Positions 1-64,000 of a DNA stretch of 64,000 nucleotides are shown piece after piece. How positions within the stretch are numbered: the stretch's first letter is position 1; each line of letters starts with the position of its first letter. Location: NCBI GenBank assembly GCA_964358315.1, contig CAYHOF010000002.1, positions 10,738 to 74,737 on the forward strand, written 5' to 3'. Both the position numbers and the translations under genes were made by a program. The notes beneath the pieces were generated by a model. The model made no database searches, had not been told where the DNA came from, and was given only the letters and a program-made list of their open reading frames with translations. The DNA is from an uncultured Methanosarcinales archaeon (GTDB lineage Archaea > Nanobdellota > Nanobdellia > Woesearchaeales > ARS49).

Positions 1-41
1 GCGTTTCCCAAGAAAATCCGGATGGTTTCCGACGGGAAACA

Positions 42-656
42 CTATTCTTTCGAGAAGCGCGGAAGACGTCCGGGCGGCGCGCTCGGATCGCTGTTATATG
101 CGTTGTAGGCGAAAAAGCGTGCGTTGCGCGTCTTGAACGGAATGTATTCTCCCGGTTCTGGAATGTAGTGCGAAGCGATGCCTGGATTGTCGGACAATGA
201 CAACAGTCCTGCGACGTCAGGGACGATCACGAAGCGTGGTTCTTGTTGGAGATGATAGGGATGGTGTTTCGCTAGTGCCGCATAACGTTCTGCGGGCGTG
301 GCGCCTGCCACAGGGTCGTCATGGATGACGTACGTGAAAGGAAGAGCGTTATCTGCGGTCAGGAGTTTTACGAGGCCTCGCACTGCATCAAGCGGTGACG
401 TGTGATTACCATGCAACGTCGTCAGGACGATGCCACAAGGACGACGCGTCTGTCTCAACCGCGCCATCGCGTTCAGATCATATGCGATGTCGACCAACGA
501 AATCTCCTGACGACAGAATATACGGTACGGCAACAACAGCTCCGATGGCACAGGTTTCTCAACAACATCTGACACAGGACGCCTGTCAAGGATCGGTAGA
601 GAACGGGATGTCGAGGTCACACTTGATCGTGGTTGCGCCTCACGCAGTACTTCCAT
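42..656 (-). CDS. Hypothetical protein with a weak metallophosphoesterase-like GNH motif. The ORF is trimmed to the internal ATG at 656, because the upstream part of the 42..893 ORF overlaps a better plus-strand gene.
   Basis: ORF track 42..893. The N-terminal 80 codons are low-complexity and overlap CDS 784..1239. An ATG at 656..654 sits about 27 nt below a minus-strand TATA (ATTAAATAGG, revcomp of 690-699). The LHGNHT motif is only weakly diagnostic. Confidence 0.35.
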   Translation of the reverse strand: MEVLREAQPRSSVTSTSRSLPILDRRPVSDVVEKPVPSELLLPYRIFCRQEISLVDIAYDLNAMARLRQTRRPCGIVLTTLHGNHTSPLDAVRGLVKLLTADNALPFTYVIHDDPVAGATPAERYAALAKHHPYHLQQEPRFVIVPDVAGLLSLSDNPGIASHYIPEPGEYIPFKTRNARFFAYNAYNSDPSAPPGRLPRFSKE

Positions 657-783
657 CCTAGAAGATATGAACGCGGGCCACGACCTATTTAATCCTTGTG
701 AATCCGCATTGTCGTCACCATCGGCAAAGAGTGATAAAAGTTTATAAGAACGGTTTAAAGAGAATGAGCAGGGGGAAACCATC

Positions 784-1239
784 ATGGGATTCATGGACTT
801 GTTCAAGAAGAAGGAGAAACAGCAAGCAGAATCGCTCACGCTGCCTCCACCGCCGGCGCCTGAAGCGCCCATGCCCAGTTCTGAGGTGCGCATCGTCAGC
901 GAATTGCCTGAGATGAGCGAGATGCAAGCGCCGCAAATGCCTCAAGAACCGATGCATGAAGAAATGCTGATGCGCGAAGAAGCGCCTGCGCCCGAACCGA
1001 TGACGATGCCGACAACGCCCGAGAGGGAACCGCTCTTCGTCAGCGTGCAGGACTACCAGGAAGTGCTTGGCAGCATCGGTTATGTGCGCAACAAGCTCGG
1101 CGAAGCGGACGAACTCGTCAAGAAACTCAACAGTCTCAAGGTTTCAGAAGAGAAGGAATTCGAGGCATGGCGCGCCCAACTCGAAGATTTGCAACGCAAG
1201 CTCGCATACGTTGAAGACGTGATCTTCAGCGCGGGCTGA
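784..1239 (+). CDS. Small coiled-coil protein, paralog 1 of a tandem triplet. It has a Pro/Met/Glu-rich N-terminal region and a C-terminal EFEAW motif.
   Basis: The ORF has GC-rich codon usage. A TATA (TTTATAAG) sits around 741-752 and an SD-like GGGGGAAACC precedes the ATG. The C-terminus shows the same conserved pattern as the next two ORFs: VxV.DY.EVL ... EFEAW ... L..V. Confidence 0.55.
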   Translation: MGFMDLFKKKEKQQAESLTLPPPPAPEAPMPSSEVRIVSELPEMSEMQAPQMPQEPMHEEMLMREEAPAPEPMTMPTTPEREPLFVSVQDYQEVLGSIGYVRNKLGEADELVKKLNSLKVSEEKEFEAWRAQLEDLQRKLAYVEDVIFSAG

Positions 1240-1248
1240 GGTGTACTC

Positions 1249-1485
1249 ATGGACAAGAAGATGCAAGTGTTCATCAAGATCGACGATTTCAAGGACATCA
1301 GCGAGATACTCTCGCTCGCCCACCAGCGCCTCCAGCAAGCGAAGGCAGTCATGAACCGCATCGCGGACCTCAAGGCGCAGGAAGACGCGGAGTTCGAGGC
1401 ATGGACCACCGAGCTCGCCGAGATCGAGCACCGCATCGACAGCGTGGACCGCACGCTGCTCGCGCGCGGCGAGGACGGCCAATGA
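1249..1485 (+). CDS. Small coiled-coil protein, paralog 2 (motif DAEFEAWTTELAEIEH).
   Basis: It has the same architecture as 784..1239 (VFIKIDDFKDISEIL ... EFEAW) and is spaced 10 nt from the upstream gene. Confidence 0.5.
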   Translation: MDKKMQVFIKIDDFKDISEILSLAHQRLQQAKAVMNRIADLKAQEDAEFEAWTTELAEIEHRIDSVDRTLLARGEDGQ

Positions 1486-1868
1486 GCCTGTTCGTCCCTG
1501 TCAACGAGCCGGCCGAGATCCGACGCGAACTGCTCACGAGCAGCAAACAGGTCCTCGGCGCGCTCCGACGGTACGAACACTACAGACAACTCCGCAAAGC
1601 AAAGCTCGAAGCATTCCACGAACTCGTCACCATCTGGCAAGACATGGAACGCATGCAACGCAAGCTGCGCGGCGCGCTGCCAAAGACCGACGTCAAGGCG
1701 CCACCCATCCCGAAGACCGCACCGCTCCACCACATCCCTGCAAAAGTCGCGCCCATGGGGACACGCGCACAACCACCACAAAAGCCCGTGCGCGAACAGA
1801 AATCCAAACTCCAACTCCTCGAAGAACAACTCAACAAGATCGAGAACAAGCTCTCGACGATCAAGTAG
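1482..1868 (+). CDS. Small coiled-coil protein, paralog 3 (motif LFVPVNEPAEIRREL ... LEAFHELVTIW).
   Basis: The ATG at 1482 overlaps the stop of the upstream gene (ATGA), which points to translational coupling. It is a divergent copy of the same motif set, and a coiled-coil tail follows the first helical region. Confidence 0.5.
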   Translation: MSLFVPVNEPAEIRRELLTSSKQVLGALRRYEHYRQLRKAKLEAFHELVTIWQDMERMQRKLRGALPKTDVKAPPIPKTAPLHHIPAKVAPMGTRAQPPQKPVREQKSKLQLLEEQLNKIENKLSTIK

Positions 1869-1883
1869 TTCTGGCGGACGAAC

Positions 1884-1892
1884 TTTTATATA
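1884..1892 (+). promoter_or_regulatory. TATA box (TTTTATATA), candidate promoter for tRNA-Leu with a leader of about 55 nt.
   Basis: It is the only AT-rich element upstream of the tRNA. An extended hairpin at 1930-1968 lies between it and the mature 5' end at 1976. Confidence 0.4.
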
Positions 1893-1975
1893 GCATTCCG
1901 TTGCATCGCGAATACAATACACACGCGACGGTGCCGGCACGACGAACTACGGTTCGTGGGTCGGCACCACCTCAC

Positions 1976-2059
1976 GCGGCGGTGCCGGAGTGGTCAAACG
2001 GGGCGGACTCAAAATCCGCTGGCCTAGCGCCTACGCAGGTTCGAATCCTGTCCGCCGCA
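1976..2059 (+). tRNA. tRNA-Leu (anticodon CAA), class II with a long variable arm. CCA is not encoded.
   Basis: Folded by hand. The acceptor GCGGCGG pairs with CCGCCGC, and the discriminator is A. The anticodon stem CGGAC/GUCCG (corrected: GCGGA/UCCGC) encloses the loop CUCAAAA, giving anticodon CAA. The T-arm is GCAGG-UUCGAAU-CCUGU. A long variable arm and a T-run follow. Confidence 0.85.
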
Positions 2060-2061
2060 GC

Positions 2062-2085
2062 TTTTTTGTCCTCCCGGACAAAAAA
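2062..2085 (+). terminator. A perfect 10 bp hairpin (TTTTTTGTCC-TCCC-GGACAAAAAA) with a T-run immediately 3' of tRNA-Leu, a probable terminator or processing structure.
   Basis: The palindrome was read directly from the sequence. Archaeal terminators are oligo-T tracts. Confidence 0.45.
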
Positions 2086-2388
2086 CCTGGGAAAACTTCT
2101 GCGGTGCTTGTTGGCGCTGCGCGCCTGTTTGCACAGACAACTGTTTTCCCCAGGCTCAACAAAGCGAAGCTTTGTGAGCATGAGGCCGTGGCCTCATTGC
2201 TTTTTCGAGCGGGAGCGAGAAAAAGGCTGTACGCGTACGACAAAAAGGATGCAAAGAATAATATACTAGGCACCATTTACAGGTCAAAACAATACATACA
2301 ATCAAACATTTTCCATTCTCGTTCTCTAGCGACGGTTTTATAAGCCTCCTTGTGTTCAACGACGACTGGAAAGAGGTTAGAACATACA

Positions 2389-3738
2389 ATGACAATAGAA
2401 ATAATGGCCGTGGGCGGTTACGGCGAAGTAGGAAAGAACATGACCGCGATCAAAGTCGATGACGACGTCGTCGTCATCGACATGGGCTTTCACATGCCCA
2501 ATTACATCAAGTACACCGAAGGCGAGGAGGAGAAGGATTTCTACCGCGCCGAGGACCTCATCAAGGTCAACGCGATCCCTGACACTGCGCTCATGGAAGA
2601 CTGGATCCCGAACGTGCGCGCGGTCGTTATCTCGCACGCACACCTCGACCATATCGGAGCAGTGCCGTATCTCGCGCCGAAATTCAAGGCGCCCGTGCTT
2701 GGCTCACCATACACCATGGCAGTCATCAAGGCCATCCTGCGCGACAACAAGATGCGCGTGCCCAACCAGTTGCGCACGGTGGCGCTCAACAGCACGTACC
2801 GCGTCAACAAGAACCTGTCGATCGAGTTCATCGGCGTCACGCACAGCATCCCGCACCAGTGTTTCATCGCACTCCACACCAAGTACGGTGTCATCCTGTA
2901 CGCGCTTGATTTCAAGTACGACAACAACCCGGTCGTCGGCGACCGTCCCAATTACGCGGCGATGAAGCGCATCGGCGACAAGGGAGTCATCGTCGCCATG
3001 GTGGACTCGCTCTACTCGCACGAGGAGAAGAAGACACCGTCGGAGAGCGTGGTCAAGGAGATGCTGCGCGACGTCATGATGGGCACGAGCAGCAAAGGCA
3101 ACGCGGTGATCGTCACCACGTTCGCGAGCCACATCGCGCGTCTCAAGACCATCATGGACTTCGGCAAGCAGCTCAACCGCAAGATCGTCTTCTTGGGCCG
3201 TAGCCTCGCCAAGTACGTGGACGCTGCCGAAAGCATCAAGATGGTCAATTTCAGCAAAGGCATGGCTGGCTTTGGCAAGTACGGCAAGCAGACGCGTTCG
3301 CTCCTCAACAGGATCGAGCGCGAAGGCGCGCACAAGTACCTGCTCGTCGTCACAGGCCACCAGGGCGAGCCCAGAAGCACGCTCAGCAAGATGGCGACAG
3401 GCCTCTTGCCCTTCAAGTTCAAGCCAGGGGACCACGTGATTTTCTCGTCGAACATCATCCCGCACCCGACCAACGTGCTGGACAGGCAACGCCTCGAGGC
3501 GGAATTGCGCTCGCATGGCGTACGCATCTTCAAGGACCTCCATGTCTCAGGCCACCCGTGCAGGGAGGACCTGTACGAGTTCTTCCGCCTGATCAAACCC
3601 AAGCACGTCATCCCGGCGCACTCGGAGCACGACCGCATCGAGAAGTTCATCGAGTTCGCCGAGACCCTCGGGTACAAGCGCGGCCACACCGTGCACGAGA
3701 TCTGGACCGGCCAGAAGTTCTCCGTTAAACACGAGTAG
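2389..3738 (+). CDS. rnj: Archaeal RNase J, a beta-CASP metallo-beta-lactamase ribonuclease.
   Basis: It has the HAHLDHIG motif, an MBL fold and a beta-CASP region, and is about 450 aa. The start is taken at ATG 2389, in frame with ORF 2350. A TATA (TTTATAAG) lies at 2337-2344 and an SD-like GAAAGAGGTT is present. Confidence 0.85.
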   Translation: MTIEIMAVGGYGEVGKNMTAIKVDDDVVVIDMGFHMPNYIKYTEGEEEKDFYRAEDLIKVNAIPDTALMEDWIPNVRAVVISHAHLDHIGAVPYLAPKFKAPVLGSPYTMAVIKAILRDNKMRVPNQLRTVALNSTYRVNKNLSIEFIGVTHSIPHQCFIALHTKYGVILYALDFKYDNNPVVGDRPNYAAMKRIGDKGVIVAMVDSLYSHEEKKTPSESVVKEMLRDVMMGTSSKGNAVIVTTFASHIARLKTIMDFGKQLNRKIVFLGRSLAKYVDAAESIKMVNFSKGMAGFGKYGKQTRSLLNRIEREGAHKYLLVVTGHQGEPRSTLSKMATGLLPFKFKPGDHVIFSSNIIPHPTNVLDRQRLEAELRSHGVRIFKDLHVSGHPCREDLYEFFRLIKPKHVIPAHSEHDRIEKFIEFAETLGYKRGHTVHEIWTGQKFSVKHE

Positions 3739-3792
3739 CAAAATACATAAATACCCGGTCGGAGCCCGCGATATCACTAAGGGGGAGTAGAA

Positions 3793-4539
3793 ATGAAACT
3801 TGTCATAGCCGATGCATCGTATCTCAAGGACAGCATCAGCGTCATCGCCGACCTCGTGAACGAGGCACGCTTCAAGCTCACGCGGGACGGCATCGAGGTC
3901 ATCGCGATGGACCCGGCCAACGTGGCGATGGTCATCTTCAAGCTGCTCTCGAGCGGCTTCACCGAGTACGACATCGACAAGGACGTCGACATCGGCATCA
4001 ACCTGCAATCACTCAAGCAGATCCTGCGGCGCTCGTCGCCCCAAGACACACTGACCCTTGAGGCAGGCGCGGACAACAAGCTCAAGATCCAGCTGCGCGG
4101 CCAGAGCATACGCACGTTCTCGCTGCCCATCATCGAGCTCGAGGAGCGCGAACAGCGCGTCCCGAACCTGTCGTTCCCGACCATGATCACGATGCCTTCC
4201 GGCGCGTTGCAGGACGCGATCGCCGACGCCGACATCGTGGCGGAGAGCGTCACGTTCGAGAGCGAACCTGAGCGCTTCATCATCGCAGCGCACGGCGACC
4301 ACTCGAACGCGCACATCGAGATGAAGGCGTCCGAGAGCACGCGCATCAAGCAGTCCGTCAACGCAGGCGTCAAGGCCAAGTACTCGATCGAATACCTCAA
4401 GAAGATGATCACGGGCGGCAAGCTCGCCGACACTGTTGACATCCAGTTCAACCAGGACTACCCGTTGCGCCTCGACTACAAGAAGGTCGACCGGCTCTCG
4501 CTCAGCTTCATCCTCGCGCCGCGCGTCGAGAACGACTGA
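3793..4539 (+). CDS. pcna: PCNA (DNA polymerase sliding clamp).
   Basis: The 248 aa protein shows the typical archaeal PCNA pattern (MKLVIADASYLKDSISVIADLVNEARF...). Confidence 0.9.
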   Translation: MKLVIADASYLKDSISVIADLVNEARFKLTRDGIEVIAMDPANVAMVIFKLLSSGFTEYDIDKDVDIGINLQSLKQILRRSSPQDTLTLEAGADNKLKIQLRGQSIRTFSLPIIELEEREQRVPNLSFPTMITMPSGALQDAIADADIVAESVTFESEPERFIIAAHGDHSNAHIEMKASESTRIKQSVNAGVKAKYSIEYLKKMITGGKLADTVDIQFNQDYPLRLDYKKVDRLSLSFILAPRVEND

Positions 4540-4582
4540 TTTGTCGTAAAGGTTTAAAACCCGTCAGGCGCAGCGCTGACGT

Positions 4583-5494
4583 ATGGACAGCGTCGTCATC
4601 AAGGATCTCGTCAAGACGTACGGCACGACCGAGGCGGTGAGGGAGATCTCGTTCTCGATCCACAAAGGCGAGATCTTCGGTTTTCTCGGACCGAATGGCG
4701 CGGGCAAGACGACGACCCTCAGTTGCATCTGCCAGCTCGCCACGAAGACGACAGGCACGATCGTGGTCGAAGGCCACGACATCGACAAAGACTACCGCGA
4801 CGCGAAACGGCGCATCGGTCTCAGCCCGCAGGAGCCGAGCTTCGACTTATACTTCTCCGTGATCGACACGCTCGTCGCGCAAGGAGGATATTTTGGCATG
4901 CGACAAAAAGACGCGCAAGCGCGCGCATTGCAGCTCCTCACACAGTTCGGCCTGCTCGAAAAGAAGGACGCGCTCTTCCGCGAACTTTCAGGCGGCATGA
5001 AGCGCAAGGTCTCCATCATCAAGGCGCTCATGCACAATCCGAGCGTGCTGATCCTGGACGAGCCCACCGCAGGCATCGACGTGGATTCCCGCTACGAACT
5101 GTGGGAACTCATCCGCCAGCTCAACAAGGACGGCATGACGATCATCCTGACCACGCACTACATCGAGGAAGCGCATCGCCTCTGCGACCGCATCGGCATC
5201 ATCGCCAAAGGATCGCTCATCAAGTTGGATAAGACTAAGACCATCGTGGACGAGCTCTCGCGCAACGTCATACGGTTCTATCTCGAGACCGACAAGCGCC
5301 CGCTCGCACTCGAAGGCTTCGAGCACACGCATCGCGACGGCCAGCTCGAGATCTATGTCGCGAAGAAGGAGCAGGCAGACGTGCTCAAGAAAGTACTGCA
5401 TATATTCGAGAAAGAAAAAGTGCCATACGCCAACTTCGCAGTCGAGGAAGACACGCTTGAGAACATCTTCCGGAGGCTTGTCCGTGAGCACTGA
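4583..5494 (+). CDS. ABC transporter ATP-binding protein.
   Basis: It carries Walker A (GPNGAGKTT), the signature LSGGMKRK and Walker B (ILDEPTAG). Confidence 0.85.
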   Translation: MDSVVIKDLVKTYGTTEAVREISFSIHKGEIFGFLGPNGAGKTTTLSCICQLATKTTGTIVVEGHDIDKDYRDAKRRIGLSPQEPSFDLYFSVIDTLVAQGGYFGMRQKDAQARALQLLTQFGLLEKKDALFRELSGGMKRKVSIIKALMHNPSVLILDEPTAGIDVDSRYELWELIRQLNKDGMTIILTTHYIEEAHRLCDRIGIIAKGSLIKLDKTKTIVDELSRNVIRFYLETDKRPLALEGFEHTHRDGQLEIYVAKKEQADVLKKVLHIFEKEKVPYANFAVEEDTLENIFRRLVREH

Positions 5495-6254
5495 TTGTAT
5501 TGGCTTCTGGACGCTGTTGCGCAGAGAATTCCTGCGCTTCTTCAAGGTGCCAAACAACACCATCGTGCCGCAGATGGTCACCGTGCTGTTCTATTTCCTG
5601 ATCTTCGGCGTCGCGATCGGTAGCCGCATCGAGACCATCGGCGGCGTGCCGTACCTGCTTTTCATCCTGCCAGGGCTGTTCGTGCAGAACCTCATCAACG
5701 GCAGCTACAGCAACGCCTCAGGGTCGCTGTTCGTGAGCCGCATCGTGGGTAACAGCATCCAGGACGTGCTACTCTCCCCCATCTCCTACGTGCAGTTCAC
5801 GCTGGCGTACGTGATCGCCAGCATGCTGCGCGGTGCCTTCTTAGCAGTCGGCACCGTCGCCGTGTTCTTGCTCTTCATGCGCTTCTCCATCGCGCACTGG
5901 GGCATCTTCCTCGCGTACAGCCTGCTGACCGCGTTCGCGTTCTCGTGCTGCGGCATCATCATCGGGTTGTGGTCCAAGAACTGGGACCAGCTCAACATCT
6001 TCATCAACTTCGTCGTCACACCGCTCACCTTCCTCGGCGGCGTGTTCTACACGCTGAGCATGGTGCCGCCCCTCATGTCGACGATCACGCGACTCAACCC
6101 GATCTATTACATGATCAACGGCACGCGCTACGGCATGATCGGCGTCTCGGACGGCAACGTGTACATCGGCCTCGTCTTCTTGAGCGTGCTGTGCGTCGCC
6201 ATGTTCATGTTCGTGCACACGCTCGTGCGACGCGGCTACCATCTGCGGACCTAG
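5484..6254 (+). CDS. ABC-2 type transporter permease.
   Basis: It is a multi-TM protein immediately downstream of the ATPase. The GTG/TTG start at 5478-5484 overlaps the ATPase stop. The upstream part of ORF 5355 is an in-frame overlap artefact. Confidence 0.7.
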   Translation: MSTDCIGFWTLLRREFLRFFKVPNNTIVPQMVTVLFYFLIFGVAIGSRIETIGGVPYLLFILPGLFVQNLINGSYSNASGSLFVSRIVGNSIQDVLLSPISYVQFTLAYVIASMLRGAFLAVGTVAVFLLFMRFSIAHWGIFLAYSLLTAFAFSCCGIIIGLWSKNWDQLNIFINFVVTPLTFLGGVFYTLSMVPPLMSTITRLNPIYYMINGTRYGMIGVSDGNVYIGLVFLSVLCVAMFMFVHTLVRRGYHLRT

Positions 6255-6334
6255 TCACGTACCAGTGATTCTTTTCTGCGCACAAGATTGAAATAGCACC
6301 ACGACAGGCCCGGCCACAGTACGGAGGGAGTGGT

Positions 6335-7132
6335 ATGAGCACAGGTCTTGAAGCGATCGCGGACAAAGAATATATTGGGCGCGTCATCATCATAGGACAA
6401 GTCAACGGTCATGAAGTGATCGCGTACGCGGTCACAGGCCGCAGCGAGAGCAGCAGGGCGCGCGTCCTGAAGGAAGACCGAAATGTCATCCGAACCATGC
6501 CAATCGATAGTGAAACTATCAAAAAAGGCAATCCTACATTATTGCTATACGATTGCATACGCCATTGTGGTACAACATTTATCGTTAGCAACGGTGCGCA
6601 GACAAGTGAGATTACACGTGAAACAGCAGAACACCACATTAATCATACGTACACGATGCCGCGTGCTGTGCTCAATGACGTCTTTAGACGACCCATTATT
6701 CTCAACGGTATCGACGTCACGACGTACGAACCTGACGCACCTAACTTTACGCCGCGAATCAGCGGCATCATCACGCCACAAGGCGCGGGTATGTCCCTGA
6801 TAGAGAAATTTGGCGAAGGCGTCGCACAACATTATTTTGACATTCCTCTTGTTGATGGAAAAGGATTCATGCTGGCAACGTACGCCGGCAAGAACGTGCC
6901 TTCCGGCGAGCGGATCCCCCAACACCAAGGACGACCACTGGATATTGGCATCGCAGGGACGACGCCCCAAGAAGTTGCATGTGCACTTTACAATGCACTC
7001 GGACCCAAAGAAGGCACAGGAATTCTAAGTCCGGGCCAGGACTTCCGCGTCGGCGTCGCTGCTGTGTTCTACAACAGGAAGACGAACACGATGAGCAACC
7101 ACATAATCAACCGCCATGAGGTATCACAATGA
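6335..7132 (+). CDS. purO: IMP cyclohydrolase, archaeal PurO type.
   Basis: The N-terminus resembles PurO (GRVIIIGQVNGHEVIAYAVTGRS). It is the first gene of a purine biosynthesis cluster, and its GC is lower than the neighbouring genes. Confidence 0.55.
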   Translation: MSTGLEAIADKEYIGRVIIIGQVNGHEVIAYAVTGRSESSRARVLKEDRNVIRTMPIDSETIKKGNPTLLLYDCIRHCGTTFIVSNGAQTSEITRETAEHHINHTYTMPRAVLNDVFRRPIILNGIDVTTYEPDAPNFTPRISGIITPQGAGMSLIEKFGEGVAQHYFDIPLVDGKGFMLATYAGKNVPSGERIPQHQGRPLDIGIAGTTPQEVACALYNALGPKEGTGILSPGQDFRVGVAAVFYNRKTNTMSNHIINRHEVSQ

Positions 7133-8574
7133 ACAAGGAACAGGAATACAAGGAACGCATTCACGCATCGCTGGATCAGACGCTCGATTCAGGATTCGTC
7201 CCCGAGCTTGGGGAGTACAAGAAGGGCAAGGTGCGTGACGTCCATTTCTCGGGCGACAAGGTCGTGATGGTTGCGTCCGATCGCGTGAGCTGTTTTGATC
7301 ATGTGCTTTCGCGCCGCATTCCGTTCAAAGGCGCGGTCCTCAATGCGTTCAATGCATGGGCGATGGCGAACACCGCCGACATCATCGAGAACGCGGCTGT
7401 GGCGAGCCCTGACCCGAACGTCGTCGTTCAACGGCGGATGAAGAACGCCGGATTCGAATTCATCGTCCGTGGCTACGTCTGGGGCAGCATAGCTGCCGAT
7501 TATGAAGCGGGTAAGCGCGTGAAGAGCGGCGTCGCACTTCCTGACAACTTGCTGCGCTATCAGCGTTTGGAAACACCCCTTTTCACGCCGACGGACAAGG
7601 CCGAGAAAGGGCACGACGTTGACGTGACGCTCGACGACATCGCTAAAGTCCACGGGCCGGAGATGGCGCAACTCATGAATGGTGTCTCCATCGCACTGTA
7701 CAACCGCGGGGTCAGTATTGCCCAAAGTGCTCGTAAACTGTTGCTGGACACGAAGTTCGAGTTCGGCTTTGACGAGAATGGCGTGCTCTACCTGATTGAT
7801 GAATCTCTCACGCCAGACTCGTCGCGGTATGCTGACGCGCAGGAATACGCACAGAAATGGTCAGTGATAGCGCATGAGATGGACACGGGTGCTTACAAGA
7901 ACGTCAGCGACTTGCTCAAGAAAAAGCCTGAGCTGAAGATCACGGAGGAATCAAAACAATTCGTGCGTGACGTGCTCATCGAGAATGGTTACAAGGATGG
8001 ACAGAAGATCCCTGACCTCACGGACGAACAAGTCGTCGAGACCGCGTGGCGCTACATCAGCTCGTACGAGGCGCTCACGGGCAAGACGTTCGACTTCCAA
8101 CGCACCGACCTGCCCAACGCGAAAGCGCGCATCCTCAACAATCTCAAGAAAGCAGGCATGATCAAGGGAATGTGTGTCGTGCCGATCGTCGCGAGCAACC
8201 GCGGGACGGATCTCGAGTACTGGAGCAAGCTCGAGGAAGCGCTCAAGGAAAACGGCGTTCCATACGTCGCGCCCTTCTTTGGTTCGGCACACAAAGAAAC
8301 AGAAAAGGTCCTTGGCTACGTGGAGAAGATGGACACAAGCCTTGAACCGATCGTGTACATCACGATGGCGGGCCGCAGCAACGGCCTGGGTCCTGTCGTC
8401 GCAGGCAACACCAAGAACCCTGTGATCACGTGTCCTGTCTTCAAGGACGGCGTTGACTACCAAACAAACATCCACTCAAGTTTGCAGATGCCAAGCAAGT
8501 TGCCTATGGCGACGATCATCGATCCAGGCAACGCGGCACTGTACGCGAAGCGCATCATGGACACGCAGAGGTAA
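7129..8574 (+). CDS. purCE: Bifunctional SAICAR synthetase (PurC, long eukaryote-like form) fused to N5-CAIR mutase/AIR carboxylase (PurE), a PAICS-like protein.
   Basis: The N-terminal roughly 330 aa carry SAICAR synthetase motifs (KGKVRDVH, SDRVSCFD). The C-terminal roughly 150 aa carry PurE motifs (VVPIVASNRG, GSAHKE, AGRSNGLGPVVAGNT). The ATG overlaps the purO stop. Confidence 0.75.
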   Translation: MNKEQEYKERIHASLDQTLDSGFVPELGEYKKGKVRDVHFSGDKVVMVASDRVSCFDHVLSRRIPFKGAVLNAFNAWAMANTADIIENAAVASPDPNVVVQRRMKNAGFEFIVRGYVWGSIAADYEAGKRVKSGVALPDNLLRYQRLETPLFTPTDKAEKGHDVDVTLDDIAKVHGPEMAQLMNGVSIALYNRGVSIAQSARKLLLDTKFEFGFDENGVLYLIDESLTPDSSRYADAQEYAQKWSVIAHEMDTGAYKNVSDLLKKKPELKITEESKQFVRDVLIENGYKDGQKIPDLTDEQVVETAWRYISSYEALTGKTFDFQRTDLPNAKARILNNLKKAGMIKGMCVVPIVASNRGTDLEYWSKLEEALKENGVPYVAPFFGSAHKETEKVLGYVEKMDTSLEPIVYITMAGRSNGLGPVVAGNTKNPVITCPVFKDGVDYQTNIHSSLQMPSKLPMATIIDPGNAALYAKRIMDTQR

Positions 8575-8579
8575 CAACA

Positions 8580-10028
8580 ATGGCTGACGATCAAATTGTG
8601 CAGGCGAATCCTAATGTCTTGTCGGAGAGGTATGTGCCGTCTGAAACCAATGAAGTTTTCTCTGAGCGTGGCAAGAACATCGCCGAACGCGAGCTGTGGA
8701 TCGCGGTCATGAAGGGACAAAAAGAACTTGGTGTTCCGATCCCTGGCGAGGATATTGTGAAGTTCGAGAATGCCAAAGACAATGTTGACCTCGCCATGAT
8801 CAAGGAGATCGAACGTAAGACGCGTCACGATATCAAGGCAAAGATCGAAACGTTCGTCAAGACAGCAGGTGCAGGCGAATATTTGCACAAAGCCATGACG
8901 AGCCGGGACCTGACTGATAACGTGGAACAGATGCAGAACTTACGGGCATCAAAGATCATACTAGGTCGTTATGTCGGCGTGGCACGCCACATGATCGACA
9001 AGGTCGAGGAGTACAGAGACATCCTGCTGACCGCGCGCACGCATCACCAAGCAGCCCAACCAACGCTCTTCGGTAGACGGATGGCGATGTGGGCTGATGA
9101 GTTGCTATTCCACATCGGGGAGATGGAACACTTCATCGATGTGTACCCGCTACGCGGCATCAGGGGCCCTGTTGGCACGCAGTTCGACATGCTTTCGCTG
9201 CTCGGCAGCGCTGAAAAAGTAGACCGGCTCGAAATACTCGTCGCAAAACATCTAGGGTTCGCAAAGACGCTTGATGCGACAGGACAAGTGTATCCACGAT
9301 CGCTTGATTATGCACTCGCCGCACGACTGGTCGGTCTCGCGGCGGCGTGCGAAAACTTCGGCATCGGCGTACGCTTGATGTCTGGCTACGAATTGTGTGA
9401 AGAGGGCTTCCAGGAAGGCCAAGTCGGCTCCAGCATCATGCCGCACAAGATGAACACGCGGAGTTCAGAGCGTATTTGCGGCGCAGGCAAGCTTGTCAAA
9501 ATGTACAGTGTCGGCGCGATGTTGCTCTCCGGCGACCAATGGGAGGAAGGCGATGTCTCTTGTTCGATCACGCGACGCGTGGTGCAGCCAGACCAGTTCT
9601 ACGCATCGGAAGCGGTGACCGAGACTACCATGACCGTGCTCAACGAGATGGGCGTCTACCCGGAAATGATCAAGGCAGAATTCAAGAAATACCTGCCGTT
9701 CTTGGCATCGACGGAAATGCTGACGATCGCCACAAAAGCAGGCATCGGTAGGGAGCAGGCGCATAAGATCATCAAACAGCATGCGGTGGGCGAAGCGATT
9801 CGTATGCGCAAGACAGGAGAACTCCCGTATCTTGCAAACCGCCTAGCGCAAGACCCAGTGTTCCAACAACACGGCATCACCGAGAAACAATTGCAGTCTG
9901 TGCTTGATGATACGACGCACTTCATTGGCAATGCGAACAAGCAAATGGACGCGGTGAAGACGAAAGCGCAAGTCTTCATCGACAAGTACAAGGACGCCGC
10001 GGCATACGAGCCACGACCGATCCTCTGA
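8580..10028 (+). CDS. purB: Adenylosuccinate lyase.
   Basis: The 482 aa protein has the fumarate-lyase family signature (MTSRDLTDN, GSSIMPHKMN). Confidence 0.85.
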   Translation: MADDQIVQANPNVLSERYVPSETNEVFSERGKNIAERELWIAVMKGQKELGVPIPGEDIVKFENAKDNVDLAMIKEIERKTRHDIKAKIETFVKTAGAGEYLHKAMTSRDLTDNVEQMQNLRASKIILGRYVGVARHMIDKVEEYRDILLTARTHHQAAQPTLFGRRMAMWADELLFHIGEMEHFIDVYPLRGIRGPVGTQFDMLSLLGSAEKVDRLEILVAKHLGFAKTLDATGQVYPRSLDYALAARLVGLAAACENFGIGVRLMSGYELCEEGFQEGQVGSSIMPHKMNTRSSERICGAGKLVKMYSVGAMLLSGDQWEEGDVSCSITRRVVQPDQFYASEAVTETTMTVLNEMGVYPEMIKAEFKKYLPFLASTEMLTIATKAGIGREQAHKIIKQHAVGEAIRMRKTGELPYLANRLAQDPVFQQHGITEKQLQSVLDDTTHFIGNANKQMDAVKTKAQVFIDKYKDAAAYEPRPIL

Positions 10029-10096
10029 ACCCATCACCTACCAGTGATTTCGTTTTTCGGGCAAGATTTTAATAGACGGAGACAAGGGAGCACATC

Positions 10097-10591
10097 ATGG
10101 CGAAGAAGATCAAGAACACCGCGAAGAAATCCGCAAAGCCAGTCGTCATCAAGGAAGCTGCTGTCGAGAAGAAGGACGCCGTCAAGCATGACGTGAAGCC
10201 ATCGCTCTTCAAGGCAGGCATCGTGGCGTTCGTGGTCATCGCAGTCATCAATTTCGTCGTGAACGGCATCTTGCTCGCACCGGTGTGGAGCGCGATGGAA
10301 GTCGCGGGCGTGGTGCGCGAAGGCCAGGGCGGCCAGATTGCGCTCGCAGGCATCTTCGGCCTCATGCTCGTCATGGGCTTCGTCCTTGCGTGGCTTGTCA
10401 AGCGTGCGCAGCTCAAGGGCGCAGGCGCTGCATTGGGCTTTGGCGTCGTGATCGGCATCTTCATAGCGGTTCCTGACGTCGCAGGATTCCTGTTCTATCG
10501 CGTGCCTGCCATCGTGCCGATCGTGGGGCTTGTGGCCAACATCGTGGGGTTCGCGCTCGCGAGCATGGCTGCCTGGTTCGTCAACAACTAG
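10097..10591 (+). CDS. Membrane protein with a Lys-rich N-terminus followed by 4 TM helices.
   Basis: The hydrophobic segments were read directly from the sequence. No family was recognised. Confidence 0.45.
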   Translation: MAKKIKNTAKKSAKPVVIKEAAVEKKDAVKHDVKPSLFKAGIVAFVVIAVINFVVNGILLAPVWSAMEVAGVVREGQGGQIALAGIFGLMLVMGFVLAWLVKRAQLKGAGAALGFGVVIGIFIAVPDVAGFLFYRVPAIVPIVGLVANIVGFALASMAAWFVNN

Positions 10592-10633
10592 GCGTCCATA
10601 AGTCTTTTAAGCGGCCAGAAGGGTTGTTCTGGC

Positions 10634-11341
10634 ATGCATGACATACATAGTGCCATCCTTCTCGCTGGAGGCCTTGGGACGCGCTTGCGGCCGCTCACGC
10701 TCACGACACCAAAGCCATTGGTGCCGGTGCAGGGCAGGACGCTGATCGAGATGAATTTCGACATCCTGCGTAAGTTCGGCATCACGGACGTGACGTTGTG
10801 CGTCGGCTATCTTGCGGACACGATCAAGGCGTACATTGGAGATGGTTCTCGTTTTGGGCTCCGTGTTTCGTACTGTGTCGAACACGAGCCATTGGGGACT
10901 GGAGGCGCAATCGCGCAGGTGCGCAGGCCTCAAGGCACGACGCTCGTGATGAACAGCGATAACCTCTACGATATCGATCTCAATGACGTCTACAACAAGC
11001 ACAAGGCATCTGGTGCGCTCGTGACAGACATGCTCACGCAAATCGAGGACCCGACCAAATCAGGCGTCGTGCGGCTCGAAGGAGAAAAAATCATTGAGTT
11101 CGTGGAGAAACCGAAGCTCGAAGACGCGCCTTCACGACTCATCAATGCCGGTTATTACTTGTTCGAGCCCAGCGTGTGGGACCACCTGCCCAAAGGCAAG
11201 TGTTCGCTCGAAAAAGACGTGTTCCCTCTGCTCGCGAGAGACCGGAAGATGAACGCCTTCATCGGCACCGGGCAGTGGTTCCCGACCGACACACCAGAAC
11301 TTCTTGCGCAGGTCAACAATAAATGGGTCCCTGTGCGTTGA
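10634..11341 (+). CDS. Sugar-phosphate nucleotidyltransferase (NDP-sugar pyrophosphorylase family).
   Basis: It has the G-rich loop LLAGGLGTRLRPLT and KPLVPV. Confidence 0.7.
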   Translation: MHDIHSAILLAGGLGTRLRPLTLTTPKPLVPVQGRTLIEMNFDILRKFGITDVTLCVGYLADTIKAYIGDGSRFGLRVSYCVEHEPLGTGGAIAQVRRPQGTTLVMNSDNLYDIDLNDVYNKHKASGALVTDMLTQIEDPTKSGVVRLEGEKIIEFVEKPKLEDAPSRLINAGYYLFEPSVWDHLPKGKCSLEKDVFPLLARDRKMNAFIGTGQWFPTDTPELLAQVNNKWVPVR

Positions 11342-11367
11342 ACGCAAGGTTCTAATACCATCATTGC

Positions 11368-11997
11368 GTGTCAAATGGCGTGGTAAAGACGTCGTGGGAT
11401 GCTGAGGTCAAGAGACACCGTTTGCCGGATCACGATATCGAATTCATTTTCTTGAAGCGTTGGTCGCCGCGTTCGATGACGGGAGAATCTATCGATAAGG
11501 AAGAGCTCATGTCGCTCTTCGAAGCGGCGCGCTGGGCGCCCTCATCGTACAACGGACAGCCCTGGCGTTTCGTCTACGCGATGCGTGGCACGACGCAGTT
11601 CGAGACGTTCTTCAAGTTGCTCACGCCAGGCAACCAAGAATGGTGCAAGGACGCCGCTGTGCTCGTCGTGACGGCGTCGCGTGACACCTTCGAATATAAT
11701 AGCAAACCAGAACGCACGCACACCTTCGACACGGGCGCTGCGTGGGAGAACATTGCGTTGCAGGCAGCGGCGCGCGAGCTCGTGGTGCACGCCATGGAAG
11801 GCTTCGATTACGACAAGGCCGCGAAGGTCTGCAAGATACCCAAAGGCCACACTATCGAGATGATGTTCGCCGTGGGCAAGCGCGGCTCAAAGGACAGGCT
11901 GCCCGAGCGTGTGCGCGAGTGGGAGGCACCAAACGCACGCAAGAAGGTGGAAGAGTTCGCCTTCGAGGGCGTGTTCAAGGAAACGAAGAAAAAATGA
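11368..11997 (+). CDS. Nitroreductase family protein.
   Basis: It has the pattern RWAPSSYNGQPWRFV, a GTG start and a length of about 209 aa. Confidence 0.65.
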   Translation: MSNGVVKTSWDAEVKRHRLPDHDIEFIFLKRWSPRSMTGESIDKEELMSLFEAARWAPSSYNGQPWRFVYAMRGTTQFETFFKLLTPGNQEWCKDAAVLVVTASRDTFEYNSKPERTHTFDTGAAWENIALQAAARELVVHAMEGFDYDKAAKVCKIPKGHTIEMMFAVGKRGSKDRLPERVREWEAPNARKKVEEFAFEGVFKETKKK

Positions 11998-12004
11998 CGG
12001 AAGA

Positions 12005-12319
12005 TTATTTGTGTCCGAAGTAGAACATCTTCTTGATGTCGACGTCTTCGGGCGTGTAGTTGCCCTGGCGCGGGTGGGACGCCGGCTTGTCATCGGAAGG
12101 CAGCACTTTCTGTGCTGGTTCTGATCGCTGCTGCCGTGGCGCGGCCGCCATCTGCGCTTTGAGCTGTTGCATGTCCGACACTTGGGCCTTGATACTCTGG
12201 AACTCCATCGCGAGCGCTTGTATGGTGTCCTTGAGCAGCGTGACCTGCTTGTCGTATTTCTTCATCTGTTGCTCGAAGAGCATCTTGTACCGCTCTTCTA
12301 TCAACGCACTGCCATCCAT
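12005..12319 (-). CDS. Coiled-coil hypothetical protein, the last gene of a 3-gene minus-strand operon.
   Basis: The ORF is 104 aa with heptad-like repeats. It is tightly spaced behind the zinc-ribbon gene. Confidence 0.4.
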   Translation of the reverse strand: MDGSALIEERYKMLFEQQMKKYDKQVTLLKDTIQALAMEFQSIKAQVSDMQQLKAQMAAAPRQQRSEPAQKVLPSDDKPASHPRQGNYTPEDVDIKKMFYFGHK

Positions 12320-12337
12320 GATGATTCCTCCTCTTTT

Positions 12338-12574
12338 TCAGTAGTATGGTTCGAACTTCGGTGTGGTCTGGGGCTCGTTCACGGCCGGTTTTGATTGTTG
12401 TGGCGCCGGGATCTTTGCGCGCTGCACTGTTGAAAGCTGGCCGCTGCACTTGTCGCAGTAGACCTTGTTTCCGTTGCGTTGCGAGATGCACATCTCGCAC
12501 ACGCGCACGCCGCACCAGTTGCAGACGCCGATGATATCCTTGCGGTGCTTGATGCACCGGTCAGCACTACCCAT
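12338..12574 (-). CDS. Zinc-ribbon / B-box-like zinc-finger protein.
   Basis: Cys pairs CIKH...CNWC...CEMC...CDKC fall within 50 aa, consistent with a B-box or treble-clef pattern. Confidence 0.5.
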   Translation of the reverse strand: MGSADRCIKHRKDIIGVCNWCGVRVCEMCISQRNGNKVYCDKCSGQLSTVQRAKIPAPQQSKPAVNEPQTTPKFEPYY

Positions 12575-13315
12575 TCATGCACCCTGGAAGTTCTCCTTGA
12601 TGAACTCGAGCATCATGGTGTTGCCTGCCTTTTCGTAGGCGTCGTGCGCCATGCGCAGCACGCCTTGGCGCAGGCACGTGTCGCCGAGCAGGTTAAGCTT
12701 GTCCTTGTCTTCCGCGCCCGAGTATGACTTGAACGCGTACGCGAGCTGGTTGTCCGCGAGGCAGCGGTCGCCCACCTCGACGAGTTTGGGCTTGCTCTTG
12801 ATGGCGCTGAACACTTCGATGGCGAAGTCCCACTTGGACTTGTTCATGCAGAATTCGCCGACCTTGATGAGCTTCTCGTTGTTGCCGAGCAGCCGGTACG
12901 CCTTGATGGCGTCGCCGAGCCTGCCGTCCGTGAGGCACTTGTCGCCGATGCGCATGAGTTCGTCGCGGTTGTCCGCGAGGCGGAACGCGTCGATGGCGTG
13001 CGAGAACAGCGCGACTTTCTCGTAGTCGTGCCCGATCTCGGTGAGCTTCGAGCGGTTGCCGCTGAGGATGAACGCCTTGATCGCCTGGTCGAGCGAGCCT
13101 TTGCGTTGGTATTCCTCGCCAAGCGCGTTGAGGATGCCGAGGCGTGTCTCCTCGTTGAACATCGTCAGGTTGATGTTGTCCAGGCCTTTCTCGATGAGGC
13201 TTGGGACGATGCGTCGGAAATTGTCCATTTCAGGCTTCTTGTTCAAGACGGCCTGGCTTGCCTGCGCCATGTTGTCGACCATCTTCCTCATAATGACTGA
13301 ATCTTCGGCTGCCAC
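12575..13315 (-). CDS. Tandem-repeat protein with six 29-aa repeats (L..hG..C[LM]..G.L..AI.A[FY]...G), a TPR/HEAT-like solenoid.
   Basis: The repeats were aligned by eye, for example LMRIGDKCLTDGRLGDAIKAYRLLGNNEK and LVEVGDRCLADNQLAYAFKSYSGAEDKDK. Its stop abuts the start of the zinc-ribbon gene. Confidence 0.6.
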   Translation of the reverse strand: MAAEDSVIMRKMVDNMAQASQAVLNKKPEMDNFRRIVPSLIEKGLDNINLTMFNEETRLGILNALGEEYQRKGSLDQAIKAFILSGNRSKLTEIGHDYEKVALFSHAIDAFRLADNRDELMRIGDKCLTDGRLGDAIKAYRLLGNNEKLIKVGEFCMNKSKWDFAIEVFSAIKSKPKLVEVGDRCLADNQLAYAFKSYSGAEDKDKLNLLGDTCLRQGVLRMAHDAYEKAGNTMMLEFIKENFQGA

Positions 13316-13451
13316 GTGTTCACCTGCACTTCCTTTTTCTGTGTCCCTCTTTTACTATTCCGCAATAAAAACTGGAGACATATTTAAATTTTATTAGACT
13401 GCAGATGGGCGGGCGCAAAGCTTTTTATCCATTGCAGGGTGCGGCGCTGAC

Positions 13452-13889
13452 ATGGCTGAGGACATCATGACCACGCTGCGTGAGTGGGCGCTGCAGTACC
13501 TGCAGAACCGCGACCTGCTCATGCGGGCCATCACCGGGATCCAGAAGAACACGGACGGGTGGGACATCGTGCTCACGACGACCACGGAGTCCCGTTACGT
13601 GACCGTCCTGCCCGACCTTGGCGCCATCACAGGCATTCTTGAGAAGGCGAGCGGCAAGAATGTGCTTGTCGTCACGACCAACGTGCGCACGAACGTCGAC
13701 GCCGTCATCGCGGCATGGCCGGAACTCATCAAGCACCCTAAACTCTCGATCCTGTTCGTCAACCCGTACTCGGGCACGGACAAGCGCTGGACCATCAACC
13801 CGCACGTGCACGAGAAGGTCACCGAGCGCAAGGCGCTCAAGCTTGGCCTCTATAGTCTTTTCTCGACGGTCGAAGAATACGCGGGCTAA
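13452..13889 (+). CDS. Hypothetical protein (145 aa).
   Basis: The ORF has good GC3 codon usage. A divergent AT-rich promoter (TTTAAATTTTA) lies at about 13380-13395. Confidence 0.45.
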   Translation: MAEDIMTTLREWALQYLQNRDLLMRAITGIQKNTDGWDIVLTTTTESRYVTVLPDLGAITGILEKASGKNVLVVTTNVRTNVDAVIAAWPELIKHPKLSILFVNPYSGTDKRWTINPHVHEKVTERKALKLGLYSLFSTVEEYAG

Positions 13890-14224
13890 CGCGCGGCAAG
13901 GACGATCGTGGCGATGCCGATGAGCGTGCCGGCCACTACTTGCCAGGGCGTGTGGCGCTTGATGTTGTGGTGCCCGAACGCGTCGTACATGACGATGAGC
14001 GCGAACACGAGCGTCACGATAAAGAGCGTGCTCTCGAGGCCTTCAGTGAAGCCGACTGCTGTCACGAGCGAGGACACGAGCGCGGAATGGGAGCTCGGCA
14101 TGCCTCCCGGCTGGAAGAAGCTGCGCCACAAGAAGCGCTTGGCGTGCACGCTATCAATGGTCGTCTTGAGCGATTGCGTGATGAGCCACGCGAGCGGCAC
14201 GTACCAGTAGAGCGTCGACACCAT
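13886..14224 (-). CDS. YuiD/PAP2-like membrane protein (acid phosphatase/vanadium haloperoxidase-related, DUF212).
   Basis: It has the GGMPSSHSA motif and a hydrophobic profile typical of the family. Its ATG lies 2 nt downstream of the tRNA-Gly 3' end. Confidence 0.65.
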   Translation of the reverse strand: MVSTLYWYVPLAWLITQSLKTTIDSVHAKRFLWRSFFQPGGMPSSHSALVSSLVTAVGFTEGLESTLFIVTLVFALIVMYDAFGHHNIKRHTPWQVVAGTLIGIATIVLAAR

Positions 14225-14225
14225 A

Positions 14226-14296
14226 TGCGGCTGGCGGGAATCGAACCCGCATCCGAAGCTTGGGAAGCTCCTATTCTACCACTAAACTACAGCCGC
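14226..14296 (-). tRNA. tRNA-Gly (anticodon CCC). CCA is not encoded.
   Basis: Folded by hand from the reverse complement GCGGCTGTAGTTTAGTGGTAGAATAGGAGCTTCCCAAGCTTCGGATGCGGGTTCGATTCCCGCCAGCCGCA. The 7 bp acceptor stem, the anticodon loop UUCCCAA, the T-arm GCGGG-UUCGAUU-CCCGC and discriminator A are all consistent. Confidence 0.85.
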
Positions 14297-14320
14297 GTAT
14301 GACTGCGGCGATAATGGCAG

Positions 14321-14330
14321 GATAAAAAAC
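14321..14330 (-). promoter_or_regulatory. TATA box (GTTTTTTATC on the minus strand) 25-34 nt upstream of the tRNA-Gly 5' end.
   Basis: The position relative to the tRNA was read directly. The element overlaps the stop of the PRC-barrel gene. Confidence 0.5.
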
Positions 14331-14629
14331 TACTCTTCTGCCTCGGACTCCTCGCCCGAGTAGCTCGGCACCGCGGCCTTGGATATAATCATGACGTCGC
14401 CGATGCTCTTGACGAGCGTGTGCGGCACGACGACTCCTTTTGCCGAGCCGAGCACCTTGCTCAAGAACGAGTTCTTGGTCGCGCGGACGCGCCAGCCATG
14501 CACTTTGGTCGGTGTGAGCACCGCTTCTTCCACGTCACCGAAATAGTCACCGGTATCCGTGAAGACCTTCATATCGTACGCTTCAGAAACCTTCTTGAGC
14601 TTCAACATCACCATTCCCTCCTTACACAA
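14330..14629 (-). CDS. PRC-barrel domain protein.
   Basis: It matches the small archaeal PRC-barrel pattern (VFTDTGDYFGDVEEAVL...VVVPHTLVKSIGDVMII). The exact start among several N-terminal Met codons is uncertain. Confidence 0.55.
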   Translation of the reverse strand: MCKEGMVMLKLKKVSEAYDMKVFTDTGDYFGDVEEAVLTPTKVHGWRVRATKNSFLSKVLGSAKGVVVPHTLVKSIGDVMIISKAAVPSYSGEESEAEE

Positions 14630-14729
14630 CGATTGTTTATACCATTACGTAATGGTCATAGTATTTAAATTTTGTCGGGCTAGAGGATGCACCCATAGGC
14701 ATAAATACGTTCGTTCTGGACGATATCGC

Positions 14730-15401
14730 ATGATTGTGGGCAATCTCGTGATCATCGGCACCAGCCATATCGCCAAGCAGAGCGTGAAGGAGATCGACGC
14801 CGCCTTCGAGGACCACACGCCTGCTGTCGTCGCCATCGAACTCGACAGTGGCCGCCTCGAAGGATTGCTGCATCCGCAGCCGCACAAGGTGCGCTTGCGC
14901 GACATCAGGCAGTTGGGGGTCACGGGGTTCTTGTTCTCCGTCATCGGCGCATGGGCGGAGAAGGCGCTTGGCGGCCAGGTGGGGACAAAACCCGGCGCGG
15001 ACATGCTGCACGCGATCAAGCTCGCGCAGCGACGCAAGATTCCCATAGCGCTCGTCGACCAGGACATCCGCATCACGCTCAAGCGCCTCTCAAAAGGCGT
15101 CACCTGGCGTGAGAAGGGAAGGTTCATCCTGGATGTCGTCAAAGGCGCGCTTGGCGGCAAGAAACAGCTGCCCTTCGACCTCAGCACGGTGCCGAGCCAG
15201 GAGGTCATCGACACGCTCATCAAGGACGTGCGCAAGCGTTATCCGAACGTGTACCGCGTGCTCGTGCACGAACGCAATCACGTCATGGCACGACGGCTCG
15301 CCGACCTTTCCAGGCGCACGACGAACGGACGCGTGGTCGCGATCGTGGGCGCCGGCCACACGCGCGAGATCGCCGGGATCGTGCGGCACCACCTCGGATA
15401 G
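14730..15401 (+). CDS. TraB/GumN family protein.
   Basis: It has IIGTSHIAKQSVKEI ... VVAIELD ... IALVDQDI. The start is taken at ATG 14730, in frame with ORF 14559. Confidence 0.7.
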   Translation: MIVGNLVIIGTSHIAKQSVKEIDAAFEDHTPAVVAIELDSGRLEGLLHPQPHKVRLRDIRQLGVTGFLFSVIGAWAEKALGGQVGTKPGADMLHAIKLAQRRKIPIALVDQDIRITLKRLSKGVTWREKGRFILDVVKGALGGKKQLPFDLSTVPSQEVIDTLIKDVRKRYPNVYRVLVHERNHVMARRLADLSRRTTNGRVVAIVGAGHTREIAGIVRHHLG

Positions 15402-15432
15402 GTTTATAAATCGCTTCTGCGTCGATTTCCTC

Positions 15433-16179
15433 ATGTCGCTGCATAACGAGTGGGCGAAGATAACAAGGTATTTCCCCCCGACGCGCCAGGAATGGCTCGA
15501 GTTCCTGCTCGTCGCGCTCATATTCGGCTTCGTCATCTCGTTCAATGAATGGGGTGCAGGCGCGTTCGACGCGCTCGAAGGCCTGCGCAACCTCTTGCTC
15601 GCCACCCTCCTGTGCGCGCTCGCGCTGGCAGTGCATCACGGCGCGCAACGCTTGGTGGGACTGCGGTTCGATAGCCGCGTGCAGCACCACGTATGGTGGA
15701 CCGGCCTGATGCTCTCGTTGCTCTTCGCATTCATCTCGCGCGGCGCACTGCCCTTCCTCGCCGCGACAGGCACAACTGTCGAGGACATGCCGTTGCACCG
15801 CCTGGGCCACTTCCGCTACAAACTTGGCGCGCTTGCGCAGATGTGGATACAGCTGGCAGGACCGATCGCGAACGTCATCGTGGCGTTCGTGCTGTGGCTG
15901 CTGATCCGCACGACCGTGCTCGCCGGCGGCATCGCGTCGACGTTCGTCGGCATCAACGTCATGATGGCCGTGCTCAACCTTCTGCCCATTCCGCCGCTGG
16001 ACGGGACGCGCGTGTTCTTCGTCTCGCGCCTGTTCTATGCCGTCGCGTTCGGTGCAGTGCTCGCGGGTGGATTGACGTACGTCCTTTCACCGGCAGTGAC
16101 TCCGCTGCTCTTGATCATCATCACCATGGCAGGCGCGATCGTCGCCGGCGTTGGTTGGCATTACGCGTTCGAGAAATGA
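15433..16179 (+). CDS. Site-2 protease (peptidase M50)-like membrane protein with a degenerate zinc-binding motif (HHGAQ in place of HExxH).
   Basis: The LNLLPIPPLDG motif and the TM topology are typical of M50. The HExxH position reads LAVHHGAQRLVG. The start is taken at ATG 15433, in frame with ORF 15109. Confidence 0.6.
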   Translation: MSLHNEWAKITRYFPPTRQEWLEFLLVALIFGFVISFNEWGAGAFDALEGLRNLLLATLLCALALAVHHGAQRLVGLRFDSRVQHHVWWTGLMLSLLFAFISRGALPFLAATGTTVEDMPLHRLGHFRYKLGALAQMWIQLAGPIANVIVAFVLWLLIRTTVLAGGIASTFVGINVMMAVLNLLPIPPLDGTRVFFVSRLFYAVAFGAVLAGGLTYVLSPAVTPLLLIIITMAGAIVAGVGWHYAFEK

Positions 16180-16180
16180 C

Positions 16181-16513
16181 ATGGGAAACTACTTCAACTT
16201 CGCAAAGGACTGGGGCGAGATGCTCGGCGCGATCGCGTTCATCATCGGCATAGTGCTGGCGCTCGCGACAGTCCGCCCTGATATCACGTACGCGGTCGCG
16301 CTCGTGTGCGGCCTCATGTTCGGACGCCAGTGGCATCGCGCGAGGCGCGGCCCGAAACTGCACTGGTACATCATCATCCTCGGGTTCGTCGTCGGCTACA
16401 CCCTGGGTTCCGTGTTCTATGTGCCGTTCGTCGGCATTGTCGTGGCGTTCGTGCTCGGGCTCGTCGGTGGCTATGTGGTGCGCAAATACGTCTTCCACAC
16501 GCTACGCTACTAA
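16181..16513 (+). CDS. Small membrane protein (3-4 TM helices).
   Basis: Hydrophobic ORF. The internal ATG lies just after the upstream stop. Confidence 0.4.
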   Translation: MGNYFNFAKDWGEMLGAIAFIIGIVLALATVRPDITYAVALVCGLMFGRQWHRARRGPKLHWYIIILGFVVGYTLGSVFYVPFVGIVVAFVLGLVGGYVVRKYVFHTLRY

Positions 16514-16798
16514 GCGCAAAATGGTATCGTGCACGTGTGCGAGATTCTGCGGCGTGGTCTGCAAGAACCACAACCCCTGCGGATAGATGACGACGTTGAC
16601 ACCCACGTCGTTGCAGAAGCCCAAGCATCCTGTGCGCGTCACCCACACGCTGCGTGCCAACCCGCGCTCCATCACCCACTGCTTGAGCGCACGATAGATG
16701 TCGATGCCGCCGACCGCGGAACAACAACTGCCCGACGCCCGCTCGTTGCAGCACACAAGCACGTGCACCGCATAACCGAGTTCTTGCTGCGTCTTCAT
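16502..16798 (-). CDS. Thioredoxin-like [2Fe-2S] ferredoxin.
   Basis: The Cys pattern VLVCCNERASGSCC ... GCLGFCNDVGVNVVIYPQGLWF is present. The start is taken at the internal ATG 16798 (MKTQQ). Confidence 0.6.
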   Translation of the reverse strand: MKTQQELGYAVHVLVCCNERASGSCCSAVGGIDIYRALKQWVMERGLARSVWVTRTGCLGFCNDVGVNVVIYPQGLWFLQTTPQNLAHVHDTILRLVA

Positions 16799-16849
16799 GT
16801 GCTGCAGGCAAAAAGACATTCTTATAAAGATTGATGCTACGGCACGACC

Positions 16850-17227
16850 ATGCGTCTGCCCAAACGGTATGGGGAATCGAAAGAAACGAAGTGCCCGTTC
16901 TGCTCGAAACCCGCGATGTCGATCAGCGTGCAGCAAGTGCCGGTGTGCAAGAACCACGTCGACACCAAGCTCCCTGACATACGGTGCGCGTGCGGCAGCT
17001 GGCTCGAGATGCGGGAAGGCAAGTGGGGCCCGTTCTTCTTGTGCGACCGTTGCGGCCCTGTCTCGTTCAAGAAAGGCATCGAGATGCTCGGCTTCATGAA
17101 ACCGAAAGACGCGATACAGACCACGTCCCCATCATCGACCAAGCAGGCCACGACGACCAAGCCCGCGCCTGCGCGCCAACCCGTCACCCAAGTCGTGCGG
17201 AGCGACGACCCGCGGTTCTTTGATTGA
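16850..17227 (+). CDS. Zinc-ribbon protein of the topoisomerase-type C4 finger family.
   Basis: It has the CPFCSK...C...H and CACGSW...GPFFLCDRCG patterns. Confidence 0.5.
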   Translation: MRLPKRYGESKETKCPFCSKPAMSISVQQVPVCKNHVDTKLPDIRCACGSWLEMREGKWGPFFLCDRCGPVSFKKGIEMLGFMKPKDAIQTTSPSSTKQATTTKPAPARQPVTQVVRSDDPRFFD

Positions 17228-17229
17228 AG

Positions 17230-18219
17230 TTAGCGTGGAAGAACGCCGTAGCGTTGTCCATAGCGTCGCGGCAATGAATCACATGCCTCACTATACAACT
17301 CTTTATCGACCTGTCTCAGCCACAGCAGCATTGCACCAACACATTCCGGCACAACAGGCAAGTTCCCTGTGATAACATCACACATATCCTGTGGTCTTGC
17401 AAGTGTCAGAACGCCATCATGGCAGCTTCCATCGCTCGCGGAGAACATTGAGTCATGAATCACGCTTGCGGGCAACAATATTTGAGACTGATAGTACGCT
17501 GCGACACCTGTTGTCCCTTCGACAAAGCCAAGAAGCGATGGGCTCAGGACAGGGATACCAAGTTCCTCATTGAGCTCACATGCGAGTGTCCTCGTTGATA
17601 GGGCAAGGAAATCGTTGGCGCGTGATTCACGCTCCGATCTGAACAACGCTGCAGGATCACCATCGACGAACCCACCGACGGCATGATAGCAACCCGCATA
17701 GGATGCCGTAGCGCTGCGACGAAACAGCAACAAGGAGCCAGAACTATCAAAGAGAAGAATGCCCACGCCAAACGGCCTGCTGAAGAAGGCAAGTGGATCG
17801 GCATACTGCTGCTCACCCGCATGGATAAGGCGATCATACAGAGCGTCATCCGTGTGAGCAGGTAATCCTGTCGCCGCCCGCTCGTGGTATATTGTGGGAC
17901 CGAACCTCAGGACAAGGTGGTGCTTCCCGCCCGCGCCATCAGAACAATCCCAGAATGAACGATGACCGTCAAAGCGAAGCTTCCGATCGTCATACCCGCC
18001 TTTGTTGATGAGCCCCGCACAGAGAGGAGCATGAACGCGCTCCTCCAAGGCGAGATCGAAATCGCGGGAAAGAGTCGGCGCTGCTGAAGGTGAAACAAAA
18101 GGCAAACATGATGCAACTTCAGGTAACACTGCCATAGCATTGCCCTTGACGACGTGGAGCGCATCGTAGTCTGCCATGGCTGCAATCATGTAAAGATGTT
18201 CCATACAGCATGACCTCAA
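17230..18219 (-). CDS. Nudix hydrolase-like protein with an uncharacterised N-terminal domain.
   Basis: It has a Nudix-box-like segment GGFVDG...RTLACELNEELGI. It lies immediately downstream of the Ski2-like helicase on the same strand. Confidence 0.5.
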   Translation of the reverse strand: MRSCCMEHLYMIAAMADYDALHVVKGNAMAVLPEVASCLPFVSPSAAPTLSRDFDLALEERVHAPLCAGLINKGGYDDRKLRFDGHRSFWDCSDGAGGKHHLVLRFGPTIYHERAATGLPAHTDDALYDRLIHAGEQQYADPLAFFSRPFGVGILLFDSSGSLLLFRRSATASYAGCYHAVGGFVDGDPAALFRSERESRANDFLALSTRTLACELNEELGIPVLSPSLLGFVEGTTGVAAYYQSQILLPASVIHDSMFSASDGSCHDGVLTLARPQDMCDVITGNLPVVPECVGAMLLWLRQVDKELYSEACDSLPRRYGQRYGVLPR

Positions 18220-18243
18220 AAAACCCTTAAAAAGCGTTCCGGA

Positions 18244-20154
18244 CTACAGGTTCACTTTGACGATGTCGCGATCCACGCGTTCCATTGCGCGGAAGATCCT
18301 TTCACGGAGATCCTCGCTGTGCGTGGCGTGGCGGATCTGGCGCAGCAGGTCGATCATGCGGCGGAAGAGGTGGACGATGTCGCCTTCCTGCACGTCGGTG
18401 AGGGCGAGCAGTTCGTCAAAGGTTGCGCCATTGCTCCAGCGCGACACGATGCCGGCGAGCTTGCGCAGCGCCATCTTGTCGAGTTCTTTGAGCACGATCG
18501 GGTTGCGGTCGAGGTTTGCGAGGATGGGCTTGACGATCGCGTCCGATCCTTTGAGCGAGTACTTGTCCTGCCTGCGTTCTTCGTAGATGATGGCTGCCGC
18601 GACGACGAGGATCTGCTCTTCGGTGAGTTCTTGCCACAGGTCGGTCGAGAAGATCTCGCCGACCAGGATCTCGTAGGAGTAGATGCTGAGCAGGAAGTGG
18701 CCGCGTTCGGTGATGCTGTTGTCCTCGTTGAGATAGCCGAGCTTCTTGAGCATTCTGAGCTTGTTGTTGTAGGCTGCCATGATGCGGATGTGGCCTTTCT
18801 CCTGTTTGCGGATGAAGTAGTCGAAGTTGCTCTTGAGGATGACCTCGACCTCTTCGGAGTTGTGCTGGCTGACGAGGTGCAGTGCCGTGTTGTAGGACAT
18901 GCGGAACTGGGAGATGATGGGCTCGGTGTCTGCGGACGTGAAGCGTTTGATGCGCTCAAGGTCCGCGGACTGGCGGTCGATGACGCCGATCGCGAACCCT
19001 TCCTTGTCGATGCCACGACGCCCTGCGCGACCTGCAAGTTGGAAGTATTCCTTGCTGTTGAGGTAGCGGAAGTTCATGCCGTCGTACTTCTCGAGCGAAT
19101 TGAACACTGTGGCGCGCGCAGGCAGGTTGAGGCCGACCGCGAACGTCTCTGTCGTGAAGAGCACATAGATCAGGCCGTCGGCAAAGAGCAGCTCGACCGC
19201 TTCCTTGATCGAGGGCAAGAGGCCTGCATGATGCACACCGATGCCTTTGGAGCACCACTCGCGCACTTTGCGGACGCTATCAAGCGATTTCTGATCCTCC
19301 GGGATGACGTCACGGAACCTGTTCTGCACCTTGATGCGCTGTTCTGCGCTGAGGAAGTTGAAACTCTTGGCGAGATAGCCTGCCTGGCGTTCGCAGTCCA
19401 TGCGGCTGAAGATGAAGTACAGGCACGGCAGCCAGCTGCGCGCCTTGAGGTCGCCCACGATCTGCTCAGGCCGGGGTTTCTGCACGCGTTCCTGCCTGCG
19501 ATTGTAGATGTTGCCGCCATGACGGTGGTGTTTCATCGACGTGGCGAGCTCATCAAGCGTCGTGATGCCTTCCTCCGCGTCATAGACAAGATGCGTGAGC
19601 GGCACCGCGCGCTTGTCGAAACGCACGACGTCGACAGGATGGTCCTTGATGCTGCTGATCCATGCCGCGAACTGCACCGCGTTCGGGATGGTCGCACTCA
19701 GGCACAAGAAACGCACGAATTTGGGCGAGAAGATGACGCTCTCCTCCCAGATCGTGCCGCGCTCGATGTCCGAGATGAAGTGGATCTCGTCGAAGATGAC
19801 GTGTGAGACCGTGCCGATGAGCTCGTCGCGCGCGAGCAGCATGTTGCGGTAGATCTCGGTCGTCATGATCAGGATCTGCGCGCTCGTGTTGACCTGCACG
19901 TCGCCCGTGATCAGGCCGATCGCGTCCTTGCCATAGCGTCCTGTGAAGTCGCGGTACTTCTGGTTGCTGAGCGCCTTGATGGGCGCGGTGTAGATGACGC
20001 GCTTGCCCAGCTTGATGTTCTTGTCGATCACGTAATCGGCGATGAGCGTCTTGCCAGTGCCTGTCGCGGCAGAGACCACGACGCTGTTGCCTTTCTCGAT
20101 GCTCGCGATCGCCTCGACCTGGAACGGGTCGAGCGTGAACCCTTGGAATTGCAT
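18244..20154 (-). CDS. Ski2/Mtr4-like superfamily 2 RNA helicase with a C-terminal DSHCT domain. It has no arch insertion.
   Basis: Motifs are AATGTGKT (I), DEIH (II), SAT (III) and LAGRAGRRG (VI). The C-terminus (RWSNGATFDELLALTDVQEGDIVHLFRRMIDLLRQI ... RDIVKVNL) closely parallels the Mtr4/Ski2 DSHCT. Confidence 0.8.
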   Translation of the reverse strand: MQFQGFTLDPFQVEAIASIEKGNSVVVSAATGTGKTLIADYVIDKNIKLGKRVIYTAPIKALSNQKYRDFTGRYGKDAIGLITGDVQVNTSAQILIMTTEIYRNMLLARDELIGTVSHVIFDEIHFISDIERGTIWEESVIFSPKFVRFLCLSATIPNAVQFAAWISSIKDHPVDVVRFDKRAVPLTHLVYDAEEGITTLDELATSMKHHRHGGNIYNRRQERVQKPRPEQIVGDLKARSWLPCLYFIFSRMDCERQAGYLAKSFNFLSAEQRIKVQNRFRDVIPEDQKSLDSVRKVREWCSKGIGVHHAGLLPSIKEAVELLFADGLIYVLFTTETFAVGLNLPARATVFNSLEKYDGMNFRYLNSKEYFQLAGRAGRRGIDKEGFAIGVIDRQSADLERIKRFTSADTEPIISQFRMSYNTALHLVSQHNSEEVEVILKSNFDYFIRKQEKGHIRIMAAYNNKLRMLKKLGYLNEDNSITERGHFLLSIYSYEILVGEIFSTDLWQELTEEQILVVAAAIIYEERRQDKYSLKGSDAIVKPILANLDRNPIVLKELDKMALRKLAGIVSRWSNGATFDELLALTDVQEGDIVHLFRRMIDLLRQIRHATHSEDLRERIFRAMERVDRDIVKVNL

Positions 20155-20274
20155 GGCGGGAACAACTATGATGGGCTTTAATAATGTTCAGACAATGCTA
20201 TTTGGAAATAATGGCTACTTAATAGTGACAGTAATACATAATGTTTATATATGTAGAGAAGGCAAAACGAGATC

Positions 20275-21024
20275 ATGGAACAGAGCTTGGAACGAACAGT
20301 ACAACGCGCCCAAGAATCACACGTTGCGCCAGACCAACGCACATTCACAGTAGAACAAGCGATCAGCATCATCAACGAAGCAGAAGCGCTCCAACGTTTC
20401 GATAAGGATGTACAGGATGAGCATCGACTGCATCTTGAGGGCACGCTGGCGACAACGCCGATGTCGCGCGACGATCTCACGACGCTGGCGCAAAAAGCGG
20501 GCGTTGCCGCACACTACACCGATCGCGTGCTTGACAAGCGATATCCATCATTCGAAGAACAGATGAATGATCTTCGTATGCTTGGCTCAAACCTGAACAG
20601 TGATGTTCGCATGAAGACGTATTTAGATGCGGTCCGAACTATGTTCGGACAAGTCCACCAGCAAGCCTTCCCTCAAGGGCAAGAAACGTTAGAGGTAACA
20701 CGTGATTACGGTAATGGACGAGAGTTTTCACGATGCATACAAACAAGTGTCGAACGTGTTATCCGGCCAGGCATGATTGCGCGCTGGTGCGGCGCAAAGC
20801 TAACAAAAGTCAATGAAGTCCACAAGAAGTACATAGAAGCTGCAACAGTAGCAGTGTTTAGTACGCCTAATATGTGCCAAATAACACTACACGACCCTGT
20901 GTTCACCAAGCTCATCGCAGCACCACTTGCCGAACTTAATCGCGATGTGGCGAAATATTTTTCTGCCATCAACGTGACGCATAAATACGTACCCGGTAAC
21001 AGTCTCGAAGGCTTGAAACTCTAG
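20275..21024 (+). CDS. Hypothetical protein (249 aa) with GC lower than its surroundings.
   Basis: ORF with a leaderless-type promoter (TTTATATATG at about 20244-20253). Confidence 0.45.
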   Translation: MEQSLERTVQRAQESHVAPDQRTFTVEQAISIINEAEALQRFDKDVQDEHRLHLEGTLATTPMSRDDLTTLAQKAGVAAHYTDRVLDKRYPSFEEQMNDLRMLGSNLNSDVRMKTYLDAVRTMFGQVHQQAFPQGQETLEVTRDYGNGREFSRCIQTSVERVIRPGMIARWCGAKLTKVNEVHKKYIEAATVAVFSTPNMCQITLHDPVFTKLIAAPLAELNRDVAKYFSAINVTHKYVPGNSLEGLKL

Positions 21025-21026
21025 TC

Positions 21027-21497
21027 TCAATACAGAATCCCGACGACAACGCCACTGATCGTCTCAAAGCGGACAGGGTCCGTGTCTGGTTCTTGGTTGT
21101 TGTCGCCTTTGGTGGTCGCGTACCATCCTTGTGCGTCCTCGCCTACTGCAATGACCCTGTGGATGATGACAATGCCGCCTCTCCTGTAGGAGATGATGTC
21201 GCCCGCGTTGATGTCGTCTATGCTTGCGGGCGGCAGTTCGAGCGAGACCGTGTTCTTGTTGAGGGTGGGCTCCATCGAGTGTGTGTCTTGCACGCGTGCG
21301 AAGACAAGGCCGCTGCGGTTGATGACGGCACGGTCTGAGAACACCTTGATGTCCGCCATGCTAAGATGGTCTGCTGGCGTGTCGAGCGCAATTGCTGCGT
21401 CCGCGAAAGGAAAACGGCTCTCGTCCGGCTGCAGCGTGAAGGGCACAAGGCCTACGCACAACAGTGCCACTGCTAGATACCCCTTTTTCATACCCAC
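21027..21497 (-). CDS. Signal peptidase I (archaeal/ER type, S26B).
   Basis: It has an N-terminal TM anchor, the SMEPTL motif and the GDNN region. Confidence 0.7.
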   Translation of the reverse strand: MGMKKGYLAVALLCVGLVPFTLQPDESRFPFADAAIALDTPADHLSMADIKVFSDRAVINRSGLVFARVQDTHSMEPTLNKNTVSLELPPASIDDINAGDIISYRRGGIVIIHRVIAVGEDAQGWYATTKGDNNQEPDTDPVRFETISGVVVGILY

Positions 21498-21638
21498 TAA
21501 CCCCAGGAATGGAAACGTATCCTCTCCTTATATGGCTTGTGTTCGTTGTCGACACAAAACAACAACGAGAATTAAGAGCGACCACACCAGTATACGTTTT
21601 ACTAACATTTATATACTGAATATGTCTCAAGAAAAAGC

Positions 21639-24077
21639 ATGCGTCGGGTTGTCGTCGTCCTGTCTTTGCTGCTCGCACTAGCATCGTCTGTCCTTGCCGC
21701 GCCTGCGACAGTCACTATCTCTCCTGTGTCGCTGTATGAGACCACGCAACGGCCCTTCACGCTCACCATCGACAACGACAACATCGGTGCGCAGGCGATC
21801 ACTGCAGTGGACATCACGACGCCCAACATGACCATCGATGCCGTGCGTCCGCTCAGTGGCTGGAGCGAGAACCACACGACGACCACGATCCGCTGGTCTG
21901 ATGGCGTTGTCGCAGAAGGCGCACTGCAGCGGCTGTACTACAACGCGAGTGCGGCCATCGTCACGGCAGACCAGACCATCACGATTCCGGTCATCGCAAC
22001 CACAGCTGGCGGCACGCAGAACACCGATGTCCAGATCACGATCCTCAACGATCCAAGCACGCCGAGCGTGACGTCGAACTTCCCGCAAGACGGCTCCTAC
22101 ATCCGCGAAGGCAAGACCGACCAGCGCGTCTTCGTCGACGCGCAGGACCCGCAGACCGGTGTCAAGAACGCGGACTTCTCCTACTGGGATTGCGCGAGCA
22201 ACACCAGCCACACGAACGTGGCGCTCACGTGCACCGCAGGCGTGTGCGAAACGATTCTCGACGTCTCGTCGTTCGATGAAGGCGACCGGATGTGCTTCGA
22301 ATTCCTCGTCTACAACAACGCGCTCGACGCGACCAACCTCTCCGGCAGCGCGGGCTTTGATGGCACCGCGCCCGCAATCGACGTCATCGCGCCCGCCGAC
22401 GGAGCGTATGGCGCCAACAACACTATCTTCACGTACAATGCGAGCGACAACCTCGCACCTACACTCTCCTGCGACCTGCTGCTGGATGGCACGATCATCG
22501 ATTCGGTGACGGCGACAAACGCCGCCATCACCACGACCACCTACGATATGTCATCGGCATCTGAAGGCACGCACGCGTGGAACCTGCAGTGCACTGACTG
22601 GGTCGGCTGGCTCACGGCGTCAGGCACGCGCAGCATCATCGTGGACAAGACGCCGCCGACCATCACGCTCAATAGTCCTGCGAACGGATCGACCATCCCC
22701 GACGGCATGATTATCGATATCTCGGTGATGGATAACTACGAAGTTGACACCGTGACCTATAGTGCCAGCCGCAATGCGTCCGACTTGCCTGAAGGCCTCA
22801 ACACGCTCACCGTGACCGCGACAGACAAAGCAGGCAACGTTGCGACAATCGGTTACGCATTCACTGTCGATCGGACCGCGCCGACCGTCACGCTCATCGC
22901 GCCGGCAGACAACAGCACGGTGGATGTCGCGCTGGGCTTCGAGTTCAGCGCCACTGACGCATTCGACACGTCACCGACCTGCACGCTCAGCGCTGATGGC
23001 AGCGCGCTCGCGACACAGGATGTCACGAACGGCACGCCGACCAACATCACGCAGACGCTCCCTATCGCGATCCACACATGGCAGGTGTCGTGCACAGACG
23101 ATGCAGGCAATGTCGGGACGAGTACATCCTGGACCGTCAACGTCACCGACCTCAGAGGGCCGACCATCATCTCTGACGTGGTCTACGTGGCACGCACCGA
23201 GGAATTCCCCTTCAGCGCAACGATCACCGACCCGAGTGGCGTGGCGAGCGCTGGTGCCGCGGTCGACGGATCGGCCATCACGTTCAGTGGCGTGAGCCCG
23301 ACTTACAGCGGCTCGATCCTGATGGATATCGGCACGCCGCTTGGCAGCCACGACCTCACGCTCGACGCGACAGACACGTACGGCAACCCGGGCGTGCTTG
23401 TCGATGCGTTCACGCTCATCCAAGGCTACACCATCACACTCAGCGCCAGTCCTGCTTCTGTCCTGCCAGGCGAGAGCGTCACGGTCGCTGGCACGGTCGT
23501 GCTTGACGATGGCGCTGCGGCGCCAGAACAGTCCCTCCTGCTCTTCCTGCCGGGCGAGACGGTGAACATCTCCATCGTCAACGGCACGTTCAGCACGTCG
23601 TTGAGCGCGCCAGGCGCAGGCACGTACACGATCGTTGCGTCCATCATCTCGTCCGAAGGCTTCGCACACAACAAGACGACGACGCTCACTGTCAACAACC
23701 CGCCTGCGCCAAGCGGTGGTGGCGGAGGCGGCGGTGGCCGTCGCAACAGCGGGTCGTCTGGTGTTGTGCAACCTCCTGCGCCGCAGGAGACTCCGCGCGT
23801 CAACCCTGCGCCGCTCTTGCCAGACGAGGATGAAGACAAGCCAGAGGAAGATGACGACAGCGGCAAGACTGAAGATACTGATGCAGGCGAAGTGATTCCT
23901 GAGGACGAGCCGCGCGTGCCCCTCGGCGTGGGTGCGTCCACGTCCTGGTTCGACAACGTGGTCGGCAATGTCTGGGCATGGCTCCTGCTCATCATCATCG
24001 CGATAGCGCTGGGCATCGCGGCCTTCAAGCGCAAGAAGAAGGACAACATCGACTGGGACGGCTATTTCGAGAAGTAG
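21639..24077 (+). CDS. Large secreted surface (S-layer-like) protein with tandem Ig-like beta domains. It has a Gly8/Pro-rich and acidic stalk and a C-terminal TM anchor with a KRKKKD tail.
   Basis: It has a signal peptide (MRRVVVVLSLLLALASSVLAAPA), repeated Thr/Asn-rich beta-rich modules, GGGGGGGG, and a DEDEDKPEEDDD stalk. The C-terminus reads WAWLLLIIIAIALGIAAFKRKKKD. Confidence 0.65.
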   Translation: MRRVVVVLSLLLALASSVLAAPATVTISPVSLYETTQRPFTLTIDNDNIGAQAITAVDITTPNMTIDAVRPLSGWSENHTTTTIRWSDGVVAEGALQRLYYNASAAIVTADQTITIPVIATTAGGTQNTDVQITILNDPSTPSVTSNFPQDGSYIREGKTDQRVFVDAQDPQTGVKNADFSYWDCASNTSHTNVALTCTAGVCETILDVSSFDEGDRMCFEFLVYNNALDATNLSGSAGFDGTAPAIDVIAPADGAYGANNTIFTYNASDNLAPTLSCDLLLDGTIIDSVTATNAAITTTTYDMSSASEGTHAWNLQCTDWVGWLTASGTRSIIVDKTPPTITLNSPANGSTIPDGMIIDISVMDNYEVDTVTYSASRNASDLPEGLNTLTVTATDKAGNVATIGYAFTVDRTAPTVTLIAPADNSTVDVALGFEFSATDAFDTSPTCTLSADGSALATQDVTNGTPTNITQTLPIAIHTWQVSCTDDAGNVGTSTSWTVNVTDLRGPTIISDVVYVARTEEFPFSATITDPSGVASAGAAVDGSAITFSGVSPTYSGSILMDIGTPLGSHDLTLDATDTYGNPGVLVDAFTLIQGYTITLSASPASVLPGESVTVAGTVVLDDGAAAPEQSLLLFLPGETVNISIVNGTFSTSLSAPGAGTYTIVASIISSEGFAHNKTTTLTVNNPPAPSGGGGGGGGRRNSGSSGVVQPPAPQETPRVNPAPLLPDEDEDKPEEDDDSGKTEDTDAGEVIPEDEPRVPLGVGASTSWFDNVVGNVWAWLLLIIIAIALGIAAFKRKKKDNIDWDGYFEK

Positions 24078-24893
24078 ATGGTATTCGAACAATTCCTCGA
24101 GGTCGACCGCGTCAAGCGGCACGTGCTCTCGATAGCAGGCCTTGGCGTGCTGTACGTGGGCGTGAGCTTCCTTGTGGCAGCGTACTTCTTCGGTCGTGAC
24201 GTGTCTGTGGCCATGCTCTTCTCGATCACCATCCTGCTCCTGCCCTCTGCGCACGCGCTCGTCGCGTCCGAGGAGAAGATCGAGCGGCGCACAGGCACGC
24301 GGCACTTCTTGCGCAACCACAAGGACATCTTCCGCACCTACCTCCTCTTGTTCGTCGGCATCCTGGTCGCGTACATCGCGCTGGGCCTCGTGTTCGGTGA
24401 CGGCATCTTCACCTACCAGCTCGGTTTCCTGGGCGCACGCGGTGACATAACAGGCGACATTGCGGCAAATGCGCGCGGACACGTGCCCACGCCGGGCTCC
24501 GTGCTTGGCGTGGCGACGCAGAACGCCATCGTGATCATCATCGGCTTCGTCCTTTCGTTGTTCTTCGGCGCAGGCGCGCTGTTCCTCATCACCCTCAACG
24601 CCTCGGTCTTCGCCGCATTCGTGGTGCACGTGAGCAGGCAGGTCGCGAACCCTGCAGGCATCATAGGATTGTTCCTCATCCACACGATCCCTGAGATGGC
24701 AGGGTTCCTTGTCGCATCCATCGCAGGCGGCGTCGTCTCGCGCGCCATCATGAAGGAACGTCTTGGGAGCGATAAGTTCCGCAACGTGATGAAGGACGCG
24801 CTCGTGCTCCTCGCCATCGCCGTGGGCATCATCATCATCGCCGCAGTGCTCGAACAGTATGGCACCGCCCCCCTCGTCAAGTACGTGGTCTGA
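24078..24893 (+). CDS. SpoIIM/DUF95 family membrane protein.
   Basis: It has 6 TM helices and the pattern typical of DUF95. A paralog lies at 51459..52292. Confidence 0.55.
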   Translation: MVFEQFLEVDRVKRHVLSIAGLGVLYVGVSFLVAAYFFGRDVSVAMLFSITILLLPSAHALVASEEKIERRTGTRHFLRNHKDIFRTYLLLFVGILVAYIALGLVFGDGIFTYQLGFLGARGDITGDIAANARGHVPTPGSVLGVATQNAIVIIIGFVLSLFFGAGALFLITLNASVFAAFVVHVSRQVANPAGIIGLFLIHTIPEMAGFLVASIAGGVVSRAIMKERLGSDKFRNVMKDALVLLAIAVGIIIIAAVLEQYGTAPLVKYVV

Positions 24894-24923
24894 GCACTCC
24901 CCACTCGACATCTCACCGCGACG

Positions 24924-24931
24924 TTTTTAAG
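24924..24931 (+). promoter_or_regulatory. TATA box (TTTTTAAG) about 26 nt upstream of the leaderless ATG of hef.
   Basis: Position read directly from the sequence. Confidence 0.45.
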
Positions 24932-24953
24932 CAGGATTTAGCACCCTTGCTGC

Positions 24954-27200
24954 ATGACCACCGTGACGTTCGCGGCTGTGAGGGACATCACGCCGCGGCT
25001 CTATCAGGAGATCATCCTTGCCACGTGTGTCAAGAAGAACACGCTCGTGGTGCTACCCACAGGCATGGGCAAGACCGCGATCGCGCTCCTGCTCGCGCTG
25101 CACCGCATGCAAACACATCCTGGCTCGAAGGTGCTGTTCCTCGCGCCGACAAAGCCGCTCTGTGAGCAGCACATCAGCACGTTCCGCAGGCATCTGGACG
25201 CGCCCGATGACATGTTCTCGCTCTTCACCGGCAGCGTGCCGCCGGCCAAGCGCGCAGCGCAATGGAAAACAGCACAATTCATCTTTTCCACGCCACAAGG
25301 ACTCGAGAACGACATCATGGGCAGCAGCATCAGTCTCGAGGACTGCTCGCTGATCATCTTCGACGAGGCGCATCGTGCGACCGGCGACTACAGCTATGTC
25401 TTTCTCGCGCAACAGTACAACACGCGCGCGAAATTCCCGCACATCCTCGCGTTGACAGCGTCGCCAGGTAGCGAGGTGGAGAAAGTCATGGAGGTGTGCA
25501 CCAACCTCAAGATCGAACAAGTGGAGGTGCGCACGCCCGACGATCCTGACGTGCAGCCCTACGTACAGGAAGTGGACATCCGACCCATCCGCGTGCAGCT
25601 CACGCCAGACATGGAAGCCATACGGAAACTGCTCATCGCGTGCATGCGTTCCAAAGTGGAGGAGTTGCGTAAGGCAGGCCTCACCAAGCTCTCGTTGAAC
25701 CTCTCGAAGCGCGAACTGCTGGGCATGCAAGCAGAATTGCGTGCCAAGATGACGTCAGGCGAGCATGATTATGACACGATGCGCGCGATCTCGGTCGGCG
25801 CGGAAGCGATGAAGGTGCAGCACGCGCTCGAACTGCTCGAATCGCAAGGGCTCTCGCCGCTCATGGAATATTTCGCGAAGCTGCGCGCCGAAGCCGCCGC
25901 CGGACAGAGCAAGGCCGTCAAGAATCTCATGGTCGACGAACACTGGAAGGGCGCGGACATCAAGACGCAACATCTCGCCGACACTGGCGTCGAACACCCT
26001 AAGGTCGAGAAGGTGCAGGAGATCTGCAAGGCCATGGTCGCGGCCAACCCGAAGGCGAAGATCATCGTGTTCACGCAGTACCGCGACACCGCATCCAAAC
26101 TCAAACAAGTGCTTAGTAGCGCGCCAGGCGTGCTTCCCGAAGTGTTCGTCGGCCAGCAAAAAAAGAAAGGCATCGGTTTGTCACAGAAACAGCAGGTCGA
26201 GTTGTTGCAACAGTTCGGCGACGGCCTCTTCAACGTGCTGCTTGCCACGTGCGTCGCCGAAGAAGGCCTTGACATCCCCACCGTCGACTTGGTGCTCTTC
26301 TACGAGCCTGTGCCAAGCGCTATCAGAACAATCCAGCGCCGCGGCCGGACCGGACGACACGAGGCAGGCAAGGTCATGACGCTCATCACGCAAGGCACGC
26401 GCGACGAAGCGTTCGCTGCAAGCGCGAAATACAAGGAACGCAATATGAACGTCATCCTGCAGGACTTGCGCGCCACGCTCAACAAGAAGTTGCTCCAGCA
26501 ACCACAAGCCACGCTCGCGCGCTACGAGAACACGCAACCCCGGATGACCAAGACCGGTCCGAAGATCTACATCGACTACCGTGAGAAAGCCAGCGGCACG
26601 GCCAAAGAGCTGCTTGAGCGCGGCGCACAGATCACGCTCGAGATGCTGCACGTGGGCGACTATATCGTGAGCGAACGATGCGGCATCGAGTTCAAGACGC
26701 AGGACGACTTCCTTGGCAGTATGATCGACGGACGTTTGCTCGAACAGCTCAAGCACCTGCGCAAAGGGTACGAGCGACCGCTCATCATCGTCGAGGGGGA
26801 CAAGGACTTGTACACATTGCGCAACATCCATCCCAACGCCATCCGCGGCATGCTGGCAGCCATCACCGTCACGTACGGCATACCTATGCTGTGGAGCAAG
26901 ACGCCCATCGAGACCGCGCAGCTCATCATGACGATCGCAGAACGCGAACAGAACGAAACGACGAACAGTTTCTCGCCGCACGCGAACCGCAAACCACTTA
27001 CACTTGCACAGCAACAAGAGTACATCGTCAGTGCATTGCCACAAGTGGGCTTGCAACTCGCGCAGGAACTGCTCAAGAAGTTCGGCAGCGTGCAAGCAGT
27101 GCTGAACGCAAGCATCGACGACCTCAAAGCGGTGGAAGGCGTTGGCGACAAGAAAGCGTCGGTGATAATCGATATCGCGAGGAGCAAGTATGGCAATTGA
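24954..27200 (+). CDS. hef: Hef helicase-nuclease (XPF/FANCM family). It has an SF2 helicase domain, an ERCC4 nuclease domain and a C-terminal (HhH)2.
   Basis: Motifs are PTGMGKT, DEAHRATG and QRRGRTGR. The ERCC4 motif is YIDYREK...GDY...ERK...D. A C-terminal HhH pair is also present. Confidence 0.85.
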   Translation: MTTVTFAAVRDITPRLYQEIILATCVKKNTLVVLPTGMGKTAIALLLALHRMQTHPGSKVLFLAPTKPLCEQHISTFRRHLDAPDDMFSLFTGSVPPAKRAAQWKTAQFIFSTPQGLENDIMGSSISLEDCSLIIFDEAHRATGDYSYVFLAQQYNTRAKFPHILALTASPGSEVEKVMEVCTNLKIEQVEVRTPDDPDVQPYVQEVDIRPIRVQLTPDMEAIRKLLIACMRSKVEELRKAGLTKLSLNLSKRELLGMQAELRAKMTSGEHDYDTMRAISVGAEAMKVQHALELLESQGLSPLMEYFAKLRAEAAAGQSKAVKNLMVDEHWKGADIKTQHLADTGVEHPKVEKVQEICKAMVAANPKAKIIVFTQYRDTASKLKQVLSSAPGVLPEVFVGQQKKKGIGLSQKQQVELLQQFGDGLFNVLLATCVAEEGLDIPTVDLVLFYEPVPSAIRTIQRRGRTGRHEAGKVMTLITQGTRDEAFAASAKYKERNMNVILQDLRATLNKKLLQQPQATLARYENTQPRMTKTGPKIYIDYREKASGTAKELLERGAQITLEMLHVGDYIVSERCGIEFKTQDDFLGSMIDGRLLEQLKHLRKGYERPLIIVEGDKDLYTLRNIHPNAIRGMLAAITVTYGIPMLWSKTPIETAQLIMTIAEREQNETTNSFSPHANRKPLTLAQQQEYIVSALPQVGLQLAQELLKKFGSVQAVLNASIDDLKAVEGVGDKKASVIIDIARSKYGN

Positions 27201-27663
27201 TTGGACAGGCACACTGGAAACAGTCAAGACCATTGGAGCACTTCTTGCCTTCGTTGTGCTTTTCTTCCAGTTAAGAGACTACTGGAAAAACCGAGTGGAC
27301 GTGATAATTCTTGTCAAACAACGAACGTTTGAAACTTACAACATGAAGGGATTTGATTCTGAACCGACTACGCGACTCATGATCGAAGCAGACATACGTA
27401 ACATTGGATTACAACCAACAACAATTGCTGAAGTAAAAATGTACTCCAAGGAAAAATCTTTAGACAATAAAAGACTCGATGTCAATGGCCACCAACAAGG
27501 AATTAGATTAGAGCCGAACGACAGAAGAATGGTGACTCTTAGCTATTCTTGGAGTCATGAAATGCCAAACAGTCTAAAGAAAATAGGCGTGAGGCTGCTA
27601 TTCAAAACAACTCACGAAAACAAGAAGAAAACTCTCAAATTAAAAAGAGATATAATATCTTAG
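27190..27663 (+). CDS. Hypothetical protein (157 aa, one N-terminal TM helix) encoded in a sharply low-GC (about 38%) segment.
   Basis: It has AT-rich codons, in contrast to the flanking genes at about 62% GC. It overlaps the hef stop by 11 nt. Confidence 0.5.
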   Translation: MAIDWTGTLETVKTIGALLAFVVLFFQLRDYWKNRVDVIILVKQRTFETYNMKGFDSEPTTRLMIEADIRNIGLQPTTIAEVKMYSKEKSLDNKRLDVNGHQQGIRLEPNDRRMVTLSYSWSHEMPNSLKKIGVRLLFKTTHENKKKTLKLKRDIIS

Positions 27664-28511
27664 AACGTCATCTTCTTCAGTCGGCTGATGCGTTCCTGCA
27701 TGGGCGGGTGCGTGCTGAGCAATGACTGAATCCCGTGGAGCGTGAAGGGGTTGACGATGAACATGCTCGACGTGGCGGGATTGCCGCGCATGGGATTGTG
27801 GCGTACGCCGTTCTCGATTTTATGTAACGCGTCGGCGAGCGAGTGGCCGTCCTTGATGAATGACGCGCCGCTCTGGTCGGCGAGGTATTCGCGGCTGCGT
27901 GAGATGGCCATCTGCAGCAGGAGCGCGATGATGGGCGTGATGATGCCGATGGCGAGGAGCGAGAGGATGTTCCCGCCGTCGCGGTCATCGCTGCCACCGC
28001 CGAAGAGCGCGCCAAAGCGTGCCATCATGGCGACGTAGGAGATGACGGCGGCCATGACGCTTGCGATCGTGGTGATGAGGATGTCGCGGTTCTTGATGTG
28101 TGCCATCTCGTGCGCGATGACGCCGCGCAATTCCTTCTCGGAGAGCAGCGCAAGGATACCTTCCGTGCATGCCACGACGCCGTTTTTCGGGTTACGGCCT
28201 GTCGCGAACGCGTTGGGCGTGGCATTGGGAACGATGTAGACCTTGGGGGTTGGTATGCCGGCGCTCGACGCGACGTCGCTGACGATGGCGTGGAGCCGTG
28301 CGTACTGTTTTTTGTCCGCTTCTTTGGCGCCGTACATGAACAGCACGATCTTCGCGGAGAAGAAGTAGGTGATGACGTTCATGAGCAGCGCGAACACGAG
28401 CGCGATGGTGAGGCCGGTCGAGCCGCCAAAGAATTGTCCGACGACAAGAGCAAGACCGGTGAGCAGGCCAAGCAGCAGTAATGTCTTGATATGATTCTCG
28501 ATCATGGACAA
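27660..28511 (-). CDS. htpX: Zinc metalloprotease HtpX (peptidase M48).
   Basis: It has HEMAHIKNRD and TM segments. Confidence 0.85.
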   Translation of the reverse strand: MSMIENHIKTLLLLGLLTGLALVVGQFFGGSTGLTIALVFALLMNVITYFFSAKIVLFMYGAKEADKKQYARLHAIVSDVASSAGIPTPKVYIVPNATPNAFATGRNPKNGVVACTEGILALLSEKELRGVIAHEMAHIKNRDILITTIASVMAAVISYVAMMARFGALFGGGSDDRDGGNILSLLAIGIITPIIALLLQMAISRSREYLADQSGASFIKDGHSLADALHKIENGVRHNPMRGNPATSSMFIVNPFTLHGIQSLLSTHPPMQERISRLKKMTF

Positions 28512-28531
28512 ACGAGTGTGAAAATGCGTTT

Positions 28532-28885
28532 TTATGCTTTGCGCATCACAAATGTGGAAAGCCCTTCGATGTGCCGCACGGGCGTCGTGAAGAGGAACTC
28601 ACGGAACGTGTTGTCCACGTGCACGCCATGGCGCATGAGGTGCGTGGCGAGTTCGTGGTAGAGCTTGCGGCCTTCCTCGTCGAGGTCGGTGAGCACCATG
28701 CAGTCCTTCGTGAGCGCGGCGACGCGCTCCACCACCTCGAAGAGCGCGCCTTCAAGAGGGATGACGTTCATGATCCCAAGGTCGGCAAGGGAACGCACGT
28801 CCTTCTTGCCTTCGACGATGATGAGTCCTTTGTACTGGCGCAAGCGTTCGAGGTGCGCCTGCAGTTCTTTCTCGTCTACTCTCAT
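28532..28885 (-). CDS. Small Toprim-domain protein (COG1658-like, RNase M5-like fold).
   Basis: The catalytic Toprim residues are present in LIIVEGKKD and VLTDLDEEG. The start is taken at ATG 28885..28883, with a TATA about 25 nt upstream. The longer TTG-start ORF is discounted. Confidence 0.6.
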   Translation of the reverse strand: MRVDEKELQAHLERLRQYKGLIIVEGKKDVRSLADLGIMNVIPLEGALFEVVERVAALTKDCMVLTDLDEEGRKLYHELATHLMRHGVHVDNTFREFLFTTPVRHIEGLSTFVMRKA

Positions 28886-28908
28886 CCACCTGACACCTCC
28901 GCACAAGC

Positions 28909-28916
28909 TATTTAAA
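28909..28916. promoter_or_regulatory. Palindromic TATA element (TATTTAAA) placed to drive both the Toprim gene on the minus strand and the primase gene on the plus strand.
   Basis: It lies 24-31 nt from the minus-strand start at 28885 and 34 nt from the plus-strand ATG at 28950. Confidence 0.45.
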
Positions 28917-28949
28917 GTTACGCGCAACACCATTTCTCGACGGGGGAAT

Positions 28950-30353
28950 ATGGTCATCCACATCAGCACATTGCTCAAGCACTACAAGCGTCCGGAAGTG
29001 CAGCGCGCGCTGGTCGACGCCTCGCAAGACAGGGAAGTGGGCGTGTTCTACGCAGGGAACAACACCTACGGCAAGCGTCCGGACGTGCTCAATTATCCGC
29101 GCGACGTCATGGAGTTCGTGACTAAAGGCGCGACGAGTTTCCACATCAGCGAGGAGCGCTGGAGCAATCCGCTTGGCATCGTGACTGGCGCGTCCCGTCG
29201 GGACCAGGACGACCTGCGCATCGGCTGGGACTTGATCATCGACATCGACTGTCCGTGGCTCGACTACAGCAAGGTCGCTGCGCACGTGATCGCGCAGAAA
29301 TTCCGCAGCATGGGGATCGGTTGTTTCACGATGAAGTTCTCAGGTAACCATGGCTTCCACATCGCAATACCATTCGAGGCGTTTCCTCCGACAGCGACGG
29401 TCGAGGGCAAGGAGCGTGACGTCAAGGACCTCTTCCCCGAGGGACCAAGAAAGATCGCGGCATACCTGCAAGATGAGATCCGCACACCGCTTGGCAGATT
29501 GCTCGTCGAGAAGTTCACGCTCGATGGCATCAAGAACACGACGGGAAAGACGCACGTCGAGCTTGTCAAGCAAGGACCGAAGGGCCCGTACGTCGATCCG
29601 TTCTCGCTGCTCGCCATCGACACTGTGCTCATCGCGTCACGCCATCTCGTGCGCGCGCCCTACAGCATGCACGACAAATCCGGCCTTGTGAGCATCCCGA
29701 TCGACCCGGACACGGTCATCGATTTTGACAAGAAGACGGCCGCGCCGGACGTGATAACGTTCGAGAGGAAATTCCTTGACAGATCGCGCGCGAAACCCAA
29801 TGAAGCACGTCTGATCTTCGACAACGCGTTCGCGCACAAGCTTCCTTCATCACCGTTGCGTGTGCTCAACGAGGACATCGAGAAGGCGATGAAACACCAA
29901 GAGGACACGATACCGACGGAGGCGCTCGCAGAAAGCATGTTCCCGCCCTGTATGCACAACATCAAGAAAGGCCTCAAGGATGGCAAGAAGCGCGCCATGT
30001 TCGCCGCCGTGAATTTTCTCGTGCTCGCAGGCTGGGAGTATGACAAGATCGAGGAATGGCTGCTGCAGTGGAACAAGAACAACCAGGAGGCGTTGCGCGA
30101 GGTGCACATCAAGGGCCACATCCGGTATCACAAGGCGAACAAGAAGAAAATGCCGCCGCCACGCTGCCGGCAGTACTATAAGGACCTCGGCGTGTGCCAA
30201 CCAGACAGCCTCTGTGACCGCATCAAGAACCCGATCCAGTACGCCAAGCGACGGGCGTTCATGGCCAGCATGGACCAGAAGCCGAAAAGGAAGAAGTCCA
30301 CCGACGAGAACGTGAAAGGCGAAGTGGAGATAGGGACGATGAAAGGCGACTAG
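28950..30353 (+). CDS. priS: DNA primase: a catalytic small subunit PriS fused to the Fe-S C-terminal domain of the large subunit (PriL-CTD).
   Basis: The PriS motifs are LIIDIDCPW and FSGNHGFHI. The C-terminal roughly 130 aa have the PriL-CTD signature FPPCM...LAGW...PPPRCRQYY...GVC...SLCDRIKNPIQY. The start is taken at ATG 28950, in frame with ORF 28665. Confidence 0.8.
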   Translation: MVIHISTLLKHYKRPEVQRALVDASQDREVGVFYAGNNTYGKRPDVLNYPRDVMEFVTKGATSFHISEERWSNPLGIVTGASRRDQDDLRIGWDLIIDIDCPWLDYSKVAAHVIAQKFRSMGIGCFTMKFSGNHGFHIAIPFEAFPPTATVEGKERDVKDLFPEGPRKIAAYLQDEIRTPLGRLLVEKFTLDGIKNTTGKTHVELVKQGPKGPYVDPFSLLAIDTVLIASRHLVRAPYSMHDKSGLVSIPIDPDTVIDFDKKTAAPDVITFERKFLDRSRAKPNEARLIFDNAFAHKLPSSPLRVLNEDIEKAMKHQEDTIPTEALAESMFPPCMHNIKKGLKDGKKRAMFAAVNFLVLAGWEYDKIEEWLLQWNKNNQEALREVHIKGHIRYHKANKKKMPPPRCRQYYKDLGVCQPDSLCDRIKNPIQYAKRRAFMASMDQKPKRKKSTDENVKGEVEIGTMKGD

Positions 30354-30436
30354 GGAATATATTTTATATAGAAATTATCAAACTCCTCGTGAATAGGCGT
30401 GTTATTCCCGTCATGTGATGCCTGCCACAACAAGAT

Positions 30437-30444
30437 TTATAAAG
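30437..30444 (+). promoter_or_regulatory. TATA box (TTTATAAA) of the r-protein operon, about 175 nt upstream of the uL3 start codon.
   Basis: A second TATA-like element lies at 30362-30370. This implies a long 5' leader. Confidence 0.4.
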
Positions 30445-30621
30445 GGGCGGCTTTCTCCTCGAAAGTATCGGTACGTATCGACGATATGTGCCTCAAATAC
30501 GCGACAAGCCTGAGAAGGGACATTCTCAGTACAGTCTGTTTAATCACATTCTGTTTCTACGAAAACGTCCCGCGAAAGGCAGACTTGCACTGGCCGAGCC
30601 CACCATAACGGGCAAACCAAT

Positions 30622-31590
30622 ATGCCAACAAGACGAAACCCACGAAAATCGAGTATGCAGTTCTGGCATAGGCGCCGCTCTCCTCGCATGACCGCAAGGA
30701 TCCGCACGTGGGTCGGCACCAAAGACGCGAAACTCCTGGGTTTCTGCGGCTACAAGGTCGGCATGACCCACATCATCCAGATTGACAACCGTTCCACATC
30801 GCTTTCTAAGGGCGAAGAAATCGCCACTCCTGTGACAATCATCGAAACCCCGCCTATGAGAATCATCGGCTTCAAAACGCTCAAGAACACGTACGGCGGC
30901 AAACAAGTCGCGCAGTTCAAGTGGGTCGACAAGACCGAGAAATACCTCGCACGCGCCATCAACGTGCCAAAGCAAGCAAAAGCAGTCGATATCAACGCGC
31001 AAGGCGTCGTCGCCGTGCGCGTGCTCGTCCAGACCCAGCCACACCTCATCAATCTCAAGAAAACCCCTGACATCGTCGAACTCGGCGTCGGCGGCACCGT
31101 CGAGCAGCAGCTCGCCTACGCGAACAGCATGCTCGGCAAGGAAATCAAGCCGACCGACGTGTTCGTCGAAGGCCAACAAGTCGACGCGCACAGCGTCACC
31201 AAAGGCCACGGCCTGCAAGGTCCTGTCGCACGTCACGGCATCATGATCCGCTCGCACAAGGCAGAGAAGACCAAGCGTGGTCCTGCAACGCTCGGTCCGT
31301 GGGACGGCAACCGTTCCTACCGTGTCGCCCACCAGGGCCAGACCGGCTTCCACCGCCGCACCGAGCTCAACAAGTGGATCGTCAAGATCGAAGCAAAACC
31401 TGAGGAAGTCAACCCCAAGGGCGGCTTTGTCCACTACGGCAACGCGAACGTCGCGTGCATGATGCTCAAGGGCAGCATCGGCGGCGCAAGCAAACGACTT
31501 ATCACACTCACACACGCGCACAGACCGCGCGCGAACATCCCGAACAAGGCACCGGAGGTCACGCATATCAGCGTGGCATCAAAACAATGA
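30622..31590 (+). CDS. rpl3: Ribosomal protein uL3.
   Basis: Diagnostic L3 sequence. Confidence 0.9.
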   Translation: MPTRRNPRKSSMQFWHRRRSPRMTARIRTWVGTKDAKLLGFCGYKVGMTHIIQIDNRSTSLSKGEEIATPVTIIETPPMRIIGFKTLKNTYGGKQVAQFKWVDKTEKYLARAINVPKQAKAVDINAQGVVAVRVLVQTQPHLINLKKTPDIVELGVGGTVEQQLAYANSMLGKEIKPTDVFVEGQQVDAHSVTKGHGLQGPVARHGIMIRSHKAEKTKRGPATLGPWDGNRSYRVAHQGQTGFHRRTELNKWIVKIEAKPEEVNPKGGFVHYGNANVACMMLKGSIGGASKRLITLTHAHRPRANIPNKAPEVTHISVASKQ

Positions 31591-32393
31591 ACCTCAAGAT
31601 CATGACGATGGCAAAGACGGAGAAAGGCACCAAGAAGATGCCAGTCCAGTTCGACGAGCCAGTGCGCGTCGACCTCATCCGCCGCGCGGTCGAATCCGTC
31701 TTGTGCAACATGCGCCAGGCATACGGCGCAGACCCCATGGCAGGCAAGCGCCAGGCCGCTAAGATCTCGCGCCGACGCCGCGACTACAAAGGCGCGTACG
31801 GCCAAGGTATCTCCCGTGTCCCGCGGAAGATCATGAGCCGCAACGGCACGCAGATGAACTGGCAGGGCGCATTCGCGCCAGGTACGAAGGGCGGTCGTCG
31901 CGCGCACCCGGCAAAGGCAGAACGCACGCTCTCCAAGGGCATCAATATCAAGGAACGACGCAAGGCGATCCGCAGCGCGCTCGCAGCCACGCTCGACAAG
32001 GATGTCGTGACGTTGCGCGGCCACAAGATCCCGGCAAGTTATCCATTCATCATCGATGCCGATTTCGAGAACCTCGACAAAACCGTCAAGGTCATCGAAG
32101 CACTCACGACGCTGGAACTCGGCGCCGACCTCGAACGCGCCGGCATCCGCAACATCCGCGCAGGCAAGGGCAAGAACCGAGGCCGCCCCTACAAGGGACG
32201 CAAGGGTCCGCTCATCGTCGTCTCGAAATCCTGCCCCCTCGCGAAGGCGGCAAGCAACATCCCGGGCGTGGATGTCGTCGAGGTCAGCAGGCTCAACGCC
32301 GCGCTCCTCGCGCCAGGCACGCACGCAGGACGCCTCACACTCTACACTGAAGCAGCGATCGAGCGCATGGACAAGGAGGGACTGTTCCGATGA
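31587..32393 (+). CDS. rpl4: Ribosomal protein uL4.
   Basis: L4 pattern. The ATG overlaps the uL3 stop (ATGA). Confidence 0.85.
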   Translation: MNLKIMTMAKTEKGTKKMPVQFDEPVRVDLIRRAVESVLCNMRQAYGADPMAGKRQAAKISRRRRDYKGAYGQGISRVPRKIMSRNGTQMNWQGAFAPGTKGGRRAHPAKAERTLSKGINIKERRKAIRSALAATLDKDVVTLRGHKIPASYPFIIDADFENLDKTVKVIEALTTLELGADLERAGIRNIRAGKGKNRGRPYKGRKGPLIVVSKSCPLAKAASNIPGVDVVEVSRLNAALLAPGTHAGRLTLYTEAAIERMDKEGLFR

Positions 32394-32641
32394 ACGTCAT
32401 CCACTTCCCTGTCTCGACGGAAAAGGCGCTGCGCATGATGGAAAGCGAGAACAAGCTCGTCTTCCAGGTAGATGATCGCGCGACCAAGCAGGACATCCGC
32501 ATCGCGATCGAGAAAGAACTCAAGGCAAAGGTCGTGTCCGTCAACGTCGTGCGCACCATCAGGGGCCACAAGCGCGCCTACGTGCGCTTCGCGCCCGAGA
32601 CGCCCGCGATCGACATCGCGACCAACCTGGGGTTGATGTAG
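32390..32641 (+). CDS. rpl23: Ribosomal protein uL23.
   Basis: L23 pattern. Confidence 0.85.
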   Translation: MNVIHFPVSTEKALRMMESENKLVFQVDDRATKQDIRIAIEKELKAKVVSVNVVRTIRGHKRAYVRFAPETPAIDIATNLGLM

Positions 32642-32642
32642 T

Positions 32643-33359
32643 ATGGGTAAATCCCTCATCCAACAGGCACGTGGCAAAGGTGGCCCGCGTTATCGCGCGC
32701 CTAGCTTCCGCTACGAAGGCGAAGCCAAGCATCGCACAATCATCACTGGCACGATGGAAGCCAGAATCATCGACTTCGTCAAATGTCAAGGCCACCTCGC
32801 ACCGCTCGCCAAGCTCAAGTACGACGACGGCGTCGAATCGCTTATCCAGGCAGCCGAAGGTTTGCGTGTCGGCGACAAAGTCACCTACGGTCCGGGCGCT
32901 GATGTGAAAGCAAGCGGCAACACACTCGCGCTCAAAGACATCCCTGACGGCGCTGCCATCTTCAACATCGAAAGCCAGCCGGGCGATGGCGGCAAGTTCT
33001 GCCGCACGAGCGGCACGTTCGCGAAGATCGTCGGTCGCACAGAAGACGGCGTCAACATCATCCTGCCAAGCAAAGTGGAGAGGCTCTTCAACATCAACTG
33101 CCGCGCGATCATCGGTGTCGTCGCAGGATCGGGCCGCACCGAAAAACCGTTCCTCAAGGCAGGCAACATGCACTATCACATGAAGGCGCGCAACAAGCGC
33201 TATCCAAGCATCAGGGCAGCGGCGCAGAACGCCGTCGACCACCCCTACGGTAACAAGCGTACGTCGAGAAAGGCCAAGAACAAGCCTGTCGGCCACGACG
33301 CTCCGCCAGGCAGGAAGGTCGGTACGCTCTGGTCACGCAGGACGGGGAGGAAGAAGTAA
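32643..33359 (+). CDS. rpl2: Ribosomal protein uL2.
   Basis: L2 pattern (GGGKF...HHM). Confidence 0.9.
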   Translation: MGKSLIQQARGKGGPRYRAPSFRYEGEAKHRTIITGTMEARIIDFVKCQGHLAPLAKLKYDDGVESLIQAAEGLRVGDKVTYGPGADVKASGNTLALKDIPDGAAIFNIESQPGDGGKFCRTSGTFAKIVGRTEDGVNIILPSKVERLFNINCRAIIGVVAGSGRTEKPFLKAGNMHYHMKARNKRYPSIRAAAQNAVDHPYGNKRTSRKAKNKPVGHDAPPGRKVGTLWSRRTGRKK

Positions 33360-33429
33360 GATGACGATCACAAACAACGTTTTGGTCGAGCTTTTCGCGC
33401 AGGCGAAAAGGTCGGGAGCGCAGAAGTAA

Positions 33430-33810
33430 ATGGCAAAGGAATTCGTCTGGTACGGGCTGACGTGGGACAAGGTCGAGAAGCTCAGCATGGACGAGTTCGC
33501 GACCTACCTCCCGGCGCGTGCGCGACGCACGCTCAAGCGCGGGATGCGCGAGCCCGAGAAGAAACTGCTCAAGGAAGTCGAGCTTGGCGCACCCAACATC
33601 AAGACCCACTGCAGGGACATGATCATCACGCCTGTGTTCGCAGGCAAGCAGATCAAGATCCACAACGGCAAGGAATTCTTCCTTGTCATGATCGAGAAGG
33701 ACATGATCGGCCACCGGCTCGGCGAGTTCTCGCAGACGCGCAAGCGTGTCGAGCACAGCGCACCCGGTATCGGCGCGACGCGCAGTTCAGCGTCGATGAG
33801 CGTGAAGTAA
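33430..33810 (+). CDS. rps19: Ribosomal protein uS19.
   Basis: S19 pattern. Confidence 0.9.
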   Translation: MAKEFVWYGLTWDKVEKLSMDEFATYLPARARRTLKRGMREPEKKLLKEVELGAPNIKTHCRDMIITPVFAGKQIKIHNGKEFFLVMIEKDMIGHRLGEFSQTRKRVEHSAPGIGATRSSASMSVK

Positions 33811-33812
33811 AC

Positions 33813-34295
33813 ATGACAGAGTACGGCTACGGATACAAGGCAGGACAGAACGAGGCCAAGGCGGTCGGCGTGGGCCTGCCCATATCCTACAAGCACGGCA
33901 GCGAAGTGGCCAGGTTCATCCGCGGGATGAAGGTCAGCAGGGCCAAGACCGTGCTCGACAACGTCATGCGCTTCAAGGAAGCAGTGCCCTACACGCGCTA
34001 CTTTGAGGAGATCGCCCACCAGAAGAACGTGGGCCCTGGGCGCTTCCCTATCAAGACGTGCAAGAACATCCTTGCCATCCTCGAGAGCGCCGAGGCAAAC
34101 GCGCAGTTCAAGGGGCTCAACACAGGCAACCTCATCATCAAGCATATCGCAGCGCAAGGCGGCGGCAAGGTACACCACTACGGTCGCAACGGCCGCAAAG
34201 CCAAACGCGCGCACATCGAGATCGTCCTCGCGGAATCCGCGCAAACGGCGAAACCCACCAAGAAGGAGGGCAGCAAAGCTGCACCCAAGAAATGA
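33813..34295 (+). CDS. rpl22: Ribosomal protein uL22.
   Basis: L22 pattern. The start is an internal ATG, in frame with ORF 33462. Confidence 0.85.
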   Translation: MTEYGYGYKAGQNEAKAVGVGLPISYKHGSEVARFIRGMKVSRAKTVLDNVMRFKEAVPYTRYFEEIAHQKNVGPGRFPIKTCKNILAILESAEANAQFKGLNTGNLIIKHIAAQGGGKVHHYGRNGRKAKRAHIEIVLAESAQTAKPTKKEGSKAAPKK

Positions 34296-35110
34296 TCGAG
34301 AGGAAATTCGTCAAGGAACAAGTACGCGGCCTTCTCCTCGAGGAGTTCGTCAGCGAGACGCTCAAGAACGTGGGCCTCAGCCACGTCAAGATGTCGCGCA
34401 CGCCGCTCGGCGAGAAGATCACCATCTTCGCCTCGCGCCCCGGCCTCGTGGTCGGACGCAAGGGCGAGAACATCAAGAAGCTCACGCAGACGCTCAAGAA
34501 GAAGTTCGAGCTCGAGAACCCGCAGATCGAGATCGCGGAAGTGTCCGACCCGAACCTGGACGCGCGCATCGTCGGTGAACGCATCGCGAGCACGATCGAA
34601 CGCTTCGGCATCCAGAAGTTCAAGGCCGTGGGCCACAAGACCATGACAGATGTCATGCACTCTGGCGCGCTCGGTGTCCAGATCACGATTTCGGGCAAGA
34701 TCCCGGGCGCACGTGCGAAGACGTGGCGCTTCTACAACGGCTACCTCAAGAAGAGCGGCCAGATCGCCATGGATGGCGTGCGGCACGCGAGCACGGTGGC
34801 CAACATGAAATCCGGCTGCATCGGCATCCAGGTATGGATCATGCCGGCCGACGTGCACCGCCCTGACGACATCCACGTCATCATGGAGCACACGGCGCCT
34901 GCCGTCGTGGCAAAGACAGAGGAGCCCAAGAAGGAAGAGAAGAAGAAGCGCGCGCCCCGCAAGAAAGCGGCCAAGAAACAACGGGAAGAGACATCCCACG
35001 CTCAAGGAAGCGATGCTTCCGTTGAAAAGACCGAAGAAAGCGTCGAAGCCGCCGAAACGGCACCCGTGGAAGCGAAAGAAGAGACCAAGGAGGAGACCGA
35101 TGAAGCGTAA
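34292..35110 (+). CDS. rps3: Ribosomal protein uS3, which carries a KH domain and a Lys/Glu-rich tail.
   Basis: S3 pattern. The start is an ATGA overlap. Confidence 0.9.
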   Translation: MIERKFVKEQVRGLLLEEFVSETLKNVGLSHVKMSRTPLGEKITIFASRPGLVVGRKGENIKKLTQTLKKKFELENPQIEIAEVSDPNLDARIVGERIASTIERFGIQKFKAVGHKTMTDVMHSGALGVQITISGKIPGARAKTWRFYNGYLKKSGQIAMDGVRHASTVANMKSGCIGIQVWIMPADVHRPDDIHVIMEHTAPAVVAKTEEPKKEEKKKRAPRKKAAKKQREETSHAQGSDASVEKTEESVEAAETAPVEAKEETKEETDEA

Positions 35111-35300
35111 GGACGTGCTCGGTCTCGCGCCCGCGGAGAGGGCAGGCAAGCTTGCCGAGCTGCGCTCCGAGCTCATGAAGTTACGATCACAAGCGTCGAC
35201 GGGCACTGCCCAGAAGGCGTCGGGCCGCATCCGTGCGGCACGGCGCGCGATCGCGAGGATACTGACACTACAACGACAAGGAGGGACGAACAAGGAATGA
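35100..35300 (+). CDS. rpl29: Ribosomal protein uL29.
   Basis: L29 pattern (MKRKDV...LRSELMKLR). Confidence 0.8.
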   Translation: MKRKDVLGLAPAERAGKLAELRSELMKLRSQASTGTAQKASGRIRAARRAIARILTLQRQGGTNKE

Positions 35301-35608
35301 GTGACGTGTGCGAAACGTGTGGCCTGCCCGAGGAACTCTGCGTGTGCGAAAGCATAGCGAAAGAGAGCCAGAAGATCGAGATCAGGACCACCGAAAAGAA
35401 ATTCCACAAGAGCTACACTGTCATCAGCGGCATCGACCCAAAGGAAGTCGACATCAAGGACTTGGCCAAGACCCTCAAGAACAAATTGGCGTGCGGGGGC
35501 ACGGTCAAGGACAATGTCATCGAACTCCAAGGCAACCACCTCAAGGATGCGAAGGGCATCCTGGTCGCGGCGGGGTTCGCTCCCGAAATGATCATCGTCA
35601 AAGGATAA
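35297..35608 (+). CDS. Translation initiation factor SUI1 (aIF1).
   Basis: SUI1 pattern (IRTTEKKFHKSYTVISGI...LACGGTV). Confidence 0.85.
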   Translation: MSDVCETCGLPEELCVCESIAKESQKIEIRTTEKKFHKSYTVISGIDPKEVDIKDLAKTLKNKLACGGTVKDNVIELQGNHLKDAKGILVAAGFAPEMIIVKG

Positions 35609-35610
35609 CC

Positions 35611-35976
35611 ATGGCAACTGAAAAAACAATCGGAACACGCGGACGCGAATTCGTCGGCACTGTCGTCAATGCGAAGATGCAGAAGACGGTCACGGTCGAA
35701 TGGCCACGACAGGTATTCATCCCAAAGTTCGAGAGGTTCCTCACCAAGCGCACGCGCGTCAAGGCCCATAACCCGGCAGAGATCGACGCGAAGGTAGGCG
35801 ACCGTGTGCGGATCCAGGAGTGCAGGCCGATCAGCAAGACCAAGTCATTCAAGATCATGGAGAAGCTCGGTGTCGACTTCAAGTACGTCGCACGCGAGGA
35901 GCACCTCAAGGAAGGCGTCGTCGCGCGCGCCGAGAAAGCACGCGAACACCCCAAGGGAGAGGTCAAGGAAGCATGA
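35611..35976 (+). CDS. rps17: Ribosomal protein uS17.
   Basis: S17 pattern. No rpp29 ORF lies between sui1 and rps17. Confidence 0.85.
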   Translation: MATEKTIGTRGREFVGTVVNAKMQKTVTVEWPRQVFIPKFERFLTKRTRVKAHNPAEIDAKVGDRVRIQECRPISKTKSFKIMEKLGVDFKYVAREEHLKEGVVARAEKAREHPKGEVKEA

Positions 35977-36374
35977 AGGCAGTCACGAGCCGCATGACGC
36001 GGGCACTCAACCACGGGACGTGGGTCGAGACCTGTGACAACAGCGGCGCCAAGATCCTCAAGATCATGACGGTCAACCGTCACAAGACGGTCAAGGGACG
36101 CGTGCCGCAGGCCGCGGTCGCCGACCTCGTCATGTGCTCGGTCAAGAGCGGCAAGCCCGACATGCGTAAGCAGGTCGTGTACGCCATCATCGTCCGGCAG
36201 AAGAAGGCGTGGCGCCGCAAGGACGGCACGCGCATCTGTTTCGAGGACAACGCGGCTGTCGTCGTCAAGGACAAGGACGGCAACCCCAAGGGCACGGTCA
36301 TCAAGGGACCGATCGCGAAGGAAGTGGCGGACCGATGGCCGCTGCTCGCAAAGAACGCATCATTGATAGTATGA
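35973..36374 (+). CDS. rpl14: Ribosomal protein uL14.
   Basis: L14 pattern. The start is an ATGA overlap. Confidence 0.9.
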   Translation: MKAVTSRMTRALNHGTWVETCDNSGAKILKIMTVNRHKTVKGRVPQAAVADLVMCSVKSGKPDMRKQVVYAIIVRQKKAWRRKDGTRICFEDNAAVVVKDKDGNPKGTVIKGPIAKEVADRWPLLAKNASLIV

Positions 36375-36384
36375 TACCAATACC

Positions 36385-36837
36385 ATGAAACAATTCACAT
36401 CAAGCTGGAAGGCAAGCAACAAGCCGAACAAGCAGCGCCTGTACGTGTACAGCGCGCCCTTGCACGTCAAGAGCGCGATGCTCGCCGCCCACCTCTCGAA
36501 GGAGCTGCGCGAGAAGCTCAAGAAGCGCTCGATGCGCGTGCGTGTCGGTGACAAGGTCGTCGTCATGAACGGCGAGCACCACAAGAAGAACGGCAAGATC
36601 GAGAGCGTCGATTTGCAGGCGCAGCGCGTGTACATCGCCGGTATCGAACAGGTGCGCAAGGACGGCGGCAAGTCGCTCATCCCCTTCCACCCGAGCAATC
36701 TCGTCATCACCGAGATGGTGAGCGACAAGATGCGCACGAAATCCCGATCACAAAAAGCGCCGGCCGCCAAGGAGACGAAGGCGCCCAAGGCCAAACCAGC
36801 ACTGAAGGAAACCAAGAAAGGGAAGGAATCACAATGA
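36385..36837 (+). CDS. rpl24: Ribosomal protein uL24 (KOW domain).
   Basis: L24 pattern. Confidence 0.85.
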   Translation: MKQFTSSWKASNKPNKQRLYVYSAPLHVKSAMLAAHLSKELREKLKKRSMRVRVGDKVVVMNGEHHKKNGKIESVDLQAQRVYIAGIEQVRKDGGKSLIPFHPSNLVITEMVSDKMRTKSRSQKAPAAKETKAPKAKPALKETKKGKESQ

Positions 36838-37508
36838 GCAGTTACCTCAAGAGATACGCGGCACCGCGCAGCTGGACGCTGCTGCGCAAGGAGACCAAGT
36901 ACGTCATGAAGTCCTCGCCTGGCGCGCACGCGATGGAACACAGCATGCCGATTGGCATGCTGCTCAAGTCGCTGGGCCATGCGTCCACGACCAAGGAAGC
37001 AGGACTCATCATGCGCAACAGCAACGTGCTCATCGACGGTCGCCGCATCAAGGACCACAAGTTCGCGCTCGGCCTCATGGACACCGTCACGCTCAAGGAA
37101 TCAGGCGAGCACTACCGCGTCGTCATCGACGACAAGGCGCGCATCATGCTCGCGAAGATCAGCGGCAAGGACGCCGCGAGCAAGGCATGCCGCGTGCTCG
37201 GCAAGACAGTCATCAAGGGCGGCAAGCTGCAGCTCAACCTCAGCGGCGGTCGCTGCGTCATCACGGATAAGAAAGATTTGTCAGTCGGCGACACCGTCAT
37301 GCTCTCGCTGCCTGACCAGAAGATCACCAGCACGCTCAAACTCGAGAAAGACGCCACCATCCTGCTCACCGCAGGGCGCCATGCCGGCACGATCGGCACC
37401 GTCGAGGACATCACGGAGGAGCGCATCCGCTACGCCACCAAGGACGGCAGCGAGCAGACGCTCACGGACTACGCGTTCGTCATTCCGGAAGGCATGATCA
37501 CACAATGA
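36834..37508 (+). CDS. rps4e: Ribosomal protein eS4.
   Basis: S4e pattern. Confidence 0.9.
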   Translation: MSSYLKRYAAPRSWTLLRKETKYVMKSSPGAHAMEHSMPIGMLLKSLGHASTTKEAGLIMRNSNVLIDGRRIKDHKFALGLMDTVTLKESGEHYRVVIDDKARIMLAKISGKDAASKACRVLGKTVIKGGKLQLNLSGGRCVITDKKDLSVGDTVMLSLPDQKITSTLKLEKDATILLTAGRHAGTIGTVEDITEERIRYATKDGSEQTLTDYAFVIPEGMITQ

Positions 37509-38026
37509 ACCCGATGCAACAGTTGCGGATCGAGAAGCTCACGCTGAACATCGGCGCGGGCAAGGACCAGGCAGTGCTCGAGAAAGGCATGACTGTCATC
37601 AAGAGCATCACCGGCATCGAGCCGCAGAAGAGGATCACACAGAAACGCATCCCGTCATGGGGACTGCGCCCGGGCCTCCCTGTCGGCGTGCGCCTCACCC
37701 TGCGCGGCAAGAAAGCGGAGGAGATGCTGCGCCGCACGCTCAAGGCAAAAGAATTCAAGCTCCGTCCGACGCACTTCGACAACGCAGGCAGCGTGTCGTT
37801 CGGCGTGCCGGAACACATCGAGATCGAGGGCGCCAAGTACGACCCGAAGATCGGCGTCATGGGACTGCAAGTGTGCGTCACGCTCGAGAAGCCCGGCTTC
37901 CACGTCAAGCGCAGGCGCGTCCGCGCGTCGCCCGTGGGCAAAGCACACAGGATCTCGCGCGACCAGAGCATGGCGTTCATGAAGGAGAAGTTCGGCGTCA
38001 ATGTCGCTGAAGGTGAGGAAGCATGA
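37505..38026 (+). CDS. rpl5: Ribosomal protein uL5.
   Basis: L5 pattern. Confidence 0.9.
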   Translation: MNPMQQLRIEKLTLNIGAGKDQAVLEKGMTVIKSITGIEPQKRITQKRIPSWGLRPGLPVGVRLTLRGKKAEEMLRRTLKAKEFKLRPTHFDNAGSVSFGVPEHIEIEGAKYDPKIGVMGLQVCVTLEKPGFHVKRRRVRASPVGKAHRISRDQSMAFMKEKFGVNVAEGEEA

Positions 38027-38253
38027 CGAGCAAGGACTGGCGCAAGACGCTCAAACAACTCAAGGCAAAACCGACCGTGAGGCAGAAGTACATCAAGCAC
38101 AACTCACCGAACGAGCGCACGACCGGCACTGCGTTGCAGAAATGCCGCCGCTGCGGACAGACACGGGCCCACATCAGCAAGTACGGGCTGCACCTGTGCC
38201 GCCTGTGCTTCAAGGACATAGCACTGAGCATCGGTTTCAAGAAATACAATTAG
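38023..38253 (+). CDS. rps14: Ribosomal protein uS14 (zinc-binding type).
   Basis: It has CRRCGQTRAHISKYGLHLCRLCF. Confidence 0.85.
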   Translation: MTSKDWRKTLKQLKAKPTVRQKYIKHNSPNERTTGTALQKCRRCGQTRAHISKYGLHLCRLCFKDIALSIGFKKYN

Positions 38254-38262
38254 GAGAACACA

Positions 38263-38652
38263 ATGAACAACGACCCACTCGCGAACGCGATGTCAAAGAT
38301 CGTCAACTACGAGAAGATCGGACGCAACAGCGTCCAGGTCTACCCTGTCGGCGACCTTGCGAAGGGCGTCCTCGCGATCCTCAACAAGCACGGGTATGTC
38401 GGCACGCTCGAGGAACTGAAGACCACGCGCGGCACGGTCTGCACGCTCGCCTTGCTTGGCACGATCAACAGCGCAGGCGTCATCAAGCCGCGTTTCGCGG
38501 TCGGCACGGACAAGTTCGAGAGGTTCGAAAAGCGTTTCCTGCCTGCACAAGGCGTCGGCGTCATCATCATATCCACGTCCAAGGGCCTCATGACCCTGGA
38601 CGAGGCGCGCAAGGAGAATGTCGGAGGCAGGCTGATCGCCTACTGCTACTGA
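38263..38652 (+). CDS. rps8: Ribosomal protein uS8.
   Basis: S8 pattern. Confidence 0.9.
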   Translation: MNNDPLANAMSKIVNYEKIGRNSVQVYPVGDLAKGVLAILNKHGYVGTLEELKTTRGTVCTLALLGTINSAGVIKPRFAVGTDKFERFEKRFLPAQGVGVIIISTSKGLMTLDEARKENVGGRLIAYCY

Positions 38653-39194
38653 TGAAACAGACTCTCACGTACAACGTTGCCGTGCCTGAAGGCATCGACG
38701 TAGCCGTCAAGGGACGTGACGTCACGGTCAAGGGCAAGAACGGCGCCATCACGCGCCGCCTGCTCGAGCCCCGTGTCACGATCAACGTCGATGGCAAACA
38801 AGTCGTCATCCAGGCGCACAAGTCGACCAAGCGCGAGAAGATGTACATGGGCACGATCCAGGCCCACATCACCAACATGATCAAGGGCGTGCAGGAACCG
38901 TACCTGTACAGGCTCAAGGTGTGCGCAAGCCACTTCCCGATGAACGTCACCGTGGTCGGCAACGAGCTCGTGGTCAAGAACTTCCTCGGCGAGAAAGTGC
39001 CGCGCAAGATCGGCTTCGACGCCGACGTCAAGGTCAAGATCGCGGGCGACGTGATCGAGGTCACGGCGGCCGACATCGAACTCGCAGGACGCACCGCGTC
39101 CAAGTTCGAGGGGATCACGTTCATCAACAAGCGCGACCGCCGCATCTTCCAGGACGGCATCTATATCACGCACAAACCAGGAGTCGATGTATAA
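38652..39194 (+). CDS. rpl6: Ribosomal protein uL6.
   Basis: L6 pattern. The start is an internal ATG overlapping the rps8 stop. Confidence 0.85.
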   Translation: MKQTLTYNVAVPEGIDVAVKGRDVTVKGKNGAITRRLLEPRVTINVDGKQVVIQAHKSTKREKMYMGTIQAHITNMIKGVQEPYLYRLKVCASHFPMNVTVVGNELVVKNFLGEKVPRKIGFDADVKVKIAGDVIEVTAADIELAGRTASKFEGITFINKRDRRIFQDGIYITHKPGVDV

Positions 39195-39768
39195 TACCAT
39201 GGCAGACATGATCAAGCTCAGGAAGGAGATCAAGGACCGTAAGCCTACGTTCCGCCGCCAGATCTACAACCACAGGCCGAACTTGGCCACGACCGGCTGG
39301 CGCAAGCCCAAGGGCTTGCACAGCAAGATGCGGCACAAGAGCGCAGGCCATCAGGCATGCGTGAGCGTGGGTTGGGGCTCGCCTGTCGATGTCGAAGGCA
39401 TGCACCCGAGCGGGCTGTGGCCCATCATCGTCAACAACATGGCGCAGGTCGCGACCCTTGATGCCAAGACGCAGGGCGCGCTCATCGCAGCAGGCGTGGG
39501 CACCCGCGCACGCCTCGGCATCGTCGACGCGCTTGTCAAGAAGAACATCACCATCCTCAACATGAAGGAGCCCAAGAGCTTCGCCGCGACCGTCGCTGCC
39601 GGCATGAAGGCGCGCAAGGACGCAAAGGCGAAGAAAACGGCGCCCAAGGAAGAGAAGAAGCCGTCAAGCAAACCCGCCGCAAAACCCGAACCTGCCATGT
39701 CCGAGGAGGACAAGAAAGAGACGCAGCGCAGGGAAGCGGAGAAAGTCATGATCCAGAAGGAGCGATGA
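39187..39768 (+). CDS. rpl32e: Ribosomal protein eL32 with a Lys/Ala-rich C-terminal extension.
   Basis: L32e pattern. Confidence 0.8.
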   Translation: MYNTMADMIKLRKEIKDRKPTFRRQIYNHRPNLATTGWRKPKGLHSKMRHKSAGHQACVSVGWGSPVDVEGMHPSGLWPIIVNNMAQVATLDAKTQGALIAAGVGTRARLGIVDALVKKNITILNMKEPKSFAATVAAGMKARKDAKAKKTAPKEEKKPSSKPAAKPEPAMSEEDKKETQRREAEKVMIQKER

Positions 39769-39769
39769 A

Positions 39770-40210
39770 ATGATACAACGCAGACTCGCCGCAACCATCT
39801 TCAAGTGCTCGCCGCAGCGCGTGCGCTTCGATGAGACGCGCCTCGCGGACATCAAGGAAGCGATCACCAAGGCCGACGTGCGCGGCCTCATCAAGGAAGG
39901 AATCATCACACGCCTGCCGGTTCACGGCAACGCGAACACGCGCAAGAACGTGCGTGCCAAGCAGAACGCAAAGGGCCGCCGACGTGGCGCAGGCAGTCGT
40001 AAGGGCAAGGCCAACGCACGCATGCCGGAGAAGCAGGTGTGGATGGCACGCATCCGCGTCCAACGCGCGCTGCTCAACCGTCTCCGCGACCGTCAGAAGA
40101 TCGCGGACGACACCTTCCGTGACCTGTACATGAAGGCCAAGGGCGGCTTTTTCCGTAGCGAGAGGCACATCAAAGTCTATCTGGAGGAACAGAACCTGTT
40201 CACGAAGTGA
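39770..40210 (+). CDS. rpl19e: Ribosomal protein eL19.
   Basis: L19e pattern. Confidence 0.85.
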   Translation: MIQRRLAATIFKCSPQRVRFDETRLADIKEAITKADVRGLIKEGIITRLPVHGNANTRKNVRAKQNAKGRRRGAGSRKGKANARMPEKQVWMARIRVQRALLNRLRDRQKIADDTFRDLYMKAKGGFFRSERHIKVYLEEQNLFTK

Positions 40211-40791
40211 TCATCATGGCAACCAATCAACGTTACGTCGTCCCCTTCCGCCGCAAGCGCGAAGGACGCACAGACTACCACAAGCGGCTCAAGCTGCTCA
40301 GCGGCGACGCGCCCAGGTTCGTGATCCGCAAGTCATTGCACCACATGCGCGTGCAGCTCGTCGTGTACGAACCGATGGGCGACAAGGTCCTTGTGAGTGC
40401 GACGACCGAAGAGCTCGTCAAGAAGGGATACAAGGGCGCGACATGCAACGTTCCTGCCGCCTACTTGTGCGGCATGCTGCTCGCAATCAAGGCAAAGGAC
40501 AAGAAGATCGAGCGCGCAGTCGCTGACATCGGCCTCTCGACGCCGGTGCGCGGCTCGGTGCTCTTCGCCGCGGTCGCGGGCGCGCGCGCAGGCGGGCTTG
40601 ACGTGCCCACGGACGAGAAAGCGCTGCCTTCCGAGGACCGCCTCAAGGGCATGCACGTCGCGGCGTACGCGAAACTGCTCAAGAAAGACGATGCCCTGTA
40701 CAAGCGCACGTTCAGCGCGTACCTCAAGAACGGGCTGGCTCCTGAAGAGCTGCCCAAACATGTAGAAGAGATACAGAAAAAACTCAAGTGA
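40207..40791 (+). CDS. rpl18: Ribosomal protein uL18.
   Basis: L18 pattern. Confidence 0.85.
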   Translation: MIIMATNQRYVVPFRRKREGRTDYHKRLKLLSGDAPRFVIRKSLHHMRVQLVVYEPMGDKVLVSATTEELVKKGYKGATCNVPAAYLCGMLLAIKAKDKKIERAVADIGLSTPVRGSVLFAAVAGARAGGLDVPTDEKALPSEDRLKGMHVAAYAKLLKKDDALYKRTFSAYLKNGLAPEELPKHVEEIQKKLK

Positions 40792-41633
40792 TGACCATGA
40801 CTGAAGAAGAAATCACAACACCAATCGACGTGGAAGAGAAGCCGGTGCTCGAAGTGGTCAAGGACACGCTCACCGCGCTCCCTGACATCGAAGCGGCGCC
40901 CACGCCAGCAGAACTCAAGCCCAATTTCGACGTCGCGGCATGGACGCCAAAGACCGAGCTCGGCAGGAAGGTCAAGAGCGGCGAGATCACCACGATCGTG
41001 CAGGCGCTGCGCACAGGCGAGCGTATCATGGAAGCGCAGATCACGGACATCCTGTTGCCCAACATGGAGAGCGACATGCTCTGGATCGGCCAGTCCCGCG
41101 GTAAGTTCGGCGGCGGCGCACGCAGGCTCTTCAAGCAGACGCAGAAGAAGACGCCCGAAGGCAACAAGCCCTCGTTCGGCACGCTGGCCGTCATCGGCAA
41201 CCGTGACGGCATCGTCGGCCTCGGTTATGGCAAGAGCAAGGACACCGTGCCCTCACGCGAGAAGGCGTTGCGCAACGCGAAACTCAACGTGTTCATGATC
41301 AGGCGCGGCTCAGGCAGTTGGGAATCCAACACGACAGAACCGCACAGCATCCCCTTCACCATCGAAGGCAAGTGCGGATCGGTGCGCATCAAACTCATGC
41401 CCGCGCCCAAGGGCAAAGGCCTTGTCATCGAGCCCAACTGCGCGAAAGTGCTCGAGCTCGCAGGCATCAAGGACGTGTGGTCCAAGGCAAGCGGCCAGAC
41501 GCGCCGCACGCGCAACCTCGTCATGGCGCTCGAAGACGCGTTGCGCAAGCTCGCCGTTTTCAAAGTCTCACAGAAGTCACGTGACGCGACAGGCGTCATC
41601 GAAGGGCCCATCATCAAGGAGGCCGGACAATGA
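40788..41633 (+). CDS. rps5: Ribosomal protein uS5 with an N-terminal extension.
   Basis: S5 pattern. Confidence 0.85.
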   Translation: MMTMTEEEITTPIDVEEKPVLEVVKDTLTALPDIEAAPTPAELKPNFDVAAWTPKTELGRKVKSGEITTIVQALRTGERIMEAQITDILLPNMESDMLWIGQSRGKFGGGARRLFKQTQKKTPEGNKPSFGTLAVIGNRDGIVGLGYGKSKDTVPSREKALRNAKLNVFMIRRGSGSWESNTTEPHSIPFTIEGKCGSVRIKLMPAPKGKGLVIEPNCAKVLELAGIKDVWSKASGQTRRTRNLVMALEDALRKLAVFKVSQKSRDATGVIEGPIIKEAGQ

Positions 41634-41992
41634 GCGACAACATCGCGATCGTGCGCGTCCGCGCGCAGGTCCGCATGAGCGGCATGAACGAGGAGACGCT
41701 GCACTTGCTCAACGTGCCTGTGCCAAACTCCTGCGCCGTCATCAAGAACACGCCTGAGAAGATGAACATGGTCACGCGTGTCGCAGGCGTCCTCACCTGG
41801 GGCGAGCTCTCGGACGAGTCGCTCGCGCTGCTGCGCAAGAAGGCGAAGGACCCCAAGGCCACGCATTTCAGGCTCAACCCGCCCCGCAAGGGCTACAGCA
41901 AGAAGGGCTCGAAACTGCCCTTCGTCGTCGGCGGCGCGCTCGGATACCGCGGCGACAAGATCAACGATTTGATTCAACGCATGGTGGACTAA
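41630..41992 (+). CDS. rpl30: Ribosomal protein uL30.
   Basis: L30 pattern. Confidence 0.8.
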   Translation: MSDNIAIVRVRAQVRMSGMNEETLHLLNVPVPNSCAVIKNTPEKMNMVTRVAGVLTWGELSDESLALLRKKAKDPKATHFRLNPPRKGYSKKGSKLPFVVGGALGYRGDKINDLIQRMVD

Positions 41993-42424
41993 ATGGTCGT
42001 CAAGAAACAACGCAAGGTCATCCGCAAGCGCGGCTCGCGCCGTCACGGCTACGGTCGCGCGCACCGCGGTTCAGGCAACAAGGGAGGCTACGGTAACGCG
42101 AGTGGCGGCAAAAAGTCCGACACCAAGAAGCGCAGCTTCCCCGCAGGCTATTTCGGCAAGGAAGGATTCATCTCACACCAGAAAGTGGTGCACACCATCC
42201 TCAACTGCCGCGACCTTGACAGCCGCATCGAGCACTGGACGGTCCAGAAGCTCGCCAAAAAAGAAGGGGACACGTACCACATCGACCTCGGCACGCTTGG
42301 CTACGACAAACTCGTGGGCAGCGGGCAGATCACGCACAAGATCAAGGTCACTGTCGCCTTCGCGGCGAAGTCCGTCGCCGACAAGCTTAAGAATGCCGGC
42401 GGCGAACTCGTGGTACAGCAATAA
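41993..42424 (+). CDS. rpl15: Ribosomal protein uL15.
   Basis: L15 pattern. Confidence 0.85.
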   Translation: MVVKKQRKVIRKRGSRRHGYGRAHRGSGNKGGYGNASGGKKSDTKKRSFPAGYFGKEGFISHQKVVHTILNCRDLDSRIEHWTVQKLAKKEGDTYHIDLGTLGYDKLVGSGQITHKIKVTVAFAAKSVADKLKNAGGELVVQQ

Positions 42425-42427
42425 ACC

Positions 42428-43822
42428 ATGGGACTCTACGACACGATTCTCGCCAACCTGCCTGAAGTGGCGGGCCCGAGCCAGAAACGGCTGTCCTTCA
42501 GCGAAAAACTGAAGTGGACGATCATCACGCTGGTCCTCTTCTTCGTGCTCGGTCTCATCCCGCTCTTCGGCCTTGGCCAGAACGCGCTGCAACGCTTTGA
42601 GTTCCTCTCCATCATCCTGGGCGCGAGCTTCGGCAGCATCATCAGCCTCGGCATCGGGCCGCTCGTCACGTCCAGCATCGTGCTGCAACTGCTCAACGGC
42701 GCAGGCATCATCAAGTTCGATCTCACTACTTCAGAGGGCAAGCGCCGCTTCCAGGGCACGCAGAAGCTGCTGTCCGTGTTCTTCATCGTCTTCGAGGCGG
42801 CGATCTACGTGTTTATGTCCGGCCTCGCGCCAGACCCTGCGCTGCTCGCCGTGCCAGGACTCTATCGTCAGCTCGAACTGCTGCTCGTCTTCCAACTCTT
42901 CTGTGGCGGCATCCTCATCATGTTCATGGACGAAGTCATCTCCAAGTGGGGCTTCGGTTCCGGCATCTCGCTCTTCATCGCGGCAGGCGTGTCGCAGAGC
43001 GTCTTCATACGGGCGTTCTCACCCCTGCCCTCGCCGACCAATCCCGCGATAGCGACAGGCGCCATTCCTGCGCTCGTGCAAAGCCTTGGTGCAGGCGACC
43101 CGCAGACAGCGCTGCTCGAGTTCGCCGCGGTCGCTGCCACCGTCATCATCTTCGTCATCGCGGTCTACATCCAGGCCATGAAGGTCGAGATCCCGCTCTC
43201 GTTCGGCAGGGTGCGCGGGCATGGCATCCGCTGGCCGCTCCACTTCGTCTACACGTCCAACATCCCGGTCATCCTGGTCGCCGCGCTCATGGCCAACATC
43301 CAGCTCTGGGCGCAGCTGATGCAGAACTGGGGTTTTCCGCTCCTTGGCACGTTCAGCGGCGGCTCACCGACATCCGGCCTTGTCGCATGGCTCACGCCGC
43401 CGCCCGTCGTCGGCAACGCCATCCGTGGCAGTCTGCAGCTCTCGGACGTCGGCATCGCCGCAGTGTATCTTTTCGTGCTCGTCGTTGGCGCCGTCATCTT
43501 CTCGTGGTTCTGGGTGCAGACCGCGGGCATGGACGCGCGCAGCCAGGCCAAACAGATCATGGCAAGCGGCTTGCAGATCCCGGGCTTCCGACGCGATGAG
43601 CGCGTGCTCGAACGCCTGCTCGACCGTTACATCGGGCCGTTGACGGTCATGGGCGCCATCACTGTCGGCATCATCGCCGGGCTTGCCGACGTCTCAGGCG
43701 CGCTCACCAACGGCACAGGCCTCCTACTCACCGTCATGATCATCTACAAGCTCTATGAGGACATCGCACGCCAGCACCTCATGGACATGAACCCCATGAT
43801 GCGCAAATTCATGGGTGGCTGA
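42428..43822 (+). CDS. secY: Preprotein translocase SecY.
   Basis: It has 10 TM helices and the SecY signature. Confidence 0.9.
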   Translation: MGLYDTILANLPEVAGPSQKRLSFSEKLKWTIITLVLFFVLGLIPLFGLGQNALQRFEFLSIILGASFGSIISLGIGPLVTSSIVLQLLNGAGIIKFDLTTSEGKRRFQGTQKLLSVFFIVFEAAIYVFMSGLAPDPALLAVPGLYRQLELLLVFQLFCGGILIMFMDEVISKWGFGSGISLFIAAGVSQSVFIRAFSPLPSPTNPAIATGAIPALVQSLGAGDPQTALLEFAAVAATVIIFVIAVYIQAMKVEIPLSFGRVRGHGIRWPLHFVYTSNIPVILVAALMANIQLWAQLMQNWGFPLLGTFSGGSPTSGLVAWLTPPPVVGNAIRGSLQLSDVGIAAVYLFVLVVGAVIFSWFWVQTAGMDARSQAKQIMASGLQIPGFRRDERVLERLLDRYIGPLTVMGAITVGIIAGLADVSGALTNGTGLLLTVMIIYKLYEDIARQHLMDMNPMMRKFMGG

Positions 43823-43824
43823 GG

Positions 43825-44586
43825 ATGGCGTTTTTCGACTTCCTCAATCCCGCGCTCGACTTCTTGCTCGGCTGGTCGTTGTTGTTGCCGCCGTTCTGGG
43901 GCGTTTTGTTGTTGTCGTTCCTCATCTCGCTCATGATTGTGGTGGTCTACAAGTACACCACAGACCAGAACCTGATGAAGCAGCTCAAGGACGAGATGCA
44001 GGCGTTCCAGAAGCAGATGAAGGAACTGCGCGAGCATCCGGACCAGGCTATGGGGGTCCAGAAGCAGGCGATGGAGACCAACATGAAGTACATGATGCAA
44101 TCCTTCAAGAGCACCCTGTACACGCTCATTCCCATCCTGCTCATTTTCGGCTGGCTCAACACGCACTGGGCGTTCGCCGCCATCGCGCCAGGCCAGGAAT
44201 TCAGCGTCGAGCTCAAGTTCGACGAGAAAGCGCTTGGCACAATCACGACGTCCGCGCCAGAGGGGCTTGACGTGCTCAACGATCCCTCGCGCAACATCAC
44301 TGACGGCAGCGCCATCTTCACGTACAAAGGCGTGGACGGGACGTACATCATCGACTACGACTTCAACGGCAAGCCCTACACGGCCCGCGCGCTCGTCACA
44401 GACAGCAAGCGTTATGAGAACCCCATTCAGGTGTTCAAGGACGGCCCGGTACAGAGCATCAGCGTGGGCCTCAAGAAGCTCATCGTGCTCGACCTCTTCG
44501 GCTGGCAGCTCGGGTGGCTAGGCACCTACATCATCTGCTCGATCGTGTTCTCCATGGGCCTGCGCAAACTGTTCAAAGTCTACTGA
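43825..44586 (+). CDS. DUF106 / archaeal YidC-Oxa1-EMC3-like membrane insertase homolog with a C-terminal beta-rich extension.
   Basis: It has the typical 3-TM coiled-coil DUF106 core immediately after secY. No adk or cmk genes are present here. Confidence 0.65.
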   Translation: MAFFDFLNPALDFLLGWSLLLPPFWGVLLLSFLISLMIVVVYKYTTDQNLMKQLKDEMQAFQKQMKELREHPDQAMGVQKQAMETNMKYMMQSFKSTLYTLIPILLIFGWLNTHWAFAAIAPGQEFSVELKFDEKALGTITTSAPEGLDVLNDPSRNITDGSAIFTYKGVDGTYIIDYDFNGKPYTARALVTDSKRYENPIQVFKDGPVQSISVGLKKLIVLDLFGWQLGWLGTYIICSIVFSMGLRKLFKVY

Positions 44587-44707
44587 CGCTCCGTCGATAT
44601 CTTTTCCCTATTTATATACTGGAGTATCGAGGTGTTTATAAACGAAGTTGTTTAAAAGGGCTTTAAATTAGGTGAGATAGTACATCGACGGTAGGGGGTT
44701 AGTGGGA

Positions 44708-45286
44708 ATGGCTACCAAGCAGAGTACGAAGAGTGCAGTCACGGGTAGAAATATCCGGATCGTCAATATCGTGGTGAGCGCCTCGCTCGACCATGACATC
44801 CCGCTGGAGAAGATGGCCGCCACGCTCAGCAATACCGAGTACAACCCTGAACAATTCCCGGGCCTCGTCATCCGCATCAAGGAGCCCAAGACCAGCGCAC
44901 TCATCTTCTCGTCAGGCAAGATCGTCTGCACCGGCGCGCGCACGCTCGAAGAAGTCCGCGCCAGCATCCGCAAGATAATGAAGAGCCTTGAGAAGATCAA
45001 CGTCAAGATCAAGGCAGAGCCTGAGATCCACGTGCAGAACATCGTCGCAAGCGGCGCCGTTGGCATGGACCTCAACCTGAACTTCCTCGCCATGAAGCTG
45101 GACAACACGGAATACGAGCCCGAACAGTTCCCGGGCCTCGTGTACAAGATGCCCGAAGCCAAGGCGACGTTCCTGCTCTTCAGCAACGGCAAGGTCGTGT
45201 GCACAGGCACCAAGAGCGAAGAGCAGCTGCACCAGGTGCTCGACAAGCTCCAGGACACGCTCGTGAACGTGATGAAGAAGAAATAA
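44708..45286 (+). CDS. tbp: TATA-box binding protein.
   Basis: It has the two TBP direct repeats (QNIVASGAVGMDLNL). An AT-rich promoter region carries several TATA-like elements at 44611-44670, and an SD GGGGGT precedes the ATG. Confidence 0.9.
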   Translation: MATKQSTKSAVTGRNIRIVNIVVSASLDHDIPLEKMAATLSNTEYNPEQFPGLVIRIKEPKTSALIFSSGKIVCTGARTLEEVRASIRKIMKSLEKINVKIKAEPEIHVQNIVASGAVGMDLNLNFLAMKLDNTEYEPEQFPGLVYKMPEAKATFLLFSNGKVVCTGTKSEEQLHQVLDKLQDTLVNVMKKK

Positions 45287-45375
45287 TCCAATTCTTTTTT
45301 CTATCATTCCAGTCGATATAAGGTTTTTAATCGCGCCTGTCGTGCGGCACCCATCGCCCACAGCAACAAGACAGT

Positions 45376-48300
45376 GTGACGAACAGACCATACTCGCCCA
45401 TGACCGACCCTGACCAGCTGGATGACGCGCCCGCCACCGAACAGACCGCAGAGGTGTTGCCCGCGCTCCCGATGGACGCCGCGGACATGATCCGCAAGTT
45501 CAAGGAATTCTTCGAACAATACTATTATGGCGAGCTGCTCGAGGCGTTGCGCAAGGGCGAGCGCCACATGGGCATCGACTTCCAGAAGCTCGTGCGCTTC
45601 GACCCGCAGCTTGGCGACCTCGTGCTCGACCAGCCCCAAGACGCGCTCAAGGCAGGCGAGCTTGCCGTGCGCGAGTTCGACGCGAAGGTCAAGCAGTTCA
45701 CCATTCGTCTGAGCAACCTACCTGGCAGCAGCTTCCTCATGTTGCGTCACGTGCGCAGCAGGCACTTGGGCAAGATCATGTTCACCGAAGGGATTGTGCG
45801 CCAGAAAAGCGACGTGCGACCGCAGGTCACGGAGGCGACGTTCGAGTGCCCGAGCTGCGGCAACCGCCTCAGCGTGCTGCAGCTCGACACCACGTTCAAG
45901 GAGCCCACGCGCTGCAGTTGCGGACGCAAGGGGAAGTTCAAGCTCACCGGCAAAGAGCTCGTGGACGCGCAAGGCATCGTGCTCGAGGAGGCCGCGGAAC
46001 AGCTCGAGGGCGGCGAGCAGCCAAAGCGCATGAACATCTTTCTCAAGAACGACCTCGTGAGCCCGATCACCGAAAAAAGAACGAACCCCGGCTCGAAGAT
46101 CCGCATCACCGGCGTCATCAAGGAAGTGCCGATCACGACCAAGTCCGGCGGGACGAGCACGCGTTTCGACCTGCTCATCGAGGCCAACCACGTGCTGCCG
46201 GTCGAGGAGGACTTCTCCGAGATCACGATCAGCAAGGAGGAGATGCAGAAGATCCTCGACCTCAAGAACGACCCACATATCGAGAAAAAGCTCATCGACA
46301 GCGTGGCGCCCAACATCTACGGCCACGAAAAGATCAAAGAAGCGCTCGTCCTCCAGCTCATGGGCGGCGTGCGCAAGACCCGTGACCAGGGCGCGGGCGC
46401 GACGACAAGAGGCGACATCCACATCCTGCTCATCGGCGACCCTGGTTCGGGCAAGTCGCAGATGCTCAAACGCATCAGCAAAGTGGCGTTGCGCGGCCGT
46501 TTCATCTCGGGCAAAGGCGTCTCGGGCGCGGGATTGACCGCGAGCGTCGTCAAGGACGAATTCCTCTCGGGCTGGAGCCTTGAGGCAGGCGCGCTCGTGC
46601 TCTCCAACAAAGGCATCTGTTGCATCGACGAACTCGACAAGATGACGGACGAAGACCGCGCGGCTATGCATGAGGCACTGGAAGGTCAAAGCTATCATCC
46701 TGACACTGAACTGCTGCTCGCGGATGGCAGTCGGACAACGATTGGAAGTTTTGTCGACGACGTGATGCGACAATGCACTGTCGTACAAGGGACCGATTGT
46801 GAATTCGCGTTCCCAAAAGACACCACGATCCTCACCACTGACTTCCAGCGCGTTGCACCTGCACGCATCGCACGCGTGAGCCGTCATCCGGCGCCCACGA
46901 CATTTTTCCGCATCACGTTCTCGAATGGACGCGCCATCACCGTCACGCCCGAACATCCTCTGTTCGTGTACACGCACGGAGAGGTCAGCGTGACGCCCGC
47001 ATGCATGGCCACGGTCGGCACCATGGTGCCGGCGCCCAGACGACTGCCCATCGAAGGACGGGCGGTCGCACTCACGCAACCCGCCAAACAGTATCATCAT
47101 GCCAAACCGCACGTGTTACCGACGCACCTGAACGCCGACCTTGCACGCTTGCTCGGCTACGTCGTCACTGAAGGTCATTGTTATGCGAACCCGACCAACC
47201 GCACGTACGAGATCGGCGTGAGCAATACTGACACGAGAATAATCAATGAGGTCGCCGCTCTGTTCAGGAACATTTTCGCGACCGACGTCATCGTCACAAC
47301 GCAAGCAGCGGACAAGCGAGAAAAAGCGACGCGCGATTTATACACCGTCAGGTGCTGCTCACGTCCTATCCATGATTTTTTCGCGCTGAATTTCCCGGAA
47401 CTCATGACGAAAGCGCCGCGTAAACGCGCTCCCTCCGGCATCATGCGGGCGACGGAGGATTGTGTCCGTGCGTTCTTGCAGGGAGCCTTCCGTGGAGATG
47501 GCACGGTCAGCAGTGATGACGTGGGGTTTGCGACAGCCTCACGAAAACTGGCGGAAGACTACCAGGACCTGATGCTGCGGCTGGGAACGCCATCCATCAT
47601 CCGCACCGAACACCGCAACGCCGCGACGTACCATAAGACCATCGTCACAGGCACGGTGGCCGAAAAAACGCACTGGGCCGATTCCATCGTCGTTGAGGAT
47701 GATCCGCGACATCATCGCATCCGCGCCCTTCTTCGACGTGCTGCGCAGAAGAACAACCAACGCGATCCGGTTCCTTCCGAGATCGCCGCGCTCACGCATA
47801 AGGCGCTTCTCGCGCTGAAAATGGCGGATGGCAATATCTCGAGCACGCTCGCCCGCGGCCACGCGCCCTCACGTCAGACCATCACGACCTACGTCGACAA
47901 GATAGATGGCCGACTCGATCTGATTGCAAGATCAGAAGGACGCACTGCCCGCAGACTCGCCAACGTGCAGGTCAGCTCGCTTGCGGAGGGAATGGGACGA
48001 TCGAGCGGTCACGTCTATAACGCCGAACTGGACCACCATCAGGAACACGCGACATACACCACCGTGCTCGACCGACAGGTCGCCCGGAAGATCGGCACTG
48101 TCCAAGAATTGATGGCTCCTGTCAAGCGTTTCCTCGATGCGGATCTCAGAGTGCACACCATCACGAATGTCGAGAGGATCGACAACCCGGGGATCGCGTT
48201 GGTCTATGACGTCACGGTAGAGCCGCACCACAGCTTCATCAGTCAAGGGATGGTCTTGCACAACACGGTGACGATCAGCAAGGCCAACATCCAGGCGACG

Positions 48301-49068
48301 TTGCGTTGCGAGACCACCGTGCTCGCTGCCGCGAACCCGAAGCTGGGGCGTTTCGACCCGTATGAGATCATCGCGAAACAGATCGACCTGCCGCCGACGC
48401 TCATCAACCGTTTCGACCTCATCTTCCCGATCAAGGACCTGCCTGACCCTGTCAAGGACAACAACATGGCGAGCTTCATCCTCGAGATGCACCGCACCGA
48501 GGCAGGCATGAACGCGACCATCGACACTCCGCTGTTCCGCAAGTTCGTCGCGTACGCGAAACTCCACATCAGGCCGCACCTGAGCGAGGAGGCGATCGCC
48601 GAACTCAAGGACTACTACATCCGCATGCGCGGCAGCAGCTCGAGGGAGAGCGGCGTCGTCAAGAGCATCCCGATCTCGGCGCGTCAGCTTGAAGGTCTCG
48701 TGCGTCTGAGCGAGGCGCACGCACGCATGCGCCTCTCCGAGATCGTCGAGCGCAAGGACGCGCGCAAGGCCATAGAACTCCTCGATTACTGCCTGCGCCA
48801 GATCGCGCTCGACGAGGAGACCGGACAGATCGACATCGACCGCATCGGTTCGGACACGTCGTCGAGCCAACGCAACAAGATCCTCCAGGTCAAGGAGATC
48901 ATCAAGACGCTCGAGAACAAGGTCGGCAAGGTCATCCCGATCGACGACGTCGAGCAGGAAGCCGCCCAGAAGGGAGTCACGGACGCGGAGCTCGACGAGA
49001 TCATCCAGAAGCTCAAGAAGAGCGGCGACGTCTTCGAGCCAAAGAGCGGCTACATCTCACGGATCTGA
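45376..49068 (+). CDS. mcm: MCM replicative helicase interrupted by an in-frame intein. The extein is about 705 aa.
   Basis: The N-terminal OB/Zn domain has CPSCGN...CSCG. Walker A is GDPGSGKSQ. Walker B is CIDELDKM followed by the intein, and the TVTISKANIQATL motif resumes after it. The start is GTG 45376 or ATG 45400. Confidence 0.9.
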   Translation: MTNRPYSPMTDPDQLDDAPATEQTAEVLPALPMDAADMIRKFKEFFEQYYYGELLEALRKGERHMGIDFQKLVRFDPQLGDLVLDQPQDALKAGELAVREFDAKVKQFTIRLSNLPGSSFLMLRHVRSRHLGKIMFTEGIVRQKSDVRPQVTEATFECPSCGNRLSVLQLDTTFKEPTRCSCGRKGKFKLTGKELVDAQGIVLEEAAEQLEGGEQPKRMNIFLKNDLVSPITEKRTNPGSKIRITGVIKEVPITTKSGGTSTRFDLLIEANHVLPVEEDFSEITISKEEMQKILDLKNDPHIEKKLIDSVAPNIYGHEKIKEALVLQLMGGVRKTRDQGAGATTRGDIHILLIGDPGSGKSQMLKRISKVALRGRFISGKGVSGAGLTASVVKDEFLSGWSLEAGALVLSNKGICCIDELDKMTDEDRAAMHEALEGQSYHPDTELLLADGSRTTIGSFVDDVMRQCTVVQGTDCEFAFPKDTTILTTDFQRVAPARIARVSRHPAPTTFFRITFSNGRAITVTPEHPLFVYTHGEVSVTPACMATVGTMVPAPRRLPIEGRAVALTQPAKQYHHAKPHVLPTHLNADLARLLGYVVTEGHCYANPTNRTYEIGVSNTDTRIINEVAALFRNIFATDVIVTTQAADKREKATRDLYTVRCCSRPIHDFFALNFPELMTKAPRKRAPSGIMRATEDCVRAFLQGAFRGDGTVSSDDVGFATASRKLAEDYQDLMLRLGTPSIIRTEHRNAATYHKTIVTGTVAEKTHWADSIVVEDDPRHHRIRALLRRAAQKNNQRDPVPSEIAALTHKALLALKMADGNISSTLARGHAPSRQTITTYVDKIDGRLDLIARSEGRTARRLANVQVSSLAEGMGRSSGHVYNAELDHHQEHATYTTVLDRQVARKIGTVQELMAPVKRFLDADLRVHTITNVERIDNPGIALVYDVTVEPHHSFISQGMVLHNTVTISKANIQATLRCETTVLAAANPKLGRFDPYEIIAKQIDLPPTLINRFDLIFPIKDLPDPVKDNNMASFILEMHRTEAGMNATIDTPLFRKFVAYAKLHIRPHLSEEAIAELKDYYIRMRGSSSRESGVVKSIPISARQLEGLVRLSEAHARMRLSEIVERKDARKAIELLDYCLRQIALDEETGQIDIDRIGSDTSSSQRNKILQVKEIIKTLENKVGKVIPIDDVEQEAAQKGVTDAELDEIIQKLKKSGDVFEPKSGYISRI
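46690..48264 (+). mobile_element. Intein (525 aa) with a LAGLIDADG homing-endonuclease domain, inserted in the MCM Walker B/sensor-1 region.
   Basis: It begins with Ser after ...HEALEGQ and ends in HN, followed by Thr at +1. Block A is SYHPDTELLLADG, and the LAGLIDADG-like motifs are LLGYVVTEG and FLQGAFRGDG. The flanking extein matches the MCM consensus. Confidence 0.8.
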
Positions 49069-49109
49069 GCGAAGCATTTTAATCAGCGTCCACGACCCTT
49101 CAGCGCAGC

Positions 49110-49409
49110 ATGGTGCTGAAGGTTCTCAACGAGTTAGGAAACAAGACCGTTCGTCTTGCGGGCATCCTGCACGGCATCGAGCCCGGTCGCAAAGGGCGCT
49201 GCACGCCGGACCTGTGCGCCACACTCGATGGGCGTCAAGGGGCGGCGTGCTGCAAGATCGGCTATGCGTGTCCGTGCGTCAAGAGCGACCATGCGTGCGG
49301 CGTGTACAGCGTGCGCCCGCCGAACTGCCGGGTGTTTCCGCGCACGCGCGGCGATCTGAAGCACGTCAAGAATTGCGGTTATTGTTGGGATGAGCCCGCA
49401 CAGCGATGA
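49110..49409 (+). CDS. YkgJ/UPF0153-type Cys-rich putative Fe-S or Zn-binding protein.
   Basis: It has the CxxC...CC...C.C cluster (GRCTPDLCATLDGRQGAACCKIGYACPC). Confidence 0.5.
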   Translation: MVLKVLNELGNKTVRLAGILHGIEPGRKGRCTPDLCATLDGRQGAACCKIGYACPCVKSDHACGVYSVRPPNCRVFPRTRGDLKHVKNCGYCWDEPAQR

Positions 49410-49412
49410 TGC

Positions 49413-50804
49413 CTACGCGCACGCGCCTGCCAAGTAGGACGACACGCTGAGTGTCGAGCACGCGAAGCATGCGTTCTTGTACGTGAATTGGTTGTCGGCG
49501 CACACGGGATCGTTGTTGTCGGCGCAGCTGGACGGGCGGGGTTCTGCGCACAAGGTCGGTTGTGGTCCGCTTGGTTGCGGAGGCGCTTGCGCCGCTGCCG
49601 CGTCAAGGTATGCTTCGTCGACGGCGCGTTGCTGCTCGAGCTGGCGCAGGTTGCGCAACGAATTGCACGAGCCGCGCAAGTACCTGTTGCCGATCCTCTC
49701 GCACACGTCGAACTCGTTCTTGCTGAGCGCGAAATCGATGAGGCATTGATCGCGCGTGATGTCCTCGACGATCTGCGCGCACAGGTCGCTCTTGCCTGCG
49801 CTTGAGGCGACGACAGAGAAGCAGCCGTCGCGGTCGGTGGCTTTGGGCAACGAACCGCACAATGCGACCGCACGGTCCGCATCGTCCGGTGCGACCGTAC
49901 GCGCCTCCTCCACGACCTGGTCGGCATTCGGGCCTGAAGGACCCGCGCCGCAGTCCTGCGGGCAGGTCACGGACGTCTCGCCGGCGTTGCAGATGCCGTT
50001 CCCGCAGATGGCAGGCTTGTCGGTGTGCACACACTGGTTCTCGATGCAGGCGTCGTCCGTGTTGAAATCATAATCATTGCAGCCGCCCGGACATTCCGCG
50101 ATCGGCGGCGCGGTGGTGATGGGACCTGTGGGCTGCGTCGGCGGGACGCCCGGCGACACGACTTCAGGGCATGACGCGCACTGGCCCCCGCAATCCACGC
50201 CGGTCTCGGCCTGGTTCTGGATGCCATCCGAACATGACGCCTTGGCCGCGAGGACGCTGATCGAGAACGTGGTCGTGGCTTCCTTGCCTTTGGCGTCGAC
50301 CGCACTGACCTCCATGACATACGTGCCTGGCGGGAGTTTCTGGGGGATGTCAAGAGGCACGCTGCGTTCTTGCTTGCCTTTGCCTGGCAGGAGTTGCTGC
50401 ACAGGGAACGCGACAGGGTTGCCGGTCTGGTCTTTGAGCGTGTGCGTCACGGTGACCGTCCCGCTTGACGTCACCACGTCGTTGATCGTAACAGAATCGC
50501 CTGCACGGACCTCGACTTGTGCGGGCGCCGCGCGCAGTGTCAGTTGGGCGGTGGGTGCGGCGAAGAAGAAAGCGACAAGGATGCCGCCGATGCTCAGACC
50601 AAGCACTGCGCCCGCGATCCACAACCACGGAGGCGGACCTGCCGTTGACGCGGAGAGGACCGTCTGCTGGTGCAGTTGGCGGAATGCATCCTCGATGTCA
50701 TACGCGGTGTAGCCGCCGCGCAGAAGATATGCGCGGACCTGGTCTTCACGGTAGCCGTTGCGGAGCAGAGACTGTATATACGCGAGCAACTGCGGCGACG
50801 CCAT
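49413..50804 (-). CDS. Type II membrane protein with an Ig-like domain, several cysteine-rich modules and a C-terminal Kazal-type inhibitor domain.
   Basis: The start is taken at ATG 50804, with the TATA TTTATAAA 26 nt upstream. It has a TM helix (WLWIAGAVLGLSIGGILVAFFF). The Cys-rich repeats are CGGQCASCP and CGNGICNAGETSVTCPQDCG. The C-terminus (CAEPRPSSCADNNDPVCADNQFTYKNACFAC...GAC) fits the Kazal pattern. Confidence 0.6.
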   Translation of the reverse strand: MASPQLLAYIQSLLRNGYREDQVRAYLLRGGYTAYDIEDAFRQLHQQTVLSASTAGPPPWLWIAGAVLGLSIGGILVAFFFAAPTAQLTLRAAPAQVEVRAGDSVTINDVVTSSGTVTVTHTLKDQTGNPVAFPVQQLLPGKGKQERSVPLDIPQKLPPGTYVMEVSAVDAKGKEATTTFSISVLAAKASCSDGIQNQAETGVDCGGQCASCPEVVSPGVPPTQPTGPITTAPPIAECPGGCNDYDFNTDDACIENQCVHTDKPAICGNGICNAGETSVTCPQDCGAGPSGPNADQVVEEARTVAPDDADRAVALCGSLPKATDRDGCFSVVASSAGKSDLCAQIVEDITRDQCLIDFALSKNEFDVCERIGNRYLRGSCNSLRNLRQLEQQRAVDEAYLDAAAAQAPPQPSGPQPTLCAEPRPSSCADNNDPVCADNQFTYKNACFACSTLSVSSYLAGACA

Positions 50805-50826
50805 CGTCCTACCATCGGTCCGGGGA

Positions 50827-50834
50827 TTTATAAA
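50827..50834. promoter_or_regulatory. Palindromic TATA (TTTATAAA) between the divergent genes at 50804 (minus) and 50889 (plus).
   Basis: Spacing read directly from the sequence. Confidence 0.45.
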
Positions 50835-50888
50835 CTTGTCCACCCTTGTGGCTAAAAGCATAAATAGGAACCCGGGCGCATCCGTGGC

Positions 50889-51458
50889 ATGGTGGAAGGG
50901 GGACGTCTTGTAGCGCAAAAGGCGCGCGTAGCGGACATCGTTGCGGGCAATGTCCAGACCGCGGAAGGCGCCGCGCGCGTGAACATCATGGGATGTGTGG
51001 TCGCCGTGAACCCTGAAGAGCCGCCGTCGTTCATGATGGATGACACGAGCGCGCTCGTGCTCGTGCGCCAGTTCGACAAGCGCGCCGCGCCGCAAATAGG
51101 TTCTGTCGTGTGCGTTATCGGAAGGGTCCGCGACCATCAAGGCGAGCGCTACATCGCGAGCGAGATCGTCAGGCCGCTTGACACAGCATGGTTGGCGGTG
51201 CGGTCATTGGAGCTCGCGCGGGCATCGTCGTTCGTCACGCCGTCGCTTGTCTCTGCGGAGGAACGCGTCGAGGATGACGCGGAGGATGCCGACGCATCGA
51301 TGCTCGCCGTCATACGTGACCTGGATGAAGGCACAGGCGCTTCGCTTGATGATATCGTCTCGCACACGGGTCCGGACGCGGAGAAGACCGTCCAATTCCT
51401 GCTCAGGCGCGGCGACGTGTTCGAAGTCAGCCCTGGCAGGATCAAGATTCTCGAGTGA
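50889..51458 (+). CDS. OB-fold plus winged-helix protein, RPA32/Stn1-like. It is a putative ssDNA-binding or RPA-associated protein.
   Basis: It has the OB-like core VNIMGCVVAV...VVCVIGRVRDHQGERYIASEIV, an acidic linker and a C-terminal wH (ASLDDIVSHTG...VQFLLRRGDVFEV). Confidence 0.45.
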   Translation: MVEGGRLVAQKARVADIVAGNVQTAEGAARVNIMGCVVAVNPEEPPSFMMDDTSALVLVRQFDKRAAPQIGSVVCVIGRVRDHQGERYIASEIVRPLDTAWLAVRSLELARASSFVTPSLVSAEERVEDDAEDADASMLAVIRDLDEGTGASLDDIVSHTGPDAEKTVQFLLRRGDVFEVSPGRIKILE

Positions 51459-52292
51459 TCAGAAGAATATTGGCGTGATGAACGTCTCGATGAAGGCGGC
51501 GACGACCAGGATGACGGCTGCGATGATGATGAGGTCCGATGCGTCGAGCAGCACGCGGTCCATCTGTCGACGTTGCCAGTGGTGCTTGACGAGCGCGACG
51601 GAGAGCACGCCGCCTGCCAGGCCGCCGACGAAGTACGCGGTGATCTCAGGGATGCCGTGGATGAAGTACCGCACCATGCTCATGCCTGACGCGGTCGCAT
51701 ACGCAACGAGCATGTTGGTGGAACCCGCCGTCGTCACCCCTTGCTGCACGAAGTTGCCCAGCGCGACGCCGATGACGGACGCGTTCCACGCGAGGATGAA
51801 GATGGCGCCTGCGCCGTACAGGAACGAGAACAGGACGCAGAACATGAGGACTTTGAGGTTGTTGAGGAGGATGACGAGGAACATGCTGCCGTTCACTGCG
51901 TGGCCGGTGAGCCCTTGGCGGAGCGCCGCGATGGTCTGCGCTTGGACGCCGAAGACCTGCGGGCCTGATGGCAGCGTGATGTACCAGAACGCGTAGGCCG
52001 CACTGAGCCCCATGAAGAGCGCGACGAACGAGAGGATGACCTTCCCGTGCTGTTTGAGCACGGTGCGCTCGTCCGCCACCATGAGGTCGGCGAGTTCCTC
52101 GGATTCCATGAACTGCGCGAAGAGCGGGATGAGCGCGAACACCGTCAGGAAGACCATGACGAGGCTCGCGTAGTCGCGGAAGACCCACACGCTCAGAAGA
52201 AGCCCCACGCTCGCGGCGCAGAAACCGAGCACGGCCATGAGCCACGGACGGCTGACTGCGCTGCGGGTGGAGAGCAGGGACTCAAGGACCAT
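51459..52292 (-). CDS. SpoIIM/DUF95 family membrane protein (a second paralog).
   Basis: The start is taken at the internal ATG 52292 (MVLESLL). It has a multi-TM topology similar to 24078..24893. Confidence 0.55.
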   Translation of the reverse strand: MVLESLLSTRSAVSRPWLMAVLGFCAASVGLLLSVWVFRDYASLVMVFLTVFALIPLFAQFMESEELADLMVADERTVLKQHGKVILSFVALFMGLSAAYAFWYITLPSGPQVFGVQAQTIAALRQGLTGHAVNGSMFLVILLNNLKVLMFCVLFSFLYGAGAIFILAWNASVIGVALGNFVQQGVTTAGSTNMLVAYATASGMSMVRYFIHGIPEITAYFVGGLAGGVLSVALVKHHWQRRQMDRVLLDASDLIIIAAVILVVAAFIETFITPIFF

Positions 52293-52390
52293 GCACAAAC
52301 CATGCCGGACGCGCCTTATATACCTTGTGCTGCCACCCGACGATAGCGGAGATGAAACATTTATATACCGACACGATGGACGGCACGTCA

Positions 52391-52798
52391 ATGGACTACG
52401 ACGCGATGTTGCAACGGGCGCACCAGAACATGCCAAAGGCGGTGCTTGAGAAGGAACGCTTCGAGATACCGAAGGTGCGTGGCCGTATCGAAGGACACAA
52501 GACCGTCATCAGCAACTTTCCCGAGATAGCAAGCACGTTGCGACGCCCTATCGAACACATCCTGAAATTCATCCTCAAAGAGCTCGCGACGCCAGGCGAG
52601 ATGCGGCGTGCGAACCTCGTGTTCGGCTCCAAGATCCCGGCAGCGCGCATCAACCAGAAGATCCGCGAGTACTGCGAGGAGTTCGTCTTCTGCCAGTCCT
52701 GCGGCAAGCCAGACACGGACCTCAAACTGGAAGGCGTCATCACCGTCATGGTGTGCTCGGTGTGCGGCGCTCGCCAAGTGGTCAAGAGCAGGATATGA
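52391..52798 (+). CDS. Translation initiation factor aIF2 beta subunit.
   Basis: It has the aIF2-beta core and the C-terminal zinc ribbon CQSCGKPDT...CSVCGA. The start at ATG 52391 (MDYDAML) was chosen by its spacing to the TATA at about 52359, though earlier in-frame ATGs are possible. Confidence 0.75.
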   Translation: MDYDAMLQRAHQNMPKAVLEKERFEIPKVRGRIEGHKTVISNFPEIASTLRRPIEHILKFILKELATPGEMRRANLVFGSKIPAARINQKIREYCEEFVFCQSCGKPDTDLKLEGVITVMVCSVCGARQVVKSRI

Positions 52799-53091
52799 TT
52801 ATCAAGACACACACCCATAGCGACGGCAGGATTCTCGTGAGCGTGGTCGACAGCGACATCATCGGCAAGAAGTTCGAGGAAGGCCAAGCACAGCTGGACT
52901 TGACCGTCGATTTCTACAAGGGCAAGAAGTGCACGGCTGATGAAGCAGGCGACCTGGTGCGCAATGCAGACATGGTCAACCTGGTGGGTGAACACGCTGT
53001 CGCGCTCGGCGTCCAGGAACAGGTCATCGACCCACAGAACGTCAAGCGCATCAAAGGAATACCGTTCGCGTCAGGCGTCAACGCCCACTAG
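52795..53091 (+). CDS. DUF424 family protein, an archaeal protein often found near aIF2-beta.
   Basis: It has the pattern GRILVSVVDSDIIGKKFEEG...LDLTVDFYKG...NLVGEHAV. Confidence 0.6.
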   Translation: MIIKTHTHSDGRILVSVVDSDIIGKKFEEGQAQLDLTVDFYKGKKCTADEAGDLVRNADMVNLVGEHAVALGVQEQVIDPQNVKRIKGIPFASGVNAH

Positions 53092-53609
53092 TGAGCGTAC
53101 GGGCCTTGCGGGTTTCTGGTCGGCACAATAATGCATGATCGCTATGCGGTGGTCTTTTGGCATGATGATGCGATCTTGCTTGTTGTAGACGCGCAGCAAC
53201 GACGCGATCTGGGAGGGATCGTGCCATTCAGGCGCGCGATGGTCGCGGATCGGGAACTGTGCACCCTCGACTGGCATCGATGCGATGGAGAGCGCGACGT
53301 AACGCTTGGACGCGGCCAGGTCGATGAAGTGCGCCATCTCGAGCCCGGCAGGATGCACCGTGGTGTGTGGGCCCAGCAACCGCTCAAGCCACGCGTCAAG
53401 AGTGACGTCTTTGTCGGTCCGGATCGTCGGCAGTTCGAGGATGCCGCCCGAGCGTATCCTGTTCATGCGATACCGTGCCTCCGGTGTCGTGCAGACGAAG
53501 GGATCGTGATGATGCCATTCATAGCGCCGCACGAGCAAGACCTCGTGGTGCGGCACGCCCTCCCGCAGGCCGGTGTAGTTCGTGATGACGACGGGGATGC
53601 CGCTCACCC
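53071..53609 (-). CDS. Hypothetical protein (about 179 aa), apparently translationally coupled to the PolD large subunit.
   Basis: The GTG start overlaps the TGA stop of the upstream PolD gene in a GGTGAG arrangement. It has good GC3 usage and no recognised family. Only the part of ORF 53071..53808 downstream of the PolD stop was kept. Confidence 0.35.
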
Positions 53610-56600
53610 GAACCACCGTCCGAGCCCTTCCTGTTTCTCCTTGTCCTTGCCGAACACGCTTTCGACGTGACATTTGAGCAGATGGACGGTCTGTTTGAGA
53701 TACGGCGAAAGGTCGTACGCCTCGGCGAGGCTGATGGTGGGCTCGAGGTACTTTATCACGCTGCCTTCCGAGATGGTGAAGAGCAGCTTGCCTTTGCACT
53801 TGGTGCATTTGCCAAGCAACGGCGGCCTACGGAATTTCTCGTTGCAGTCGACGCAACGGAATTCCTGACTCGAGAATTTACGCAGGTTGCCGCGTGTGTC
53901 CTTGATGAAGTGTTTTTCTATCACGAGGCGCGCGACGTCCGATGTGTCCACCGCGCGGATCTTGAACGCGAGGTCCATCTGGCCCTTGAGCTTGTCCTCC
54001 ATGCTCGGGATCATCTTGTAGGCGCTGCACAGCACGCCGTTGTTGATATCGGTGGTGTCGTGCGTGAAGCCGAACCCTTCGTACTGTTCTGGTTTGTCGA
54101 GCACGTGCTTGATCTGCAGGATCTTGACTTCCTTTGGCATCTTGTACTCGAGCGCGGCCTCATAGAGCTCGAGCGGATAGCTCCATGCGATGTCCACGTC
54201 GAAGGCCATGTCGTCGACCTCGGAGGGCGTGAGCACGCTCGTGAGCACGAGCGGCGCGTCCATGGTGCCGCCACGGCTCGTGGGCAGGAACTCCTTGGAG
54301 AAATTCAGCATGCCATCGAGCAGCAACATGAAACCCATCTCGTCGCCGTCGCAGTCGCGACGGCATGCGCAGTGGAAGTACGGATGCGCGAGGAACCCTT
54401 GCGTGCGCGAGAACCCGATGATACGACCCACCATGCCCGCGCTCGTGTGCGGCGCGAGCCCGATGATGAGGTGGCCCACAAGATCGTAGGGCGTCTGCAG
54501 GTTGTAATAGCGGGGCAGGCCGTACATGAGTTCGAGCTGGTCGTCGATGAACTTGGTGACGCGATAGAGCACCGCATCGCTGGGCTCGTGCGGTTTGGCC
54601 TCGAGACAGCAGGGGATGACGATGTCCTGCGGCCGCAGCTCGATCACCTGGTCGTCGCGCTCGATCGGCGCGCCTTTGATGTCGTGCGTGTAGCCGAGTT
54701 CGAGCAGGCGCTCGACCGGCGTGCGGATCTCGCGCGGCCGGAAGTGCGTGAGCGCGACCTCGCTGCAATCATAACGGATGGTGCCATCCTTGTTGACATG
54801 CACGTCGTGCTTTGCGCGCAGGACGGACTTGAAGATGTGCTCCGGGACATGAGTGTCGTTCATCATGCCGCGCACGCCCTTGATCTGGTCCGGGAACGTC
54901 GCCATGTGCAGCCGCTTGACGGTGTTCTCGAACATGCGTTTGATGTCGATCTTTCGGCGTTTCGATGACTCGGTGTCAGGCGTCTTGGACTCGGCGTCCG
55001 CCTGGCGGGTGCGCGAGTAGTAGCGTTGACGGGTGCGGGCGCCGCATTGGTCGCACACGCGGTAGATGCAATCGAGCTTGCACACGTCGCAGTACATGAG
55101 CGGGAAGTCGCCGGTAACGCCTCCCTTCTCGAACGCGGCCTGTAACGAGCGGAGACGCCCGCCTTCGTCACCGACAGGACACAGTCCGTGCGGGCTGCCG
55201 GTCATCTTGCGCATCTTCGCTTTCTCAGGACGCCCCATGCGCGAACCGATATAGATGCCGCTCTTGTCGCGCAAGCGGACAGAGGAAAGCTTGTTCACGA
55301 GCACAAGGACGTTCTCCTGGGGGTTCGCCGAGACGAGCGCCGACCCCTTGAGCGCGTCAGGCGCCGCCATCGCGCCGAGCGAGAGCGCGAGCGCGCCTGC
55401 GACCGGCGCATCGATGACGACGAATTCGTTGTTGACGACGGTGTGCGGGACGCCGAGCAGTTCGAGCGCGCGCTTGGGTTCGGCGTCGATGGGCAGCACG
55501 ATCTTGTCGACGAGACCGTCGTGGTCTGTCCACGTGCCTTTCGAGAGCCAGTCACAGAGCAACGAGAACGCGCCTGGCTCGATGTCTGCCCAGTGGTATG
55601 TGTAGAACGGGTGTAATGGCGTGCTCGATCCTTTGGCGAGCGCGAGCGCCTCTGCGAGGGTGGGCTTCGCCAGCATCGGCTCCGCAAGCAGTTCCTTGAT
55701 GCGGGACGCGCCGAGCCCGCACACGTCCGCGGCCTTCTCCATGTCGAGTGAGCCTGTCGTCGTGACGATGCCTTTCTCGACCTCCTTGGCCCACCATTCT
55801 TCGCAGTAGCCTGCGGGCACGAGCGGGTGGGCGCGGTTGACGAAGTCGCCATACGGGATCAGCACGTCGCCGAGGAAGAGTATCTCGCGCACGCGTGGCG
55901 CCATCGCCTTCGCGAGCTTCTCGTTGTCGAGCAGCAGCACGGATCCGTCGTCGATCTTGACGATCGGCCCTTCGATCATGTCGCAGGGCGTGAATGCCGC
56001 GCCTTTGCCCGGCCTCTCGACCTTGAGCTGCGTGCCGGTCGCGATGTAATTGTTGAGGATGTGCATTGTCGCAGGATGGATGCTCTGGCCGCTCAGGCCC
56101 GATGCGCGCGATCTGCCGTAGCGCAAGCGCCATCCTCCTTTGCGCAAGGGGTGCCCGAGGACCGGACGACCTGCGACGAGATCCGCGATGTAGGTGAAGT
56201 CGGGAAGGATCTTGGGACCGCCTTCTTTTTTCGTCGCGCCTTGCGCCTTCATCTTCTTCTGGATGTTCAGGAATTCCTCCATGAAATCCCAGTGCTCCAT
56301 GCCGAAGTCCTTGCCCCACTTGCCGAGCTGGTTCCAGAGCTTGGGGCCTTTGAGCGGGATGCAGCTGCTGAGGATGAGGCAGTAACCGCTGCGGATCTTG
56401 TTGGTCGGGATGCGCGGCAGGTCCTTGTAATTGCTCACGTCCATCTTCTCGCTGGGCTCGCCCGCGACTTCGACAGGGAGGTTCTTCATGAGGAATTCGA
56501 CCTCCGGCTCGCTCGGGTGGTATTGGAGGTTCGTGACGCGGTCGTGGTAGTCCTGCATCTCGACCGACGCGCGCTTGATCTCCTCAGGGGTGGCATCGTA

Positions 56601-57146
56601 CGTGTCGATGCCCATCTTCTTGCGGACGTAGTCCGCGATGATGACGCTCACCGCGGCGGCCGTGCCCCCTGCGTTGCGGATCGGGCCAGCATAGCTGATG
56701 GAGAGGTAGTCGCCGCGGCCGTCGATGCGTTTCTTGAGTTCGATGGAGACGATGCCGTCCAATGGCGAGCTCACGACGCCCACCGTGACGTAGGCGAACC
56801 CTGTCCTGATGCCGATGTCGATGGCCTCCAGTTTCGTCTCGAACGTGCAGAACTTCTGGGCCGCGACCTCCTCGGCGATCTTGAGCGCGACGCGCCAGTC
56901 GAGCGCGCCGAACTGTCTCTCGAGCTCGATGATGCGCTGCACGACACCTGTGCCGACGATCTGCGGCGCGAGCACCGATATGAGACCCTCGACGCGCTCG
57001 GCCATGTTCTCGGCGAGCTTGATCTCGACGTCGTCGGACGGATCGAACCCTGCCGCGCGCGCACGCTTGCCGATGGCGACCATTGCCATCGAGGCCTTCT
57101 TGAGCGTCTCGAAATACCGCTGCATCATCGGGCTCGCGGCGGTCAT
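53604..57146 (-). CDS. dp2: DNA polymerase II (PolD) large catalytic subunit DP2.
   Basis: The 1180 aa protein has the DP2 pattern and a C-terminal zinc finger (CDVCKLDC...CDQCG). It contains no intein. Confidence 0.9.
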   Translation of the reverse strand: MTAASPMMQRYFETLKKASMAMVAIGKRARAAGFDPSDDVEIKLAENMAERVEGLISVLAPQIVGTGVVQRIIELERQFGALDWRVALKIAEEVAAQKFCTFETKLEAIDIGIRTGFAYVTVGVVSSPLDGIVSIELKKRIDGRGDYLSISYAGPIRNAGGTAAAVSVIIADYVRKKMGIDTYDATPEEIKRASVEMQDYHDRVTNLQYHPSEPEVEFLMKNLPVEVAGEPSEKMDVSNYKDLPRIPTNKIRSGYCLILSSCIPLKGPKLWNQLGKWGKDFGMEHWDFMEEFLNIQKKMKAQGATKKEGGPKILPDFTYIADLVAGRPVLGHPLRKGGWRLRYGRSRASGLSGQSIHPATMHILNNYIATGTQLKVERPGKGAAFTPCDMIEGPIVKIDDGSVLLLDNEKLAKAMAPRVREILFLGDVLIPYGDFVNRAHPLVPAGYCEEWWAKEVEKGIVTTTGSLDMEKAADVCGLGASRIKELLAEPMLAKPTLAEALALAKGSSTPLHPFYTYHWADIEPGAFSLLCDWLSKGTWTDHDGLVDKIVLPIDAEPKRALELLGVPHTVVNNEFVVIDAPVAGALALSLGAMAAPDALKGSALVSANPQENVLVLVNKLSSVRLRDKSGIYIGSRMGRPEKAKMRKMTGSPHGLCPVGDEGGRLRSLQAAFEKGGVTGDFPLMYCDVCKLDCIYRVCDQCGARTRQRYYSRTRQADAESKTPDTESSKRRKIDIKRMFENTVKRLHMATFPDQIKGVRGMMNDTHVPEHIFKSVLRAKHDVHVNKDGTIRYDCSEVALTHFRPREIRTPVERLLELGYTHDIKGAPIERDDQVIELRPQDIVIPCCLEAKPHEPSDAVLYRVTKFIDDQLELMYGLPRYYNLQTPYDLVGHLIIGLAPHTSAGMVGRIIGFSRTQGFLAHPYFHCACRRDCDGDEMGFMLLLDGMLNFSKEFLPTSRGGTMDAPLVLTSVLTPSEVDDMAFDVDIAWSYPLELYEAALEYKMPKEVKILQIKHVLDKPEQYEGFGFTHDTTDINNGVLCSAYKMIPSMEDKLKGQMDLAFKIRAVDTSDVARLVIEKHFIKDTRGNLRKFSSQEFRCVDCNEKFRRPPLLGKCTKCKGKLLFTISEGSVIKYLEPTISLAEAYDLSPYLKQTVHLLKCHVESVFGKDKEKQEGLGRWFG

Positions 57147-58612
57147 GCTGCATCACCGCTGCTGAAGTTGAGCACGCTGACCTCGCGAGTCTGGAGGTTG
57201 ACGATGGGCACGCGGCACGGGTCGGGGTTGTGCCCGACTTTCTCCTGGAATTTGGTGCGTGCCTGGAAACAGCTGCCGGAGATGATGGTCACGCCACGGT
57301 AATTGAGGAACGACGACTTGTGGATGTGGCCGGAGAAGAAGAAATCCGGGGCGGATTCGATGACGAGCGCGTCGCGCTGCGGGTCGACGATGAACTGCGT
57401 GCTGTCATAGCTTGGCGCGAGGTGTCGGCGCTGCAGGAGGAACCGCATGATGAGGCTGATGCGCGCCGAGACGTCCTTGCCGCTCTCGCGGATGGAGTCG
57501 ACGCGGTCGCCGTAATAATCGTAGCTGTAGCCGTGGTAGAGCAGCACGTCGAACCCCGGGAAGGTGTCCGTGCGCCCTACCACGACGACCGCAGGGTTGC
57601 TCACGAACGTGATGTTGGGCAGATCATGGAGCACGGGGAGGTACTCGCGCGGGATCTTCGGTTGCGGCTCGGCGAGCCTCACCGCGTCGTGGTTGCCCGG
57701 GCTGATGATGACGCGGATGTGCGCGGGGATCTCCTTGATGAAACGCTCGAACTCCTTGTACTGCTCGTTGATGTCGGGAAGGGTGAGTTCCTTGTTCTGC
57801 GCGGGATAGATGCCGACGCCATCCACCGCGTCGCCGACGATGACGACATACCTGACCTTGCGCGCCATCGCGCGCTGGCGTTCGGTGCCGGTCTCCCCCC
57901 TGAGCCACCGTATGCACTTGCCGAACTCCTCGGGAAGGAAGTTGTTCGACCCGACGTGCGGGTCGGAGAGCACCACAAGATAGTCCTCGGTCGGGGATTT
58001 CTTGAGTTCGTGGGTGAGCGGAACGTCCGGGTGGATGATGTCGCTCACGAAGATGGCGCCGCCCGCATTCTGGCCCAGCACGCCTATCACTTCGTCGAGC
58101 ACGAGGTCTTTGGCTTTCTTGAACATCTGCTCGCGGGACTTGGGGAAGATGAGTTTGACCGACCCGGTGAGGTCCTCGAGGACCACGATGAGGTTGCCGT
58201 TCTTGGTCTCTTGCTTGTCCGCGACAAAGCCGATGAGCGCGACCTTCTCGCGTTCGCCGTTCGGGGACAACCTGCTGATGGACGTCACGGCCGCGAGTTC
58301 TTGGCGTTCGCTCAGGATGCGGGCGAGCGCGCGGAAGCGCGCTTTGAAGTATGCGACGAAGTCGTCGACCGTGACCTTGCGGCCCGCCACGTCGTAGTCG
58401 CGGACGATAACGACGCCGGGCGCTTCGGTCCGCGGCACGCTGCCTATCATCTGGTGGATGTCCTGGCCTGGTTGCGGTGACGCGCTCATGTCATAGAGGG
58501 TGTCGAGGAATCGCGGATCGTTCATCCGTTGCAGGAGGTCGGACGTGACGAGCACGTTGTTCTGTAACAGGAACGTGACCACGTTCTTCTTCTTGTCGAG
58601 TGCGTCAGCCAT
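57143..58612 (-). CDS. dp1: DNA polymerase II (PolD) small subunit DP1, a metallophosphoesterase-fold exonuclease.
   Basis: It has a calcineurin-like phosphoesterase domain (GDAVDG...GNHD) and an N-terminal OB. The start was chosen at the ATG overlapping the orc1 stop. Confidence 0.9.
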   Translation of the reverse strand: MADALDKKKNVVTFLLQNNVLVTSDLLQRMNDPRFLDTLYDMSASPQPGQDIHQMIGSVPRTEAPGVVIVRDYDVAGRKVTVDDFVAYFKARFRALARILSERQELAAVTSISRLSPNGEREKVALIGFVADKQETKNGNLIVVLEDLTGSVKLIFPKSREQMFKKAKDLVLDEVIGVLGQNAGGAIFVSDIIHPDVPLTHELKKSPTEDYLVVLSDPHVGSNNFLPEEFGKCIRWLRGETGTERQRAMARKVRYVVIVGDAVDGVGIYPAQNKELTLPDINEQYKEFERFIKEIPAHIRVIISPGNHDAVRLAEPQPKIPREYLPVLHDLPNITFVSNPAVVVVGRTDTFPGFDVLLYHGYSYDYYGDRVDSIRESGKDVSARISLIMRFLLQRRHLAPSYDSTQFIVDPQRDALVIESAPDFFFSGHIHKSSFLNYRGVTIISGSCFQARTKFQEKVGHNPDPCRVPIVNLQTREVSVLNFSSGDAA

Positions 58613-59819
58613 GGATCGAGAGCGCCTCCATGACGATGGCATGCACTTGGGCGAGTGTGGCCGCCGGCAGCGCGATGCCTATCTCCCGCGTCCGTCCGTA
58701 CCTGCCCTTGCTGATGACCTTGCTTTGGATGAGGCCGAGCATGTCGAATTCCTGGATGATATCCGACACCCGCCGTTGGGTCAGCGGACGCAGGCTGGCC
58801 TTGCCGCACAATGCCTGGTACTTTTCGTAGATCTCGCCGGTGAAGACCGCTTGTTGGCGTTCGGCGCACGCGGTGAGGACCGCGCACAAGGTGGCCTGAT
58901 GTTGTTTTGGTTGCGTGCGGACGCAGTCGAGAACGCGTTCGTTCTCCATCGAGGACTCCGCCACGTCGAGGTATGCCATGCCCACTGTCTCGTTATGTTC
59001 GCGTTCGCAGAGTTCGGCGGCGGTGCGCAACAGCATAATGGCCCGTCGGGCGTCGCCGTGGTCTTGCGCCGCGAGCGCCGCGCATTTCTGGACCACGCCG
59101 TCCTCGAGGACGCCCGGCGCGAACGCGAGCGAGGCACGCTGTTTGAGTATGTCGAGCAGTTGCACGGCGTTGTAGCGCGGGAACAACAACTCCTCCTCGG
59201 AGAGCGAACTGCGCACGCGCGGGTCAAGCGTGTCCTTGAACGTGAGGTTGTTCGAGACGCCGACGAGCGTGATACGACTATTGTGCAGGTGTTCGTTGAT
59301 GCGCAGAAGGTTGTAGAGGAGTTGGTCGTCCGCTTTTTCGACCAGTGCGTCGATCTCGTCGAGCACGAGGAGCATGGTGCACTTCTTGGCGTCGAGTTCC
59401 TCGTAGAACGTCTTGTAGACTTCGTCGGTGGGAAGGCCTGTCGCAGGCAGTGGCCGGCCGAGTTCTTTGGCGAGCTGGGCGACGAGGCGGTACTCTGTGT
59501 CCGCGGTGCGTTTGAGCTTGCAGTTGATGTACGTGACGATGACAGGAAGGGCGAGTTTCTCCGCGGCTTGTTTGATCTGCCGTGTCGTGAACAGCGTGAC
59601 GAGCGTCTTGCCCGTGCCAGGATAACCGTAGATGAAGAGGTTGTTGGATTTTTGGCCGCGGAGGATCGGCGCGAGGACGTTCGCCACCTGTGTGATCTGC
59701 TCGTCGCGATGGAGGATGTCCTCTGGCTGGAAATCCGTCTGCAATGCTTGTTTGTTGGCGAACAGCGATTTATGTGATAGGTACTGCTCGAAAAAATTTG
59801 CTAGTTTCCTCTCTTCCAC
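58605..59819 (-). CDS. orc1: Orc1/Cdc6 replication initiator.
   Basis: It has AAA+ Walker A (GYPGTGKT), Walker B (LVLDEID) and a C-terminal wH. It lies directly adjacent to the AT-rich oriC. Confidence 0.9.
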   Translation of the reverse strand: MEERKLANFFEQYLSHKSLFANKQALQTDFQPEDILHRDEQITQVANVLAPILRGQKSNNLFIYGYPGTGKTLVTLFTTRQIKQAAEKLALPVIVTYINCKLKRTADTEYRLVAQLAKELGRPLPATGLPTDEVYKTFYEELDAKKCTMLLVLDEIDALVEKADDQLLYNLLRINEHLHNSRITLVGVSNNLTFKDTLDPRVRSSLSEEELLFPRYNAVQLLDILKQRASLAFAPGVLEDGVVQKCAALAAQDHGDARRAIMLLRTAAELCEREHNETVGMAYLDVAESSMENERVLDCVRTQPKQHQATLCAVLTACAERQQAVFTGEIYEKYQALCGKASLRPLTQRRVSDIIQEFDMLGLIQSKVISKGRYGRTREIGIALPAATLAQVHAIVMEALSIHG

Positions 59820-59917
59820 CGTGACGTCCCCTTTTGTGTGGTTCCATCTGCAATGCAGGTTATTTAAGTTTTTGCAGACTGTATTTGTTGTATCGAAGGA
59901 TCAGTAATGATAATACT

Positions 59918-59947
59918 CCACAGTCACCCCTTGATTTCCTCTGGAAC
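59918..59947 (-). promoter_or_regulatory. Origin recognition box ORB1, a dyad plus G-string.
   Basis: The reverse complement reads ATTGTTCCAGAGGAAATCAAGGGGTGACTGTGG, which resembles the archaeal ORB consensus (TTCCAnnGGAAA plus GGGG). Confidence 0.5.
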
Positions 59948-59949
59948 AA

Positions 59950-60225
59950 TATGATGATAGTTCAAAATTCGTGTTTTATGTTATTTTCTAAAATATATTA
60001 ACAAATACATTATTTATATTATATATTTTGAATCACAACTATTTCGTGTTTTTTCATAGTGTAATATTATATTTTTATATAAAAAATAATAATATATATA
60101 ATATAATATATATAATATAAAATAATAAAAACAAAATAATGTTTGAATAATATAATTAAACAAAAATTTCATACGTACACGAAAAACAAAGGACAAAAAT
60201 CATTCACAACTTCATCAATACTATT
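59950..60225. other. AT-rich duplex unwinding element of the predicted oriC, containing A/T simple repeats.
   Basis: The region is about 15-20% GC within a roughly 60% GC genome. It is flanked by inverted ORB elements and lies next to orc1. Confidence 0.55.
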
Positions 60226-60226
60226 T

Positions 60227-60250
60227 TTCCATACGAAATCAAGGGGTGGG
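60227..60250 (+). promoter_or_regulatory. Origin recognition box ORB2, inverted relative to ORB1.
   Basis: TTCCATACGAAATCAAGGGGTGGG shares the core GAAATCAAGGGGTG with ORB1. Confidence 0.5.
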
Positions 60251-60343
60251 AAGGATTCACGTCGGAGTATATTTGTTGCTACTTAATGAGGATGACATTA
60301 AAGGAAGATTTATATACTAGTTATATCTCTTCCGTAGTAACAA

Positions 60344-60359
60344 GTGGAGTTATCTCCAC
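60344..60359 (+). promoter_or_regulatory. Perfect palindrome GTGGAGTTATCTCCAC between the TATA at 60309-60316 and the trmB start codon, a candidate operator.
   Basis: The dyad was read directly. It overlaps the expected TSS. Confidence 0.35.
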
Positions 60360-60377
60360 ACATGAGGTCCACCCACA

Positions 60378-61157
60378 ATGCTCGTCCAAAACGATTTTTT
60401 GAACAAACTCAAGGATTTCGGTCTCAATAGCTACGAAGCCAAGCTCTGGACAGCGCTCCTCTCGCGCGGCGTCTCGACGGCAGGCGAGCTTTCTGACATT
60501 GCCAACGTCCCTCGTTCACGATCGTACGACGTGCTCGAGAGCCTCGAGAAGAAAGGGTTCATCATCATGAAGCTCGGCAAGCCCATCAAGTACATCGCCG
60601 TGCCTCCTGCAGAAGTCGTCGAGCGCATCAAGAAGAAGGTGCAGGAAGACGCCGTCAAGCACTCGAACGTCCTCGACGGACTCAAGGGCAGCGACGTGCT
60701 CGAGGAGCTCGACATGCTGCACAAGAACGGCATCCAGCTCGTCGACCCGGCCGACATGACAGGCGCCGTCAAAGGCCGCAGCAACCTCTACGACCACATC
60801 CATTCCATGATCAAGAACGCCAAGAAATCCGTCTCCATCATCACGACCGAAGCAGGCCTTGGCCGCAAGACGACCGCGCTCAAAGGCGCGCTCCAGAAGG
60901 CCAAGGAAAAAGGCGTCACGATCCGCATCCTCTCGCCCGGCAAGGCAAACGACCTCAAGGCGCTCGCGCAGATGCGCACGCTCGAGAACATCAACGCACG
61001 CATATGCCTCATCGACGAGACACACGTGATCATGATGCCTCTCGACGACGCGAACACGCACGCCAACTACGACTTCGGCATCTGGGTCAAGACCGACTTC
61101 ATGGCGAACGCCATGGAACGCGTCTTCGACGTGCTCTGGCAGAACGCGAAGAAATAG
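60378..61157 (+). CDS. TrmB-family transcriptional regulator.
   Basis: It has an N-terminal wHTH (LNSYEAKLWTALLSRGVSTAGELSDIANVPRSRSYDVLESLEKKGFI) and a C-terminal sensing domain. Confidence 0.8.
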   Translation: MLVQNDFLNKLKDFGLNSYEAKLWTALLSRGVSTAGELSDIANVPRSRSYDVLESLEKKGFIIMKLGKPIKYIAVPPAEVVERIKKKVQEDAVKHSNVLDGLKGSDVLEELDMLHKNGIQLVDPADMTGAVKGRSNLYDHIHSMIKNAKKSVSIITTEAGLGRKTTALKGALQKAKEKGVTIRILSPGKANDLKALAQMRTLENINARICLIDETHVIMMPLDDANTHANYDFGIWVKTDFMANAMERVFDVLWQNAKK

Positions 61158-61252
61158 TTCGTGGTCTGTCCTTCGTCTCAGACGTACGCACGCTGTAACA
61201 ACCTTTTTATACTGCCTTGTTCTTTGGATGATCAATCATAAGAGGTGATTAC

Positions 61253-61447
61253 ATGGCTGAAGAAGCCCTATTGAGGATTACGCTTGCAGTGATTGTCGGC
61301 ACGCTCGCCGCCATCGTTTATAGTCTGCGCATATTGGTGCTGATGGAGCGCCGCGTGGCGCGTATCGAGGAGCATATCGACACGGTCGCGCACAAGATTC
61401 TCAAGGAAGAACTGACCATCGAGAATCGCATGAAGAAAAAGCGCTGA
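61253..61447 (+). CDS. Small single-TM protein (64 aa).
   Basis: Short ORF with good codon usage. Confidence is weak. Confidence 0.3.
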   Translation: MAEEALLRITLAVIVGTLAAIVYSLRILVLMERRVARIEEHIDTVAHKILKEELTIENRMKKKR

Positions 61448-61448
61448 T

Positions 61449-62090
61449 TCACTCGAGCGCTTTGAGTTCTTTCTTTATTTGTTGTATTTCTTCTTCGATC
61501 TGTTTGATGCGTTGCGTGTTGTCTTCTTGTTCCAGCAACTGGCCGCTTTCCGGACATTTGAACTCGTAGTTCATCGCCTGGTCGAAGTCGAGGCGCATCG
61601 TGACAGGCCCGTTGATGAGGGTGCCATCAGGCAGGCGTTCTTTCTGGTAGCACACGTAGAACTGCGTCTTTTGTTCACGCTCGAGCCTCTCCTGTAGTTT
61701 TTCGAGCTTGCGCTTGCGTAGCGTGATGTAGATGTCCTTGATGCGCGGCGGGTTGAACGTCCAGTAATAGATGTACCAGCCCTTCTTCTTGTCCTTGCGA
61801 CGGATGAAGGTCACGAGGTTGTGTTCGTAGAGGCGATAGAGCATGTTGCGCGTGGCGTTGATCTCGCGCGTGAGGGCTTCGGCAAGCGTGAACTCGCTGA
61901 CGTTCTTCTTGTTGCGCAATATCTTCACGAGCGCGAGCACGTCTTTGCCCGCGACTTCGGTGATGACCTCATCCAGCATCGCCGCGGCCGCGCGTCCTGC
62001 GCCTGCCGGCGCTTTGGCTTTCGCAGGCTTTTTTGGCGTGGGTTGCTTCGCGGCAGGCTTTTTGGCCTTGGGCTTTGTCTTAGAAGGCAT
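61449..62090 (-). CDS. tfe: Transcription factor E alpha (TFE), with a Lys/Ala/Pro-rich N-terminal tail.
   Basis: It has a wH (LTREINATRNMLYRLYEHNLV), a zinc-ribbon region and a C-terminal coiled-coil. Confidence 0.75.
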   Translation of the reverse strand: MPSKTKPKAKKPAAKQPTPKKPAKAKAPAGAGRAAAAMLDEVITEVAGKDVLALVKILRNKKNVSEFTLAEALTREINATRNMLYRLYEHNLVTFIRRKDKKKGWYIYYWTFNPPRIKDIYITLRKRKLEKLQERLEREQKTQFYVCYQKERLPDGTLINGPVTMRLDFDQAMNYEFKCPESGQLLEQEDNTQRIKQIEEEIQQIKKELKALE

Positions 62091-62116
62091 GAAGTGCTTT
62101 TTTCGACGGCCCGTTC

Positions 62117-62518
62117 TTATAAATCTTTCGTCGTGGTGAATTCCTCGAACGTGAGGCCGACGCTTTTCGCGTAGTCATAGTCAAGCACGTAGGCGCCGCC
62201 TGTCTCGCGGAGTTCCTCGACGCTCACGAAGAACCAACCCCTGTTGTCGAAGCGCACAGCGATCCACGCTTCGGCGCCATAGCGCGCTGAGAACTCCCGC
62301 AACTGCCCGACCTGGTCTTTGGTGATGTATTGCGCTCTCTCCTTCGTCGCCTTGACCTCGATGGCAAGCCGGCGCAGGTTGTTCGCCGCGAGGATGTCAG
62401 GAGAAGGATACCTGTTGGACCCGCTGCCCGCGACCCTGCACGCTGCCCACGTGCCTGTCTTCCAGAACATGTGGATGATCTCGCGCTCCGCGCCGCTGCC
62501 TTTCGCTTTCCTGTTCAC
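62117..62518 (-). CDS. hjc: Holliday junction resolvase Hjc.
   Basis: It has KGSGAEREI...SPDILA...IEVKAT motifs. The start is trimmed to a GTG about 27 nt downstream of the minus-strand TATA. The upstream part of ORF 62117..62701 is discounted. Confidence 0.8.
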   Translation of the reverse strand: MNRKAKGSGAEREIIHMFWKTGTWAACRVAGSGSNRYPSPDILAANNLRRLAIEVKATKERAQYITKDQVGQLREFSARYGAEAWIAVRFDNRGWFFVSVEELRETGGAYVLDYDYAKSVGLTFEEFTTTKDL

Positions 62519-62543
62519 CACGACGTGCAGGAAGACCTGCCTC

Positions 62544-62553
62544 TTTTTATAGC
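62544..62553. promoter_or_regulatory. Bidirectional TATA (TTTTTATAGC) driving leaderless hjc on the minus strand and the histone gene on the plus strand.
   Basis: It lies about 25 nt from the histone ATG at 62574 and about 27 nt from the hjc GTG at 62518. Confidence 0.5.
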
Positions 62554-62573
62554 AATTGCACCATTGTCCGGCT

Positions 62574-62795
62574 ATGGTCCGACGTTCACAACGTGGTCTG
62601 CCGCTTGCGGCGATGGAAGAGCTTCTGCGCAAGGCGGGCGCCGAACGTGTCGCGGAGAGCGCGAAAGCCGGCCTCAAGCAAGCGCTCGAGGATGTAGGCA
62701 AGCGGCTCGCGGCAGAAGCGGTGACGTTCTCCCGTCATGCAGGCAGAAGGACGGTCATGCGTGATGACGTGCGGCTCTCGATCGAGAAAGCGTGA
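62574..62795 (+). CDS. Archaeal histone (HMf-like histone fold).
   Basis: LPLAAMEELLRKAGAERVAESAKAGLKQALEDVGKRLAAEAVTFSRHAGRRTVMRDDVRLSIEKA aligns with HMfB. Confidence 0.85.
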   Translation: MVRRSQRGLPLAAMEELLRKAGAERVAESAKAGLKQALEDVGKRLAAEAVTFSRHAGRRTVMRDDVRLSIEKA

Positions 62796-62801
62796 GCGCG
62801 C

Positions 62802-63701
62802 TTATTTTTTATCGAGCGACACTTTCATCAGGTCGTGCGCCGCGATGGTGTTCTGGAATGCTGTCTTTGCGTCCTCGAGCAGTTCGGTCGTGGTCCGGTA
62901 GCGCGCGCTGAAGTGGGTGATGAGGAGTTTCTTGACGCCGGCCTGGCTCGCGAGTTGTGCTGCCTGGCGTGCGGTCATGTGCGTGTATTCCTCCGCCTTC
63001 TCTTCGAGCGTGCTCGTGTAGCTCGCTTCGCAGACGAGCAGGTCCGCGTTCTCGGCGAGTTCGTGCGCTTCCTTGCAGGGTGACGTGTCCGTGACGAACG
63101 CCACGATCGTTCCTTTGACGATGGTCGTCGTGTCTTTCGGATGGACGGGCTTGCCTTTCCAGATGACTTCTTCGCCGCGCTGGAGCTTGCCGAGCAGCGG
63201 TCCTTCGGGGATGCCGAGTTTCTTGACCTTCGCGAGGTTGATGCGGCGCCGGTCCTTTTCCGCGATGCGATACCCGACGCACGGGATGCCGTGGTGCAGT
63301 GGCATCGCGCTGACGAGCAAGTCCTCTGTCTCGAACACCGCGCCTTTGTGCACTTCGCGCACGTCGAGATCGAGTTGTTGCTTGAACTCGAACGTGTCGA
63401 GCACGCTGCGCACGTGTTGTCGCGTGCCGCTTGGGCCATAGATGATGACGGTGCGTCCTGGCGTGCCTTGCGACATCGTCATCAGGAGGCCGGGCAGGCC
63501 CAGCACGTGGTCGCCGTGCCAGTGCGAGAGTAGGATACGGGTGACTTTGGAATGTGCGATGCCTGCATAACTGAGCTGGCGTTGCGTGCCTTCACCGCAA
63601 TCGAGCAGCATGCCTTCAGTGCGGTGCAGCAGTAGGTATGCGCTGTGGTTGCGGTCCTTGGTGGGCACCATCGCGCTCGTGCCCAAGACGACGAGTTCCA
63701 T
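62802..63701 (-). CDS. rnz: Ribonuclease Z (tRNA 3' endonuclease).
   Basis: It has the MBL motif HWHGDH and is about 300 aa from the internal ATG 63701 (MELVVLGTSA). A TATA about 25 nt upstream supports that start. Confidence 0.85.
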   Translation of the reverse strand: MELVVLGTSAMVPTKDRNHSAYLLLHRTEGMLLDCGEGTQRQLSYAGIAHSKVTRILLSHWHGDHVLGLPGLLMTMSQGTPGRTVIIYGPSGTRQHVRSVLDTFEFKQQLDLDVREVHKGAVFETEDLLVSAMPLHHGIPCVGYRIAEKDRRRINLAKVKKLGIPEGPLLGKLQRGEEVIWKGKPVHPKDTTTIVKGTIVAFVTDTSPCKEAHELAENADLLVCEASYTSTLEEKAEEYTHMTARQAAQLASQAGVKKLLITHFSARYRTTTELLEDAKTAFQNTIAAHDLMKVSLDKK

Positions 63702-63768
63702 GCTGTCGTCGAGCGGCGGGCGCTTTAAATAAGTAACCTTTTTAAGGCCGCAGGACGGCAGGACGTGC

Positions 63769-64000
63769 ATGACAGCGACCATCACGGCGGTGTTCGAGGG
63801 CGCGCGTTGCGTGACCGAGAACTCGGCAGAGGCGCAAGGCCTGTTTTCCAAGAACCGTTACGGCACGTTGCGGCCAGACGGCCGACTCGAGCTTGGCGGC
63901 TATGAAGCGCTGTTCTTGGCAGAGACAGGCAGGATCATCGTCCTCGACGGCCGCGGCAGGCAGGTGTCGCTCAAGACGCTGCGCGCGCGCATCATCGGCA
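63769..64000 (+). CDS. endA: tRNA-splicing endonuclease EndA, N-terminal part. It is truncated by the window end.
   Basis: MTATITAVFEGARCVTE...NRYGTL...LELGGYEALFLAETGRIIVLDG matches the EndA N-terminal domain. It is not in the ORF track because no stop codon falls within the window. Confidence 0.55.
   Translation, partial: MTATITAVFEGARCVTENSAEAQGLFSKNRYGTLRPDGRLELGGYEALFLAETGRIIVLDGRGRQVSLKTLRARIIG

Follow-up and report, generated by a model that had tools for sequence, protein, structure and literature searches.

A conserved one-nucleotide junction between tRNA-Gly(CCC) and yuiD in archaea as a candidate site of leaderless mRNA formation by tRNA 3' processing

Punctuation of transcripts by tRNAs was reportedly described for mitochondria by Ojala, Montoya and Attardi in 1981. 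Mitochondrial tRNA punctuation has been reviewed, and the direct abutment of tRNA and mRNA was called a "mitochondrial peculiarity" (PMC3790967). The window examined here, i.e. the whole stretch of DNA that was analysed (64,000 nucleotides), contains a tRNA-Gly(CCC) gene that is followed after a single nucleotide by a short-form yuiD gene. As in mitochondria, the tRNA abuts the mRNA, and 3' processing by RNase Z would give an mRNA with a leader of 0–3 nt that is translated without a Shine-Dalgarno (SD) sequence. Unlike in mitochondria, a single junction is concerned; it belongs to the chromosome of a cellular archaeon whose promoters and terminators are otherwise conventional, and is not part of a genome-wide scheme. 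The enzymes differ as well (short-form RNase Z here, ELAC2 there), and the archaeal case was read from sequence alone.

In Haloferax, RNase P and tRNase Z act in vivo on RNAs flanked by tRNA-like elements and release them with exact ends (PMC4946936). As is proposed for the present locus, a tRNA-shaped element is the target of an archaeal tRNase Z, which frees an adjacent RNA with an exact functional end; the Haloferax products were 5S rRNA or engineered crRNAs next to tRNA-like elements, whereas a genuine tRNA-Gly and a protein-coding, putatively leaderless mRNA are involved here. Co-transcripts of tRNAs and C/D box sRNAs, thought to be resolved by RNase Z, were described for T. kodakarensis (sR44-tRNA-Arg) and Nanoarchaeum equitans (PMC4247193). 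They likewise combine one promoter, a tRNA and a second functional RNA, but the partner is a small non-coding RNA and not an mRNA that would need the cut to become translatable. A bacterial tRNA-mRNA operon is thrU-tyrU-glyT-thrT-tufB of E. coli. Dicistronic tRNA-mRNA transcripts are known from plants (PMC8166872). In both cases a protein gene depends on the tRNA promoter and is co-transcribed, as proposed here. In contrast to the junction described below, these transcripts have a long spacer and own SD or cap-dependent signals, and tRNA processing leaves the 5' end off the start codon.

Leaderless mRNAs, both archaeal primary ones and those generated by MazF in E. coli, have been discussed in the literature (PMC4681348). 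Like the predicted yuiD mRNA, these are translated as RNAs that begin at the AUG or directly beside it and need no SD, and the MazF end is also made by an endonuclease. Primary leaderless mRNAs, however, carry a 5'-triphosphate and have a TATA box approximately 27 nt upstream, for which yuiD was tested and which is absent. MazF leaves a 5'-OH and acts in a stress response, whereas the yuiD case would be a constitutive step of tRNA maturation. Within an incomplete coverage of the literature, no report of an archaeal or bacterial leaderless mRNA made by tRNA 3' processing was found, only mitochondrial work and tRNA-sRNA co-transcripts, which is absence of evidence only. The tRNA-Gly/yuiD locus is regarded as a well-conserved, testable arrangement rather than a new principle; the initial observation was confirmed, and its interpretation appears supported, since all of its premises at the sequence level held and comparison between lineages strengthened it.

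Features of the locus and of the loci used for comparison are compiled in Table 1. The RF00005 match of tRNA-Gly (69.2 bits versus a gathering score of 29, model positions 1–71) has the same coordinates as the ARAGORN prediction, and the RNA forms a full cloverleaf with the anticodon CCC. The junction reads ...CCAGCCGCA(14226) T(14225) ATG(14224-14222) GTG TCG.... ARAGORN, Rfam and the sequence itself agree on the discriminator base at 14226, one nucleotide before the ATG at 14224, as claimed in an earlier note on this DNA, all coordinates of which proved correct. Only two tRNA genes, those for tRNA-Gly(CCC) and tRNA-Leu(CAA), are present in the window, and neither encodes the CCA end. Upstream of tRNA-Gly, the PRC-barrel gene ends with a TAG stop codon (14332-14330), and GTTTTTTATC begins immediately after it. 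At its other end, the yuiD stop overlaps by 4 nt (13886-13889) with the stop of the convergent gene, so that their mRNAs must share an antisense overlap at the 3' ends. A Pfam search with the convergent 145-aa protein gave no match.

Table 1. Positions of genes and signals; window coordinates are used unless a locus name precedes them.
Feature	Position	Strand	Remarks
tRNA-Gly(CCC), 71 nt	14296..14226	-	ARAGORN and Rfam RF00005; discriminator A14226
Single spacer nucleotide T14225	14225..14225	-	Sole 5'-UTR nucleotide if the cut falls 3' of the discriminator
Short-form yuiD (DUF212/divergent PAP2), 112 aa	13886..14224	-	Pfam, alignments, upstream analysis
PRC-barrel gene, 92 aa	14330..14608	-	Own TATA (TTTAAATA) and SD (AGGAGGG); conserved neighbour anchoring the synteny
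A/T-rich element GTTTTTTATC	14321..14330	-	Predicted BRE/TATA of the tRNA-yuiD unit; also oligo-T tract after the PRC-barrel stop
Predicted transcription start A14298, with T before it, and pre-tRNA leader "AC" of 2 nt	14297..14298	-	Inferred from promoter geometry
Convergent leaderless gene, 145 aa	13452-13889	+	Conserved in Woesearchaeota
tRNA-Leu(CAA) (1976-2059), 2 nt, T6 tract (2062-2067)	1976..2067	+	Internal control
RNase Z gene	62802..63782	-	TIGR02651, PDB matches, HxHxDH motif
RNase J-family beta-CASP ribonuclease gene	2389..3738	+	TIGR00649, 420.7 bits versus cut-off 400
trmB-like gene and yuiD	L024:2352-3484; L025:2345-3480		ATGA overlap; GGGAGAGGG SD before yuiD

Related junctions were recovered via protein matches (L006, L007), from a metagenome scan (L010), by a DNA pattern scan (L013, the NCBI MAG "archaeon isolate DeMMO3_20") and via the PRC-barrel protein (L018/L019). 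Together with the window these made up n = 6 lineages, i.e. five further diverged loci besides the window. The DNA scan for the junction yielded one MAG (L013); nothing was found by a protein-pattern scan of genome contigs or by the junction scan of viral contigs. All six lineages have a tRNA-Gly(CCC) with discriminator A, exactly one nucleotide (T in five, G in L010) and an ATG. The distance from tRNA 3' end to start codon, for which 0–3 nt are expected in tRNA punctuation, was thus 1 nt throughout, while the spacer between the PRC-barrel stop and the tRNA measured 33–49 nt and 1-codon indels occurred in the YuiD N-terminus. Pairwise identity of the six tRNA-linked YuiD proteins was 44–78%. 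The arrangement is more than chance, the 1-nt junction recurring at all five diverged loci besides the window. The tRNA sequences of L007, L013 and L018 are identical, which reduces the effective number of deep lineages to about four. The cloverleaf, which was tested explicitly, showed 100% pairing across the six loci with 3 compensatory pairs; the RNAalifold consensus of the six tRNAs was not a cloverleaf. Upstream of the tRNA, position -1 is an invariant C and position -2 is A in 4 of the 5 aligned loci, and the oligo-T/TATA tract after the PRC-barrel stop is kept in all six lineages.

Close homologues of the PRC-barrel protein number in the thousands, and the named ones are labelled Candidatus Woesearchaeota. 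The clade with the junction is assigned to these tiny archaea of groundwater. Other Woesearchaeota share the neighbourhood consisting of TraB, PRC-barrel and a convergent 140–145-aa gene, which is orthologous to that of the window (42% identity, E = 2e-42). In L024 and L025, the slot is filled by a trmB-like gene, leaderless and of 239 aa (TATA TATTTAAAT), and behind it a full-length yuiD (138–139 aa), without a tRNA. The trmB-like gene stands alone in L027 (866-1585), where yuiD is absent, and the slot of L020-L022 holds neither of the two. The translational coupling of trmB-like gene and yuiD in sister lineages implies that yuiD was already a promoterless second gene before a tRNA took the upstream position. 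In the window's subclade, the position of promoter donor is held by a tRNA gene, the SD is absent and approximately 31 internal YuiD residues are lost. Use of the tRNA as integration site of a mobile element was considered and rejected: no integrase was present, and TraB, PRC-barrel and the convergent 145-aa gene are syntenic without the tRNA.

For promoter analysis, the sequences preceding 43 curated gene starts, taken from 61 predicted ORFs of the window, were compared. In 11 first genes, an octamer with at least 7/8 A/T and an AAAG-like BRE before it begins between -31 and -34 relative to the ATG (at exactly -31 in 8 cases, at -34 in 2); a pyrimidine is found at -1, and an SD is absent. This is the classical archaeal leaderless architecture and the default mRNA type for first genes of this genome. 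Operon-internal genes of the window have GGAGG-type SDs, for example in a cluster at approximately 30–44 kb. This long array of small genes, densely spaced and either preceded by GGAGG-type SDs or overlapping at their starts (~30600-44600, + strand), to which a 464-aa gene at 42428-43822 belongs, looks like a ribosomal-protein cluster and was used as SD-led contrast set.

A PWM was built from the 11 leaderless promoters of the window, with a leave-one-out range of 7.9–15.4 for the true sites. The GTTTTTTATC site scored 9.6 (54 sites of 9.5 or higher in 128 kb, both strands), and its octamer begins 31 nt before A14298, the most frequent TATA-to-start distance among the leaderless genes of the window. 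The next-best site between this element and the yuiD ATG scored 3.3 and is located in the anticodon arm (CCCAAGCTTSRGAT), at -34 from the ATG. The claim of the earlier note that only one TATA is present, upstream of the tRNA, was thereby borne out. Its description of 14321-14330 as "TATA" holds in so far as the score is promoter-grade, but the element is not purely a TATA and doubles as oligo-T tract of the PRC-barrel gene. Owing to this double nature, read-through from the PRC-barrel gene may contribute to transcription of the unit.

No GGAGG-like motif was found 5–15 nt upstream of yuiD, where the sequence is that of the tRNA acceptor/T arm (TTCCCGCCAGCCGCAT); the 45 upstream nucleotides altogether represent the anticodon, T and acceptor arms of the tRNA. 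Neither oligo-T nor hairpin was found in the 1-nt spacer or in the first 70 nt of the yuiD ORF. With no terminator between the two genes, polymerase transcribing tRNA-Gly would be expected to enter yuiD. The best promoter-like site of the control gene tRNA-Leu scored 12.4 and is located at -92, which implies a leader of approximately 60 nt and hence that some 5' processing activity must exist. The predicted 5' leader of tRNA-Gly comprises only 2 nt ("AC"), i.e. the tRNA would be nearly leaderless. Leaderless tRNAs are said to occur in Nanoarchaeum equitans. Behind tRNA-Leu, GTCCTCCCGGACAAAAAACC comes after the T6 tract (2060-2090, + strand) and forms an inverted repeat with an A6 run; the whole looks like a bidirectional terminator.

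Transcription might instead start mainly at the PRC-barrel promoter and yield a tricistronic PRC-tRNA-yuiD precursor, with the TTTTTTAT tract acting as leaky terminator and not as promoter. Excision by RNase P and RNase Z would then set the 3' end of the PRC mRNA and the 5' end of the yuiD mRNA. Consistent with this, a T-rich tract directly follows the PRC-barrel stop in all lineages, including those without a tRNA behind it; L025 has the tract, yet its trmB-like gene uses the separate TATTTAAAT promoter further downstream, and the 49 nt that separate tract and tRNA in L006 are too long a distance for a near-leaderless tRNA. Five of the six lineages, however, have the tract at -33 or -34 from the tRNA 5' end, in agreement with the TATA-to-start geometry of the genome, and the tract (TTTTTATCC) is identical to the TATA of the leaderless gene at 13452. 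Moreover, an oligo-T of 5 or more terminates archaeal transcription efficiently. A main contribution of the PRC-barrel promoter is therefore considered unlikely, and it would alter the promoter assignment only, leaving the RNase Z step unaffected.

A primary leaderless yuiD mRNA from a promoter inside the tRNA (anticodon arm, at about -34) appears slightly less probable again. The 1-nt spacing would then reflect a promoter-to-start distance, which would also be selected to remain fixed, and a spacing of -34 is used by 2 of the 11 reference promoters. The site at this position is weak: judged as a primary leaderless gene with an octamer approximately 31–34 nt upstream of the start, yuiD scored 3.3 as against 7.9–15.4, and its octamer (CTTCGGAT) has only 4/8 A/T versus at least 7/8 in all 11 reference TATA octamers. 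The corresponding scores were 0.2–3.3 in 4 of the 6 loci and 7.3 in L010, and the site was outside the top three in L018, so that every lineage is below the leave-one-out minimum of 7.9. The anticodon-arm sequence is, in addition, constrained by tRNA function, and polymerase from the tRNA promoter would have to cross the region anyway, as no terminator intervenes.

An in-frame TAG (14278-14276) is located inside the tRNA, and ATG 14224 is therefore the first possible start of yuiD, giving the N-terminus MVSTLYWY. This ATG is invariant in the six lineages. Codons 3, 5 and 6 within the range 3–6 changed synonymously (Ser3 TCG/AGC/TCA, Leu5 CTC/TTG/CTT, Tyr6 TAC/TAT), i.e. protein-level selection begins right after the ATG. 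As these changes are found from codon 3 on, ATG 14224 is fixed as the start, and the alignments indicate that yuiD is under purifying selection from codon 3 onward. A true start further downstream, which had been named as an outcome that would speak against the arrangement, was ruled out: besides the invariant ATG and the selection on the residues preceding any later start, the GTG codons 2 and 9 are unconserved, and GTG codon 9, the only alternative downstream start, is replaced by CTT in L006 and by GTC in L010.

The YuiD protein of the window matched PF02681 (DUF212, "Divergent PAP2 family") with E = 2.2e-29 and 102.7 bits versus a cut-off of 26.5. The match covered only profile positions 9–84 of 126, short of the full-length architecture. 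All six tRNA-linked YuiD proteins have 112–117 aa, compared to 137–150 aa of full-length family members, and lack approximately 31 internal residues that all full-length DUF212 members possess between "YDAxG" and "GHTP"; "GHHxxRRH" stands there instead. All PAP2-type motif residues (GGMPSxH, YDA and the conserved His) are kept. The nearest full-length matches (P0004, P0006, P0007; 50–52% identical) came from bacterial contexts without tRNAs, and the woesearchaeal YuiD proteins of the same syntenic slot (L024, L025) were only 35–42% identical to that of the window. A recent horizontal transfer of yuiD from bacteria was considered and would not be needed for the mechanism. An identical YuiD protein is encoded on metagenome contigs from the Hainich aquifer (well H43), of which a partial copy is labelled "Nanoarchaeota archaeon" by NCBI.

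That the junction merely reflects shared ancestry, with compaction or deletion having brought the tRNA next to a decaying or otherwise-expressed gene (e.g. from a downstream start), would fit the shortening of YuiD by approximately 31 family-profile residues and the identical tRNA sequences of three lineages, but is very improbable, since short YuiD is conserved at 44–78% with all PAP2-type motif residues, N-terminal codons substitute synonymously, the alternative start is unconserved, and indels occur in the flanking spacers and N-terminal codons but not in the junction.

The RNase Z gene of the window was identified by the TIGR02651 RNase_Z equivalog (331.9 bits versus a cut-off of 292.95) and by PDB matches to 2cbn (E = 3e-56) and 1y44 (E = 9e-54); its true start is probably located a little downstream within the ORF. 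RNase Z cuts after the discriminator before CCA is added. Given the absence of CCA from the tRNA genes, maturation of the tRNA 3' end would require a cut immediately behind discriminator A14226. At the gene level, both an encoded RNase Z and a CCA-less tRNA gene, as expected for tRNA punctuation, are present. In the predicted fold of the precursor, the acceptor, anticodon and T helices were retained, and no pairing with the mRNA occurred.

From these data, co-transcription and subsequent RNase Z cleavage to a 5'-P-U-AUG yuiD mRNA is the best-supported mechanism and probably the correct one. tRNA-Gly(CCC) and short yuiD would form one transcription unit under control of the BRE/TATA-like element at 14330-14321. 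Transcription would start near A14298, perhaps supplemented by read-through from the PRC-barrel gene, and the primary transcript would be ppp-AC-[tRNA]-U-AUG.... RNase P would remove the 2 nt at the 5' end of the pre-tRNA. The expected enzyme at the 3' end is RNase Z, encoded in the window, which would cut after A14226. The same cut would create the 5' end of the yuiD mRNA (5'-P-U-AUG), which would be effectively leaderless. It would then be translated without SD interaction via the leaderless pathway used by most first genes. In the uncut precursor, the AUG would be 2 nt away from the folded tRNA without an SD and probably be untranslatable.

mRNAs with a 5'-monophosphate would be favoured substrates of 5'-3' exonucleases. 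Stability of the processed mRNA may thus be limited, and the RNase J-family enzyme is a possible decay route for it. With such a 5' end and an RNase J-family gene in the window, yuiD expression could be very low. Speculatively, a short-lived 5'-monophosphate mRNA, degraded via RNase J, would suit a low-abundance membrane protein that is expressed from a strong tRNA promoter. The RNase J-family gene itself, whose TATA (TTTTATAA) is located at -53 and which is preceded by an SD-like AGAGG, is leadered, unlike most first genes here.

More tentatively, and with somewhat more doubt than confidence, a clade within the Woesearchaeales is proposed to use true chromosomal tRNA punctuation. RNase Z cleavage of tRNA-Gly(CCC) would then be an obligatory activation of yuiD translation, turning an untranslatable precursor into a leaderless mRNA with a 5'-monophosphate, and the first cellular (non-organellar) case of the mitochondrial mechanism, and the tRNA would have replaced the trmB-like gene as promoter donor. 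If the cut is real, the "mitochondrial peculiarity" extends to compact archaeal genomes, of free-living or episymbiotic organisms, and output of a membrane protein would be linked to transcription and maturation of a tRNA. Archaeal leaderless initiation would need neither a 5'-triphosphate nor a 5' end defined by transcription. The locus would also provide a natural test of archaeal initiation on processed 5'-monophosphate leaderless mRNAs and show how such mRNAs fare against 5'-3' decay of the RNase J type.

Annotation pipelines often distrust or trim a CDS that touches a tRNA gene; here, the abutting start is the conserved and correct one. For L018 (2313-2385) and L019 (552-624), ARAGORN called a 73-nt tRNA, and a 71-nt call at 2314-2384 matches the other loci. 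The longer call results from a T before the tRNA that pairs with the discriminator A, so that the spacer nucleotide becomes the "end". A 0-nt abutment of tRNA and CDS could therefore appear in automated annotations.

Searches for bacterial-type promoters and intrinsic terminators gave no relevant candidate; the only terminator-like match was formed by the leader and the acceptor-stem 5' strand. A hexamer GCAGTC (window 14301-14307, - strand), located downstream of the TATA element and ahead of the tRNA, is conserved in 4 of the 6 lineages, the further copies being located at L007:1175-1180, L013:~276-281 and L018:2301-2306. Base pairing of the hexamer with the acceptor-stem 5' strand is possible in some lineages (terminator-like hairpin 14309-14292). 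Its conservation may simply be due to shared ancestry.

Follow-up and report, generated by a model that had tools for sequence, protein, structure and literature searches.

Helicases of the Mtr4/Ski2 type act from the 3′ end, and the N-terminal region of the eukaryotic proteins binds Rrp6/Rrp47, Trf4/Air2 or Ski3. Certain Nudix enzymes (RppH, NudC, Dcp2, NUDT12/16) act on RNA 5′ ends; human NUDT22 is a UDP-glucose/UDP-galactose pyrophosphatase and not a decapping enzyme. NUDT22 has been described as an outlier among the human Nudix family, devoid of a conventional Nudix box (PMC5688067). The latest dedicated survey of archaeal Ski2-like helicases, from 2024, assigned the archaeal members to just three groups (Hel308, ASH-Ski2 and Brr2-like) and reported the Mtr4/Ski2 clade, COG4581, to be restricted to eukaryotes among archaea and eukaryotes (PMC10946056). 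The roles of residues R1026, R1030 and E1033 of yeast Mtr4 have been described, and the archless form of this protein unwinds its substrates in vitro nearly as well as the wild type (PMC4267639). The characterized bacterial homologue HelY requires an RNA loading strand, according to the statement in PMC8931766 that cites Uson 2015.

The original prediction placed, in the window (the whole stretch of 64,000 nucleotides that was analyzed), a 636-residue archless helicase with all SF2 motifs and a C-terminal DSHCT domain, followed on the same strand by a two-domain protein with a Nudix box. The features of the helicase gene are the following.

18244..20154 (-): SF2 helicase of the Mtr4/Ski2 type (COG4581-like), archless and N-terminally minimal, 636 aa (Pfam, PDB, Foldseek)
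19675..20127 (-): RecA1/DEAD domain, aa 10-160, with motifs I (GTGKT), Ia, Ib, Ic, II (DEIH) and III (SAT) (Pfam DEAD, E 2e-25)
19012..19251 (-): core of RecA2/Helicase_C, aa 302-381, with motifs IV-VI (QLAGRAGRRG) (Pfam Helicase_C)
18766..18825 (-): winged-helix point, aa ~444-463, the site of the arch/KOW in Mtr4/Ski2, insert-free here (4u4c and 6c90 alignments)
18259..18723 (-): DSHCT/helical-bundle (ratchet) domain, aa 478-632 (Pfam DSHCT)

The open reading frame starts with ATG, upstream of which only 11 codons are open. Comparison of 30 homologues revealed no variation in GTGKT (32-36), DEIH (122-125), SAT (153-155) or QxxGRAGRRG (Q372 and 375-381), confirming the predicted set of SF2 motifs. 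The RecA2 domain was matched by Helicase_C (E 6.5e-07) and aligned with RecA2 of Mtr4 (144 bits, phmmer against the PDB). A profile check identified the C-terminal domain as DSHCT (PF08148, E 2.5e-29, 102.7 bits for a cutoff of 22.7), with profile positions 1-170 of 172 matching helicase residues 478-632, and the motif quoted in support of this assignment is present (WSNGATFDELLALTDVQEGDIVHLFRRMIDLLRQI). The ratchet helix is located at residues ~590-610, where H595, R599 and D602 occupy the positions of R1026, R1030 and E1033 of yeast Mtr4 in the 4u4c alignment. In the 30 homologues, D602 is invariant, the consensus is Arg at positions 598-599, and R598 is at least 90% conserved.

The arch is missing, as predicted. 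The arch domain PF13234 did not match the helicase in Pfam at E ≤ 0.01, and the archless human MTR4 construct 6c90 gave an unbroken alignment of residues 6-632 with residues 71-727 of the chain (383 bits, phmmer against the PDB). In the alignment with full-length yeast Mtr4 (4u4c), residues 444-463 span residues 534-808 of the chain, corresponding to the absence of the ~270-residue arch. The N-terminal adaptor region is also absent, helicase residue 5-6 being aligned with residue 147 of full-length yeast Mtr4, and the helicase therefore lacks any known adaptor-docking element.

Searches of the PDB with phmmer returned 354 to 383 bits for Mtr4, FRH and Ski2 (Ski2, ~367) and lower values for Hel308 (~141), Brr2 (~118) and 7ujb (73). 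The last entry is named “DEAD/DEAH box RNA helicase” and may be ASH-Ski2/Eta. The AF2 model of the helicase (pLDDT 88) superimposed on MTR4 and Ski2 with TMq values of 0.83 to 0.87, and Foldseek ranks 1 to 34 in the PDB comprised only Mtr4, FRH or Ski2. The best match was 6c90 (E 1.9e-51, TMq 0.86, 34% identity) and the first Hel308 appeared at rank 35 (E 1.7e-29). As judged by scores rather than by a tree, Hel308, Brr2 and ASH-Ski2 are all more distant from the helicase than Mtr4/Ski2 is.

The original prediction also considered such a protein rare outside eukaryotes, which the distribution of the family contradicts. The family is common in DPANN archaea, where it was found in 80 species-level genome loci with a typical length of about 630-650 aa. 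The best 120 protein clusters are 49 to 80% identical to the helicase over ~100% of its length, with one partial sequence; nearly all have 619 to 670 residues and all contain DSHCT. Database names are limited to “DEAD/DEAH box helicase” or “superfamily II RNA helicase.” The gene is near-universal and single-copy-like across DPANN and lies amid housekeeping genes. It has no conserved neighbor, the commonest neighbor cluster, ThrRS, being present at 10 of 82 loci. A gene for Hef is directly upstream and divergent at five loci (L001, L002, L004, L101 and L103) and 4.8 kb away in the window; this proximity is restricted to the close clade. The open reading frames of the window that were scanned include no exosome gene.

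The gene that follows the helicase is on the same strand and encodes a two-domain protein, as stated in the original prediction. This gene and its surroundings comprise the following features.

18205..18243 (-): helicase-to-Nudix spacer, CTTTTTAAGGGTTTTTTG (sequence read directly)
17230..18219 (-): NUDT22-like two-domain Nudix-fold protein, 329 aa when counted from TTG (probable length, 324 or 315 aa); beta domain in the N-terminal part, aa ~15-140, then Nudix fold, aa ~145-320 (AF2, Foldseek, profile)
17554..17676 (-): split, noncanonical Nudix box, GG182-183, insert of ~30 residues, CE215LNEE219LG (family conservation, NUDT22 alignment)
16850..17227 (+): Zn-ribbon-like gene, convergent, bounding the insertion site (63% identical to L001 9947-10306)

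In public annotations, the start of the Nudix-like gene is either 18204, giving 324 aa, or 18177, giving 315 aa, and the NCBI name of the product is “NUDIX hydrolase [Nanoarchaeota archaeon].” The predicted Nudix assignment held for the fold but not for a classical box. For the AF2 model (pLDDT 92.2), Foldseek gave 263 matches in the PDB with E ≤ 0.001; all of the 50 listed have the Nudix fold. A relaxed regular expression for the canonical box GX5EX7REUXEEXGU matched nothing in the window, the box of this protein being split by ~30 residues and having Cys in place of Arg. Pfam NUDIX scored 20.5 bits, below the cutoff of 21.1, over profile positions 1-41 only.

Human NUDT22 was the top Foldseek match (E 1.6e-17, TMt 0.67), with both domains covered, and the next matches (NUDT12, Dcp2, NudC and X29) had E values of 3e-07 or worse. 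The family profile, built with eukaryote-like sequences excluded, retrieved NUDT22 at E 3.2e-17 and the next Nudix protein at 1e-03. The two proteins share an N-terminal beta domain followed by a Nudix fold (PDB 5lor and 5lf9 for NUDT22), and NUDT22 likewise has a split, noncanonical Nudix box, with ~30 residues between the GG and the ExxEE helix and two conserved glutamates. In the pairwise alignment, E215 and E219 are aligned with the two glutamates of the NUDT22 sequence QEICDE; E219 is invariant in the family, and the conservation of G183 and E215 reaches 90% or more. Thus, the protein is of the NUDT22 type, although it is only ~18% identical to the human enzyme and, unlike NUDT22, belongs to an archaeal family (Nanoarchaeota and Aenigmarchaeota names). 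This family is small, with ~44 representatives among 1.84 billion. One of its matches, P0161, comes from a fish and is named “Uridine diphosphate glucose pyrophosphatase-like” protein. The decapping or 5′-pyrophosphohydrolase class (RppH, NudC, Dcp2, NUDT12/16) was considered as an alternative assignment and rejected, since it provided generic fold matches only (E 3e-07 to 3e-05). These matches were ten orders of magnitude weaker than that of NUDT22, with TM values mostly of 0.3 to 0.4, reaching ~0.6 relative to the small X29.

Elsewhere, members of the Nudix-like family are located in nucleotide-sugar clusters in L100 and at 13 of the 16 metagenome loci, hence at 14 of 17 additional loci, where they are flanked by genes for DegT aminotransferases, NDP-sugar epimerases/dehydratases, sugar-1-P nucleotidyltransferases or FdtA-like proteins. 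The two closest relatives of the protein of the window, P0123 and P0126, are found in housekeeping contexts and not in sugar clusters, indicating that the sugar-cluster evidence stems from more distant members. In the window and in L002, a sugar-1-P nucleotidyltransferase gene is located ~6 kb away, not adjacent. The sugar-cluster setting of the family supports a role in nucleotide-sugar metabolism and hints at the origin of the family, and the enzyme probably hydrolyzes nucleotide sugars.

The arrangement of a helicase gene immediately followed, on the same strand, by a Nudix-like gene was found only in the window, in L002 and in L101/L102, i.e., in 3 genomes among 91 helicase loci (~88 distinct). 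Gaps are 25-66 nt in the window, depending on the start codon chosen, and 40 and 46 nt in the two other genomes. The three helicases are 73 to 80% identical. The Nudix-like gene was not found after the helicase gene in L001/L003, L004 or L103, nor at any more distant helicase locus; in L106, L107 and L108, the helicase gene is directly followed by a convergent gene. P0001 has the Nudix-like gene and P0002 does not, even though the P0002 helicase is 86% identical, and carriers and noncarriers are interleaved in the neighbor-joining tree of the helicase. The three Nudix-like copies are mutually 29 to 31% identical, versus 43 to 88% for other neighboring genes. In relatives lacking the Nudix-like gene, the Zn-ribbon-like gene abuts the 3′ end of the helicase gene (24 nt after the stop codon in L001). 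Conversely, no helicase gene was detected within 6 kb at the other 18 distinct loci of the Nudix-like family. Canonical Nudix open reading frames occur within 6 kb of the helicase gene at 5 of 83 loci, in scattered positions and orientations, which by a rough estimate is about the chance level. The spacer of the window contains oligo-T tracts resembling archaeal terminators and a TATA-like sequence (TTTTTAAG) ~26 nt ahead of the ATG start codon at 18204, and may function as a terminator and a promoter.

We consider it likely that the two genes are functionally independent and became neighbors by chance in one narrow DPANN lineage, one encoding a minimal helicase and the other a NUDT22-like pyrophosphatase. 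This explanation is built on the domains identified, the matching folds, the phyletic pattern and the gene contexts observed. The original prediction had instead proposed that the pair may act together on RNA; in this reading, the Nudix enzyme would strip the 5′ cap or pyrophosphate and the helicase would feed the RNA to a nuclease. Such a module would account for the short distance between two genes of the same orientation and for the recurrence of the pair in two related genomes, and the weak structural matches of the protein to Nudix enzymes acting on RNA 5′ ends could be read in its favor. It is nevertheless highly improbable, given the absence of this adjacency in sister genomes and at all but 3 of the distinct helicase loci, the helicase-free surroundings of the Nudix-like family elsewhere, the chance-level proximity of canonical Nudix genes and the specific similarity to NUDT22 of a family whose conserved context is nucleotide-sugar metabolism rather than RNA enzymes. 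Furthermore, helicases of the Mtr4/Ski2 type act from the 3′ end, so that a 5′-end enzyme is mechanistically unneeded. The original prediction was to be abandoned if the Nudix gene was not syntenic in relatives, and this is essentially what the loci show. Because the Nudix-like gene is patchy, of the NUDT22 type and probably encodes a nucleotide-sugar hydrolase, the pair does not constitute a conserved module for RNA decay, and a helicase-Nudix module should therefore not be propagated. Cotranscription and some lineage-specific link between the two genes are possible.

The helicase could alternatively be a DNA-repair or replication-restart enzyme similar to Hel308, working with the divergent nuclease-helicase Hef in this clade. 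The gene for Hef is indeed the upstream neighbor at five loci, the best NCBIfam matches are Hel308-type “ATP-dependent DNA helicase” models, and the ring architecture is shared by Hel308 (TMq 0.76). We regard this as unlikely, since the NCBIfam scores (124 to 169 bits) are far below the cutoffs (887 to 1,216), Mtr4/Ski2 is much closer than Hel308 in both sequence (383 versus 141 bits) and structure (E 1e-51 versus 1e-29), and the C-terminal domain is DSHCT with Arg and an acidic residue in the ratchet helix instead of the Trp of Hel308. The adjacency to Hef is also confined to the close clade, and the RNA loading strand reported for HelY in the statement cited above argues in the same direction. 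An antivirus defense pair, such as one in which a Hachiman-like helicase is combined with a Nudix effector, is suggested by several PADLOC models (HamB and PDC-M23B helicases) matching the helicase with 50 to 92 bits. These matches are partial, cover the SF2 core and are far weaker than the match to Mtr4; PADLOC did not match the Nudix-like, Zn-ribbon or 249-aa neighboring proteins, no HamA-like partner was present among the neighbors, and the helicase gene is near-universal in housekeeping surroundings. A defense function is hardly credible.

According to the favored explanation of two independent genes, the helicase would be a housekeeping member of a DPANN-wide minimal family. Judging from its homologues, it most likely loads onto RNA that carries a single-stranded 3′ tail and moves in the 3′→5′ direction at the expense of ATP. 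The RNA would be threaded past the Mtr4-like ratchet helix (R599, D602), and structured RNA or RNA:DNA hybrids would be unwound. RNA processing or decay is a likely role, the preference for RNA being deduced from homology. The Nudix-like gene would be accessory and fast evolving, its product most likely converting UDP- or other NDP-sugars to NMP and sugar-1-phosphate through the conserved glutamates of the split Nudix helix. It was apparently inserted, in an ancestor of the clade, into the gap where the 3′ ends of the helicase and Zn-ribbon genes converge, and then repeatedly lost. As a less likely reading, the NUDT22-like enzyme of this clade might strip NDP-sugar (UDP-Glc-type) 5′ caps from RNA; if so, RNA decapping would provide a real lineage-specific link between the two genes.

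These results reveal an overlooked archaeal family of minimal, naturally archless helicases of the Mtr4/Ski2 type and show that archaeal homologues of NUDT22 sit inside nucleotide-sugar modification clusters. Including the DPANN family would alter the view of the origins of exosome helicases, and the protein is compact enough for mechanistic work. We tentatively suggest, with considerable doubt, that the archless COG4581/DSHCT helicases of DPANN are the closest prokaryotic relatives of Mtr4/Ski2 and might assist the archaeal exosome, or a beta-CASP RNase, as its helicase cofactor. They would then offer a minimal model of exosome helicases before the acquisition of the arch and of adaptor-binding regions.

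The comparison with known helicases places this family as follows. Hel308/Hjm and ASH-Ski2 (Eta) have the Ski2-like SF2 core and the ring architecture in common with the helicase. Hel308 is only 23 to 24% identical to it, and the ratchet Trp of Hel308 was not found at the positions of R599 and D602. The N-terminal zinc finger of the ASH-Ski2 type was not found either, the helicase opening with MQFQGFTLDPFQ and leading straight into RecA1 with no Cys cluster. Mycobacterial HelY, which has a length of about 900 aa, is also a prokaryotic helicase of the Ski2/Mtr4 type and may offer the best functional analogy, a likeness drawn from its description; HelY is bacterial, whereas the helicase of the window is archaeal. 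With eukaryotic Mtr4 (Dob1/SKIV2L2) and Ski2, the helicase shares the ring formed by RecA1, RecA2, the winged helix and the DSHCT/ratchet bundle, as well as the full set of SF2/DExH motifs. Its ratchet helix has Arg and an acidic residue where yeast Mtr4 has R1030 and E1033, and the alignment with human MTR4 (671 columns) shows ~34% identity. It differs from Mtr4/Ski2 by the absence of the arch/KOW insertion and of the N-terminal region, and by its DPANN host. By analogy with archless yeast Mtr4, which still unwinds, the natural archless protein is plausibly active. The engineered archless MTR4/Mtr4 (6c90) is its top match in sequence and fold, end to end. The eukaryotic construct is artificial, whereas the archless form of DPANN is native and is kept across a whole archaeal family, whose existence contradicts the description of COG4581 as eukaryote-only.

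The window comes from the core chromosome of a DPANN archaeon, on a parent contig of 100,928 bp, and the same proteins carry the NCBI name 'Nanoarchaeota archaeon'. Its housekeeping genes encode PCNA, Hef, a fused PriS-PriL primase, a ribosomal-protein operon, SecY, MCM with an intein, PolD DP1 and DP2, Cdc6/Orc1, and TFE. The following features are considered.

Features of the window
2350-3738, (+): beta-CASP RNase J-like protein, a metallo-beta-lactamase RNase candidate that carries an RMMBL domain; near the helicase in 2 helicase loci
7129-8574, (+): PurC-PurE fusion (SAICAR synthetase-AIR carboxylase)
16850-17227, (+): Zn-ribbon-like protein, 125 aa, cysteine-rich (CPFC...C...CxC...CxxC)
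17230-18219, (-): Nudix-like protein, 329 aa from TTG
18244-20154, (-): helicase, 636 aa, ATG start
20275-24893 (4.8 kb): helicase-to-Hef block, encoding a 249-aa protein without a Pfam match, an S26-like signal peptidase, a surface protein, and a SpoIIM-like membrane protein
28665-30353, (+): primase fusion, a single 562-aa protein with PriS (small) and PriL (large) domains
30622-31590, (+): ribosomal protein L3
38001-39194, (+): ribosomal protein L6, followed by SecY at 42428 (+)
45376-49068, (+): MCM, 1230 aa, with an intein in the AAA+ domain and a LAGLIDADG homing-endonuclease domain
58605-59819, (-): Cdc6/Orc1
62802-63851, (-): tRNase Z-like protein, a metallo-beta-lactamase RNase candidate; near the helicase in 0 helicase loci

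A 27-nt inverted repeat, CACCCCTTGATTTCCTCTGGAACAATA (59925-59951 / 60222-60248), flanks the AT-rich gap at 59800-60400, beside the Cdc6/Orc1 and PolD DP1/DP2 genes; the repeat has a TTCC..TGGAA core similar to the origin-recognition box of archaea, and GC is down to 0.49 in the composition window for 60-62 kb. This gap is probably the replication origin. The strongly positive AT skew at 30600-42000 (0.24-0.37), over the (+)-strand ribosomal-protein operon, is a purine-rich coding-strand bias and no anomaly.

A Pfam search of the helicase revealed DSHCT (PF08148; E 2.5e-29; 102.7 bits for a cutoff of 22.7) at residues 478-632, covering 170 of 172 profile positions, in addition to DEAD, ResIII, and Helicase_C, and reported no arch domain. 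The top PDB-sequence match was 6c90, an engineered archless human MTR4 (383 bits), with an unbroken alignment over helicase residues 6-632. Full-length yeast Mtr4 aligned in three pieces; its gap between helicase residues 444 and 463 comprised chain residues 534-808, which form the arch. Scores were ~354-367 bits for Ski2, ~141 for Hel308, and ~118 for Brr2. In an AlphaFold2 model built with 30 homologues as input (pLDDT 88.2), the best 34 PDB fold matches were all Mtr4, FRH, or Ski2, with 6c90 at the top (E 1.9e-51, TMq 0.86, 34% identity) and Hel308 first appearing at rank 35 (E 1.7e-29, 23-24% identity). Together, the DSHCT match, the fold ranking, and the alignment to 6c90 confirm the original prediction of an Mtr4/Ski2-like helicase that has a DSHCT domain and lacks the arch. 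The motif string quoted in support of that prediction occurs verbatim in the protein, and the set of SF2 motifs, which had been described as complete, is invariant in 30/30 family members. Since the helicase begins directly at RecA1, it is also devoid of the N-terminal region with which Mtr4 and Ski2 dock adaptors.

Ratchet-helix residues were assigned through the alignment to yeast Mtr4, in which R1026, R1030, and E1033 correspond to H595 (family consensus R), R599 (family consensus R), and D602 (invariant in the family), respectively. The three Mtr4 residues make contacts with RNA bases and modulate unwinding, and Hel308 has a stacking Trp at the corresponding ratchet position (PMC4267639). 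Archless yeast Mtr4 unwinds in vitro almost as well as the wild type (PMC4267639), so a native archless helicase is plausibly active; by analogy, the protein is plausibly a 3'-5' RNA helicase.

The best 120 protein clusters displayed 49-80% identity to the helicase over essentially the full length; all but a few were 629-670 aa long, and DSHCT was present in 120/120. The names, where given, were 'DEAD/DEAH box helicase' (Woesearchaeota, Aenigmarchaeota, Nanoarchaeota), some homologues being named 'superfamily II RNA helicase' by JGI. A scan limited to one genome per species detected the family at 80 loci, for which all of the lineages named (Woesearchaeota, Nanoarchaeota, Nanohaloarchaeota or Nanohalarchaeota) belong to DPANN, many records being labelled generically ('archaeon') or, presumably unreliably, 'uncultured Methanosarcinales archaeon'. 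Thus, the family is common in this archaeal lineage, contrary to the rarity outside eukaryotes that had been assumed.

The gene following the helicase on the same strand had been described as encoding a two-domain protein with a Nudix box. The two domains were recovered, but the box is split, with ~30 residues between GG 182-183 and the helix CE215LNEE219LG; a relaxed canonical Nudix-box regex did not match the open reading frame (ORF) 17230-18219(-), and the Pfam NUDIX score (20.5 bits, first 41 profile positions only) fell just below the cutoff of 21.1. Annotated starts are ATG 18204 (324 aa) and 18177 (315 aa, 'NUDIX hydrolase'). The Nudix profile retrieved just 4 proteins in a word-indexed search; HMMER, run exhaustively on 1.84 billion representatives, identified 44 relatives, mostly 285-370 aa. 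The first profile match to NUDT22 (E 3.6e-33) was inflated by the presence of a fish NUDT22 sequence (P0161) in the alignment. With a clean family profile, made from 28 of the relatives and leaving out P0161 and three other distant outliers, human NUDT22 was matched with an E of 3.2e-17, and the next Nudix protein with an E of 1e-03. The AlphaFold2 model (pLDDT 92.2) matched NUDT22 over both domains (E 1.6e-17, TMt 0.67); matches to NUDT12, Dcp2, NudC, and X29/NUDT16 were generic to the Nudix fold (E 3e-07 or worse). Within the family, E219 never varies and E215 is at least 90% conserved, and the two residues align with both glutamates of the NUDT22 motif QEICDE. NUDT22, deposited as 'Uridine diphosphate glucose pyrophosphatase', is an outlier among human Nudix proteins, lacking a conventional Nudix box (PMC5688067). 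The profile and fold matches and the conserved glutamates indicate that the Nudix-like protein is of the NUDT22 type and not of the decapping type.

Elsewhere, this small archaeal family of NUDT22 homologues (~44 representatives) is set in nucleotide-sugar modification clusters. No helicase was found within 6 kb of the Nudix family at any of 16 further metagenome loci, nor at the fetched loci L100, L109, and L110. Nucleotide-sugar genes were directly adjacent at L100 and at 13 of the 16 metagenome loci, the other three being short contigs. These neighbours encode a DegT/DnrJ/EryC1 aminotransferase, an NDP-sugar epimerase/dehydratase, a sugar-1-phosphate nucleotidyltransferase, and an FdtA/WxcM-like isomerase. 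Examples of the homologues are found at L084 5962-6849, L086 5878-6762, L089 3783-4703, and L100 2731-3810; those at L086 and L084 have an additional Nudix gene close by, which is small and canonical. The literature searched offered no description of prokaryotic NUDT22 homologues. The closest relatives of the window's protein (P0123 and P0126) occur in housekeeping contexts, outside sugar clusters, so the link to nucleotide sugars rests on NUDT22 homology and on more distant members.

The relationship between the two genes was also investigated from the helicase side by running the Nudix-family HMM on six-frame ORFs of every helicase locus (91 loci, 75 with at least 900 nt downstream). The Nudix family was adjacent to the helicase in three genomes only, namely, the window, L002 (helicase 80% identical to that of the window), and L101/L102 (73%). 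The syntenic block, which includes Hef, the helicase, the Zn-ribbon protein, a 120-aa membrane protein, M50-like and TraB proteins, and more, was found without the Nudix gene in L001/L003 (79%), L004 (70%), and L103 (72%), and the helicase was directly followed by a convergent gene in L106 (71%), L107 (66%), and L108 (60%). In a neighbor-joining tree of the helicase, genomes with and without the Nudix gene were interleaved; the gene accompanies helicase P0001 and is absent with P0002, an 86% identical helicase. The three Nudix-like copies share 29-31% identity, the corresponding helicases 73-80%, and the other block genes 43-88%. The Nudix-like gene lies exactly where the helicase and Zn-ribbon genes converge, between their 3' ends. 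Canonical Nudix ORFs detected by regex within 6 kb of the helicase (5/83 loci, scattered positions) are, by a rough estimate, at about the level of chance.

Clustering of the flanking ORFs of 82 loci revealed no conserved partner of the helicase, the top cluster being ThrRS (10/82). Hef, the beta-CASP RNase, and the tRNase Z-like gene were not conserved neighbours in the helicase-locus scan; Hef was adjacent in the close clade only, its count being slightly too low because the scan missed L101/L102, where the annotation shows Hef. The beta-CASP gene, 15 kb from the helicase in the window, is unlinked to it in other genomes. Zn-ribbon homologues were present close to the helicase at 9 fetched loci from 8 other distinct genomes (two of the loci share a contig), including the distant L036, L047, L065, and L075; in close relatives, the protein is 52-77% identical and always convergent with the helicase. 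It had no Pfam or PADLOC match.

The helicase and Hef genes are divergent in all close relatives examined, including L103. The 20275-24893 block between them is missing from L001, L002, L004, and L101 and has the appearance of cell-surface genes inserted in this lineage specifically; its 812-aa surface protein is Ig-like (Big), with a poly-Gly/acidic tail and a membrane-anchor-like C-terminal hydrophobic stretch. In one close relative, the sole gene between Hef and the helicase encodes a 156-aa Imm5-like protein of an immunity-protein family (L103 3197-3667(-), L104 2205-2675(-)), a further sign that accessory genes can insert into the intergenic gaps on either side of the helicase.

The helicase and the Nudix-like gene are likely to be two independent genes. 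Joint action of their products in RNA decay, as first proposed from their adjacency and from the removal of 5' caps and pyrophosphates by Nudix enzymes, is very unlikely: the adjacency, seen in three genomes, does not extend beyond one narrow, patchy clade. We rejected such a module on synteny, viewed from either gene, and on the NUDT22 type of the Nudix protein. A Hel308-like DNA-repair helicase with Hef as its partner, an arrangement that the adjacency of Hef in the close clade would suit, is improbable in view of NCBIfam scores far under the cutoff, the presence of DSHCT, and a ratchet helix of the Mtr4 type; NCBIfam and PDB-sequence scores ruled out identity with Hel308 or ASH-Ski2. That the pair forms a defence system is barely conceivable, since the PADLOC matches were limited to a partial HamB core and the search detected no partner gene; this candidate was rejected on that result.

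As two independent genes, the pair would comprise a housekeeping, minimal Mtr4/Ski2-type enzyme and an accessory protein. By analogy with Mtr4, the helicase would load on a single-stranded 3' RNA tail, translocate 3'-5' at the expense of ATP, and draw the RNA over the ratchet helix, thereby removing structure or hybrids; for a nuclease partner, if any, the candidates are a beta-CASP RNase and the exosome of archaea. The NUDT22-like protein is most likely a hydrolase of UDP- or NDP-sugars, as predicted from its homology to NUDT22 specifically, its conserved glutamates, and the nucleotide-sugar genes that surround other family members. Its fast-evolving gene appears to have entered the clade by a single insertion, followed by several losses. 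The two genes are separated by a 25-66 nt spacer, CTTTTTAAGGGTTTTTTG, which contains oligo-T tracts and, ~26 nt upstream of ATG 18204, a TATA-like TTTTTAAG. This sequence is compatible with transcription ending in the spacer and restarting before the Nudix-like gene; the two genes may also be co-transcribed.

The most recent dedicated survey of archaeal Ski2-like helicases, covering 294 archaeal genomes, assigned archaeal sequences only to the Hel308, ASH-Ski2, and Brr2-like groups; in its words, the COG4581 group is 'exclusively composed of eukaryal sequences' (PMC10946056). Nothing else on DSHCT or COG4581 in archaea was found in the literature searched, and the helicase family, though visible in databases, is thus apparently undescribed there. 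The family could conceivably be closer to the exosome helicases than any other prokaryotic family is and serve as a cofactor of the archaeal exosome, a proposal that we regard as doubtful. A conserved helicase-Nudix module is not a real feature of these genomes. The helicase is neither Hel308 nor ASH-Ski2; sequence and fold place it in the Mtr4/Ski2 (COG4581/DSHCT) branch of Ski2-like helicases, like which it would work, and it differs from eukaryotic Mtr4 and Ski2 in dispensing with the arch and the N-terminal docking region, both of which functionally define these enzymes.

Follow-up and report, generated by a model that had tools for sequence, protein, structure and literature searches.

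ORF157, an AT-rich gene between hef and htpX in a GC-rich woesearchaeal genome, is probably a horizontal acquisition

A single open reading frame of 157 codons, here called ORF157, lies between the convergent genes hef and htpX in a 64-kb window (the whole stretch of DNA analysed, 64,000 nucleotides) of a GC-rich woesearchaeote, and its horizontal insertion at this site is well supported. Four independent lines lead to this conclusion, namely a foreign GC content at third codon positions (GC3), empty corresponding sites in relatives, homologs that are patchily distributed and only 27-39% identical, and the absence of any integration or mobility signature, so that the preliminary description of this DNA, which had proposed a horizontally acquired gene without visible integration machinery, stands in its main point. 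The fuller account, in which the gene was gained from an AT-rich donor by integrase-independent entry, is coupled to hef and encodes a membrane-tethered module, is regarded as likely. The elements of the locus are the following.

24954-27200, plus strand: hef, the upstream host gene, encoding a helicase-ERCC4 nuclease-HhH protein (Pfam DEAD, Helicase_C, ERCC4 and HhH)
27179-27184, plus strand: GAGGAG, a Shine-Dalgarno-like motif 5 nt 5' of the ORF157 ATG, within hef codons and in DNA of host composition
27190-27663, plus strand: ORF157, AT-rich and probably foreign, encoding a 157-aa protein modelled as a membrane-anchored beta-sandwich
27190-27200, plus strand: 11-nt overlap of ORF157 and hef (ATG 27190-27192, hef TGA 27198-27200), a geometry of translational coupling
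27660-27663, both strands: overlapping convergent stops (ORF157 TAG 27661-27663 on the plus strand, htpX TAA 27660-27662 on the minus strand), at the sharp 3' composition boundary
27660-28511, minus strand: htpX, an M48 zinc metalloprotease gene (Pfam Peptidase_M48), the convergent host gene bounding the insertion

The low probability that chance would keep a frame open across the segment (P about 8e-4, 20,000 shuffles), the existence of 31 homologs with conserved motifs and a well-defined AlphaFold2 fold demonstrate that ORF157 is a genuine protein-coding gene; the other five frames across it contain 6-14 stops each. The ATG at 27190, 8 nt ahead of the hef TGA, is the sole plausible start, since an in-frame TAA lies at 27166-27168 and no other start codon occurs before the hydrophobic helix. 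There is no intergenic DNA on either side, both ends overlapping hef or htpX, and this tight fit leaves the gene no promoter of its own. As the GAGGAG motif and the start codon both fall within the final codons of hef, ORF157 is probably co-expressed with hef, and the motif may well serve in its initiation; similar motifs precede 13 of the 33 confident genes in the window, mostly tightly packed and operon-internal ones. The identities of the flanking genes and the single transmembrane segment of the 157-aa product, both given in the preliminary description, are confirmed by Pfam and by the presence of one hydrophobic helix. Further neighbours at the locus are a toprim gene and a SpoIIM-like gene.

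A low-GC segment of this kind could also be a chimera of assembly or binning, or an AT-rich intergenic terminator region whose open frame is spurious, and some circumstances point that way: the source contigs have low coverage (cov 2-4 in the contig names), AT-rich hef-htpX spacers occur in relatives, and the L001 assembly contains a scaffolding artefact, though at another place, within htpX. This explanation is nonetheless extremely improbable. Six separate assemblies of Hainich groundwater (five ENA assembly records and one Logan, from differing filter fractions, replicates and pipelines) repeat both junctions at 99.7-100% identity with an identical 157-aa product, and ORF157 is present on every contig bearing the host HtpX. 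A chimera is rejected on the strength of these reproduced junctions, which answers the question of an artefact raised in the preliminary description. Homologs with E values down to 2e-17 and a fold predicted with a pLDDT of 94.8 indicate protein coding and so speak against a spurious ORF, as do the spacers of relatives, which measure 21-33 bp and not 460 bp.

At 38.8% GC, ORF157 lies about 4 standard deviations below the window mean of 58.5% (sd 4.7%, 474-bp windows), and it alone falls below 50% among the 67 ORFs of at least 80 aa chosen greedily within the 64-kb window. GC at the first, second and third codon positions is 0.43, 0.33 and 0.40, compared with 0.60, 0.38 and 0.78 in hef and 0.55, 0.41 and 0.83 in htpX. 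In the sliding-window comparison, the tetranucleotide distance over ORF157 reaches z=5.1 (rank 11 among 1271 windows) and is surpassed only by windows across an AT-rich, origin-like region at 59.8-60.4 kb. That region was checked as a second islet and set aside, being non-coding and a putative replication origin. The GC-normalised dinucleotide signature at ORF157 is unexceptional (rank 240 of 1271), which means that the anomaly is essentially one of base composition. At the length of ORF157, the dinucleotide relative-abundance signature has no discriminating power. The fall in GC over the ORF and its AT-rich codons, unlike those of the neighbours, had both been pointed out in the preliminary description and are borne out by these values; the low-GC edges, which it described as abrupt, are so only at the 3' end, where GC rises from 25-33% to 58-63% in about 30 nt at 27660, whereas the 5' edge is gradual, with 47% GC in the initial 81 nt and 35-40% in the remainder.

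The same description called the gene an orphan, which is too strong a term. The homology searches that it suggested gave, in a word-indexed search, the ORF157 protein itself only, and an exhaustive HMMER scan was required to find 31 distant relatives, which are 27-39% identical and have phmmer E values between 2e-17 and 1e-4, with alignments spanning residues about 9-155. With this significant full-length similarity and a family profile score of 179 bits, the ORF157 protein is a member of a small, unnamed and mostly AT-rich archaeal family. Since the gene has homologs, its de novo birth out of the spacer is rejected. Pfam, NCBIfam, PHROG and PADLOC gave no usable family match, whether for the ORF157 protein or for a coherent part of the 31-member set, and a sequence-profile search of the PDB returned nothing relevant. 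The alignment of all 31 sequences (A1) is too divergent for scanning loci, and a tighter alignment (A2) was used instead, which recovered four metagenome loci and no viral ones. A profile search of 5.8 billion proteins gave just five members, so that genomic context is available for few relatives.

Where it can be retrieved, in other archaea, the family gene is 13-21 GC points poorer than its flanks: 24% against about 45% (L034), 31% against 45-53% (L035), and 28.5% against about 49% for the fpo genes (L008). These contexts, in which the gene usually lies within an AT-rich patch, include a contig with FpoO-type Fpo genes and one with a PGF-CTERM surface protein. The GC3 of retrievable members is 0.22-0.25, compared with 0.40 in ORF157, a difference that could reflect partial amelioration, and thus a less recent gain, or a different donor. 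Four members (P0009, P0010, P0012 and P0020) have the amino-acid usage of GC-rich genes, from which it follows that the family is not universally AT-rich.

The hef-htpX junction is a variable slot across the Woesearchaeota. The order hef, slot and convergent htpX, followed by toprim on the htpX strand and priL on the opposite one, is conserved, and the slot itself is empty in several relatives. In L038, whose HtpX is 68% identical and whose hef likewise encodes 748 aa, the two genes converge on a spacer of 21 bp; the spacer in L041 is 33 bp, and in L014 hef adjoins toprim directly. Other relatives carry unrelated fillers, among them ORFs of 247 aa (L016 and L017) and 146 aa (L018), a 3.7-kb stretch (L019), a 93-aa ORF of 45% GC against 55% (L030) and a DUF5680 gene (L040). 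No member of the ORF157 family was detected at any relative locus, even at profile sensitivity. The comparison with related genomes advised in the preliminary description thus yields empty sites, in relatives of which the nearest is only 63-68% identical in Hef and HtpX; at this distance, a gain in the host lineage is not strictly distinguishable from an earlier arrival that the relatives have since lost. Hef orthologs in the Woesearchaeota range from 43 to 63% identity, and HtpX homologs reach 68% at best, many of them being named as woesearchaeal HtpX by their sources.

The distance of these comparators lends some weight to the view that ORF157 is an old resident, inherited vertically or from before the genome became GC-rich, lost in the sampled relatives and kept AT-rich by selection, for example for low expression or for its K/N/I-rich protein. 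Most Woesearchaeota are indeed AT-rich (24-45% GC in 13 of 19 archaeal relative loci), the GC3 of ORF157 lies between about 0.22 in the family and about 0.80 in the host, and the gene sits tightly in place without surplus DNA and is fixed in every population contig seen. Such an origin is nevertheless unlikely. GC3 is not constrained by the protein, and genome-wide mutation pressure should have lifted it in ORF157 alongside the neighbours, yet it stands at 0.40 between two abutting genes at 0.78-0.83. Moreover, three independent relatives have the slot empty and at least five have different fillers, none of them with a family member, and the family is scattered over unrelated archaeal contexts, where it again forms AT-rich patches. 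Horizontal acquisition accounts for these observations and remains the preferred reading.

Of the features by which genomic islands are recognised, ORF157 has the atypical composition and the absence from relatives; an integrase, a tRNA and direct repeats were not found. Direct or inverted repeats bracketing 27190-27663 are limited to short chance matches, with no target duplication or terminal inverted repeat, and no integrase, transposase or tRNA target occurs at ORF157, the nearest tRNAs lying at 1976 and 14226. Another reading has ORF157 as the remnant or cargo of a virus or plasmid of archaea, perhaps a membrane protein of the superinfection-exclusion or defence type brought in by a mobile element that later decayed. 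The gene is short, AT-rich and patchily distributed and lacks constant neighbours, features classically associated with ORFan-like genes of viral descent. One homolog (L008) sits in an island exceeding 12 kb at 30% GC, alongside an MNT-type nucleotidyltransferase, a JAB domain protein and a DUF4326 protein, another (L007) amid many unannotated small genes with a DDE transposase nearby, and BFVD contains phage proteins with a transmembrane segment and a beta-sandwich that match the fold with TM-scores up to 0.63. Those viral matches are, however, generic, of the DUF4352/DUF5067 type with 10-17% identity. One pattern scan of 2.9 million IMG/VR contigs revealed no family member, and tblastn gave no match in 50,697 phage and 72,556 plasmid records; PADLOC-DB defence families gave no hit for the ORF157 protein at E up to 10, the best PHROG hit has E=0.15, and no further element-derived gene is present at the locus in the window. 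A viral or plasmid origin is therefore judged quite improbable.

The AlphaFold2 model of the ORF157 protein (pLDDT 94.8, pTM 0.81) consists of an N-terminal transmembrane helix and an eight-strand Ig-like beta-sandwich, on which the family alignment A1 places three conserved polar motifs.

27202-27288, plus strand: N-terminal helix, a single membrane anchor (aa 5-33, hydrophobic core about aa 14-28; AlphaFold2)
27301-27645, plus strand: eight-strand Ig-like beta-sandwich (aa 38-152), predicted cytoplasmic
27400-27423, plus strand: motif N-x-G-L-(E/Q)-P-T-T (N71-T78; N71 invariant, G73 and T77 at least 90% conserved)
27505-27525, plus strand: motif R-x-E-x-N-D-R (R106-R112; R106 and D111 at least 90% conserved)
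27601-27615, plus strand: motif F-K-T-x-H (F138-H142; F138 at least 90% conserved)

The ORF157 protein has all of the conserved residues N71, G73, T77, R106, D111 and F138, as well as the hydrophobic helix followed by KxR, its K/R-rich juxtamembrane segment comprising R29, K33 and R35. In nearly every family member, 0-1 K/R stand on the N-terminal side of the helix; its C-terminal flank carries a charge of +3 to +6 across the family. A separate signal peptide precedes the helix in four members (P0008, P0011, P0018 and P0020), with a sequon-rich stretch in three of the four. This positive-inside pattern and the relatives bearing signal peptides predict an N-out/C-in orientation with the sandwich in the cytoplasm. 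The ORF157 helix has a short hydrophobic core of about 15-17 residues, a point against the account favoured here. The architecture hints at a membrane-tethered binding or adaptor module that might draw a partner or ligand from the cytoplasm to the membrane.

It is highly improbable that the protein is instead a secreted subunit of the archaeal type IV pilin or archaellin kind, a class that joins a hydrophobic N-terminal helix to an Ig-like globular domain, built into a surface filament. A class III signal peptide is absent, the N-terminal flank having 0-1 K/R and 0-3 D/E in nearly all members; a [KR][GA] cleavage site is likewise missing, and the positive charges cluster after the helix, the reverse of prepilin polarity. 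In addition, the signal peptides ahead of the helix in four members place the sandwich inside the cell, the genes called at family loci include no secretion ATPase or prepilin peptidase (a sub-threshold T2SSF-like match in L035 is the sole related signal), and identity to pilins is 4-13%. The reading is rejected on account of the wrong signal-peptide polarity.

Taken as a horizontally gained gene, ORF157 would have come from a donor whose AT-rich composition we infer, into a GC-rich woesearchaeal DPANN host, through illegitimate recombination that needed no integrase, at the very short gap separating hef from htpX. The insert would then have been trimmed or fitted until no non-coding DNA was left, with its start at an ATG in the final codons of hef, 5 nt past GAGGAG, and its stop overlapping that of htpX. 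Transcription together with hef and translation by termination-reinitiation coupling are most likely. The N-terminus of the product would protrude from the cell as a short acidic tail, and the chain would continue through one transmembrane helix and the K/R-rich segment into a cytoplasmic Ig-like sandwich of about 115 aa, which bears the motifs NxGLEPTT, RxExNDR and FKTxH.

In itself, ORF157 is an ordinary single-gene acquisition, and current understanding is not overturned by it. It is useful for annotation and as an illustration: within the compact genome of a DPANN archaeon it offers a clean case, with good controls, of the horizontal gain of one gene, and shows how a foreign gene could become expressible without a promoter or mobility genes, by using a convergent junction and the final codons of the upstream gene. 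It also defines a small, previously unnamed archaeal family that is a candidate addition to family databases. A more far-reaching idea, offered as speculation with a small chance of being right, is that the family is a free-standing, highly mobile archaeal accessory module and the hef-htpX junction a recurrent, integrase-independent hotspot of gene capture in Woesearchaeota. If so, the module would be a membrane-tethered cytoplasmic sensor or adaptor, for example in virus exclusion or in the interaction of DPANN archaea with their hosts; it would pass so frequently from one remote archaeal lineage to another that few copies ever attain the composition of their host, and genes entering the junction would gain expression through coupling to hef.

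Several known protein families resemble the ORF157 protein in part. The ApaG/DUF525, FixG-related C-terminal and PCuAC-type sandwiches (PDB 1xvs, 1tza, 2r39 and 3zk0) share 7-13% identity with it and no HMM match, the motifs of the ORF157 family differ from those of ApaG and from the His/Met copper site of PCuAC, and the family has an additional N-terminal membrane anchor. For the luminal domain of TMEM106B and LEA-2-like proteins (PDB 8b7d; AF_0446, 3but), a search at E up to 0.1 matched LEA_2 (PF03168) to none of the 31 members; the orientation of TMEM106B and LEA-2 proteins is N-in/C-out, the opposite of that predicted from the charges of the ORF157 family. Archaeal type IV pilins and archaellins (PDB 6w8u, 8fk7, 8fjs and 5tfy) differ in their class III signal peptide and in helix-flank charges, which are reversed in the ORF157 family, and no pilus-assembly genes occur in the neighbours examined. 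The DUF4352, CARDB and DUF5067 families of bacteria and phages have, like the ORF157 family, a small Ig-like sandwich anchored by a transmembrane segment or lipid, and phage DUF4352/DUF5067 models turn up in the BFVD search for the ORF157 fold. Weak Pfam matches exist to DUF4352 (E=0.02) and CARDB (E=0.037), each in one of the 31 members and below curated thresholds; these families are extracytoplasmic, unlike the predicted cytoplasmic sandwich of ORF157.

As a genomic feature, ORF157 compares with the single-gene islet, a compositionally atypical, horizontally acquired accessory gene in the amelioration framework of Lawrence and Ochman. Both show a deviation of GC and GC3 confined to one gene, absence from the syntenic sites of relatives and patchy homologs. 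ORF157 departs from the islet in having no integrase, tRNA target, flanking repeats or non-coding flank, and in its economy, with a start codon and ribosome-binding site apparently borrowed from the upstream hef and a stop position held in common with htpX.

ORF157 (27190-27663, +, 157 aa) has a GC content of 38.8%, against a mean of 58.5% for the window (standard deviation 4.7% for windows of 474 bp), and among 67 window ORFs obtained by greedy selection it alone lies below 50% GC. Its codon-position GC values are 0.43/0.33/0.40, compared with 0.60/0.38/0.78 in hef and 0.55/0.41/0.83 in htpX, and the third positions in particular bear out the preliminary description of AT-rich codons unlike those of the neighbours. 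Sliding GC and tetranucleotide analysis also marks the gene as an outlier (tetranucleotide distance z=5.1, rank 11 of 1271 windows), and only the windows across the AT-rich stretch at 59.8-60.4 kb deviate more. The GC-normalised dinucleotide signature is ordinary (rank 240 of the window set), so the anomaly is essentially one of base composition. A sharp GC drop exactly over the gene had been described; the drop itself and an abrupt 3' edge, where GC rises from ~30% to ~60% inside 30 nt at 27660, are found, but the 5' edge is gradual, the first 81 nt having 47% GC and the remainder 35-40%. By Pfam, the flanking genes encode Hef (DEAD, Helicase_C, ERCC4 and HhH) and an M48 HtpX protease, which, together with the GC and codon contrast, confirms the observation of a foreign-looking ORF between hef and htpX.

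Three other window ORFs (20275-21024, 17230-18219 and 6335-7132) have GC of 0.50-0.53 and GC3 of 0.49-0.54, compared with a GC3 of 0.7-0.9 in typical genes; they could be compositional outliers of greater age or lesser degree, or the greedy selection could have picked a wrong frame. GC reaches its lowest level in the window (24%) over a non-coding region of ~560 bp at 59820-60377, flanked by orc1/cdc6 (58605-59819, -) and a TrmB-like regulator (60378-61157, +), with the PolD small subunit (57143-58642, -) nearby. Two inverted 27-nt ORB-like elements (59925-59951 and 60222-60248, 89% complementary), which contain TTCCTCTGGAAC and a GGGGTG string, bracket 270 bp of extreme AT content, and the region has the look of an origin of chromosomal replication that comprises ORB boxes and an unwinding element. 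At 21639-24077, just upstream of a SpoIIM-like membrane protein (24078-24893), lies the gene of an 812-aa probable surface protein with a signal peptide, repeated Ig-like segments, a poly-Gly run, a D/E-rich acidic stalk and a C-terminal hydrophobic anchor.

Six separate assemblies of groundwater from Hainich well H43 share the identical 157-aa product and both junctions. Five of them are ENA assembly records and the sixth comes from Logan; together they cover 0.1 and 0.2 um fractions and several replicates, and they are 99.7-100% identical to the window without a mismatch in or near ORF157. No contig with the HtpX of the host itself lacks the gene. Six assemblies with identical junctions exclude a chimeric assembly, and an open frame of this kind is unlikely by chance (P ~8e-4, 20,000 shuffles), the other five frames having 6-14 stops each; the idea of a chimera or a spurious ORF, to which we give practically no credence, is thereby refuted. 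The sole discontinuity seen among the assemblies is in L001, a low-coverage assembly contig of this region, where a scaffold gap of 10 N and ~96 nt of unrelated sequence (5964-6069, ~ window 28330-28353, inside htpX) are joined at a repeated stretch of ~24 nt ending CATGAACAGCACGATCTTC. This artefact produces a spurious 324-aa HtpX call and leaves the ORF157 junctions unaffected.

There is no intergenic DNA on either side of the gene, and its edges are arranged as follows:
27179-27184, +, GAGGAG motif, 5 nt before the ORF157 start
27190, +, ORF157 start codon ATG, 8 nt ahead of the hef TGA (27198-27200)
27661-27663, +, ORF157 stop codon TAG, overlapping the htpX TAA (27660-27662, -)

The ATG at 27190 is the only possible start, because an in-frame TAA is located at 27166-27168 and no other start codon precedes the helix. 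Both GAGGAG and ATG lie within hef codons, in sequence of host composition; 13 of the 33 confident window genes, typically tightly packed operon-internal ones, have an SD-like motif ahead of them, and overlaps of 4-8 nt are common in the host genome. ORF157 therefore seems to be a downstream cistron of hef, and from this arrangement it appears to be expressed through translational coupling.

The host has no genus-level relative in the GTDB species representatives (searched with Hef) or in a collection of 5.8 billion proteins (searched with HtpX); the Hef relatives are Woesearchaeota/Nanoarchaeia MAGs with at best 63% identity, and the closest HtpX is 68% identical. Among relatives the order hef -> slot <- htpX <- toprim, priL -> is conserved, and the content of the slot, the hef/htpX junction, differs:
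L038 (closest HtpX; hef also 748 aa), 21-bp spacer
L041, 33-bp spacer
L014 (closest hef), hef directly adjoining toprim
L030 (second-closest hef, 57% identity), 8224-8583, 360 bp of 45% GC in a locus of 55% GC, with an unrelated 93-aa ORF (8284-8565) lacking a Pfam match
L016 and L017, 247-aa lipoprotein-like gene
L018, 146-aa gene
L019, 3.7 kb with several genes
L040, 5840-6337, 165-aa DUF5680 gene on the hef strand, overlapping hef by 29 nt and the htpX end by 4 nt

No ORF157 family member turned up when every ORF of these loci was searched with the family profile. The unrelated, lower-GC filler of L030 suggests that the junction repeatedly takes in small foreign genes, and the DUF5680 gene of L040 resembles ORF157 in its zero-spacer packing, although the proteins are unrelated. 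In the simplest history, a short ancestral spacer has repeatedly accepted different genes and ORF157 is an acquisition of the host lineage. Five of the MAGs retrieved (L014, L017, L019, L023 and L024) are Woesearchaeota-like in Hef and gene order and are titled 'uncultured Methanosarcinales archaeon', probably a mislabelling.

ORF157 had been called an orphan, and a word-indexed homology search indeed returns only the protein itself. With HMMER, however, an exhaustive scan over 1.84 billion representatives detects 31 distant relatives (E 2e-17 to 1e-4, 27-39% identity, mostly 155-195 aa). The alignment displays a hydrophobic N-terminal helix with a D-W-F-like acidic tail before it and a K-x-R-V segment behind, followed by the polar motifs N-x-G-L-E-P-T-T, R-x-E-x-N-D-R and F-K-T-x-H; the conserved N71, G73, T77, R106, D111 and F138 are all kept in ORF157. 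No family in Pfam, NCBIfam, PHROG or PADLOC matches the protein or a consistent group among the 31 members, and a sequence-profile search of the PDB gave no match. ORF157 is thus not an orphan in the strict sense; it belongs to a small archaeal family that is unnamed and undescribed.

The retrievable family genes elsewhere are located as follows:
L007, gene 29% GC, whole contig 29%, with many small unannotated genes and a DDE transposase
L008-L013, gene 28.5% GC, flank ~49% (Fpo genes including FpoO), in an island of >12 kb and ~30% GC
L034, gene 24% GC, flank ~45%, with MoxR/DUF58/vWA genes
L035, gene 31% GC, flank 45-53%, ATGA-coupled to a PGF-CTERM surface protein upstream
L036, gene 30% GC, short contig (1.1 kb) of 35%, context uninformative
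L037, gene 26% GC, short contig of 32% (local maximum 39%), context uninformative

Wherever a flank of at least 41% GC was retrievable, the family gene lies 13-21 GC points below it, and no neighbourhood is conserved among these loci. AT-type amino-acid usage is seen in 26 of the 31 members and GC-type usage in P0009, P0010, P0012 and P0020; GC-adapted copies therefore probably exist, and constant AT-richness would hold only for the retrievable contexts. In L035 (6445-8474), the family gene (7974-8474) begins in an ATGA that also contains the stop codon of the gene upstream, which encodes a secreted protein of 510 aa bearing a PGF-CTERM archaeosortase signal. Judged by this overlap, it is a second case of a family gene with putative translational coupling to a higher-GC upstream gene. 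In L008, the homolog P0034 lies in the island (~2500-14892) right behind the Fpo (F420H2 dehydrogenase) genes, together with genes for a 1557-aa TPR-repeat protein, DUF2971-like, MNT-type nucleotidyltransferase, NosD/beta-helix, Prok-JAB and DUF4326 proteins. Present in at least six sequencing runs, the island is probably a large one, of foreign origin or defence type, in a Methanosarcinales-like genome.

AlphaFold2 with the family alignment (pLDDT 94.8, pTM 0.81) models a helix at aa 5-33 followed by an eight-strand beta-sandwich at aa 38-152. Almost throughout the family, the 12 residues N-terminal to the helix contain 0-1 K/R and 0-3 D/E, without a [KR][GA] site, and the 12 residues behind it carry a charge of +3 to +6. 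Four members (P0008, P0011, P0018 and P0020) have an additional signal-peptide-like segment ahead of the helix, behind which follows a short stretch rich in N-glycosylation sequons (P0011, P0018) or a sequon-containing domain of ~170 aa (P0008). From the charge polarity and these additions, the short N-tail is predicted to be extracellular and the beta-sandwich cytoplasmic. A pilin-like subunit was considered and rejected: it fails the signal-peptide test, lacking the [KR][GA] site, and the positive cluster behind the helix gives a polarity opposite to that of prepilins, which leaves this identity very improbable. The product would be an Ig-like module tethered to the membrane on its cytoplasmic side. 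Its conserved polar motifs point to a putative, defined binding site, and our best guess, held with low confidence, is that it acts at the membrane as an adaptor or in ligand binding.

Horizontal acquisition, as first proposed, is supported by low third-position GC, by the empty sites of relatives and by the patchy distribution of the family. These same features make it unlikely that ORF157 is an old resident whose AT-richness has been maintained, since its third codon positions are free of protein constraint and yet AT-rich. Cargo of a decayed virus or plasmid, plausible in kind, is a little less likely still, as one pattern scan of IMG/VR contigs and searches of phage and plasmid collections gave no family member. 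The absence of obvious integration machinery also stands: no tRNA, integrase, target duplication or terminal inverted repeat was found at the gene, which was probably integrated by illegitimate recombination into the hef/htpX spacer. Its GC3 of 0.40 lies between that of the retrievable family relatives (0.22-0.25) and that of the host (~0.80), and would fit partial amelioration or a less AT-rich donor alike. As a single-gene horizontally acquired islet, ORF157 is a known kind of thing, to which this case adds an expression-capture geometry and an undescribed protein family.
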